Positions 1 through 64,000 of a stretch of 64,000 bases of DNA are shown here, piece by piece. Both the position numbers and the translations under genes were made by a program. Position 1 is the stretch's first letter; each line of letters begins with the position of its first letter. Location: contig OZ024741.1 in assembly GCA_964016885.1 (NCBI GenBank), positions 46,934,001-46,998,000 of the forward strand, given 5' to 3'. The notes under the pieces are model-generated. The model was given only the letters and a program-made list of their open reading frames with translations, searched no databases and was not told the DNA's origin. Source of the stretch: Eledone cirrhosa (taxonomy: Eukaryota).

Positions 1-2
1 AT

Positions 3-590
3 TTTTTTCAAATTCAAGAAAGTTCTACCTTCCCTACTCCTACAAGCATAGATTCAAGTTCTAATGATCACAATGGCCTCCTATTTTATATGGTTTCTCT
101 CTATAAAGTAGAAAACGCCGGAAGTAGCGCAGAGGTATCAGACTACAAACAAACCTTAATCCGAGGATTTAATAACGACCGAATGACACACCCGTATAAA
201 TATACTCAAGATATGATGCTAAGCGGACCATTATCTAAGATAATCAAAAACGATCAAGTGTTCCAAATCATGTCCGCGATGGACTTTTTCTTGTATGGAC
301 AGAGCGATCATGAATTGTCACTACTGCGCAGAGGAACAGTGTTAACTAGGTTTGATGGGATGAACATCCTTGAAGTTCTGGATCATTTCCGTAAGACTTC
401 AAGTTTGACTGTAGAAAATCTAATCTGCGCTATCGTGAATGAGACCGGTGCCACAGAGATGAGAAGGATTATCAAAGCCTTGAATACAGAAGCGTCTTTT
501 ACAGAAATATTTCCGTATCAGAAGTCTCTGGGATTAGTGAAGAAGTGCGTCTTTTCAGCGAGTGCCTGGCGAAAGCCAGGAGGCGCCTGA
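3..590 (+). pseudogene. Endogenous viral element: rhabdovirus nucleoprotein (N)-like fragment, open to the window start and C-terminally truncated near 565
   Basis: Frame is open from nt 3. LLFYMVSLYKV..DYKQTLIRGF..QIMSAMDFFL..HELSLLRRGTVLTRF..ETGATEMRRII..FPYQKSLGLVKKCVFSAS is colinear with recalled vesiculovirus N blocks (LPLYLLGLYRV..EYRKKLMDGL..KIVAAVDMFF..HECASFRYGTIVSRF..REVADEMVQMM..MPYLIDFGLSSKSPYSS). Confidence 0.85.
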
Positions 591-711
591 CCGAAAAGGC
601 GAATGAGAGAGTGAGAACTTAGTTTTATAGGGTTCTGACCGGAAGTTACAGAAAGGGTTCTACTTCCTGTCTAGATGGTGTTAATCTATTGGGGTTGTGA
701 GTGTCACAACA
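565..711 (-). promoter_or_regulatory. LTR-like Pol II promoter segment pointing antisense into the viral N fragment
   Basis: Minus strand begins TGTTGTGAC (711). ETS-type cores CCGGAAGT (639-646) and ACTTCCTG (662-669), TATAAAA (629-623), Inr-like TCATTC (606-601), hairpin CCTGGC-N4-GCCAGG (565-580). Confidence 0.5.
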
Positions 712-733
712 AGGGAGGCAATTCCTGCTACAT

Positions 734-3700
734 GTCCATTGTAATGCAATGAGGTGGCCAGCGGAATCTACCGGTATATGTTGCTCCAATGGAACGGTTA
801 GATTGCCTTATTTACAAGTCGGTGCCGAACCTTTGAATTCTCTGCTGCTTGGAGACCACCCTGATTCTAAACACTTTTTCAGAAATATAAGAGCCTACAA
901 TTCGGCTTTCCAAATGACAAGCTTTGGTCATACACCAATAAAAGATGGGAATTATATGCCCACATTTAAAGTGCAAGGCCAAATTTACCATCAAATAGGA
1001 TCACTTATTCCACAAGATGGCAAAGAACACAGTTTTCTCCAGATCTACTTTATGGGCAACGGACCTGAAGAAATTGCACGAAGGGCTTCAGTTGCTAAAG
1101 GAACAACACCTTCTCTTCTGCAGCCCCTTCAATATATGCTTCATTCCATAAACCCGTACATCACCATTTTCAAAACTGCTTTACAACGTAGAGATGCTAA
1201 CAACAATCAATACAAGGTTGTCATTCGAAATGACTGCGCCCCACCAGGACAGCATCAGGGTTGCTTTAATAGACCCCAAACCGATGAAGTTGCGGTGATT
1301 ATAACACGTCCTAATGAGAGCGCTTCAAACCGTGATATTGTTATTGAATGGCAGGACTCGCATCTTCAAAAAATAAATGAACTTCATCCCGCATATGATG
1401 CTCTCCAGTATCCATTGCTGTTCCCCTTTGGCGACGATGGCTACCGCATTGATTTGCAAAAGTGTAATCCTGTAAGTTGAATGCATCTTACACCAGGGAA
1501 AACCATTTCACAAATGGAATTTTATGCATTTAGACTTATGTTTCGCAAAAACGACGTCAACATTCTGCATAGAACACGGATGCTCCTCAATCAATACTGT
1601 GTAGACATATTTGCTAAGATTGACACTGAACGCCTCCAATGGATAAGACATCATCAAAAGGAACTGCGTTCAGAAGAATACGGCAATCTACGTGACGAAG
1701 TAAACCGAAATGATCAAGCTAATGCTTCGGATGTTGGGCTTTCTGTCATTCTCCCATCATCATACACTGGAGGCCCCCGTTACATGCATGAAAAAATGCA
1801 GGATGCTCTGACCTATGTCCGCCATTGTGGCCGTCCTGATCTTTTTATCACCTTTACATGCAATACAAAATGGTTTGACATCCAGTCTCATTTACTTCAT
1901 CCAGAGTGTTTCACATGAAGCTTATAAAAGTGATAGATGTTTTAAAATACGGACAACTTTTTGAACCAGTAAGGTGCTTCATGTACACAGTAGAATGGCA
2001 GAAGAGAAGACTCCCACATGCCCATATTCTCCTTTGGCTTCAAAAGAAACTTATGTCAACTGATGTTGATTCCATTATCAGTGCTGAATTGCCAAATCCC
2101 CAAGAAGACCCTTCGCTATTTCAAATCATAAAAGCCAACATGATACATGGCCCGTGTGGCCACCTAAATCCAAAATATGCATGTATGTATGGACAATAGA
2201 TGTACAAAGCGTTACCCACGTAAACTCATCAATGAAACCAAAACTGGTGATGATGGCTACCCTTCATACCGTCGCCAAGCACTGCAGGAGGGTGGACATA
2301 TGGCAAATATAACAATGCTTGGTGGTCAAGATTTCACTATTGACAACCGATGGGTTTTACCACATAACAAGGTGCTATGTAAAATGTTTTCAGCCCATAT
2401 TAACGTTGAATTCTGCAACTCCGTCAAAGCAATCCAATACATCTGCAAGTATGTCCATAAGGGAGCTGATTGAGCAGTTATTGAGTTGGCTAAAAGCGAT
2501 AACCCTGATGCTGCCACAGATGAAGTCACGTGTTTTCAAACTGGACGCTACATCTCTTCTAACGAGGGATTTGGGCACATATTCGGTTTTCCGATCCATG
2601 AACGTGAACCTCCAGTTATTCATCTCAGCATTCATTTGGAGAATGGTCAACGGGTGTATTTTAACCAAGAAAATATGCTTGACTGTGCAAGACAACCTCG
2701 AAGAACGACCCTTACCGGGTTCTTTGAACTCTGTACTTCAGACTCTTTTGCCAGAACACTTCTTTATGCGGAGTTGCCTACATTCTACACGTGGAATAAA
2801 TCTTCACGCTGTTGGCAAAGAAGAAAGCGAGGACGCATTTCACAAAGGGATGCTTTGATGCGTGAGTCTGATGCCCTCTCAAGAGTGTACACAGTTCACC
2901 CGCTCAATTCAGAATGTTTTCACCTTCGTCTTCTATTGCACGTTATCAAAGGTCCGACTTCCTTTGAAGACCTCCGTACCGTCAATGGCCATATTTGGTC
3001 AACATTTAAAGAGGCCTGCTCCAAATTAGGTCTTCTCGACAACGGTGACCACTATGACCACGCCCTCCATGAAGCATCAATGTTGCAGTCACCAATTGCT
3101 CTTCGTAAGCTTTTCGCCGTTATGCTGGTATACTGCAGTCTTGGGAATCCAGTCTTTCTGGGATAAATATCGTGACAGCATGTGCTTGGACATCCTAATG
3201 CAATCTCGCTTTGCGTCCACAGACATGAATTTACAGTTTACACATGAAATGTACAATTGCGGTCTCATATTTCTAGAAGATATACTTTTGGAAATGACCG
3301 GCCATCCCTTGAAGAACTACTATATGGAATCCCCTAAAAGAGAAAATGAGGCTGTTTGTAACCGCCACGTACTAAGGGAGACATGCTACAATGCTGCCAG
3401 GCTTCTGTCCTACATTCAAAAAAGAGAAAAACTTTTGAATTCTGAACAAGCTGATGTCTATACTTTTGTTTTGACCATGCTTGAAGACATAAACGGTAGC
3501 ATCCTCTTCCTTGATGCGCCAGGTGGCACAGGAAAGACATTTCTACTAAACCTCCTTCTTGCCAAAGTTCGCCAACATGGACAGATTGCCATTGCAATGG
3601 CATCTTCAGGAATAGCAGTAACACTGCTAGAAGGCAGCAGAACAGTCCATTCAACATTTAAGCTTCCCCTTAACATTGGTCATGTTGAAAATCCGACCAC

Positions 3701-4796
3701 TAATGTAAAGAAGAATTCTGATGAGGCTGCTGTCTTTCGAAAATGCAAAATGATTGTCTGGGATGAGGCGACAATGTCCCATAAGAATGCACTTCATGCA
3801 ATCAATGCAACGCTACAAGACCTGCGCTCCAACTCTAAACTTTTCGGTGGCGTCGTTCTGCTTCTTGCTGAGGACTTTCGTCAAACTCTTCCCATCATCC
3901 CAAAAGGTCAACCAGGTGATGAAATAGACGCTTGCATTAAACATTCTCATTTTTGGCGCTTCGTCCAGTCGAGAATGTTAACCATCAACATGCGATCAAT
4001 TCTCCACCAACAAGACGGTGACAATTACTTTGCTTCAAAGTTATTGGATGTTGGTAATGGGAACTTACCAATCGACGTAAACGATTTCGTTGACATAAGT
4101 ACCATCGGCAACTACGTCTCCAGCCCTGGGGACCTTTGCACAAAAGTTTACCCCGACCTCTCAACAAATTAAGTCAGTCATCAATGGATGTGTGAAAGGG
4201 CTGTCTTAGCTCCTACAAATGCCACCGTCCAAGCTCTTAACACATGTCTGCTTCATCAACTTCCTTCCCAAGAGCGATGTTATGCTTCGATTGATTCAAT
4301 TACGGATCCGACGCAAGTAACGTTTTACCCAACAGAGTTTTTAAACTCACAAGAACCATCGGGAATGCCACCGCATAAACTCTGCCTAAGACTTGGATGT
4401 CGCATCATACTATTAAGAAATTTGGAACCTCCTCAGCTTTGCAATGGCACATGCTTGGTTATAACGCAAATGTTGGATGACGTTCTCGAAGCTACAATCA
4501 TTACTGGAAAAGGCGCTGGTGACTCTGTTTTAATTTCCAGAGTTCCACTTATTCCAACTGACTGTGTCTTTCCGATGAAAAGAGTTCAATTCCCCATTCG
4601 ATTAAGTTTTGCGATGACCATTAACAAAGCCCAGGGGCAATCACAAAAAGTGGTTGGGCTGGACCTCAGTACCCCATGTTTTTCACACGGACAACTGTAT
4701 GTGGGATGTTCAAGAGTTGGAAACTCAGCAAGTCTCTTTTACTACGCTCCCGGAAGATTTACAAAAAATGTGGTTTACAAGGCAGCCCTCCAATAG
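734..4796 (+). pseudogene. Helitron RepHel (Zn finger, HUH/Y2 Rep, PIF1-like helicase), disrupted by stops and frameshifts
   Basis: HCNAMRWP..CCSNG, ILPSSYTGGPRYM, EWQKRRLPHAHILLW (HUH), YICKYVHKG (Y2), DAPGGTGKT (Walker A), WDEATM, FAMTINKAQGQS, FSHGQLYVGCSRV across ORFs 701-4796. Confidence 0.96.
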
Positions 4797-5035
4797 TTTA
4801 TCCAATGCTGCTTCTACTTCCAATAGCCGTGCTTTAGAGACTGTTGACCAAAGGGCAACAAGGCTTGCGGCTGATACTCAACGGAAAATGCGTACTTATG
4901 TCTTTCCAAGGGATTCTTCCTGTTACTGGTCTAAGAAAGGTTTTCAATACAACCCCCAAGAGGACTACGCATCCCATCCACATATCATCATTGGTAGTAT
5001 GTCAACTGTTTGCGTCCATTGTAATGCAATGAGGT
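4797..5035 (+). mobile_element. Displaced N-terminal segment of the same RepHel, located after the stop codon
   Basis: Encodes KKGFQYNPQEDY..IIIGSMSTVCVHCNAMR, homologous to KAAFRYNPSEDY..ISIGKMDNVCTSCNAMK of Helitron 2. 5014-5035 is identical to 734-755. Confidence 0.85.
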
Positions 5036-5060
5036 ATACATGTATATATATATATATATA

Positions 5061-5779
5061 CAAGATACGGTTTATAACTTGGTTATATGCTGAACCATCG
5101 TGAATTATATGATAGACCCGTGTTCTATATATTGCGTCTCATGGATTATGTGAGTGGTGGTGTGAGCGAAGACAGTGGTACTGTTTTGCCTACGATATAA
5201 TATGGTTTATAATATGTTTGAAATTTTTTATATTTTGGTGTTTCTCTACATTAGGGACTGTATATCATACAGGTATATGCGAATAAATGATTTAATAATT
5301 CAGCCCACATAATAATATTGATTGCCTGCTTCAACTGCCTGACCCTGCAAATAACATTCTGACGCACTCTAATCCTGTATAAATAAGACACGCGTGCATG
5401 CTACACGTGAGATTGTTTCATACACTGACTACTCTAAACTTTCCTCTTGCTTTATCTTCATAGACTGCCAATGCTTCATTTTTATTTTTATTTTTATTTT
5501 TATTTTTATTTTTATTTTTATTTTTATTTTTATTTTTATTTTTATTTTTATCCTTTAACCTTTATATGTAAATTGCCATGCTATATCATTTTGATGGATG
5601 TCATCCCACTGTGGATCAATATGTGCATATGTTTTATGTCTCTTGTGTTGAAAAGGAGGTCAAGTATGTTATAGATCACTAAATAGTTGCTCCGAAGAAT
5701 CCAAACCTCGGTTTGGAGGAAACAATTGTAAGCAAATAAATGATTTAAACTGAACTTTGATTATTGTAATCTCTATATA
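5061..5779 (+). mobile_element. Penelope-like terminal-repeat fragment, family B
   Basis: Near-identical to about 48076-48758, carries an HHR-like motif, flanked by (TA)n, with an internal (TTTTTA)n expansion at 5478-5550. Confidence 0.7.
5687..5735 (+). ncRNA. Minimal type I hammerhead ribozyme, variant core CCGAAGA
   Basis: TTGCT-CCGAAGA-a TCCAAAC ctcg GTTTGGA g-GAAA-CAATTG (palindrome)-TA-AGCAA. Confidence 0.7.
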
Positions 5780-5862
5780 TATGTATATACATATATATAT
5801 ATATATACATGTATATATATATATATATGCATGTATATATATATATATATATATACATGTAT

Positions 5863-5900
<38 letters not shown>

Positions 5901-5946
5901 ATACATGTATATATATATATATATATACATGTATATATATATATAT

Positions 5947-8632
5947 ACAAGTAGGATAGAAGAGGTCCCTGACAAACTGGACCAGGGTCTCAACATCCTA
6001 CTGCTGGGAGACTTCAACCTACCAAAGGTCAAATGGCCTGAGGGCCACCTCCTCCTTGGAATAACGTCAATAGAACAGAGACAGACGGAATCCCTGCTGG
6101 CCCTCACACACAGGCTGTTCATGGAGCAAGCAATACTCCTCCCAACAAGAGGCGAAAATGTCCTGGACCTCTCTTTTACAAACAACGAAGTGCTCATCCA
6201 CAATGTAAAGGTGACACCAACAATTCTCTCGGATCATAACTTAGTAGAACTAATGATATGTGGTCCAAGAGAACCAACAGAGACAAAACCACCAAGAAGC
6301 TCCTGGACGCTATCCAGCCTTAACTTCTACAAGGCTAACTGGAAAAAGATTAAGAGAGGAATCCGGAAGCAAACATGGAGTGAAAACACCGCCACACAAG
6401 ACACTAACACACAATTTCAACACTTCATGACTACGATACACACTATATGCAAAAAGTTTGTCCCGGAGAAAGAGGCAAACAGACACAAAAATCTTATTCC
6501 CAGAGATAGGAAAATCCTTATGAGACATAGAACTAAACTGTCAAACCAGTTGAATAGTCAACAAAACAAAAACAAGAAGGAATCCTATTTGAAACGTGCA
6601 CTACTTGACACCGAGATTGCACTCAAACTTTCCCATGAGAATGAGAGGGCAAAGAAAGAGAACAGGGCCATAGAAAACATTAAAACAAACCCTAAGGCCT
6701 TCTTTGGATTTGCAAAGGAGACTGCCTCAGTACACTGCAAGATTGGGCCACTCTTCCATACGGACAGTTCATTAACCGAAAACCCCCAAGAGATATGTGA
6801 AATACTGAACGAACAGTACAAAAGTGTGTTCACATGTCCACTGAGGCACATGCAAATAACGAAGCCAGAGGAGTTCTTTGATGCCACAACACTACATGAA
6901 GAAATGGCTACCATCAACCACATAGACATAACGGAGGAGGATGTGGTGTACGCCATTGATGAAATTAGAACAGACTCGACTGCTGGACCTGATGAATTCC
7001 CAGCAGTTCTCTTAAAAATATGTAAGCGGGCCTTAGCAACTCCACTGAAGATGCTCTTCAGAAGCTCCTTGGCTAGCGGTGTACTACCCAGGTAGCTGAA
7101 AGAAGGCACAATATGCCCTATCCATACAGGAGGTAGCAGAGCGGAGGCCAAAAACTATAGGCCAGTCTCCCTGACGTCGCATATCAGTAAGGTCATGGAG
7201 CGAGTCGTCAGAAAGAAACTGATCACTTTCCTCGAGGAAAATGACTGCCTGACTAGCACGCAACATGGCTTCCGCCCAGGAAGAAGCTGCCTTACAAAGC
7301 TGCTACATCACTACGACTGGGTAATGAGACAACTACTAGACAGCTCACATGTGGACGTGATATATCTTGACTTTGCGAAGGCCTTTGACAAGGTCGACCA
7401 CGGAATGATATGTCACAAACTACACGGACTCGGCATAACTGGAAAAGTAGGTGAGTGGCTGCATGGCTTCCTAAGGGACAGAAGCCAGGCAGTCGCAGCA
7501 AATGGGGCCCTCTCAAAGGAAACACCAATAACAAGTGGGGTGCCCCAGGGGACAGTCCTGGGACCACTACTGTTTTTGGTGGCTCTCTCAGACATGCCCT
7601 CTGTAGTACATACAACAACATTCCTCACTAGCTATGCTGATGACACTAAGGTAGCACAGGCAATCAAAAACCCGGCTGACGCTGCCCTTTTACAGCAGGA
7701 TCTGGATGCCATATACAAATGGGCGGAAGAAAACAACATGCAGTTTAATGCTGGCAAATTCCAAGCCCTACAATACAAACCTCCAAACAAACCTGCAAAC
7801 ACAAATATAGTGGAACACAACTACACAGGACCAGGAGGGACTGATATCCCCGTGTCAAAATCGATACGAGACCTGGGCATAGACATGAGCGATGATGCAT
7901 CTTTTTCTTCACACATCATGAAAGTGGCGACAATGTACAGACGACTCGCTGGCTGGATCTTGAGAACTTTCTGGACAAGAGATCGAGACACCATGTTGAC
8001 ACTATGGAGGACATTTGTCCTAAGCCGCCTGGACTACTGCTCCCAGTTGTGGTCACCCCATAGTGTCAAACTAACCATGGAGCTTGAGGCAATCCAGCGA
8101 AGCTACACCAAGAGGATTGCCAAGATGAGGGAGACAAGCTACTGGGAGAGGCTAAAGGAACTGAACCACTACTCCTTGGAGCGAAGACGGGAGAGATACG
8201 CAGTGATCTACATGTGGAAAATCCTGGAGGGACTAACACCAAACTTTGGCATTGGGAGCTGGACCAACCGTCAAACAGGACGTCACTGTGTGGTGCCAAA
8301 GGTCCCATCTTCCATATCTAGAATAAGGAGCAGGTATTGCAATAGCCTGGGATTCAAGGGCCCTCAACTCTTCAACAGGCTGCCGAGGGATCTGAGAGCC
8401 TTGCATGACGTGGAGGTGGATGTCTTCAAGAAACATCTCGACACCTTGTTATCCAGGATCCCGGATGAGCCCACAGCAAGACATGAGGGAAACCTAAGAG
8501 CAGCAGCAACAAACTCCCTCTTACACCAGTGGCCAACCTATACAAGCTGGAGATAAAATGTGTAGCAACAAGGGCGGTGCCCCAGCATGGCCTCAGCCGG
8601 ATGGCTGAAACAGGTAAAAGAGTAAAACAGTA
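5947..8632 (+). mobile_element. CR1/L2-type LINE ORF2, 5'-truncated in the APE domain, one in-frame TAG at 7093-7095
   Basis: [21 protein letters not shown] (APE); NYRPVSLTS, YLDFAKAFDKVDH, GVPQGTVLGP, YADDTK (RT). 3' UTR stem-loop TCAGCC-ggat-GGCTGA and a short repeat tail. Confidence 0.93.
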
Positions 8633-8737
8633 TGTATATATATATATATATATACATGTATATATATATATATATATATACATGTATATATATATATACA
8701 TGTATATATATATACATATGTATATATATATATATAC

Positions 8738-8807
<70 letters not shown>

Positions 8808-8816
8808 TTACATGTA

Positions 8817-9809
8817 TGAAACATAGAAATTAGGGTCTATTTTGAGACACATTTCAATAGTTAGTAATAGAAACCTCGGAGTTACCTCCCCTCATGCATT
8901 AACTCCCCTTAGCCACACACACACTTCCGGGTAGTATTCAATGTCGATTCTCGAAACGTAACAGCCTCCTGTATTGAACTAAAGAACATCAGACTACGAT
9001 TCTCTAACTGGATTGTCAAACGCTCAATATCGAATTGTTGTGGATTATGTGAGGGGCATATAATCTGAAAAATACACTCACCTGACTATGAAAATGTCGA
9101 AGTACATGAAGTCCATAACATCCCTTCGCTGTGCATTTCCAATACTTTTAATATTTTTAATGCTTGCACTATTTTTAATGCTTATATCATTTCTCCACAC
9201 ACAGACTATAACAATCATATAAAAAATTTGCCACTAGATCAACCAACCTAACACTCTTGTTTACCTACCTAAGTGCTTCTACTACACGTAACTCTCTGCC
9301 ACACTATATAAACAAGACGCACGTGCTTGCCACACATATAACATTTGCACGATATAACCGCTTATTTTCATGTTGTATTTTAACCTGTATTTTTGATTGT
9401 ACCTTTTAATATGAATGTAATCTCTAAGTGTGTACTGCCACTCTAAATGCTGTAATGAATGTTGACCCACAATATTTGCATATGTATCTGTATGTCTCTT
9501 GGGTGAAAAGGAGGTCATATAACTGTTCATTCATTAATAAATTGCTCCAAAGAATCCAAACCTCGGTTTGGAGGAAACAGTTGTAAGCACAAAAATGTTT
9601 TGAACAGTTCTTTGATTCTTATATTTCATATAACTGCTCTGTAAATCATCTGATGTTTTTACATTGAGCTACTTAACTTACTGGTAATAAGGTAGTAATA
9701 TATTACTGCCTACCACTATTTAAGGTTTGTATAAAAAAATATATATAACTGCAAAAGGTTTTTGTATTTACATAACCATAAATAGTATAATTAATACTAT
9801 TAATACTAT

Positions 9810-9810
<1 letters not shown>
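8817..9810 (+). mobile_element. Diverged family B Penelope-like terminal repeat with degenerate HHR (9542-9590) and bulged hairpin (9636-9670)
   Basis: Similar to 47985-48923. HHR core reads CCAAAGA, stem II identical to the 5687 copy. Confidence 0.65.
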
Positions 9811-9851
<41 letters not shown>

Positions 9852-9853
<2 letters not shown>

Positions 9854-9988
9854 AAGGCGGGTAAAATTCCCGAGATCCATGTCCTTAGAATTATTAGATA
9901 AAATATATACTATTTCCTCTTCTAATTAGCATAATTAACCATATAAAAAATCAATTAGACCATAGAGCGTAAAAGTGACCGGTTGCAA
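9852..9988. repeat. Short dispersed repeat shared in inverted orientation with 17927-18051, possibly a DNA-transposon terminus
   Basis: GATAAAATATATACTATTTCCTCT..AATTAGCATAATTAAC.ATATAAAAAATC matches the reverse complement of about 17950-18012. Confidence 0.5.
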
Positions 9989-12230
9989 CATCATCATCAT
10001 CATCATCATCATCAGGTTTAGCATCCGTGTTCCACGCTTGCATGGGTTTGGACGGGGGTTTTCCCACTTGAGGCAAGAGTGGTTGTCTTGCTCGCATAGG
10101 ACTGTCTGGCGGGTTTTCTACAGTTGGATGCCCTTCCTAACACCAACCACATTTACAGTGCGGGGCTGGGAGGTTTTTACCGTGTTGCCTACACGGCCAC
10201 ATTACAGCGTGGACTGTCTGGCGGGTTTTCTACAGCTGGATGCCCTTCCTAACACCAACCACATTTACAGTGTGGGGCTGGGAGGTTTTTACCGTGTTGC
10301 CTACACGGCCACATTTACAGCGTGGACTCTGTGTTTTTTGTCGTGACACCTACACGATCTCATTTGTTTCGGCCTGGATGTTGTGGGACCAACATAACTT
10401 TACATTGAAAGGGGCGGTGTGGGTGGGACGGGGGTGTGTTTTGATAGAGATGCCTACTGACTGTAGTAGGTTTTTACTTTGTATTTAGGTAAGGCGGGTC
10501 TTCTCTATTACTGAGTACCGCCAAAGGTCTCGGTCCAGTGACATTGTCTTGGAGAGGTGTAAGCGTGTGAGGTCGGAGTTTATCAGCTCGTCCCATGTTT
10601 TTCTGGGTCTGCCTACTCCGTGGCTACCGTCTATCTTTATTGCCCTGCACTTTGTTATACAGCTGTCGTCTTTCATGCGCATCACGTGACCGTACCAACG
10701 TAGCCTTCTCTCGAGTAAACAACATCTGATCCCTCTTATTTCTAATTTTTTCCTTAGTTCGTTTATGCTTTGCCGTTCACGTATATTACTATTGCACATC
10801 CAGCGGAGAATGCAAGCTTCGTTCCTCTCTAGTCTGCGTATATCCTCTGCACACAATGCCCAGGTCTCACTGCCATGCAGCATTGCTGTTCGTATGCAGG
10901 CATCGTATAACCTGCCTTTCATTTTTAGGGAGAACCCTCTAGCGGCTAATAGTGGTATAAGCTCTCTGAACTTTTTCCATCCAGTTCTGACTCTAGCTAC
11001 TGTACTTTCAGAGCACCCTCCCCCACTGCTGATTTTGTCACCCAGATAACGGAAGCTGTCCACTATTTCTATAGAACCCTCTGCGCAGTTGAGGGAGCTA
11101 GTATTTTGTGGGCACTTGCTGCTACTTATTGCACCAGAGCACCGGCCACATGTAAAATCTATGTTCTTAGTTATCTTACCTGTGATCCCACTACATCTTT
11201 TATGCACCCATACTTTGCATTTGGGACATAAAATGGAGTTTCTACCTACGCCTTTCCTACACACTGAGCATGGCCATTTCCCAGATGGGACCGCCGCCTT
11301 ATTTTCTTTCCTACAAACTAGAACCTTAGTCTTAGCCAGGTTAATTTTAAGGCCTTTTGATTCTAGGCCGTGCTTCCATGTTTGGAATTTCTTCTCTAGT
11401 TCGGTCATTGATTCAGCTATGAGCGTTAGATCATCTGCGTATAGGAGTTCCCATGGGCAGCCGGTCTTGAACTCCTCTGTTATAGCCTGAAGGGCAATAA
11501 TAAATAGTAGGGGGCTAAGAACAGAGCCCTGATGGACACCAACTTTTACGCTAAACTCTTCACTATATTCGTTGTTAATTCTAACCTTACTGACTGTTTC
11601 TTTATACATGGCTTGTATAGCTCTCACAAGCCATTCGTCAACACCTAGTTTTCTAAGAGACCACCAGATAATGGAACGGGGGACTCTGTCGAAGGCTTTC
11701 TCCAAGTCGACGAAAGCTAAGTATAGGGGTTTACTTTTAGCTAGGTACTTCTCCTGTAGTTGTCGTACAATGAAAAGAGCGTCTGTGGTACTTTTGCCTG
11801 ACACAAACCCGAACTGCATTTCATCTACATCAATTCTCTCTCTGATTAGTTGCGCTATTACTTTTTCTGTGACCTTCATGACCTGGTCGATTAATTTAAT
11901 GCCTCTATAGTTACTCCTATCTAGGACATCTCCTTTTCCCTTATAGCAGTTAACGATGATGCTGCTACGCCATTCCTTCGGAACAACCCCATTCTGTACG
12001 ACTTGGTTAACTATCCGGGTGACCATGGTGTGTCCCACCGAACCAGATGCCTTCAGCATCTCAGCAACTATTTCCGAAGGCCCAGCCGCCTTACCCGTCT
12101 TCATATCTTTGATTGCCTTACTTATTATACTACCTTCAACTAACACTGCTGGTCCCTCTATTGGATCGATCTGGGGGAGACTGTCTTTCTCCCATTTGTT
12201 CTCCTCATTTAGAAGCCTTTCGTAGTGACA
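9989..12230 (-). mobile_element. RTE-clade LINE, 5'-truncated, RT with PHD-finger insert, (GAT)n tail
   Basis: [53 protein letters not shown]. 112-bp duplicated unit in the 3' UTR (10099 and 10211). Confidence 0.95.
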
Positions 12231-12267
12231 CTTATATACATGTATATATACATGTATATATATATAT

Positions 12268-12319
<52 letters not shown>

Positions 12320-12337
12320 GTGTATATATATATATAT

Positions 12338-12467
<130 letters not shown>

Positions 12468-14446
12468 GTCATCATCATCATCATCGTCAGGTTTAGCGTC
12501 CGTGTTCCACGCTTGCATGGGTTTGGACGGGGGTTTTCCCACTTGAGGCAAGAGTGGTTGTCTTGCTCGCATAGGACTGTCTGGCGGGTTTTCTACAGTT
12601 GGATGCCCTTCCTAACACCAACCACATTTACAGTGTGGGGCTGGGAGGTTTTTACCGTATTGCCTACACGGCCACATTACAGCGTGGACTGTCTGGCGGG
12701 TTTTCTACAGCTGGATGCCCTTCCTAACACCAACCACATTTACAGTGTGGGGCTGGGAGGTTTTTACCGTGTTGCCTACACGGCCACATTTACAGCGTGG
12801 ACTCTGTGTTTTTTGTCGTGACACCTACACGATCTCATTTGTTTCGGCCTGGATGTTGTGGGACCAACATAACTTTACATTGAAAGGGGCGGTGTGGGTG
12901 GGACGGGGGTGTGTTTTGATAGAGATGCCTACTGACTGTAGTAGGTTTTTACTTTGTATTTAGGTAAGGCGGGTCTTCTCTATTACTGAGTACCGCCAAA
13001 GGTCTCGGTCCAGTGACATTGTCTTGGAGAGGTGTAAGCGTGTGAGGTCAGAATTTATCAAATCGTCCCAGGTTTTTCTGGGTCTGCCTACTCCGTGGCT
13101 ACCGTCTATCTTTATTGCCCTGCACTTTGTTATACAGCTGTCGTCTTTCATGCGCATCACGTGACCGTACCAACGTAGCCTTCTCTCAAGTAAACAACAT
13201 CTGATCCCTCTTATTTCTAATTTTTTCCTTAGTTCGTTTATGCTTTGCCGTTCACGTATATTACTATTGCACATCCAGCGGAGCATGCAAGCTTCGTTCC
13301 TCTCTAGTCTGCGTATATCCTCTGCACACAATGCCCAGGTCTCACTGCCATGCAGCATTGCTGTTCGTATGCAGGCATCGTATAACCTGCCTTTCATTTT
13401 TAGGGAGAACCCTCTAGCGGCTAATAGTGGTATAAGCTCTCTGAACTTTTTCCATCCAGTTCTGACTCTAGCTACTGTACTTTCAGAGCACCCTCCCCCA
13501 CTGCTGATTTTGTCACCCAGATAACGGAAGCTGTCCACTATTTCTATAGAACCCTCTGCGCAGTTGAAGGAGCTAGTATTTTGTGGGCACTTGCTGCTAC
13601 TTATTGCACCAGAGCACCGGCCACATGTAAAATCTATGTTCTTAGTTAGCTTACCTGTGATCCCACTACATCTTTTATGCAGCCATACTTTGCATTTGGG
13701 ACATAAAATGGAGTTTCTACCTACGCCTTTCCTACACACTGAGCATGGCCATTTCCCAGATGGGACCGCCGCCTTATTTTCTTTCCTACAAACTAGAACT
13801 TTAGTCTTAGCCAGGTTAATTTTAAGGCCTTTTGATTCTAGGCCGTGCTTCCATGTTTGGAATTTCTTCTCTAGTTCGGTCATTGATTCAGCTATGAGCG
13901 TTAGATCATCTGCGTATAGGAGTTCCCATGGGCAGCCGGTCTTGAACTCCTCTGTTATAGCCTGAAGGGCAATAATAAATAGTAGGGGGCTAAGAACAGA
14001 GCCCTGATGGACACCAACTTTTACGCTAATCTCTTCACTATATTCGTTGTTAATTCTAACCTTACTGACTGTTTCTTTATACATGGCTTGTATAGCTCTC
14101 ACAAGCCATTCGTCAACACCTAGTTTTCTAAGAGACCACCAGATAATGGAACGGGGGACTCTGTCGAAGGCTTTCTCCAAGTCGACGAAAGCTAAGTATA
14201 GGGGTTTACTTTTAGCTAGGTACTTCTCCTGTAGTTGTCGTACAATGAAAAGAGCGTCTGTGGTACTTTTGCCTGACACAAACCCGAACTGCATTTCATC
14301 TACATCAATTCTCTCTCTGATTAGTTGCGCTATTACTTTTTCCGTGACCTTCATGACCTGGTCGATTAATTTAATGCCTCTATAGTTACTCCTATCTAGG
14401 GCATCTCCTTTTCCCTTATAGCAGTTAACGATGATGCTGCTACTCC
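12468..14446 (-). mobile_element. Second near-identical RTE copy (offset 2475 bp), shorter 5' end
   Basis: ORF 12960-14354 is almost identical to the 10485 copy, with the same 3' UTR. Confidence 0.95.
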
Positions 14447-14482
14447 ATATATATATATATATATATACATGTATATATATAT

Positions 14483-14522
<40 letters not shown>

Positions 14523-14529
14523 ATATATA

Positions 14530-14572
<43 letters not shown>

Positions 14573-14972
14573 TAAAATAACAGATTAAAGTTTAAGCAAA
14601 GAATCGCTGCTTTCACCCTTAACGGGATCTTCTGAACTAACAAAGTCAATCTGTAAACGCAGAAGTGGATAAAAAACGTTGCAACCGGAGGAAGACAGGA
14701 AGACGATACTTTGTTTCGTGGAAACGTTCCCTGGCAAAGAACGGGAAAAAACGAATATAATTGTTTCTACTTTAGGCACAAGGCCAGAACGAATATAATA
14801 TGTCATTAATAGGAGCGGTGAAAAACAATTACGCGCAAAGACAGAACCACGTTTATGGTATAAAAGAGGTCGTAGACTAATGTTCTCTTAGGTGGTTCAT
14901 AGAGACGTTCTCTGGCAATGAAAAAATAACGAAGATAATACGTCATATATCCATATATATACATGTATATAT

Positions 14973-15042
<70 letters not shown>

Positions 15043-15108
15043 ATATATATATATCCATATATATATATATATATATCCATATATATATATATATATATCC
15101 ATATATAT

Positions 15109-15152
<44 letters not shown>

Positions 15153-15188
15153 ATATATATATATCCATATATATATATATATATATAT

Positions 15189-15250
<62 letters not shown>

Positions 15251-15274
15251 ATATATATATATATATATATATAT

Positions 15275-15604
15275 ATCATCATTTTATGTCCACTTTTCCC
15301 TGCTTGCAAGGGTGGGACGGGAACTGATTCTGGCTTGATTTCTACAGCTGGATGCCCTTCCTAACACCAACCTCATTTACAGTGAGTGCTGGGTGCTTTT
15401 TTGCCGTGGCACCTGCACGACCACTTTGCAGTGGAATGATAGGGATCCCAGTCCCTATCATCTCATTTCTACAGCTGAGTAAACTGGAGCAATGTGAAAT
15501 AAAGTGTCTTGCTCAAGGAAACAACACATCACCCGGTCTGAGAATTGAACTCACAACCTTTCGATTGCAAGGCCAATGCTCTAACCACTAAGCCATGTGC
15601 CTCC
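15275..15604 (-). mobile_element. tRNA-derived SINE with RTE-type 3' tail
   Basis: Minus strand: A box TGGCTTAGTGG, B box GAGTTCAATTC, core CCTTGAGCAAGACACTT, then GTTGGTGTTAGGAAGGGCATCCAGCTGTAGAAA shared with the RTE 3' UTR, ending in ATGATGAT. Confidence 0.88.
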
Positions 15605-15624
15605 ATATATATATATATATATAT

Positions 15625-15832
<208 letters not shown>

Positions 15833-15885
15833 ATATATATATATATATCCATGTATATATATATATATATATATATATCCATATA

Positions 15886-16550
15886 TATCATCATCATCAT
15901 CATCATCATCACCGTTTTACGTCCGTTCTTCCACGCTAGCATGGGTTAGACGGGTTGTCCTGTTGTGGGCAGTGTCTGGTCGGCTGACCATGCCTTGCTC
16001 ATACAGGAACTGATCTGGCTTGATTTCTACAGCTGGATGCCCTTCCTAACACCAACCTCATTTACAGTGAGTGCTGGGAGCTTTTTCGTGGCGCCTACAC
16101 GTCCACTTTACAGTGTGGGCTGGGTGCTTTTTTGCCGTGGCACCTCCACGACCACCTTGCGGTGGGGGGAGTGGGGCCATATTGTTTATATGCTTCAGCA
16201 TGTACCCATGGGAGGTCAGGTACCCTGTATTACTGCGTGACGCCAGAAGTCACGGTCGTGTGTCATTGTCTTTGAGAGGTGTAGTTGGGTAAGGTCGGCT
16301 TTTATCACCTCATCCCAAGTCATCTTGGGTCTCCCCACTCCGCGGTTTCCATCAACTTCTAGTGCTCTGCACCTTTTTATGCAGCTGTCATCCTTCATAC
16401 GCATCACATGTCCATACCAGCGTAACCGCCTCTCCTGCACGCAGCATTTGATTCCTCTTATGCTCAGTCTCTCTCTCAATTCCTTTATGCTTTGTCGTTC
16501 ACGTATATTACTGTTACACATCCATCGGAGCATGCAGGCTTCGTTTCTCT
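15886..16550 (-). mobile_element. 3' fragment of a second RTE subfamily
   Basis: [30 protein letters not shown], related 3' UTR and (GAT)n tail. Confidence 0.9.
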
Positions 16551-16565
16551 GTATATATATACATG

Positions 16566-16601
<36 letters not shown>

Positions 16602-16715
16602 TATACATGTATATATATACATGTATATATATGGATATATATACATATATATATACATGTATATATATACATGTATATATATGGATATATATACATATAT
16701 ATATATACATGTGTA

Positions 16716-16747
<32 letters not shown>

Positions 16748-16774
16748 CATGTGTATATATATATATATATATAT

Positions 16775-16820
<46 letters not shown>

Positions 16821-16854
16821 ATATATATATATATATCCATATATATATATATAT

Positions 16855-16894
<40 letters not shown>

Positions 16895-17008
16895 ATATAT
16901 ATATACATGTATATATATATATACACATGTATATATATATATACACATGTATATATATATATACATGTATATATATATATACACATGTATATATATATAT
17001 ATATACAC

Positions 17009-17048
<40 letters not shown>

Positions 17049-17180
17049 GTATATATATATATATATATATCCATATATATACATGTATATATATACATGT
17101 ATATATATGCATGTATATATATATATATCCATATATATACATGTATATATATATATATCCATATATATACATGTATATAT

Positions 17181-17211
<31 letters not shown>

Positions 17212-17927
17212 GTATTAGTTATACTATTTATGGTTATGTAAACACAAAACCTTAAGCAGTTGTAAGTATTTTACACACACCCTAAATAGTGGTAGGCAGT
17301 AATGTATTACTACCTTATTACCAGTAAGTTAAGTAGCTCAATGTAAAAACATCAGATGATTTACAGAGCAGTTATATGAAATATATGAATCAAATTGAAC
17401 AGTTCTTTGATTCATATATTTCATATATATATATATATATATATCCATATATATATACATGTATATATATATATATATATACATACATATATATATACAT
17501 ATATATATATATACATATATATATACATATATATATACATATATATATATATACATATATATATACATATATATATACATGTATATATATATATACATAT
17601 ATATATACATATATATATACATGTATATATATACATATATATATACATGTATATATATATATATATACATGTATATATATATATATATACATGTATATAT
17701 ATATACATATATATGTACATGTATATATACATGTATATATATATATATATATATACATATATACATGTATATATATATATACATGTATATATATATACAT
17801 ATATATGTACATGTATATATACATGTATATATATACATGTATATATATATATATATATACATATATACATGTATATATATATATATACATATATACATGT
17901 ATATATATATACATGTATATATATATA
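16551..17927. repeat. Interrupted (TA)n arrays with an embedded minus-strand family B fragment (about 17208-17424)
   Basis: TA repeats with TACATG/TCCA variants. 17208-17424 is the reverse complement of about 9595-9810. Confidence 0.9.
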
Positions 17928-18515
17928 TCATAAAATGCGTATAGCCTGGTCTATTCGATTTTTTATATAGTTAATTATGCTAATTGGGAGAGGAAATAGT
18001 ATATATTTTATCTTGTGATTCTATAGACGGTTCCTTTTGGGTGGATACTTAACGAGAAAAATCCTAGGGTTTTGGACAAGTTTGTTTCAGGCACCTATTT
18101 TGTCACACCATGGTCATGAATTCGTATTCTTTTCCAATAGATATTTTCCGCTCTATAAGGCTCACCAGGATATAAGGCGTATCATTTAAAATCAGGTCCG
18201 CGCAACGGCGTGTAAGGCCAACCAGGAAAATGCTATCTTTACTTTTAGTCTAGATCTATTACTTCTGTTAGAGCCGTGATTGATTACCATTGTATTATTT
18301 ATACATAAGGCTGACCGGAGTATAAAGCGCAGAGCTGTTTTTTGATTAAATTTAATTATTTTAAGTGCAATTTATAGACCGGAAAATTCGGTAAGTTATT
18401 GTAATCATATTTCCAAACCTTCCCATTCACCAGTAACCATGCTAACGAATCTGGTGTCATCTCTCTCTGTATTTAATCACCTCTCTCTAACCTAATAGCT
18501 TTGTTACACGTCGTT

Positions 18516-21500
18516 ATGCCCACATGGAAACGTTCAAGACTTACCTCCAAAAAAGGTACAGCTATTGCTTTGAGACAACGAATTAGGCGTTCTCAGGTAT
18601 GAGTTCATTCACAATTGATTAATCCTTTATGCAATATTCTCCCTTAATGTTAGCAAGTACTGCGTTTATCCTAACTGTCACCACTTTTAAGCAACTACAA
18701 CATTCTAATCGTAGTTATATTAAATTTATTGTCTTACCTTGATTCCCTTTTGTTCATGTTAGACTTTTCTCATTTACTATTGACACTGCCATTGGCTTAG
18801 CTAACCAGTAGAATTAATTAATTTTCTCTAGGAAACACCTGCTGAGCGCGAATCTCGACTCGCTGATAGACGTCTTTCCCGGCTGGTTGAGTCACCAACA
18901 TCACGTACGACAAGGCTTGCTGATGTTCGCCTTCATCGCCAACAAGCGCTGGCGGAGGAATCACCAACATCCCGTCAAACGAGGCTTGCTGGGGTTCGCC
19001 TTCATCGTCAACAAGCACTTGCAGAGGAGTCCACGGCAGACAGAGACAACAGGCTTGCTGCTAAGCGTTCCCGGCATACGTTAACTACTACTACCAAGAG
19101 CTCAGGCTGGGTAAAAGCAGCCTTCAGATATAACCCCTCTGAGGATTACGGACTTCTGCCTACAATTTCCATCGGTAAAATGGATAATGTCTGTACATCC
19201 TGCAACGCAATGAAGTGGCCAGGCGAGGCGCCTTCTATGTGTTGTGCAGGAGGTAAGGTGCAACTAGGAGCATTGTCTGACCCGCCATACGTTCTTCTGA
19301 ATCTACTTACAGGTGACGACACTACGGCTACAACGTTCCGCCGTAATATGTGGAAATACAACTCCTGTTTCATGATGACCTCCTTTGGTGTAGACAATAA
19401 CACCAACAACAGCGTGAACCCCAACAACAACGTTTTCACTACATTCAGACTTCAAGGCCAATGCTACCATCTCATGGGTAGTCTTCGTCCGCATCCAAAT
19501 GAAGAGCCAAAGTTTCTGCAGGTTTTCTTTTTGGGTGGAGGTGAGGCCGATTTTGACCAACGCTGCAAGTTAAACGAGGGTGTAGATAGGCGAATAATAG
19601 CAGGTCTGCAGACAATGCTCCATGTGACTCATCCCTACGTTCACAATTTCAAGTTTGCCTTGGAACAAATTGAAACCACGCCGAACATCAAGGTGATTAT
19701 AAGGGCTGACAGGCGACCAGCTGGCGAGCATGCCCGTCGTTTCAATGCACCAAATACCAATGAGGTAGCAGTGATTTTGGTTGGCGAGGAGCACGGTAAA
19801 CGCGATATTGTCCTTCAGCACCGTGACAGTCGGCTGGTGTTTGTCACAGAGACACGTAGATCGTATGATTGCCTTCAGTATCCTCTTTTATTCCCCCACG
19901 GAGAGGACGGATACAATTTTGCTCTTCGTCATGTAAATTATTCCAATGGTAGTGAATCACGGAAATCCATTTCATGTATGGACTTTTATACCTACCGCTT
20001 TATGGTAAGGAGTGGAGATTTTAATCAGCTTCTTCGATTCAGGCAGCTGACGAATCAATACATTGTGGATATGCTTGCCAAAATCGAGGCAGAACATCTG
20101 CTTTTTATTCGACTCAACCAAAAGAAACTGTGTGCGGAGGAATACATCCATTTACAGGACGCCCTGATTCGTGATGGCTATGCCGGAAACGTCGGACAAC
20201 AAGTGATCCTTCCATCAAGTTTCACAGGATCCCCTCGGTATATGCACCAAAGAACTCAGGATGCAATGTCTTATATTCGTAAGTTTGGCAGGCCTGATCT
20301 TTTCATCACTCTCACATCATCGCAATCCAAAATGAGAGGAAATTCAAAACTACCTCTTCCGGGGCCAGGTGAGTAGTGACAGGCACGACCTCATAGCCAG
20401 AGTCTTCCAGCAGAAACTCAAGAAATTGATGTGGCTACTGAAAGACGGCAAAATATTTGGTGGTCTTAATGCATGGATGTATACCGTGGAGTGGCAGAAG
20501 CGGGGACTACCACATGCTCACATCCTTATATGGTGCAAGGACAGGGTACGGCCAACGGACATGGACAACATTATTTGCACAGAACTGCCCAATCCGCAAA
20601 CCGATGTGCAATTGTTCAACACCGTGAGCAAACAATTGATGCACGGACCCTGCGGCGCCCTTAACTTTAATTCACCTTGCATAGAGAATAACAAGTGCAT
20701 TAAAATGTTTGCACGACCTTTTACACGGGAAACACGCACAGGGATCGACGGCTATCCTATCTATAGACGACGCGCACCCGCGGATGGTGGGGCTAAAGCA
20801 AAAATAAAGCTGCACGGGCAGGAGATTGTCCTCGACAACAGGTGGGTGGTACCATATAACCCTCATCTTGCCAAGATTTTTAATGCTCACATCAATGTTG
20901 AGTCATGTACGTCGGTGAAGAGCATTAAGTACATATGCAAGTACATAAACAAGGGAGGGGATATGACTGTCATTGAACTCCAAGGTGGCAGGGCACAACC
21001 TGATGAAATACAACAATATCAAATCAGAAGGTACATTTCATCCAATCAGGCGATTTGGAGGATTTTTGGTTTTGACATTCATCAGCGTTCACCAACAGTC
21101 GTAAACTTGAATATTCACTTGGAGAATGGGCAAAGAGTGTACTATACTGACGAAACCGCCAGCCGCGTTGTGGCCAACCCACCTGCAACAAAATTAACGG
21201 CTTTCTTCCAATTGTGCCAAGAAGATCCGTTTGCTAAAACGCTTCATTATGCCGACGTCCCAACCTACTACACCTGGGCACATAATAAATGGACGAGGTG
21301 CCGACAGGGAGCACGCGTTCACGTGAACGGAGAAGACGTTTTTAAAAGCGATGCCATCGGCAGGGTGTACACAGTGCATCCAAATTACCATGAGTGCTTT
21401 TATTTACGTATGTTGCTGCACAGTGTTAGGGGTCCTACTTTTCACTGAGCTACGGCGCATCAATGGCAAACTCTGCACTACGTATAGGGAGGCATGTGCC

Positions 21501-23266
21501 AAACTTGGACTCTTGGAAGATGACGGTCAATGGGATCAGACTCTAGAGGAGGCTACTGCCTTCAAAGCACCAATTCAACTGGGCCAGCTGTTTTCGATCA
21601 TGCTGATGACATGCGGTTTGAGTGACCCCTTAAAACTTTGGGAGGCACACAAAAACAGCATGGCCGAAGACTTCCTCGCCGACTTCAGCGTCAGGACCCT
21701 ACGGCTGGGTTTGAATATAATTCTGCTATCTACAACGAGGCCTTACTCGACCTAGATAAACAAGTCCAAGCAATGGAAGGTCAGGGCGTCGCTACCTTCG
21801 ATTTGCCCCAACCACAGCAAGCATCCAGTTCATTCAACATCGAGTACATACGCGAGGTTAGCTACGACCAAGTGCATTTGGCAGTTTATGTACAGCTCAA
21901 CGAGCCTCGACTTTTGTCAGACCAGAGGACTGCCTACAACATGATAATCTCCAGTATTGACTGCAAAGCGGGAGGTATTTTTTTTCTTGATGCTCCGGTG
22001 GGAACAGGCAAAACCTTCATCATCAACTTGCTTCTGGCTAAAGTTAGGCAATGCAGACAAATTGCTTTAGGAGTGGCCTCCAGTGGCATAGCGGCAACCC
22101 TGATACATGGCGGTCGTACAGCCCATTCATTATTTAGGCTACCCTTAGATATATCCAAGAGGGAAACGCCCACCTGCAGTCGCGGCTCGACAAAAGGCAA
22201 AATTCTGAACGAGTGCAACCTCATCATTTGGGATGAAGCGCCAATGAGCCATAAAGGCGCCTTCGAGGCTCTCGACCGTACCCTTCAGGATCTTAGGCAT
22301 AATACATGGCTTATGGGTGGCGTGACAGTTTTGCTTGCTGGAGATTTTCGACAGACCCTTCCTATTATTTCGAAAGGAACAAGGGCAGACGAGGTGAACG
22401 CAAGCATCAAGTGTTCCTACTTGTGGCAGAATATAAAAACGATGCATCTTACAACTAACATGAGAGTCCATCTTAGTGGTGATGAAGAGACCGCGGTGTT
22501 CTCCAGGCAACTATTGGAAATAGGCAATGGCACTATAGTTGGCGAAAATGACGGTCCTATATGTCTTCCGTTTGGGCATGTTGTACCTAAAGCCGAAAAT
22601 CTCATGTCAACAGTGTTTCCTTACCTACCCAGAAATTACACTGATCCCGATTGGCTGAAGCAGCGCGCAATCTTAGCGCCGAAGAATTTCACTGTGGATG
22701 CATTAAATTTTAGACTCCTAGAACAACTCCCTGGTGATTCCATCAGTTACAAGTCCATAGACTCTGTTCCCAACACGGACAAGGCGGTGCATTACCCTGT
22801 TGAATTTCTAAACAGCCTTACACCACAAGGACTTCCCCAGCATAACTTGCTACTTAAAAGAGGCTCTCCAGTTATGCTGTTAAGAAACTTAGACCCTCCG
22901 AAACTTTGTAACGGAACGCGGCTGACCATTAAGACCATGATATCAAAAGTCTTAGAGGCTACTGTCTTAAATGGACCAGCCAGTGGTGAGGATGTCTTCA
23001 TACCCAGAATACTGCTCATTCCATCCGATATGCCCTTTCAGTTTCGACGACTGCAATTTCCATTGAAATTAAGCTTTGCAATGAGCATTAACAAGGCGCA
23101 AGGGCAGTCATTACAGGTGGTTGGCTTAGAACTTTCTGAACCTGTTTTTTCACATGGCCAGTTGTATGTTGGATGATCAAGGGTCGGGAGTCCACAACGC
23201 CTCTTCATCCATGCTCCTGAGGGCAAGACACAAAACGTCGTCTACCATGAGGCGTTAGAGAATTAA
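18516..23266 (+). pseudogene. Helitron RepHel gene 2, two exons (18516-18596 and 18832 onward), with frameshifts and a late stop
   Basis: CTSCNAMKWP..CCAGG, ILPSSFTGSPRYM, EWQKRGLPHAHIL, YICKYINKG, DAPVGTGKT, WDEAPM, GDFRQTLP, FSHGQLYVG*SRV. Confidence 0.95.
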
Positions 23267-24545
23267 CACATGGTTACCCTCACACGAGCGCTTTTTCACT
23301 GCGAAACGTCAAAGCTTATCCACCAAAGCTTATCCATTCTTCTAAGCTGCAGTACTTTCTGCTTTACAAAAACCTCATCTATCTCTAACATCTTCTACCC
23401 TGGGGCCAATTCACCATTCAGAGCCTTAAAGCATCCCTTCGCCGTTATCTATCAGCTTCATTGCGCATCACAATCCGGCAACCGAAAAACGCCATTCTTC
23501 TTGCCACCATTTATCGCGACTCCCGCCATGCAAAAAACGTCCAATTTATCAGGATTATCCATCGTAAATCTCTTTACATTAAAGCTCACCATATTCAGCA
23601 AACATTTTATGACAATTCTTCCATTTCTTATATATGGACTATCAAGACTATACCGCCGCGCATCATCCTGTATTGCGCCCAGTCTTCTCAAGCGATCATC
23701 GAGCCTCATTTTGGCTGAGAAGCATCCTGTGTAGCATCGCGTCTTCTAAAGCGATCAACATGCCATCCACTGTCCTCACAGTTGACTCACAACTCCTCAT
23801 CTATTCCCTGCGACGCTCCTAAACGTCATCAGCATGGCTTATTTTTCTGCCGCGTTTAACCGGCCCTCATTCTAGGTCATAAACAACTAAACCGCATGTC
23901 TATTTAAATTAATGGTCAAAATGTTCAGCAAAACAATTATACCAATTCTTCCCCTTCAACTCCAAGGCCTAGCCATTATATCTTATAGGTTGGGATTCGC
24001 AATTTCTACGATTTCAATATTGACACAACAATCCGTCAGGTTTTTCGGCACATTTTGCTCCGATAGGAATATCAACGCGATTTTCACTTAATTCGTAAGT
24101 GTTCAATCTTCCGGATGCTTTTATTTTTTTATACAACAGCGACTACAATCACCTAACTTTACTTTGTAGGGTAGACGCGAATCACAAGGGAAACAATCCT
24201 GTGATATACAACACCACCAAATTCTTTGGTCTACCTAGATTTCAATGGCTATATCCTTTGCTTTTTTACGGTTGTACATTTGACAATGTCGCAAAACATT
24301 ATTCCACTTGATTCTTACCTTTCAGCTATGAATTGGGCAGTGCCTTAAAATCCTGTTTTATTTGCATGCAATTTTTTTGTATCTTATGTATGGAGAATCG
24401 AAAACCCTTTTTCTCATAACCTGATACATGCGTTACACATGCTCCATGGATGTTTGTGGACTATTTTTTCAAGATACCAATATCACAGATTGGAGCACAA
24501 AAGGAAACGTTTGTTCTTCATTTATTTAAATCCAGCGCCTTATAA

Positions 24546-24570
24546 ACCCGTGTGTATCCGGGTACACTAG
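24546..24570 (+). other. Internal Helitron-type 3' terminus (hairpin plus CTAG)
   Basis: ACCCG-tgtgtatc-CGGGT-aca-CTAG followed by T. Confidence 0.6.
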
Positions 24571-25240
24571 TTAGAAAGAGAAATGGAAACATTGATTCCT
24601 CGGTCCGATTTGACGAAAGTAGATTTAGTTCCACAGCAAATTAACAAACCATACTTGAAGACACGTTGAGGCTGTTGCAAAGGGCAATAACCCTAGATAC
24701 AATTTTGATCAACTTTTTTTCACCTATAGCAAATTTACCGGGACAGGTTTTTAGCTACTCAAATCTACTTCAGAGATCACGCATTGATGTAAAAAAATCA
24801 ATAAAACTTAAGCGGGGCTCGATTGTGCGCAAAAAAACAAGGCAAAGTTACACATTGGAAAACTTTTTACAGGAACGTCCAATATTCTTGAAAACTGTCA
24901 CAAAAGACTCGCCATTATGCCATGTTTAAGATAAAGGCCCTTTTAATTCTTCTTCTGCACATGTGAGCGCAAGAATTGTAATAAAAAAAAAATCTGAATA
25001 AAAAAAATAAAATCGACATTTTCACCCTGCTTTAAATTAACTGAACATTCAATATCAAGCGATTTTGACTTCCGTCAGTCGTGCAGAGAACAATTTCAAC
25101 GATACACTGTGTAACTACAATTAATAAATTACACACCTGCGTCTACTAACCTATTTTTTTTCATTGAAGTTCGAAGTTTTGAACCTGTGATGCGCGGGAA
25201 GTAACTTTCACACATTCTAACAGACCAAAGCTCGACTTAC

Positions 25241-25269
25241 ACCCAGGCAACGCCGGGTATTTCTGCTAG
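25241..25269 (+). other. Helitron 3' terminus (hairpin plus CTAG)
   Basis: ACCC(A)GGC-aac-GCCGGGT-atttctg-CTAG followed by T and a (TA)n array. Confidence 0.88.
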
Positions 25270-25272
25270 TAC

Positions 25273-25303
<31 letters not shown>

Positions 25304-25306
25304 AAC

Positions 25307-25341
<35 letters not shown>

Positions 25342-25604
25342 CATATGTATATATACATATATACATACATATATATATACATATATATATATACATACAT
25401 ATATATATACATACATATATATATATATACATATATATATACATATATATATACATATATATATACATATATATACATACATATGTATATACATACATAT
25501 ATATATACATATATATATATACATACATATATATATACATACATATATATATACATACATATATATATATATATACATATATATATACATATATATATAC
25601 ATAC

Positions 25605-25685
<81 letters not shown>

Positions 25686-25927
25686 CTTAGTGCCTTCGTG
25701 GGCCCCTGATATATTCAAGAGATATATTCTAAAAAAATATATATCTTATCTCAATTTACTTTACTTCATTTTATTTTATTTTATTTCATTTCATGTTATC
25801 TAATTCTATTTATTTACTTACTTGACTCCATTTATTCATTTATTTATTTATTTATTTATTTATTTAAATTTAAATTTTAATTTAAAATTTAAAATTTTAA
25901 TTTTAATTTTATTTATTTATTTAATTT

Positions 25928-25975
<48 letters not shown>

Positions 25976-26593
25976 TTACATTTAATTACATTTAATTATA
26001 CATTTAATTATATCTTACATTATATTATTTTAATTTAGTCTATGTTATTTGATTTTAGTTTACCTTATTTTATCTTATTGTACGATTATATTATATTATG
26101 TTCTATGTATATAATTTTTAATTTTAATTTTATATTATTTTATATTATTTTATCTCATTCCTTACCCTGTATCACTATTATCTGTATATTTTATATTTTA
26201 TATGTAAGTTTGTTATGTATTTCTTTGTATTTCTTTATATTTTCTTATTTTTATATATATTATAAGTCTGTTTTTTCACCTATTTTTTACCTATTTTTTA
26301 CCTACTCTTACCTAATCCCATCTATCTTATCTACTCTTGTCTGTTCTCTTATCCATGTGTCTACTCTTGTCTGTTCTCTTATCCATGTGTATGCTTGTAT
26401 GTAACTATATGTTGACAGCACCCCGCCCAACTGTGACTGATAGCACCTCTTATTTTTCATCCCTTATTTTTCATTGCTTAGTATTCTTATCTTTATTTTT
26501 ACTTTTACTTCCTTAATATCCTTTATCGTCTATTATTACCTTTCATTCTTCAATGTCTTGGATTTGTTATTGCTTGTATGGTATGTAATTAAC

Positions 26594-26651
26594 CTTTATG
26601 CTCTGATGAGTCCCACTTATAGTGCGGATGAAACAATGTTAGCAAGTAAAG
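26594..26651 (+). ncRNA. Minimal type I hammerhead ribozyme, family A 5' repeat
   Basis: CTTTA-TGCT-CTGATGA-GTCC..GGAT-GAAA-CAATG-TT-AGCA-ag-TAAAG. Confidence 0.85.
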
Positions 26652-26853
26652 ATATGCATATGCTATAAGCGTTCTTTGTTATTTATTATATTACGGCTCT
26701 GTCCTCTGACATTGAGCTAACCTTATACTGCCTGCTGGATAAGTGGAGTGTTATACACCCCTGATCCTTTCCCTAGTATACTATACGGCTCCCACTGGTT
26801 GAGCTTAAACTTTGATATACGCGGATTTGTGTCCTTGTATATTATCAGGCAGT

Positions 26854-29343
26854 ATGCTAACAAAGACATACTTACCCATTTCCTTGAAGAATATTCCCAC
26901 CCCCCCTAAAATCTCATATGAGAAATCATTGATAACTAGCATAAACTCATTCGTAAAATGTGTTCGGTGGCGTGCGTTCCACTTTGATAAGAAGTATGAT
27001 AGCCCTGAGGAGAGGCGTAGTTTTAATAATTATGGATTTAAGACCTATAGGAGCCCCCCGCATAATAGCCTGTTGGATAACTTCGAAAGTGAGCTATTAT
27101 CCCTTGTTAGGAATATTAGATATAAAAAATCTAGATGTACCAATAAATTTCAGAGTAAACTAAGTTCAATCGTTAGGGACTTTAGGGATAATAAATCCAT
27201 TCTGGTCCCCTCTGACAAAACTAAAAACTTATATAGTATGGATTATAAAACCTATCGAGGCTTCATTTATAATGAACTACATAGGAACTACAAAAAAACA
27301 ACGCAGAGTAATTTAGATAATATTAATCTGGAGGGGTATAACATAGTGGTAAAATTAGGTCTGGATAAACACACTCAGCCTTATTACCCCAAGCAGCCTA
27401 GATTCACCCTCAAGGACCACAAGGAAGATTTTATTAGCAGACCCTCAGTTAGGCTTATCTGCCCCTCCAAGTCTGACCTGGGGATTATTAGTAAGGGAAT
27501 CTTGGATAGCGTTATTCCCCTGGTTAGAGAAAAAACTTTCCTTGAGCTTTGGGGTAACAGTAGTGAGGTCATTATGTGGTTCTCTACGGATTGTGGTCGT
27601 GACTCACTAAAATTCATCCAATTTGATATTGATGCTTATTATACATCTATATCTCCTATTATCCTCAATAAGGCCCTCATCCTAGCCATGCAGAGGGGGG
27701 CAATTACTAGGCCACAGATAGATATTGTTCTCGCTGCACGTAAAACCATTATCATGTTTGAGGATAATCTATGGACGAGAAAAAACACACCTGATAATTT
27801 TGACATTACTATGGGGTCGAGTGACTCTGCTCAAGTCACCGACTTAGTTGGACTATACCTCCTCAATGAACTGCATAGTAACTTCCCTTTCCTTAGGGGC
27901 GGGTTGTACCGGGATGACGCCCTACTCTCCATAGATACTAGTAAGTATAATATAGTGCGCATTAGGAAAAAGCTGCATAGCTTTTTTAAAACATTTAACC
28001 TATCCATTACTATGGATGTAAATGATAGAACTGTGAACTTCCTAGATGTTACACTGGACTTGGATAACCATACGTACACACCGTACCATAAGCCCAATGA
28101 ATTGCTGACTTACGTGAATACCAACTCCAACCACCCTAGGTCTGTCATCAGCGGTATACTGAAGGGCGTATCTAACAGAATAAGTTCACTCTCACATAGT
28201 GAGGAGGCGTTTGACTCGCAGGCTGATTACTATAACGACGCCTTAGCTAGATCCGGCTTTAGGGACAAATTGTATTACACCCAGGGAAATAATGGTCCTA
28301 ATAGTAGCTCTACCAGTGTTGTTATAACACATAATATGTCCATTGGTAATCGAGGTGTCGCGAATGGGAGGGTTCTAAATGCCGGTGGAATGAAACAGCA
28401 GGACACCATTAGTCTAAGTAATAACAATAGAGGTGTCGTGAACGGGAGGTTTCTAGATGCCGGTGGAATGAACCAGCAGGGCACCATTAGTCTAAGTAAT
28501 AGCAATGGTAGTCCTCGTAGCTCCCCGCATGGACTAGGCGAGCATAGGAACCGTAGAAATAATAATGCTAATAATACTGATGGAAATAGTAAGAATAAAA
28601 AGAATAGAAGAAGATTGAATACATACTTCAACCCCCCTTTTAATTCTGAAGTGGCTATAAATATTCCTAGGGCCTTCTTCTCTGTGCTGGAACGGAACTT
28701 CCCTCCTGGTAATAGGTACCACTCTATCCTCAATAAGAATGTTGTTAAACTTTCGTATTCTACAACCCAAAATCTGGCCTCTCATCTGGCCATTACTAAT
28801 AATAAGAAAATAAAGGAAGGCCTGGACAACCTAAGCCTAGGTGAAAACTTGGTAGTGGACAGAGTGGGCAGAAACACTGGTGGTGATCATTCTGAGAATA
28901 GCATCACCAGAGGTTGTAACTGTAGAAGGGCTTCAGGCTGCCCCCTGAATGGTTTCTGCCTTGTTAGAAACATAGTTTATGCGTGTGATGTGGTAACTAC
29001 GGCGTCCACTAAGACCTATATAGGATCAACCTCCACCCCCTTTAAGACCAGGTTTAACTCTCATCAATGCACTTTTAGACATAATAAACTGAGGAACTCC
29101 ACCTCCTTGGCAGCGTACGTCCATAATTTAAAAAATGCACGAACACGTTACACACTTACTTGGCGGCAGGTTGCTAAATCCCATCCATATACTCCTCATA
29201 GTAGAGTATGTAACCTGTGCCTTGCCGAATCCCACTCTATTATATTTGCTAAATGCCCTCTACTAAATAGAAAGTCTGAAATTTTTTCCTCTTGCCCCCA
29301 CCGAATATTAAGCTCTTTCTTCTACTTTAAACCTGTTAGCTAG
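26854..29343 (+). CDS. Penelope-like RT plus C-terminal GIY-YIG endonuclease, 829 aa from the ATG at 26854
   Basis: SLKNIPTP..RWRAFHF..YGFKT N-terminus, SDKTKNLY, FDIDAYYTSI, ITMGSSDS, LYRDDAL, VNFLDVTL, CNCR..CPLNGFCL, IVYAC..YIGST, CNLCLAE..LNRKSE..CPHR. No internal stop. Confidence 0.95.
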   Translation: MLTKTYLPISLKNIPTPPKISYEKSLITSINSFVKCVRWRAFHFDKKYDSPEERRSFNNYGFKTYRSPPHNSLLDNFESELLSLVRNIRYKKSRCTNKFQSKLSSIVRDFRDNKSILVPSDKTKNLYSMDYKTYRGFIYNELHRNYKKTTQSNLDNINLEGYNIVVKLGLDKHTQPYYPKQPRFTLKDHKEDFISRPSVRLICPSKSDLGIISKGILDSVIPLVREKTFLELWGNSSEVIMWFSTDCGRDSLKFIQFDIDAYYTSISPIILNKALILAMQRGAITRPQIDIVLAARKTIIMFEDNLWTRKNTPDNFDITMGSSDSAQVTDLVGLYLLNELHSNFPFLRGGLYRDDALLSIDTSKYNIVRIRKKLHSFFKTFNLSITMDVNDRTVNFLDVTLDLDNHTYTPYHKPNELLTYVNTNSNHPRSVISGILKGVSNRISSLSHSEEAFDSQADYYNDALARSGFRDKLYYTQGNNGPNSSSTSVVITHNMSIGNRGVANGRVLNAGGMKQQDTISLSNNNRGVVNGRFLDAGGMNQQGTISLSNSNGSPRSSPHGLGEHRNRRNNNANNTDGNSKNKKNRRRLNTYFNPPFNSEVAINIPRAFFSVLERNFPPGNRYHSILNKNVVKLSYSTTQNLASHLAITNNKKIKEGLDNLSLGENLVVDRVGRNTGGDHSENSITRGCNCRRASGCPLNGFCLVRNIVYACDVVTTASTKTYIGSTSTPFKTRFNSHQCTFRHNKLRNSTSLAAYVHNLKNARTRYTLTWRQVAKSHPYTPHSRVCNLCLAESHSIIFAKCPLLNRKSEIFSSCPHRILSSFFYFKPVS

Positions 29344-30946
29344 CACTTCCTTATTCCTCCAGTTGGGCTGTCTTGTGTAACTGTCTCTGACGGTGTGTAA
29401 CTGTCTCCTATTGTTGGTCGTCTATGTATACGAGTCGGTGAATGTATACGTATGCCTGTGGGAGGATATTGATCTGGATATTGGGGTGTGCAGGGGAGTG
29501 TATGTTAATAAGCACCCCTGTTTGGCACAGTGGATGTAACCCATCCACGCTGGCCTACCCACCATTGGTGCATTGGTGGACCTATCCTGACGTATATCTT
29601 GTTGATCTGTACCTCTGTATGCGCATGAGTTGTGATGTAATGTATTTATGTAAAGCGTGTACTGCGATTTAGGCTGCACTAGTAGAAATTTAGCCTGTAA
29701 CTGTGGGCGGACCCGTGCCATCCCACCGTAAGCAGTGGATACGTGGCGCATGTACGTGTTGCCCTCATATTCTGTGGTTTAAGATCTACAGGCTGACCTC
29801 TGGGAGCTCTTGCCCGGGGTTGTAGTCTTCCTAGCACGATCGGCCTTCCATATATTGACGGTCGTTGTTATGATCCCGAAAGTAACGTTTTGGCCCCGAT
29901 AGCCCTCCGTAGTTACTAACGGTCTGTGTACACTCGAATCGGTCAATGGCACGTGCGGACATGAATATCTCCGTAGGATTTCAACTTTATTTTACTACAT
30001 CTCATCGTATGTATGTATTTATTTTGAATGTATTACCTGTGGTGGTGGGTCTGGTCTAATGTGGTATTTCGGTGTTTAATATCAGCTTTGACCCGTGTGT
30101 CCTACGCTGTGTGTGTGTGCATGTGTGTCCGTGTATACATTTATATGTGTATGGGTGTAGGTGGTTGTATGTGTCTGTATGTATATAAAAAAAAATATAT
30201 ATATATATATGTATACCGTCTCTGCATGTGCATGTGGTGTGTATACGTGCATATACGTGCTGAACATATTGATGTGTACAATCTTGTGATGTCCCAATGC
30301 GGTGACTTAATGGCTCTTGAAGCTATTTTTCATATATCTTCTGTCTTTTTATATATCTTTTGTATGCGCTACAACTGTGTCTGCTTGCTCTAACCCGCCT
30401 GCACCTCGCTTGCTAATGCACGTGAATTCTTCTACCTCCTTCGATGCACCTCTCTCTGACCATTGGACTCCTGCCCGGGTGTGAACCGGTTTGTGATTAC
30501 CCCACCGCTCAGCTGTGTGAATGCACACCCATGACTTTCGAGTGAACTTTTGAGACTGCCCAACCTGGGACGCCTCCATTGCCTTGCAATGGTCAAGTGA
30601 TACTGGTGACTGTGACACTTAGTGCCTTCGTGGGCCCCTGATGTTTTCAAGAAATATATTTTTAAAAAATGGTCAAGTGATACACATAACTGTGACACTT
30701 AGTGCCTTCGTGGGCCCCTGATATATTCAAGAGATATATTCTAAAAAAATATATATCTTATCTCAATTTACTTTACTTCATTTTATTTTATTTTATTTCA
30801 TTTCATGTTATCTAATTCTATTTATTTACTTACTTGACTCCATTTATTCATTTATTTATTTATTTATTTATTTATTTAAATTTAAATTTTAATTTTAAAT
30901 TTAAAATTTAAAATTTTAATTTTAATTTTATTTATTTATTTAATTT

Positions 30947-30986
<40 letters not shown>

Positions 30987-31604
30987 TTACATTTAATTAC
31001 ATTTAATTATACATTTAATTATATCTTACATTATATTATTTTAATTTAGTCTATGTTATTTGATTTTAGTTTACCTTATTTTATCTTATTGTACGATTAT
31101 ATTATATTATGTTCTATGTATATAATTTTTAATTTTAATTTTATATTATTTTATATTATTTTATCTCATTCCTTACCCTGTATCACTATTATCTGTATAT
31201 TTTATATTTTATATGTAAGTTTGTTATGTATTTCTTTGTATTTCTTTATATTTTCTTATTTTTATATATATTATAAGTCTGTTTTTTCACCTATTTTTTA
31301 CCTATTTTTTACCTACTCTTACCTAATCCCATCTATCTTATCTACTCTTGTCTGTTCTCTTATCCATGTGTCTACTCTTGTCTGTTCTCTTATCCATGTG
31401 TATGCTTGTATGTAACTATATGTTGACAGCACCCCGCCCAACTGTGACTGATAGCACCCCTTATTTTTCATCCCTTATTTTTCATTGCTTAGTATTCTTA
31501 TCTTTATTTTTACTTTTACTTCCTTAATATCCTTTATCGTCTATTATTACCTTTCATTCTTCAATGTCTTGGATTTGTTATTGCTTGTATGGTATGTAAT
31601 TAAC

Positions 31605-31662
31605 CTTTATGCTCTGATGAGTCCCACTTATAGTGCGGATGAAACAATGTTAGCAAGTAAAG
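31605..31662 (+). ncRNA. Hammerhead ribozyme, family A 3' repeat
   Basis: Identical to 26594-26651. Confidence 0.85.
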
Positions 31663-31811
31663 ATATGCATATGCTATAAGCGTTCTTTGTTATTTATTAT
31701 ATATTATATATATATATATATACATATATATATACATACATATATATATACATACATATATATATACATATATATATACATATATATATACATATATATA
31801 TATATACATAC

Positions 31812-31848
<37 letters not shown>

Positions 31849-31881
31849 CATATATATATACATATGTACATATATATATAC

Positions 31882-31974
<93 letters not shown>

Positions 31975-32081
31975 CATATATATATACATATATATATACA
32001 TATATATATATATAAATATATATATACATATATATATACATATATATATATATAAATATATATATACATATATATATATAA

Positions 32082-32215
<134 letters not shown>

Positions 32216-32229
32216 TATATACATATATA

Positions 32230-32680
32230 TACAATATTAATAAATGGAAACTATATTTATAAAACCATATTTATTTCATTATATATATTTCGGGGATATC
32301 ATATTAACAATATGCTATGCCTTCCTCAGACAAAATACAATATAAACAGTTTTATAGATAAATAGATTCGACATACCGTAACAACATCGACTTGTATTTG
32401 AAAAGGTTGATTTGGCAGACTTGAATACAAGTCGATGTTGTTACGGTATGTCGAATCTATTTATCTATAAAACTTTTTATATTGTATTTTGTCTGAGGAA
32501 GGCATAGCATATTGTTAATATGATATCCCTGAAATATATTTAATGAAATAAATATGGTTTTATAAATATAGTTTCCATTTATTTAATATTGTAAATATAC
32601 TCCAAATTCTTGTCGAGTGCTTTTATATCAGTTATAAATATTTACTAGTTGTAACCCAACAATTTAAATATAACTTTCCA
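32230..32680. mobile_element. Fold-back Penelope-like terminal repeat, family E: about 170-bp inverted arms, each with an HHR
   Basis: 32230-32400 is the reverse complement of about 32422-32593. HHRs at 32266-32344 (-) and 32478-32556 (+): CTGAGGA..GAAA-TATATA-TA. Confidence 0.8.
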
Positions 32681-32835
32681 TATATATACATATATATATA
32701 TATACATTTATATATACATATATATATACATTTATATATACACATATATATATACATATATATATATACATATATACATAAATATATATATATACATATA
32801 TATACATATATACATATATACATATATATATATAC

Positions 32836-32870
<35 letters not shown>

Positions 32871-33457
32871 CATATATATATACATATATATACATATATA
32901 TATATACATATATATATATATACATATATATACACATATATATACATATATACATATACACATATACATGTATATATATATATACATATACATATACATA
33001 TATACATATACATATATACATATACATATATACATATACATGTATATATATACATGTATATATATATATACATATACATATATACATATACACATATACA
33101 TGTACATGTATATATATATATATACATATACATATATACATATACACATATACATGTATATATATATATACATATACATATATACATATACACATATACA
33201 TGTATATATATATATACATATACATATATACACATATACATGTATATATATATATACATATACATATATACATATACACATATACATGTATATATATATA
33301 TACATATACATATATACACATATACATGTATATATATACACATATACATGTATATATATATACATATACATGTATATATATATACATATATACATGTATA
33401 TATATATACATATATACATGTATATATATACACATATACATGTATATATATACACAT

Positions 33458-33488
<31 letters not shown>

Positions 33489-33583
33489 CATATATACATG
33501 TATATATATACACATATACATGTATATATATATACACATATACATGTATATATAGATATATACATATACATGTATATATATAT

Positions 33584-36407
33584 AGAGATTATATCCTTAC
33601 CAGAAGACGTGACAGAGTGTCTGTTGTAAAGACTAAATCCCTCCCCCATGAAGAATGCACCTCCCAACATAGACTGATAATTAGCGACCTCATAGTCAGG
33701 ACGAGACGTACTCGACAGCAGAAGAGGACTATCCTCAGGAGAAAAATATGGAAGCTAAAGGACCCCACAGCCAGGAATAAATTCCAAAGCATATTACTTG
33801 ATACTTTCGACAGTAAGGAAGAACATTTAGAGTCGGACAATATAGAGGGAGAGTGGGAATTTCTGAAAGCAAACCTGCTGTTGGCGACAGACGAAGTCTG
33901 TGGCTGGAGCAGGCCTGTAGGCAGGAGGAGAGTAACATGGTGGTGGAACAGTAAGGTGGAGGGGTCAATTAAGGCCAAAAAGCAGGCTTGGAAAGTATGG
34001 CGGGATGGGGGAAGTAGAGAGGACTATCAAGTGGCCAGGAGGGAAGCTAGGAGACAAGTGTACTTAGCAAGAAGGGAAGCTGAGGAAAGAAAGTTCAAGC
34101 ATGTTCTACAACGCGATGACCAAAAACGTGAGGTGTTCAGGATTGCTAGGCAATGCGTCAAGGAAAACCGTGATATTGTCGGGGAGAAGTGTGTACTAAA
34201 CGACGATGGCACACTTGCCATCACCGACGCTGATAAGAAGGTAGCTTGGAAGTGTCACTATGAAAGGCTACTAAATGAGGAGAATAAATGGGAGAAAGAC
34301 AGTCTCCCCCATATCGACCCAATAGAGGGACCAGCAGTGTTAGTCGAGGGGAGTATAATAAGTAAGGCAATCAAGGATATGAAGACGGGTAAGGCGGCTG
34401 GGCCTTCGGAAATAGTTGCTGAGATGCTGAAGGCATCTGGCACGGTGGGACACACGATGGTTACCCGCATAGTTAACCAAGTCGTACAGAATGGGGTTGT
34501 TCCGAAGGACTGGCATAGCAGCATCATCGTTAACTGTTATAAGGGTAAAGGAGACGCCCTAGATAGGAGTAACTATAGAGGCATTAAATTAATCGACCAG
34601 GTCATGAAGGTCACGGAAAAAGTAATAGCGCAACTAATCAGAGAGAGAATTGACCTAGATGAAATGCAGTTCGGGTTTGTGTCAGGCAAAAGTACCACAG
34701 ACGCTCTTTTCATAGTACGACAACTACAGGAGAAGTACCTAGCTAAAGGTAAACCCTCTACTTAGCTTTTGTCGACTTGGAGAAAGCCTTCGACAGAGTC
34801 CCCCGCTCCATTATCTGGTGGGCTCTTAGAAAACTAGGCGTTGACGAATGGCTTGTGAGGGCTATACAAGCCATGTATAAAGAAACAGTCAGCAAGGTTA
34901 GAATTAACAACGAATATAGTGAAGAGTTTAGCGTAAAAGTTGGCGTCCATCAGGGCTCTGTTCTCAGCCCACTACTATTTATTATTGCCCTTCAGGCTAT
35001 AACAGAGGAGTTCAAGACAGGCTGCCCATGGGAACTCCTATACGCAGACGACCTGACACTCATAGCGGAATCAATGGCCGAGCTAGAGAAGAAATTCCAA
35101 ACATTCCAAACATGGAAGCACGGCCTAGAGTCAAAAGGACTTAAAATTAACCTGGCTAAGACCAAAGTACTAGTTTGTAGGAAAGAAAACAAGGCGGCGG
35201 TCCCTTCTGGGAAATGGTCGTGCTCGGTGTGTAGGAAAGGCGTAGGTAGAAACTCCATTTTATGTCCTAAATGCAAAGTATGGGTGCATAAAAGATGTAG
35301 TGGGATCACAGGTAAGCTAACTAAGAACACAGATTTTACATGTGGCCGGTGCTCTGGTGCAATAAGTAGCAGCAAGTGCCCACAAATACTAGCTCTTTCA
35401 ATTGCGCAGAGGGTTCTATAGAAATAGTGGACAGCTTCCGTTACCTGGGCGATAAAATCAGCAGTGGGGGAGGGTGCTCTGAAAGTACTGTAGCTAGAGT
35501 CAGAACTGGTTGGAAAAAGTTCAGAGAGCTTATACCACTATTAGCTGCTAAAGGGTTCTCACTAAAAATGAAAGGGCAGGTTGTACGATGCCTGCATACG
35601 AACAGCAATGCTGCATGGCAGTGAGACCTGGGCATTGTGTGCAGAGGATATACGCAGACTAGAGAGGAACGAAGCTTGCATGCTCCGCTGGATGTGTAAC
35701 AGTAATATACGTGAACGGCAAAGCATAAACGAACTAAGGAAAAAATTAGAGATAAGAGGGATCAGATGTTGTTTACTCGAGAGAAGGCTACGTTGGTATG
35801 GACACGTGATGCGCATGAAAGTCGATAGCTGTATAACAAAGTGCAGGGCAATAAAGATAGACGGTAGTCACGGAATAGGCAGACCTAGAAAAACCTGGGA
35901 CGAGCTGATAAACTCCGACATCACACACTTACACCTCTCCAAGACAATGTCACTGGACCGAGACCTTTGGCGGTACTCAGTAACAGAGAAGACCCGCCTT
36001 ACCTAAATATATAGTAAAACCTACTCCAGCCAGTAGGCATCTCTAACAAAATACACCCCGTCCCACCACCACCACCCCCACCCCATCCACACCACCCCGT
36101 TCTATGTAAAGTTATGTTGGTGCCGCGCCATCGAGGCCGAAACAAATGAGATCGTGTAGGTGTCACGACAAAAAAACACACAGTCCACGCTGTAATGTGG
36201 CCGTGTAGGCAACACGGTAAAAACCTCCCAGACCCACACTGTAAATGTGGTTGGTGTTAGGAAGGGCATCCAACTGTAGAAAACCTGCCAGACAGTCCTA
36301 TGCGAGCAAGACAATCACTCTTGCCTCAAGTGGGATTACCCCCGTCCAAACCCATGCAAGCGTGGAACACGGACGTTAAACGTTGATGATGATGATGATG
36401 ATGATGA
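33584..36407 (+). mobile_element. RTE LINE, longest copy (end of APE domain plus RT), frameshifted
   Basis: DYILTR..SQHRLI (APE end), TWWWN, the same RT as the 10485 copy, 9-nt duplication (FQTFQT), (GAT)n tail. Confidence 0.94.
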
Positions 36408-39994
<3,587 letters not shown>

Positions 39995-40457
39995 AACTTT
40001 GAATAACTTTGAAATGTTTTGGCCAGTATTGGCCCAGGCCATGTCTAACTTAATAGCACCACCTGGCGAAGTCTTTCAATTCAGGATTTGGGCACCATGG
40101 CCCATTCGAGAAGAGAATTACTGTTTGCGGAGACATATCCGGGTGTGGGTGGTTTGTCCGGGATTACTTGGAGGAATTTGTCCAAAGACTTCTTGAATTT
40201 TGTGTGGTCAGTTTCTGTTTTGACGTGTCCTGGTGTGATGTTGAAGAGAGCAGGGCCGATTGAGGTGAAATAATTGTGCCGTATTGTTGTTATGAGTTGC
40301 GATTTAGATTTTTGAATGGGACGGATAGCACGGGGCCCAAGCCTTGGGTGTATCTTGAAGGCGATGCCAACATCATTTGGGCAGTGATGATGGAACATTT
40401 TCCACATCATGCAGATAATATAACGCTCACGGCGACGTTGGAGTGAGTAAATTTTAA
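39995..40457 (-). mobile_element. 3' fragment of a second CR1/L2-type LINE
   Basis: [33 protein letters not shown] parallels the C-terminus of 7195-8556. Tail is (TTCAAAGTTA)2. Confidence 0.85.
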
Positions 40458-40504
40458 TATATATATATACATATATATATATACATGTATATATATATAT
40501 ATAC

Positions 40505-40539
<35 letters not shown>

Positions 40540-40551
40540 CATATATATACA

Positions 40552-40607
<56 letters not shown>

Positions 40608-40619
40608 CATATATATACA

Positions 40620-40727
<108 letters not shown>

Positions 40728-40804
40728 CATATACACATATATATATATATACATATACATATATATATATATACATATACACATATATATATATATACAT
40801 ATAC

Positions 40805-40835
<31 letters not shown>

Positions 40836-40867
40836 CATATACACATATATATATATATACATATACA

Positions 40868-40901
<34 letters not shown>

Positions 40902-40932
40902 CATATACACATATATATATATATACATATAC

Positions 40933-40966
<34 letters not shown>

Positions 40967-41141
40967 ATATATACATATATATGTAGGAGGTGAGTTTTAT
41001 TGTAGTACAATGAAGCAATGCAGATATCGGATAAGAAGCACTCTACAGTTTGTGGGACTGGAGTATGCATAATATAAGATCAAAAGATGGTTAAAGGAGT
41101 TCCATATAGAAGGAATTGGATTGGAGAAGTTGTTTGCGATA

Positions 41142-43395
41142 AAAACAATGAGAACCTTAATTATGTTAACTTTAAATCTAACCATCCTACCAATATCAAG
41201 AATGCTATAGTTAATAATATTGGAAATAGAATATCTAACATATCTTCTAATAAAAACATCTTTGATGCTAACGCCAATTACTATAATAACGCACTTTCTA
41301 AAGCCGGCTATCCAGATAAAATCAAATATAATAAAGAAACAAATTCTAGAAAAACTTACAGTAGAATAATTAATCATAACCATTCCAATAATTTTAATAA
41401 AAGACCTAGATACAAAAACATAATCTGGTATAATGCTCCTTTCTCCATCTCTATTAATAACAATATTCCTAAATTATTTTTTTAGTGCCTTAAATAAATG
41501 CTTCCCTCCCTCACATATCTATAGTAAAATATTTAACAAACACACCATCAAATTTTCGTATTCTACATCCTCCAATATTTCCAACATCATCTCTAAACAC
41601 AACAACAAAATATTAAATACTAAATCTCTTCCTTCCAATATTGAATTTCATAATAACAGTAATAGTACTCCCGACGTCATTGTAAACCCTAGGCTAACTT
41701 CTGTAAACCCAAATACAACGTCAAACACAACTTCGCTAAATGTTCATAATGAAACTCTAAATCAAGAAACTATTATTCCTATTATTCCTATCGCAAACAA
41801 CTTCTCCAATCCAATTCCTTCTATAGATAACACTAGATCACTCATTAATAATCTCTCTAATTGCAACTGCCGCATTAAAAATAAATGTCCTCTCAACAAC
41901 CATTGCCTCGATAAAAACTTAATTTATGAATGTAAAATTATAACTAGCACCAATTCCTTCACCTATTTTGGCTCCACTTCCACCCCTTTTAAAGCTCGTC
42001 TCTATAATCATCATTCATCTTTCAAATACAAACTTAAAAGAACTAACACTGCTCTCTCAGAACTCATATGGTCCTTAAAAGACAAAAACATTAAATATAC
42101 CATCTTTTGGAAGAAGATTTCTTCTGCATCCTCATACTTGAACAGCTCTCTATCTAAAATCTGTAATCTCTGCCTAAATGAAAAATTTACCATTATCTCT
42201 AACCTAGATTCTATAATAAATAGACGCTCAGATTTGTTTTCTATCTGCCTGCATAAATTCCATAGAACTTTTCACAAAGTATACAGTTAATATTCAATTC
42301 TTTATCAATTTAGAATCTTTTCTCAAAGGCACATATACATACACCTCTTTAAAATATACCCATCTACCTTACTTTAAAGGGCATTATACACTCTATAATA
42401 CTCGTTTACTCATTACCCTCATTCTATCTTCTCGTAAAATCATAGCATTTGTTTTTGTCATTTGAATATTCATCCGCAATCATTATTATTTTTTCTCTCT
42501 ATCATAAATCTTTTTAATCTCAATTTCATCCTTAATTTATTATTATTTTTTTCTCCCCATCAACGAACTCATTATTAATACATATTAACTCTTTATTCGC
42601 ACATATCATCAATTCAATCAATATACAAACTTTAACTTCACATTATTTTTCTCAAATCCTTCTACACACAAACCTTAACAATTTTTCTCTTCGCTAATTT
42701 TGAAATTGCCACAATACATACATTTCTTCTTTTGACGTTAGAATATTCACCCACAATTATTATTTTTTTCTCTCTATCTTCATACATAATTTCCCTTCGT
42801 TAATTTTCAAATTCCTTTAATTTATACATTATCTTCCAACGGTTCCCAACCTCTCTATATTAAAACAATATATCTTTTTCTCAGTTATAAAAACTATCTC
42901 TTTCTCTCTATCACCCATCTCTCCCTCTCCACCTTCACTCTCATCTCCTCCCCCCTTTTTCATCCTTTCCACTTTCCCCTCCCTAAATAAAATATTTTTC
43001 CTCGCACATATCCTCCCTTCGTTAATTTTCAAAATTTTTAATTTATACAGTATCTTCCAACGGTTTTCAACCTCTCTATATAAAAAATATATCTCCTCTC
43101 AGTTATAAAAACTATCTCTTTCTCTCTATCACCCATCTCTCCCTCTCATCTCCTCCCCTTTCATCCTCCCCCCCCCCTCTCTAAATAAAATATTTTTCCC
43201 AATATCACATCAATCTAAAACCATTTTTCATATGTTGATTTAAAACTGCACTATCCACAAGTGTTTTTTAGCCTTCATATCATGTTCTCCTGTTTTATCT
43301 GATGAAAACACAAATATTATTGCTTGATGATGTTTGTTTTTGAAATGCGCATAATAAAATATATGGAACTCCTTTAACCATCTTTTGATCTTATA
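41142..43395 (+). mobile_element. 5'-truncated Naiad-type Penelope element, family D (thumb, GIY-YIG, 3' repeat)
   Basis: YVNFKSNHP, IIWYNAPFS, FSYST, CNCR..CPLNNHCL, LIYEC..YFGST, CNLCLNEK..INRRSD..CLHK. Frameshift in a T-run near 41480. Confidence 0.9.
43291..43361 (+). ncRNA. Type I hammerhead ribozyme, family D
   Basis: TGTTTTAT-CTGATGA-AT-rich stem II-GAAA-TGCGCA (palindrome)-TA-ATAAAATA. Confidence 0.85.
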
Positions 43396-43403
43396 TTATA
43401 TAC

Positions 43404-43536
<133 letters not shown>

Positions 43537-43541
43537 CATAC

Positions 43542-43590
<49 letters not shown>

Positions 43591-43598
43591 CATACATA

Positions 43599-43732
<134 letters not shown>

Positions 43733-43737
43733 TATAC

Positions 43738-43894
<157 letters not shown>

Positions 43895-43895
43895 C

Positions 43896-43994
<99 letters not shown>

Positions 43995-44185
43995 CATATA
44001 CATATATATACATATATATATATATATACATATATATATACATATATATACATATATATATACATATATATATACATATATACATATATATACATATATA
44101 CATACATATATACATATATATACATATATACATATATATATACATATATATATATATATACATATATATATACATATATATATAC

Positions 44186-44230
<45 letters not shown>

Positions 44231-44233
44231 CAC

Positions 44234-44270
<37 letters not shown>

Positions 44271-44313
44271 CATATATATATACATATATATATATACATA
44301 TATATATATATAC

Positions 44314-44366
<53 letters not shown>

Positions 44367-44382
44367 TATATATATACATATA

Positions 44383-45205
44383 TAGATAAATCTACCAAGA
44401 GTTTACGGTAGTGTCCAATCCGTATGAAGAACTCAATGTAATCCGGATATCATGGAAAGAAGAGATGCAATGAAAAATCACTTTCGGTGAAAGATAAACG
44501 GAATACAGAGTCAAGATAAAATATTAAAAAAATAATGAATAAAACAATGAAACAGTTCCTTATATTAAACAAAAAAAGTTCATTATTTAACGATCGTTTC
44601 TAGGATATATATGTGTTAGAATTGGCATGCATATTCAACAGATCTATGTACAAAATTATACAAAATTATACAAACTATCAAAATTAAATATACATACCAA
44701 CACATATATATGCCGTCTTCAGAAATAATGAAATATATTTATTGATAATAACAACAATTCAAAATTACAGGTCTGTTTGGGAACAGAGTTCAAATTGACC
44801 AATGGAAACACAAAAAGTTTATACAGTTAGGTGTGTGTATATATGTAAGTAACTTCGTTCACAGATATGCATAAAGATATATGTTCACATGCATACGCAT
44901 GCCAAAAAGATGTATGTAAATACAAAAATTCAAGGCTAATGTCTCTGTATGTTTATAATCTACAGATAAAATATGTATACACATATAAATATAAAAATAA
45001 ATATATACACACATTCATATACTCACACATATACGTACATTCACACACACACGCGCGCATATACGCATAAACATACACACAACCACGAACATACATACAC
45101 ACACACACCCCCACACACATATATATGTGTATATACTATTATCACAAGCATATGGACATTAATGCGCGCACATAAACACTGCCACACATATTTAGATCCA
45201 GATAA
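44383..45205 (-). mobile_element. Penelope-like terminal repeat, family F
   Basis: Contains an HHR and the bulged hairpin; sister copy at 61170-61830. Confidence 0.7.
44579..44732 (-). ncRNA. Type I hammerhead ribozyme with a 115-nt stem II
   Basis: Minus strand: TTCATTATTT-CTGAAGA-[115 nt]-GAAA-CGATCG-TT-AAATAATGAA, with a perfect 10-bp stem I. Confidence 0.8.
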
Positions 45206-45295
45206 CATATATACACATATATATATACATGTATATGTATATATATACATGTATATATATATATACATATATATATATACATATATACATGTATA

Positions 45296-45329
<34 letters not shown>

Positions 45330-45334
45330 CATAT

Positions 45335-45380
<46 letters not shown>

Positions 45381-45443
45381 ATATATATATATATATACAT
45401 GTATATATATATATATATATATACATGTATATATATATATATA

Positions 45444-45846
45444 TAAGATTAAAATACTTGAGTGCGTTGGAGTTAAACACACTCCTCGTATTAGAGAAAT
45501 GACAGTAAAGTTATAGCTCAATGTAATTCAACAGAGCCGTAAAATCATAAATATTTATTATAAATATTTATATATATTTTTATATATATTTTTTCACCAT
45601 ACTTTATTTTTATTTGATATTTTTTCTTACCCTGTCAAAAATTTATATACAATTTGTTGACCTTAAATGATACGTATGATGTAGTTTTATATATTTTTTA
45701 ATGTCAGTATATTATTCCATTGTTTTTGGTATTGTTTATGCACACCGTCAGGGTGGTTATTCTATTATAATGATTATTATATTATAACGAGTATATTTAT
45801 ATTTAAATAAGTGTTAGTATGTGTTTGTGTAAATGTGTATATACAT

Positions 45847-45891
<45 letters not shown>

Positions 45892-47985
45892 GCTTTTTAT
45901 TTCTTATTATCCATTATATTGTATTCTATATCATATTATAATTCTTACATTGTATTACCATGTTGTGTTTCATGTATTTGTCTTATACTGTACTTTCAAT
46001 GTGGGTTTGACATATTACTCGCTCTCTTGCCTTATACTCTATATTTGCAAATGCACACTTTTAGCTTTAGCATATCTTTCCATGATGTCTTTCCTAAGTT
46101 TTCATAGATATAAATTCCCCGTTCTTCTGAGTTTTGGCTTGTTCTGGCCGTTAATACTTCTTGTCTCTTTACTTGCTCTGATGAGTCCCTATTAATGGGA
46201 CGAAACACTGTCAGCTAATAAAGACTTTTGATGTATTGAAGGCTTCTTTGTTTATTTTTTATAATTTTACGGCTCTGTTGAATTACATTGAGCTATACCT
46301 TTACTGTCATTTCTCTAATACGACGAGTGTGTTTAACTCCAACGCACTCAAGTATTTTAATCTTATTACGGCCCTCGATTGGTTGAGCTTTATCCTATAT
46401 ACTGGTGTTTTGGCCTTTATATACATCTGACAGTATGCTAACAAAGAGCTACTTGCCTTTTTCTCTGAAGAATATTCCCATCCCCTCTAGAAATACTTAT
46501 GAAAAACTCTTGATTGCTAGCGTTAACTCTTTCGTACAATGGATTAGATGGCGTGCTTTCCACTTTGATAGTAATAGGAATATGATTAACCCCCGGGATA
46601 AGACTCCATTCAATAACTTTGGCTTCAAGACTTATAAAAGTCCACCGCATAATGTTCTATTAGATAGTTTTGAGAACGATTTACTTTCCCTTGTCAAAAA
46701 TATTAAATATAAGCCGCATAATAAATATGGGAACTATAATAAATTTGACAGGTTCCAGTCTAAACTTAAGAATATTGTTAAGGATTTTAAAGGGAATAAG
46801 TCTATTCTTGTCCCGGCTGACAAGACTAAGAATCTTTACTCTATGGATTATATTGCCTACCGTAATTTTATTTATAAGGAGCTACATAAAAATTACAAAA
46901 AGACAACGCAGGATAATTTAGATCAAATTAATAATGAGGGCCTCAAGATAGTTTCGGATCTGGGTCTTGATAAGTATACCCAACCATATTACCCTAGGGA
47001 ACCGAGATTCACACTTAAGGATCATAAGGTAGACTTCTTAAGTAATCCTACTGTTAGACTTATCAGTCATTCTAAGTCTGATATAGCTATAATTAGTAAG
47101 AAAATTCTTGACCTGATTAAAATGAACCTTTTCCCTAACGGTAGGTATAATCTATGGGGGAATACTATGGATGTTATTGATTGGTTCTCTGGTATTAATA
47201 AGCTTAAGTCTAGTAGGTATATCCAGTTTGATATAGACGCCTATTACACGTCAATATCACCTATCCTCCTTAATAAAGCCTTAATTATGGCCATGCAAAT
47301 GTCTAGTCTTAAGCGACCCCAGATTGATGTTATACTAGTCGCCGTAGGACTATCATCAAATTCGAGGATACACTTTGGACGCGTAAAAACACACCCAACA
47401 ACTTTGACGTTACCATGGGTTCGAGTGATTCTGCACAGGTAACTGATCTTGTTGGGCTGTACCTCTTGAACGAACTTTATGTTAGCTTTCCGCACCTTAA
47501 AGGTGGACTTTATCGTGACGATGCATTATTTGTGATAAACTCTAGTACTAATAGCATTGAACATAATAGGAAGAAGTTACATAAATTTTTTAAAAATTTT
47601 AACCTTTCAATCACGATTGATAAGAATGATAGAGCAGTTAACTTTTTAGATGTGACATTGGACTTGGTCACTAATGATTATAAACCCTTCCACAAGCCAA
47701 ATGAGACACTCTCTTACGTTAATCCTAATTCCAACCACCCTAATTCTATGATTAGTTCTATTATTAATGGTGTATCTAATAGAATCTCCACACTCTCTAA
47801 AGATACAGGAATCTTTAATTCACATGCTGAGTATTATAATGATGCCCTAGCCAACTGTGGTTACTCTGGTAGAATACATTATAAAGATGACAACCTTGGA
47901 ATGACTCTGATTACCCATAATAACGTGATATCCCATAATTTAGCCTTGAATGGGAGAAGAAAATTTAGGAATCATAGAAATTACG
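45444..47985 (+). mobile_element. Naiad-type Penelope element, family C: inverted repeat piece (45444-45550), pLTR and frameshifted RT (ATG 46435), GIY-YIG missing
   Basis: SLKNIPIP..RWRAFHF, ADKTKNLY, FDIDAYYTSI, MGSSDS, LYRDDAL. 45444-45550 is the reverse complement of 46260-46366. Confidence 0.9.
46166..46224 (+). ncRNA. Canonical minimal type I hammerhead ribozyme, family C
   Basis: GCT-CTGATGA-GTCCC tattaat GGGAC-GAAA-CACTG-TC-AGC, with distal TCTTTA/TAAAGA pairing and a GUC cleavage triplet. Confidence 0.92.
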
Positions 47986-48923
47986 CATTAACTCCCCTTG
48001 GTCACACACACACTTCCGGAATATAATATTATCACACAAAACTAAACAACATGATTTATTAATTAAGAATCGACATGATATGGTTTATAACTTGGTTATA
48101 TGCTGAACCATCGTGGATTATACGATAGACCCGTGTTTTATATATTGCGTCTCATGGATTATGTGAGTGGTGGTGTACGCGAAGACAGTGGTACTGATTT
48201 GCCTACGATATAATATGTTTTATAATATGTTTGAGATTTTTGATATTTTGGTGTTTCTCTACATTCGGGATTGTATATCAAACAGGTGTATACGAAAAAA
48301 TGATTTAATAATTCAGCCCACATAATAATATCAATTGCCTGCTTCAACTGCCTGACGCTGCAAGTAACAATCTGACGCACTCTAATCCTGTATAAATAAG
48401 ACACGCGTGCATGCTACACGTGAGATTGTTTCATACACTGACTACTCTAAACTTTCCTCTTGCTTTATCTTCATAGACTGCCAATGCTTCATTTTTATTT
48501 TTATTATTATTTTTATTTTATTTTTGTCCTTTAACCTTTATATGTAAATTGCCATGCTATATCATTTTGATGGATGTCATCCCACTGTGGGTCAATATGT
48601 GCATATGTTTTTATACGTCTCTTGTGTTGAAAAGGAGGTCAAGTATGTTATAGATCACTTAATAGTTGCTCCGAAGAATCCAAACCTCGGTTTGGAGAAA
48701 ACAATTGTAAGCAAATAAATGATTTAAACTGAACTTTGATTATTGTAATCTCTATATAACTGCTCTGTAAAACAACAGATGTTATTACATTGAGCTATTT
48801 ATCTTACTGGTAATAAGATAGTAATTAATGACTATCTTTCACTATTTGGGGTTTGTATAAAAAATATAAAACCATAAAAGGCTTTATTACATACATAACC
48901 ATAAATAGTATCCTTAATACTAT
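47985..48923 (+). mobile_element. Family B terminal repeat with HHR-like motif (48666-48714) and bulged hairpin (48762-48796)
   Basis: Matches 5061-5779 and 8896-9810. Core CCGAAGA retained, but GGAAA is mutated to GAAAA. Confidence 0.72.
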
Positions 48924-49332
48924 GTACAATACATATATATATACATACATATATATATACATAATATATATACAACATACATATATATATACATATATAT
49001 TACATACATAATATAATACATATATATATACATATATATATACATATATAAACATAATATATACATCATACATATATATAATACATATATATATATAATA
49101 CATACATATATATACATATATATATACATACATATATATATATACATATATATATATATACATATATATATACATACATATATATATACATACATATATA
49201 TATATATATACATATATATATACATACATATATATATACATACATATATATATACATACATATATATATATATACATACATATATATATATATATACATA
49301 TATACATACATATATATATATATACATACATA

Positions 49333-49484
49333 ACTAGAACTGTTTCATTCATTAGAAATCATCAGGAATCTGAATGAAACAGTTCTAGTCCTGTAGAATC
49401 TCTTCTATATTAAAACTGTTATACTCTGCTATGTATTGAGTACCTTACTTACTGTGGTTACCTCCGATTCAACCCGGAATAACG
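49333..49484. mobile_element. Tiny fold-back remnant of a further HHR-bearing family (G)
   Basis: Inverted arms ACTAGAACTGTTTCATTCA / TGAATGAAACAGTTCTAGT. HHR halves on opposite strands; bulged hairpin at 49422-49442. Confidence 0.65.
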
Positions 49485-49755
49485 TATATATACATACATA
49501 TATATATATACATACATAATAAATATATACATACATATATAAATATACATACAAATATATATACATACATATATATATACATACATACATATATACATAC
49601 ATATATATATATACATATATATATATATACAACATACATATATATATATATATACATACATACATATATAAATATATATACATACATACATATATATAAT
49701 ATACATACATACATATATATACATATATATACATATATATATACATACATATATA

Positions 49756-49793
<38 letters not shown>

Positions 49794-50193
49794 CATATAT
49801 ATATATACATACATACATATATATATATATATACATACATACATATATATATATATATACATACATACATATATATATATATATACATATATACATATAC
49901 ATATATACATATATATACATATATATATACATACATACATATATATACATATATATATACATACATACATATATACATATATATATATACATACATATAT
50001 ATATATACATACATACATACATACATATATACATATATATATATACATACATATATATATATACATACATACATACATATATATATATACATACATATAT
50101 ATATATACATACATACATACATATATATATATACATACATATATATATATACATACATACATACATATATATATATACATACATACATACATA

Positions 50194-50225
<32 letters not shown>

Positions 50226-50341
50226 CATACATACATATATATATATATACATACATACATACATATATATATATACATACATATATATATATATATACAT
50301 ACATATATATATATACATACATATATATATATACATACATA

Positions 50342-50373
<32 letters not shown>

Positions 50374-50583
50374 CATACATATATATATACATACATATAT
50401 GTATATACATACATATATATACATACATACATATATATACATACATACATATATATATACATACATACATACATATATATATATACATACATATATATAT
50501 ATACATACATACATATATATATATACATACATACATACATACATATATATACATACATACATATATATACATACATACATATA

Positions 50584-50615
<32 letters not shown>

Positions 50616-50684
50616 CATACATACATATATATATATACATACATAATATACATATATATATATACATACATATATATATATACA

Positions 50685-53600
50685 TACAGTATGCTAGGGA
50701 AAGGATCAGGGGTGTATAACACTCCACTTATCCAGCAGGCAGTATGAGGTTAGCTCAATGTCTGAGGACAGAGCCGTAATATAATAAATAACAAAGAACG
50801 CTTATAGCATATGCATATCTTTACTTGCTAACATTGTTTCATCCGCACTATAAGTGGGACTCATCAGAGCATAAAGGTTAATTACATACCATACAAGCAA
50901 TAACAAATCCAAGACATTGAAGAATGAAAGGTAATAATAGACGATAAAGGATAAGAATAAAAATAAAAGTAAAAATAAAAATAAAAATAAAAATAAGGGG
51001 TGCTATCAGTCACAGTTGGGCGGGGTGCTGTCAACATAGTTACATACAAGCATACACATGGATAAGAGAACAGACAAGAGTAGACACATGGATAAGAGAA
51101 CAGACAAGAGTAGATAAGATAATGGGATTAGGTAAGAGTAGGTAAAAAATAGGTAAAAAAATAGGTGAAAAACAGACTTATAATATATATAAAAAGAAAT
51201 ACAAAGAAATACATAACAAACTTACATATAAAATATAGGGTAAGGAATGAGATAAAATAATATAAAATTAAAAATTAAAAATTATATACATAGAACATAA
51301 TATAATATAATCGTAAAATAAGATAAAATAAGGTAAACTAAAATCAAATAACATAGACTAAATTAAAATAATATAATAAATGATATAAATAAATGTATAA
51401 TTAAATGTAATTAAATGTAATTAAATAAATAAATTATATTTGCTAAATGCCCTCTACTAAATAGAAAGTCTGAAATTTTTTCCTCTTGCCCCCACCGAAT
51501 ATTAAGCTCTTTCTTCTACTTTAAACCTGTTAGCTAGCACGTCCTTATTCCTCCAGTTGGGCTGTCTTGTGTAACTGTCTCTGACTGTGTGTAACTGTCT
51601 CCTATTGTTGGTCGTCTATGTATACGAGTCTGTGAATGTATACGTATGCCTGTGGGAGGATATTGATCTTGATATTGGGGTGTGCAGGGGAGTGTATGTT
51701 AATAAGCACCCCTGTTTGGCACAGTGGATGTAACCCATCCACGCTGGCCTACCCACCATTAGTGCATTGGTGGACCTATCCTGACGTATATCTTGTTGAT
51801 CTGTACCTCTGTATGCGCATGAGTTGTGATGTAATGTATTTATGTAAAGCGTGTACTGCGATTTAGGCTGCACTAGTAGAAATTTAGCCTGTAACTGTGG
51901 GCGGACCCGTGCCATCCTGCCGTAAGCAGTGGATACGTGGCGCATATACATGTTGCCCTCATATTCTGTGGTTCAAGATCTACAGGCTCTGACCTCTGGG
52001 AGCTCTTACCCGGGTTGTAGTCTTTCTAGCACGATCGGCCTTCCATATATTGACGGTCGTTTTTATGATCCCGAAAGTAACGTTTTGGCCCCGATGGCCC
52101 CCCGTAGTTACTAACGGTCTGTGTACACTCGAATCGGTCAATGGCACGTGCAGACATGAATATCTCCGTAGGATTTCAACTTTATTTTTCTACATCTCAT
52201 CGTATGTATTTGTTTTGAATATATTACCTGTGGTGGTGGGTCTGGTCTAATGTGGTATTTCGGTGTTTAATATCGTATTTAATATCGGCTTTGACCCGTG
52301 TGTCCTACGCTGTGTGTGTGTGCGTGTGTGTCCGTGTATACATTTATATGTGTATGTGTGTAGGTGGTTATATGTGTCTGTATATATAAAAAAATATATA
52401 TATATATATGTATACCGTCTCTGCATATGCATGTGGTGTGTATACGTGCATATACGTGCTGAACATATTGATGTGTACAATCTTGTGATGTCCCAATGCG
52501 GTGACTTAATGGCTCTTGAAGCTATTTTTTATATATCTTCTGTCTTTTTATATATATTTTGTATGCGCTACAACTGTGTCTGCTTGCTTTAAACCCGCCT
52601 CACCTTGCTTGCTAATGCACGTGAATTCTTCTACCTCCTTCGATGCACCTCTCTCTGACCATTGGACTCCTGCCCGTGTGTGAACGGTTTGTGATTACCC
52701 CACCGCTCAACTGTGTGAATGCACACCCATGACTTTTGAGTGAACTTTCGAGACTGCCCAACCTGGGACGCCTCCATTGCCTTGCAATGGTCAAGTGATA
52801 CTGGTGACTGTGACACTTAGTGCCTTCGTGGGCCCCTGATGTTTTCAAGAAATATATTTTAAAAAATTGGTCAAGTGATACACATAACTGTGACACTTAG
52901 TGCCTTCGTGGGCCCCTGATATATTCAAGAGATATATTCTAAAAAAATATATATCTTATCTCAATTTACTTTATTTCATTTTATTTTATTTCATTTCATG
53001 TTATCTAATTTTATTTATTACTTACTTGACTCCATTTATTTATTTATTTATTTATTTAAATTTAAATTTTAATTTTAATTTTAAAATTTAAATTTAAATT
53101 TTATTTATTTATTTAATTCTTAATTTTTATTTATTTATTTATTTATTTATTTAATTACATTTAATTACATTTAATTATACATTTAATTATATCTTATATT
53201 ATATTATTTTAATTTAGTCTATGTTATTTGATTTTAGTTTACCTTATTTTATCTTATTTTACGATTATATTATATTATGTTCTATGTATATAATTTTTAA
53301 TTTTTAATTTTATATTATTTTATCTCATTCCTTACCCTATATTTTATATGTAAGTTTGTTATGTATTTCTTTGTATTTCTTTTTATATATATTATAAGTC
53401 TGTTTTTCACCTATTTCTTACCTATTTTTTACCTACTCTTACCTAATCCCATTATCTTATCTACTCTTGTCTGTTCTCTTATCCATGTGTCTACTCTTGT
53501 CTGTTCTCTTATCCATGTGTATGCTTGTATGTAACTATGTTGACAGCACCCCGCCCAACTGTGACTGATAGCACCCCTTATTTTTATTTTTATTTTTATT

Positions 53601-53797
53601 TTTACTTTTATTTTTATTCTTATCCTTTATCGTCTATTATTACCTTTCATTCTTCAATGTCTTGGATTTGTTATTGCTTGTATGGTATGTAATTAACCTT
53701 TATGCTCTGATGAGTCCCACTTATAGTGCGGATGAAACAATGTTAGCAAGTAAAGATATGCATATGCTATAAGCGTTCTTTGTTATTTATTATATTA
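50685..53797. mobile_element. Second family A insertion: inverted pLTR (about 50685-51432, -) joined to a 5'-truncated 3' part (about 51434-53797, +)
   Basis: 51434 onward matches 29239 onward. HHRs at 50819-50876 (-) and 53698-53755 (+). Confidence 0.9.
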
Positions 53798-53926
53798 TAT
53801 ATATACATACATACATATATACATACATACATATATACATACATATATATATACATACATAATATATATATATATACATACATATATAATATACATACAT
53901 ACATATACATATATATATATACATAC

Positions 53927-53961
<35 letters not shown>

Positions 53962-54326
53962 CATACATATATATATATATACATACATATATATATACAT
54001 ATATAATACATACATATATAATACTATATATATACATACCATATATATATATATATATACATACATATATATATATATATACATACATATATATATATAT
54101 ATATATACATACATATATATATATATATATACATACATATATATATATATATATACATACATATATATATACATATATATATAAATATATATACATACAA
54201 TATTATATACATATATAATATATATATATACATACATATATATATATATATATACATACATATATATATATATACATACATACATAATATATATATATAT
54301 ATACATACATACATATATATATATAT

Positions 54327-54359
<33 letters not shown>

Positions 54360-54559
54360 CATACATTATATATATATATATATACATACATATATATATA
54401 TATATACATACATACATATATATATATATAATATATACATACATATATATATATATATATACATACATAATATATATATATATATATATATACATACATA
54501 TATATATATATATACATACATACATATATATATATATATACATACATATATATATATAT

Positions 54560-54590
<31 letters not shown>

Positions 54591-54595
54591 CATAC

Positions 54596-54632
<37 letters not shown>

Positions 54633-54690
54633 CATACATATATATATATATATTTATACATACATATATATATATATATATACATACATA

Positions 54691-54728
<38 letters not shown>

Positions 54729-54736
54729 CATACATA

Positions 54737-54774
<38 letters not shown>

Positions 54775-55458
54775 CATACATATATATATATATAAAAGCT
54801 AAACAGAAAGAATGAGTGGAACAACAACAACAACCCAAACAAACAACACTGACCTAAGAGAAGTATAAATAAGTAAATAAAATAAAATAAAATAAGATAA
54901 ATAAATACATACACAAGCACATAAACACACACTAGTCACCCAGCAGACACAACACTATACACACTAGTCACACATCACACTATACACACACGCAAACGCA
55001 TGCGCAAAGAAGACAAAATAAAATAAGATAAACAAACAAGCAAATAAATAAATAAATATATAGACAGACTGAACAAAAAAAAAAAATGCGTAGACATACA
55101 ACACAACAGGAGGAACAATGAATATAACACCACTGACGATGTTGCAGATGTGCAACGAAAGATTTATGTAAATTATGTAAACTATATATATGTGTTTGTG
55201 TCTATATTGTATCTGTAATATTTTTGACCGCCGGTCAGTCAATGGCAACATTGAGGACCGAGCAAGTTAGATCGCAGATATATATATATAAAAGACAGCG
55301 AGAAGCGAAAACCAACCAAACAGTGTGAGTGTTCTGTTATTAATTCTGGCAATATTACGCAAATATGACCCTCCCCCAAATATAACAATAAATATATATA
55401 TATATATGTGTATATATATATATATATATATAATATATATATATATATGTATAGTATA

Positions 55459-55519
<61 letters not shown>

Positions 55520-55564
55520 GTATAAATATATAATACATATATATGTATATATATAATATACATA

Positions 55565-55614
<50 letters not shown>

Positions 55615-55646
55615 CATAATATATATATATACACATATATATATAC

Positions 55647-55719
<73 letters not shown>

Positions 55720-55777
55720 CATATAATATATACATATATATATATATACATATATATATATACATATATATATATAC

Positions 55778-55811
<34 letters not shown>

Positions 55812-55889
55812 CATATTATAGATATCTATACATATATATATATTAATATATATATATATACATATACATATATATATATATATATATAT

Positions 55890-64000: not shown

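Follow-up and report, generated by a model that had tools for sequence, protein, structure and literature searches.

A rhabdovirus nucleoprotein-like fragment lying antisense in a non-autonomous LTR element of the octopod Eledone cirrhosa

The first bases of a 64,000-base stretch of the Eledone cirrhosa genome (contig OZ024741.1, here C2, positions 46,934,001 to 46,998,000; the whole stretch is called the window, and positions given without a contig name refer to it) lie in an open frame that resembles the nucleoprotein (N) of rhabdoviruses. This raises the questions of whether a viral gene fragment is indeed part of the genome of this animal, by which route it could have arrived there and whether its open frame reflects youth or a retained function.

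The nucleoprotein match and its place in the genome

A reading made from the letters of the window (the sequence-only reading) had described an uninterrupted frame at 3-590 on the forward strand, related to rhabdovirus N and ending at GLVKKCVFSAS, a divergent version of the RNA-binding motif. Both the open frame, with 195 codons in the window, and the motif are present. The frame extends 81 codons leftward beyond the window start, to 276 codons including that part, and it is viral up to 565 but not to its end, as its last seven codons (WRKPGGA) and the stop are encoded by an adjoining LTR and the viral part stops at 565/566; the end of the window frame reads GLVKKCVFSASAWRKPGGA. The rhabdovirus N-derived DNA at 1-565 (forward strand) is the right-hand part of a 913-base fragment (C2:46933653-46934565) that starts 348 bases left of the window. 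At this base composition, the chance of 187 open codons is about 3e-6.

The proposed HMMER-type comparison with the Pfam rhabdovirus nucleocapsid family (PF00945) bears out the resemblance, with an E-value of 5e-14 and 52.4 bits for the window frame (curated cut-off, 26 bits) and frame residues 18-187 aligned to positions 118-284 of the 410 in the profile. Sister N copies in the same genome reach up to 76.9 bits, and none of 14 control genomes was positive in the PF00945 search. All 12 PDB matches to the window frame with an E-value below 0.01 are nucleoproteins or P-N fusions (best E 1e-7), the N of VSV being aligned over its residues 126-291 (E 1e-7), and a profile built from the N copies of this genome matched each of the 12 solved rhabdovirus N sequences returned. 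A predicted model of N from an 8-row alignment reached a pLDDT of 37.8, too low for a fold search. Judged by these sequence matches, positions 3-565 are confirmed as the middle of a rhabdovirus nucleoprotein.

Basic residues are conserved in the window frame at VSV N positions 143 and 286, which we take to be RNA-binding residues; positions 146 and 155 are non-basic, and later RNA-binding residues have gone with the truncation. Extension leftward for the N start, as had been suggested, lengthened the frame, but the N-start codons of the fragment are out of frame with the rest when compared with the copy on contig C28, and the C-terminal third of N, seen in sister copies, is missing. The gene is broken at its start and truncated at its end, and the window copy is not a full-length translatable N.

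The proposal of a non-retroviral RNA-virus insertion in a host genome agrees with the position of the viral DNA among host repeats on a 416-Mb contig. The host was rightly taken for a cephalopod: its genome holds 39 haemocyanin domain matches, and one haemocyanin unit scores 650-659 bits on 4yd9_C, 6r83 and 1js8, which we take to be squid or octopus haemocyanin, against at most 504 bits on 3j32 and 460 on 8tnv, presumably of gastropods (units shown). Of the sampled words, 97-100% occur in three public runs, which come from a single sample, and none of the runs listed as holding the N stretch is RNA. Genomic reads spanning the junction near 565 had been named as a check on the claim, and this was borne out in part: in two short-read runs of the same sample one contig spans the N stretch unbroken, at a depth of 8-11 that reaches into the LTR, and ends about 28 bases into it, although the bridging contigs are 3-4 bases short of the 31-base rule and possibly come from the assembled animal itself. 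An end inside the LTR is understandable, because a contig of unique sequence is expected to break off at a repeat. Inside the N fragment, one of the two contig sets from this sample has a single-base indel relative to the assembly, either an allele or a contig error. N is absent from two reduced-representation runs of another study but for a single read (at least 99% identical, at the 5' end of the fragment) in one of them, which weakly suggests presence in other animals.

The restriction of full coverage to three public runs, all of one sample, would also suit a viral sequence of an infected specimen, or a contaminant, mis-joined into the assembly. Such an artefact is extremely improbable in view of ten N loci that each have their own stops, frameshifts or target duplications, junctions placed exactly within host repeats, contigs that continue into the LTR, the (weak) second-study read and related pieces in two other octopod genome annotations. 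Viral sequence is joined to host DNA in the germ line.

The carrier element and the route of capture

To the right of N, positions 566-732 (reverse strand) are a partial LTR, namely the outer half with a normal TG terminus, of a non-autonomous LTR element, whose partner half lies left of the window at C2:46932193-46932363, with a polypurine tract and then about 1.3 kb of non-coding interior behind it. The LTR repeat has 1406 candidates in the genome, at least 40 of them scored and many paired 1.4-1.8 kb apart. Empty elements are non-coding and have paired LTRs of about 360 bases, with a pair identity of 94-98% in the eight fetched. A primer site before one LTR matches the 3' end of this genome's tRNA-Trp genes and a polypurine tract follows the other LTR, both on the strand opposite N. 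With paired LTRs, a tRNA primer site, a polypurine tract and no coding frame, the carrier is a non-autonomous LTR retrotransposon. Along the left LTR half and the interior, the window element matches empty copies at about 89-95%; it departs from them 40 bases before the LTR and rejoins them mid-LTR, the viral fragment having replaced the inner half of an LTR and the last 40 interior bases, which include the primer site for tRNA-Trp. The junction between virus and LTR (564-579, reverse strand), as defined by comparison with an empty element and by the fold of the element-sense RNA, shows a 2-base microhomology at the foot of a short perfect LTR hairpin.

Non-coding LTR elements of 2 kb form at least two abundant families in this genome (1406 and 1704 candidates). 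In the 1406-candidate family the primer site runs into a copy of the tRNA-Trp T-loop, with a decayed second copy about 40 bases inside. A tandem cluster at C4:353.39-353.49 Mb contains about 40 matches to the tRNA-Trp 3' pattern, and three genes were confirmed in 3.5 kb.

The decayed Helitron seen next to N by the sequence-only reading is real (Rep/helicase at 733-4796, forward strand, with PF14214 and PIF1), but it is the landing site and not the carrier, being itself interrupted by the LTR end, and it does not recur as a flank at any other N locus. Neither its 5' part nor the rest of the left LTR was found in C2:46884001-46998000, which includes 50 kb leftward of the window; the left LTR half adjoins a Penelope-like element, and the window copy is without a target duplication and without a left LTR end. 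A second, less decayed Helitron lies at 18832-23173, its protein 44% identical to that of the first.

A search of the genome with the window protein gave 17 matches at nine loci, and the Pfam search added a tenth N locus on C1, older and decayed, without a match to the window protein; this fragment (C1:314565714-314566028) is of a different rhabdovirus lineage. The N loci are scattered over five chromosome-scale contigs and one small contig and, judged by their junctions, would represent about eight separate captures. By gene, the loci number 10 for N, 2 for P and 4 for L; a search of the genome for the glycoprotein G family gave no match, this being a weak search in which the controls were likewise silent. 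The layout of the window copy (LTR, polypurine tract, interior, antisense N and a half LTR joined by microhomology) recurs at C2:55.89M and C4/C5:74.85M with two other LTR families as carriers, and 4-base target duplications are present at all three loci at which both outer ends can be placed (C2:55.89M, C5:74.85M and C2:336.02M). Relative to their carriers, six captures are antisense (five N, one L), two are sense and four are not orientable. The sense captures (C2:336.02M and C5:61.19M) begin at a gene-start-like AAC motif, which resembles the gene start between N and P, and an A tract closes one of them; such a start fits an mRNA template. In the antisense capture at C2:47.05M/C219 the sequence continues beyond N, across A8-9, CT and AACTC, to a second ORF at the place expected for P (the P-position ORF). 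This ORF matched no Pfam family and no atlas cluster, and such a read-through of a gene junction fits genome-length RNA only. Contig C219, of 92 kb, may be the other haplotype, its N copy being 98.7% identical to that at C2:47.05M; on either side of the C219 copy stands a 54-base A-rich direct repeat, and this is not what an integrase leaves behind. At C28:117476000-117485100 five tandem units of 1796 bases each consist of LTR interior and antisense 5' N, four of the N copies being near-identical and the fifth differing by 2.3%. At four loci (N at C1 and three L loci) no LTR link was found within the 1.5-4.5 kb examined.

The explanation that we consider probable is that the window copy is a young, truncated N fossil, antisense in a non-autonomous LTR element, which arose by template switching of a Ty3/gypsy-type reverse transcriptase in a germ-line cell and gives no working protein. 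During minus-strand synthesis along the element RNA, the reverse transcriptase would have moved over to the negative-sense viral genome, close to the 3' end of that RNA, copied a part of N and then returned to an element RNA within its R region. The product would have had two normal LTR outer ends but no primer site and could have been integrated by an integrase supplied in trans, a mode of integration that the sister loci suggest for the window copy. With a later deletion into the Penelope-like element, the left LTR end may have been lost together with the left target copy and the 5' part of the Helitron. The sense copies would represent capture from viral mRNA, and the roughly eight captures would go back to repeated infections of the germ line by several viruses, related to each other and belonging to one lineage associated with octopods. 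Several observations weigh against this explanation: the microhomology at the junction measures 2 bases only, the two LTR halves end no more than 6 bases apart, for which a chance deletion is a poor explanation, the antisense majority (6 of 8) is contrary to the polarity in Aedes, sister copies sharing junctions carry too many synonymous changes for plain neutral decay, and the four loci mentioned above are without an LTR link.

The Penelope-like element at the left LTR half, the abundance of LINE-type RT ORFs nearby and the A-rich direct repeat around the C219 copy could instead speak for viral cDNA made by a LINE or Penelope reverse transcriptase or through break repair, which then entered the LTR element by DNA recombination or insertion. 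This other route appears quite unlikely, as the window copy has neither a poly-A tail nor a duplication around its viral part, the primer site and inner LTR half are replaced cleanly, and three LTR families share the same layout with the target duplications outside the LTRs.

Age, selection and possible use

The lack of stops next to a heavily decayed Helitron had suggested either a recent insertion or selection to the sequence-only reading. The first part stands: the LTR halves of the window element differ at 2 of 161 bases and by one 9-base gap, and because they differ so little, the insertion is young relative to most empty copies. The second part finds no support, since under neutral decay at 0.6-1.2% change, as given by the LTR halves, a stop-free frame of 268 codons is expected 65-81% of the time and thus needs no selection to explain it. 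Selection on the window frame is also unsupported because the copy is truncated, has its start out of frame and lies antisense to its carrier.

In the sister copies that share junctions, synonymous and non-synonymous differences number 17:14 for C4/C5, 9:6 for C28 and 6:9 for C2/C219 (not significant alone). Pooled, 32 of 61 are of synonymous type against about 26% expected (p 1e-5, at a transition bias of 3), and a stricter whole-codon count gives 15:16 for the C4/C5 pair. CpG decay was rejected as the cause of this excess, as it concerns only 6 of 31, 1 of 16 and 6 of 20 differences, and so was a transition bias of up to 6, which fails for two of the three pairs. Purifying selection in its plain form is a poor fit; frameshifting indels (2 and 3) occur in two of the three pairs, and the total N divergence of the C4/C5 and C28 pairs (2.7% and 2.3%) equals that of the non-viral flank (2.6% and 2.4%). 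Patchwise replacement from sister viral strains, or conversion among copies, is a candidate cause that seems to fit better; the differences among the C28 copies are clustered. The window copy is without a close sister, and the synonymous excess does not bear on it directly.

This excess, together with the 268 open codons in the window copy and 320-393 in three others, could be read as domestication, with purifying selection on a truncated N that interferes with virus assembly. Such a role is very unlikely, however, for a copy whose start is in another frame, whose C-terminal third is missing and which runs antisense to the LTR, all the more as the absence of stops is expected at this age and as the sister pairs contain frameshifts and diverge in N as much as in the flank, not less.

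Compatible with capture by template switching, although somewhat unlikely, is the view that the insertions are kept and used, in that transcripts from the LTR promoter into antisense N might be cut to piRNAs against rhabdoviruses as in Aedes. N begins, in antisense, about 165 bases inside the LTR end and behind a TATA-like motif, the readable captures are antisense in the majority given above, N was captured far oftener than other genes, one locus is a five-copy tandem array, and for Aedes an antiviral role has been shown for one flavivirus insert (PMC7522710, in part). Then again, a bias towards N is also expected from the 3'-to-5' transcription gradient of rhabdoviruses (PMC13249128), and loci spread over five chromosome-scale contigs and a small one form no single cluster. 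In its widest form, the octopod genome would be a heritable archive of one unsampled rhabdovirus lineage that combines antisense N capture, patch overwriting by later infections and LTR-driven antisense piRNAs. We regard this as unlikely; overwriting by sister strains would explain the clustered synonymous excess in junction-sharing copies, and the archive, if real, would amount to an EVE-based antiviral memory in a mollusc. Whether such inserts give rise to antiviral piRNAs in molluscs can now be tested directly.

Source viruses and known systems

The window copy is 60-66% identical in DNA to the other N copies, and against eight of them pS is 0.83-0.97 (saturated) while pN is 0.22-0.26. Saturated synonymous sites beside a low pN indicate that the divergence arose in viruses before capture, and together with the low DNA identity they indicate that the source virus of the window copy differs from that of every other copy; the N captures go back to five or more source lineages, between which synonymous sites are saturated. 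In a full HMMER scan, 250 sequences matched the N profile, the top four with 290, 187, 164 and 106 bits and all others with at most 76.5. These four are A0A0L8FVJ3 of Octopus bimaculoides, GAB1603531.1 and GAB1610042.1 of Argonauta hians and one Logan protein. The phylogeny that had been proposed as a check (33 rows, 25 of them chosen from the top of 150 listed) places four copies from this genome with the same four relatives in one clade, with a support of 100/100 and a stem of 1.3 changes per site; these relatives make an octopod host likely. The two overlapping Octopus bimaculoides and Argonauta hians sequences are 39% and 50% identical to the window frame, whereas VSV and the other non-octopod N tested are only 21-31% identical to octopod-clade N, the highest values being 25-31%. 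The earlier statement that no cephalopod example is known was too strong, since automatic annotation of Octopus bimaculoides already names such a protein, although all three octopus and argonaut entries are automatic annotations, known from proteins without flanks. Other searches reached little: a word-index search with one N copy found no relative among 2433 candidates, a profile search with N found one among 4825, and an IMG/VR scan with one N copy gave two pattern matches and no relative, the remaining relatives being reached by the full HMMER scan only.

L fragments occur at four loci, none of them physically linked to N. The largest (C3:130159960-130164890, about 4.9 kb) has stops, frameshifts and internally repeated pieces and covers, in pieces, much of VSV L 23-1721, with the RdRp, capping, connector and methyltransferase domains in order; it is joined to a Ty3/gypsy pol of opposite orientation, in which a frame of 901 codons is still open. 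Of 221 relatives, the best 120 share 45-52% identity with the core of the L fragment, and the named matches among these 120 are rhabdoviruses or unclassified mononegaviruses, so by sequence the fragment groups with the Rhabdoviridae. L and N presumably come from one virus lineage. In L trees, whose row sets hold no other rhabdovirus subfamily and whose root is not fixed, the fragment is the longest branch, without a supported sister in either the FastTree tree of 120 rows or the quick IQ-TREE tree of 39, and it is not monophyletic with any named Alpharhabdovirinae genus. It scores 460 bits on VSV L against 364 on the second rhabdovirus L structure, which we take to be that of rabies.

Further polymerase pieces were seen elsewhere. 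C23:16220972-16222982 is a far more distant mononegavirus polymerase fragment, 22% identical to the best rhabdovirus L fetched and probably of another family. Scrambled L pieces lie at C27:16994000-16997800 and C3:37502164-37502840, those on C27 being 70-89% identical in protein to the C3 L fragment and rearranged in both directions. Near an L fragment, open frames of 147, 173 and 379 codons (L065:1678-2588, L066:8785-9921) without a Pfam match might be further viral pieces.

Taken together, a deep-branching rhabdovirus lineage would have infected the octopod germ line many times, recently in this animal's lineage and also in those of Octopus bimaculoides and Argonauta. The N, the gene junction, the P-position ORF and much of L provide handles for finding living viruses in cephalopod RNA, with the caution that rhabdovirus reads in cephalopod transcriptomes may stem from the host genome. 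The junctions would be an unusually clear record of the capture of RNA-virus sequence by LTR reverse transcription, beyond insects and mammals.

Mollusc rhabdoviruses are rare in print, and two gastropod ones have been placed basal to lyssaviruses (PMC11141596, in part), whereas the L fragment described here scores higher on VSV L. In both L trees, Killamcar virus 1, from freshwater mussels, stands apart from the fragment. The ICTV 2026 profile names molluscs under Gammarhabdovirinae only (PMC13249128), the main text of a 2025 survey of RdRp-like entries is without octopus or cephalopods (PMC12548735), and Rey-Campos et al. 2023, by its title, deals with rhabdoviruses in cephalopod metatranscriptomes. 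The literature searched contains no account of cephalopod rhabdovirus EVEs, which supplementary survey tables or Rey-Campos et al. 2023 may cover. The closest known system is that of the Rhabdoviridae EVEs of Aedes, which, in the sections of the sources concerned, are mostly N-derived, tied to Ty3/gypsy LTR elements and explained by template switching (10.1101/127498, PMC7522710), a copy-choice model for the capture of viral inserts having been described there (10.1101/127498, in part). In Aedes cells, 543 of 614 LTRs share polarity with the nearest viral insert (10.1101/127498, in part), while here 6 of 8 readable captures are antisense. The carrier here is also a 2-kb non-coding element, the loci are scattered and the animal is a mollusc, a cephalopod. 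The association of rhabdovirus N inserts with Ty3/gypsy elements is of a known kind, and it is the host class that is new.

Follow-up and report, generated by a model that had tools for sequence, protein, structure and literature searches.

The window analysed here comprises 64,000 nucleotides of the Eledone cirrhosa genome (assembly GCA_964016885.1, contig OZ024741.1, positions 46,934,001 to 46,998,000 of the forward strand), and positions given below count from its first base. Self-BLAST shows the window, part of a 3.0-Gb genome, to be a nest of mobile elements within long (TA)n arrays. The family A element (25688-31702, + strand; self-BLAST and junction walk) is a Penelope-like element in partial tandem, in which a 5' pLTR, two hairpins and an ORF are followed by a 3' pLTR, and which is inserted directly into (TA)n. 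The 5' pLTR contains a minimal type I hammerhead ribozyme motif (26598-26644, + strand; core start at 26603), identified by a motif scan and by-eye reading against the min-HHR description in PMC4209133; cleavage is predicted after 26640, which places it about 51 nt ahead of site 1. No Rfam family matched at gathering score across the window, nor at E values up to 5 within 26550-26900. Downstream lies hairpin 1 (26695-26718, + strand), which has a GCUC/GAGC basal stem, a 3' UU bulge and an upper stem (fold z -2.5; 6/200 shuffles equally stable). A spacer (26719-26786, + strand) separates it from hairpin 2 (26787-26805, + strand), which taken alone folds with a stability no better than that of shuffles (z +0.5) and is supported by its conservation across relatives. 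Copies end just before one hairpin or the other, at site 1 (26689-26693) or site 2 (26780-26786), and hairpin 1 plus the spacer form a 92-nt "tail" that is found only in site-2 copies. The family A element itself ends at site 1, where the 3' pLTR, with its own hammerhead, runs into (TA)n (31609-31702, + strand; motif scan and junction walk). The interval to which the original prediction was attached, 31660-31710, holds this junction, while the hairpins themselves lie at 26695-26805. Each element has the order pLTR hammerhead, hairpin 1, spacer, hairpin 2 and start codon, with 48-80 nt from the hammerhead GAAA to hairpin 1 (21 relatives) and 10-54 nt from hairpin 2 to the ATG.

The intact 829-aa ORF of family A (26854-29343, + strand) encodes a reverse transcriptase (RT) with a C-terminal GIY-YIG endonuclease. 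A Pfam search of the ORF matched nothing, and a sequence search of the PDB returned no Penelope structure (best E 0.016); the best Foldseek matches of the predicted structure (pLDDT 83) are TERTs (E 2e-8, TMq 0.31). The protein carries RWR at position 38 (RWK in the alignment consensus), DKT at 121 and YRDD, together with CxCx5C (CNCRRASGC, 688), CxxC (CNLC, 786) and CxH (CPH, 814), the latter three being invariant across 48 sequences. For the CCHH motif, which the Hydra clade lacks, a check made with no reference alignment saw a single invariant His within the endonuclease core. With a single ORF, a telomerase-like RT and a GIY-YIG endonuclease, the elements are Penelope-like retroelements (EN+), and partial tandem pLTRs, inverted 5'-truncated copies and the predicted minimal hammerhead motif in the pLTR are all present. 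Their sequence motifs match the description of the C-terminal EN+ Hydra clade in PMC8557442 (RWK, DKG changed to DKT, a CxCX5C linker, CxxC and CxH around E and N), and the hammerhead, the (TA)n targets and the tandem and inverted pLTRs are further likenesses that point to this clade. The units are 3.9-5.0 kb long and the tails 90-167 nt, compared with "generally <3 kb" and 30-40 bp in the Hydra clade section of that paper, which describes neither the hairpin pair nor the rule for ends that we report here. Assignment to Nematis or Neptune was rejected on the fit of the motifs to Hydra. Non-LTR retrozymes were also rejected, since they need head-to-tail tandems of short hammerhead units, whereas the short copies here are head-to-head and have coding full-length relatives.

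The window holds several further families of this kind. A second family A insertion is head-to-head (50685-53797), its inverted arm ending at site 2 (about 50685, with hairpin 1 at 50753-50774) and its direct arm at site 1 (53797). Family B is represented by a direct copy ending at site 1 (5064-5779, + strand; self-BLAST and junction walk), by two subfamily copies ending at site 2 (9470-9808, + strand, hairpin 1 at 9636-9669; 17208-17420, - strand, hairpin 1 at 17336-17369), and by a pLTR with a site-2 end (47981-48923, + strand, hairpin 1 at 48762-48795). This pLTR is joined to the family C element (45443-47980), which comprises a short inverted site-2 arm (45443-45551), a 5' pLTR, hairpin 1 (46271-46294), hairpin 2 (46370-46389) and the 5' part of the ORF. 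At 47851-47981 the family C ORF directly abuts the 3' region of family B with no (TA)n between them, a chimera that would have arisen by template switch or by deletion between two elements. Family E forms a short palindromic insertion (32230-32685; L091), with its left arm ending at site 1 (32230) and its right arm at site 2 (about 32685; hairpin 1 at 32599-32618). Family F contributes a site-2 copy (44383-45110, - strand), whose hairpin 1 has a long apical domain (44431-44512), and a site-1 copy (61170-61736, - strand; junction walk). Two families were absent from the original prediction: family I (40983-43399), with a short inverted site-2 arm (hairpin 1 at 41040-41064) and a long direct arm that carries the 3' part of the ORF and ends at site 1 (43399), 4 nt before the hairpin position; and family H (49331-49484), with a site-2 arm (hairpin 1 at 49423-49441). 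Variants of the hammerhead core, CCGAAGA in family B and CTGTTGA in family F, mark candidate ribozymes at 5692-5723, 44596-44641 and 61241-61286. The flanks of copies elsewhere in the genome hold about a dozen more hairpin-bearing families, and elements often insert into each other's (TA)n. The window also contains a LINE-like family with an RT, a PHD finger and (CAT)n/(TGA)n ends, likewise within (TA)n (9995-14570, 33586-36407 and 55894-56985), and two Helitron-like elements with a PIF1 helicase (701-5032 and 18832-23176), the second of which has a Helitron N domain.

Seven (TA)n junctions had been predicted to lie just before bulged hairpins, and walking each ended copy against a longer relative confirmed them all. 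The last shared bases are 31702 and 53797 in family A (equivalent to 26691 and 26693, hairpin 1 starting at 26695), 5779 in family B (48758; hairpin 1 start 48762), 32230 in family E (32593), 61170 in family F (44516; hairpin start 44512) and 45443 in the inverted arm of family C (46366; hairpin 2 start 46370), while the alignment of the inverted family A arm ends 2 nt before hairpin 2 with one mismatch in its last bases. Hairpin starts at 26695, 26787, 48762, 46370 and 44512 were as predicted; that of family E is at 32599, one base later. We then counted breakpoints in the 30 best own-genome copies each of families A, B, C and E (30 of the 40-52 listed matches per family), anchored just upstream of site 1, a sample from searches listing the 40 best-scoring copies that is consequently biased towards young ones. 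Among these 120 copies, 112 have their end immediately ahead of one of the two hairpins, eight read through and none ends elsewhere. The predicted gap of 1-5 nt was right in placing ends just before the hairpin and slightly narrow: the observed gap runs from -10 to +1, mostly -2 to -8, measured from the last alignable base to the hairpin, with TA microhomology blurring the exact base.

Both hairpins provide ends in all four families, as had been foreseen, the numbers for site 1, site 2 and read-through being 12/15/3 in A, 20/8/2 in B, 12/16/2 in C and 21/8/1 in E. With the family A anchor moved 215-365 nt further upstream (n=30, loci partly shared with the 120-copy sample), 13 copies end at site 1, 13 at site 2, three read through and one ends elsewhere, cut by a (CAT)n-ended element. 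Direct copies end at site 1 in eight cases and at site 2 in five, and none of the eight read-through copies has a whole ORF upstream. The second hairpin predicted for full-length family B elements is present 5 nt after the shared end ..TAATACTAT in two copies (L036, L041), in which this sequence is followed by a second GCTC...TTGAGC hairpin and then by the ATG. It is also found in family E (read-through copy L113) and in read-through copies of family F, where its loop is about 125 nt; DNA searches missed even the window copy of this last family, so that its evidence comes from chance copies in flanks and from a pattern search which by design enriches ends that contain CT. We rejected the possibility that an end before a hairpin is merely the junction of head-to-tail units, because two sites exist and site 2 takes in the first hairpin. 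The 5' ends of the arms showed no tendency to cluster where the hammerhead would cleave, though the anchors exclude main arms that short. In contigs of four sequencing runs from one study, loose TA ends occur at 26687 and 26785, with a depth step after 26785; these were not counted as evidence.

The hairpin recurs in distant relatives, with the consensus GCUC-stem-UY/UA bulge-GAGC, mostly twice upstream of the ORF. Of 78 metagenome loci at 32-40% protein identity, 42 retain the start of the ORF together with 170 nt or more of the sequence before it; two hairpins are present in 26 of these, three in one, one in 11 and none in four. In 8400 shuffles, 8166 had no hairpin and three had two, and on the opposite strand two hairpins were found in 0/42. 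Two relatives (L128, L151) have a possible third, degenerate hairpin ahead of hairpin 1. Among 81 distinct hairpins, picked by sequence only, the basal stem is almost invariant (GCUC/GAGC, with UCUC/GAGA in six), the bulge is UU in 56, UC in 19 and UA in six, and ACU follows it in 60. The first three upper pairs above the bulge form in 73/81, 54/79 and 48/66 with several pair types, a covariation reached by 0/5000 shuffles with relatedness left uncorrected, and the apex is free. The counts of G-U versus A-C pairs in these hairpins fail to separate RNA from single-stranded DNA. Judged from these sequences, the motif is old, and with its basal stem and bulge fixed and its apex free it resembles a protein-binding site, which we infer it to be. 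The spacer is 33-59 nt in 30 relatives, while the longer spacers of the window families fold back on themselves. By hand count, 15 of the 23 junctions visible in relatives lie 0-6 nt before a hairpin, five of them joining non-TA DNA; one of the other eight has a variant hairpin, and seven are elsewhere or unclear.

Ends could in principle be set by TA microhomology alone, with hairpins that function in translation or in stabilising the 5' UTR and stand at the ends by coincidence. The bases from -10 to -3 are A/T-rich in relatives, and hairpin 2 sits close to the ATG, as this explanation would have it. It is already largely refuted and we give it hardly any credence: TA patches in the copied RNA that are equal or better go unused (+102 to +105 in B; +25, +34 and +69 in E; -44 to -32, +28 and +56 in A), the non-TA junctions hold the same register, site 2 moves with hairpin 2 across natural spacings of 55-167 nt, and the pairing of sites described below would be left unexplained. 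The original prediction that ends are tied to the hairpin, rather than to any TA patch, is supported. The hairpins might instead cause the RNA to be cleaved, or its 3' end to be formed, immediately on their 5' side, with ordinary target-primed reverse transcription from the resulting RNA ends. This would account for the uncopied hairpin, and in anole RNA-seq data read ends coincide with start sites (PMC11167929), although such read ends can derive from genomic copies. We regard it as very unlikely, since site-2 arms pass uncut through site 1 for kilobases and the size of the in vitro product was reported to be unaffected by a 3' extension of the RNA (PMC11167929).

Head-to-head inverted insertions follow a rule that the original prediction had not included: by hand tally, 57/58 pairs have one site-1 end and one site-2 end, compared with a discordant share of 49% expected under independent choice (P about 5e-17). 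The 57 discordant pairs are made up of 29 from the 120-copy sample, another 17, six from the further-upstream family A anchor (two of these paired by coordinates only), three of family F and two in the window. Four inverted copies have a read-through other arm, for which the far end was not scorable or the score was taken from the far end. In further families, 11 site-2 arms have partners at the site-1 position, -8 to +1 from the hairpin, in a search that is blind to pairs of two site-1 ends and in which most candidates had no partner in range. The one exception among the 58 is a family F pair (L097) with two site-1 ends and mirrored flanks, which is perhaps a later DNA palindrome; a second exceptional pair, outside the tally, is that of family H in the window, in which the partner arm ends about 35 nt before the hairpin. 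Mirrored duplications that include the flanking microsatellite occur in L097 (903-1329) and in L056 (near 1230-1320), and suggest palindromes formed later in the DNA or faulty assembly of (TA)n arrays.

Which arm is longer varies between the inverted pairs: it is the one ending at site 1 in about 15 and the one ending at site 2 in about 14, which means that neither can be a mere copy of its partner. About 15 pairs have a site-1 arm with sequence that is absent from the site-2 arm, which itself bears the tail, and in two of these loci (L046, L048) the arms share no overlap at all; both arms thus appear to be templated separately. Many inversion joints have an overlap of 1-7 nt. Short arms stop near -190 from hairpin 1 in family E, beside an initiator-like TCACT, and at -260 to -285 in family C (L091-L120, L061-L090). 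These stops are possibly the RNA 5' end or a strong stop; if they mark the RNA 5' end, a jump to the 3' pLTR is needed, the alternative being a circle made by the hammerhead.

A single priming event, followed by fold-back or template switch onto the new cDNA, would likewise yield one end of each type if the second end came from an endonuclease cut or a polymerase stall at a hairpin of single-stranded DNA. Such "EN-mediated resolution" is proposed in PMC8557442 and self-priming in PMC3846280, and about ten pairs have equally long arms that form near-perfect palindromes. We nevertheless consider this origin unlikely, given the direct copies that end at either site, the pairs whose site-1 arm extends beyond a tail-bearing site-2 arm or does not overlap it, a stutter at site 1 that resembles initiation, and the initiation at both sites reported in vitro (PMC11167929). 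Alternatively, each hairpin could position a start with the arms drawn from two RNA molecules or from two successive rounds, provided that some asymmetry in the complex imposed a different end on each arm. The sequence covered by one arm frequently recurs in the other, and each can extend to a whole ORF (L204/L205, L216); in addition, minimal hammerheads are thought to act as dimers (PMC4209133). This variant seems to us somewhat less plausible again, as identical RNAs offer no plain reason for the near-complete discordance, the spacer range is narrow, and six arms that begin at site 2 extend just 11-19 nt past hairpin 1 in the upstream direction, near the expected start of the site-1 cDNA.

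The stutter concerns family B, whose template has two CT units ahead of hairpin 1. Runs of (CT)3 or more, ranging from 3 to 47 units, are present at 16/23 site-1 ends of this family and in 0/17 read-through copies; (CT)n is found at 0/135 ends of families A, C and E or of family B at site 2, and at 26 of about 1100 other (TA)n tract starts. Insertion into pre-existing (CT)n(TA)n targets was rejected as the main source, as the partner flanks of stuttered ends are plain (TA)n without AG/CT. Reiterative copying at initiation fits the (CT)n best, later growth of the tract being possible. Family C shows a variable count of a 9-nt T-rich unit at site 1, including in copies that end at site 2 (L064, L066, L068-L070, L072), which could reflect slippage or subfamily variation.

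We propose, with a probability of roughly 0.62, that each of the two hairpins on a single RNA is occupied by one RT subunit and that the two subunits prime from both nicked target strands. The two bulged hairpins between hammerhead and start codon, folded as RNA, would each bind one subunit of the protein encoded by the element. An RT held in this way would start within a few bases of its hairpin, on the 5' side, where the A/U-rich template can pair briefly with a nicked (TA)n end, and the positioning hairpin itself would stay uncopied. With both target strands nicked, both subunits could prime on the same RNA and yield a site-1 cDNA and a site-2 cDNA, the latter carrying hairpin 1 and the spacer as the tail. 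Joining of the facing cDNAs, often through a few bases of microhomology, would give a head-to-head inversion with exactly one tailed end, while completion of only one start would give a direct copy from either site. Early synthesis may slip on a short template repeat to produce (CT)n, and probably invisible (TA)n as well. Annealing of nicked (TA)n as the primer, part of the original prediction, agrees with the short TA microhomology at junctions and with the stutter; it is at odds with the five non-TA junctions in relatives and with the start site in PMC11167929, described there as non-homologous to the cut DNA. The latter also counts against docking on two hairpins, as do the stability of hairpin 2, the two exceptional pairs and the 8/23 junctions in relatives. 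Moreover, the same stretch of pLTR is often present in both arms, which requires displacement of the first cDNA by the RT that follows. The hairpins also lie near the transcript 5' end, and a full-length copy could then be made only by way of a template jump, from a circular RNA or from a longer tandem transcript.

Two internal start sites and a one-ended tail were already known from published work, a point absent from the original prediction. PMC8557442 and PMC3846280 describe a tail at one end only, ascribed to the endonuclease or to self-priming, and the former names the formation of Penelope-like tails and inverted ends as an open question. The closest counterpart is Poseidon PAc of Anolis carolinensis (PMC11167929), which has two internal starts downstream of the hammerhead with the tail as the stretch between them, and whose protein, predicted to be dimeric, extends both strands in vitro and requires RNA to +172, about 55 nt downstream of the second site; we count these properties in favour of docking on two hairpins. 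It is the only in vitro system, and there the RNA determinant has been narrowed to the 172 nt and no further. Poseidon PAc belongs to another clade, and its starts lie within the ORF in what is described as an AC-rich stem-loop, where the GCUC/GAGC motif is not evident. By eye, the RNA sequence printed in that paper could fold, at about +121 to +147 and immediately beyond the +111-118 site, into a hairpin with a 3' bulge, of which we found no discussion in the text; nor does the text report pairing of sites within a single insertion.

No report of the GCUC/GAGC motif or of the strict pairing of sites was found in Rfam or in the literature searched, which covered the text of freely available papers; the terms "hairpin" and "tail" were absent from the portion consulted of bioRxiv 10.64898/2026.07.22.740005. 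Within that literature, the hairpin pair is a new cis-element and the pairing a new rule in a known kind of retroelement. Both are real and predictive, and the mechanism is what we propose to explain them.

The parallel with telomerase drawn in the original prediction holds for the protein, whose top fold matches are TERTs, and is loose for the RNA. Template-flanking elements of telomerase RNA likewise place an RNA structure beside a short internal template that is copied reiteratively by an RT of the same kinship. The template-boundary element of telomerase, however, lies 5' of the template and ends copying, whereas the hairpin here lies 3' of the start, copying goes on for kilobases from the adjacent start, and site-2 copies extend through hairpin 1. 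In twin priming of L1, two target ends prime two cDNAs on one RNA and leave a head-to-head inversion with a microhomology joint, as proposed here; the second start in L1 is variable, internal and set by base pairing, with arms that do not overlap, while here a duplicated RNA motif sets both starts and the arms overlap. The 3' stem-loops of L2/CR1 LINEs are bound by the RT near the start, with repeats made by slippage, and are upstream of the start and copied, unlike the hairpin here, for which binding would be analogous. Hepadnaviral epsilon is also a bulged hairpin that places initiation, differing in that it templates protein priming in its bulge.

A short, clade-wide, covarying motif at a fixed distance from the start, together with a near-absolute one-of-each rule, makes the question of tails and inversions directly testable. 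If the mechanism is true, a telomerase-related RT is placed on an internal template by RNA structure and the one-ended tail is explained; it would also provide a 20-nt signal for internal initiation that is portable, an exact rule by which element ends can be annotated, and a link to microsatellite growth. More tentatively, and with some doubt, programmed double priming by a dimer on a duplicated hairpin, in which the two target strands prime simultaneously at two fixed internal sites, could be combined with a telomerase-like stutter that adds microsatellite units and helps to grow the targeted (TA)n, and all tailed Penelope clades may share this layout, built from other sequences.

Asn/Ser-rich low-complexity inserts, in frame between the RT and the endonuclease, were also observed in family A (28348-28600) and at 41370-41860 of the window, and include a 78-nt tandem. 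Residues 480-579 of the family A model, the region of these inserts, have low pLDDT, and similar N-rich inserts are described in PMC3846280.
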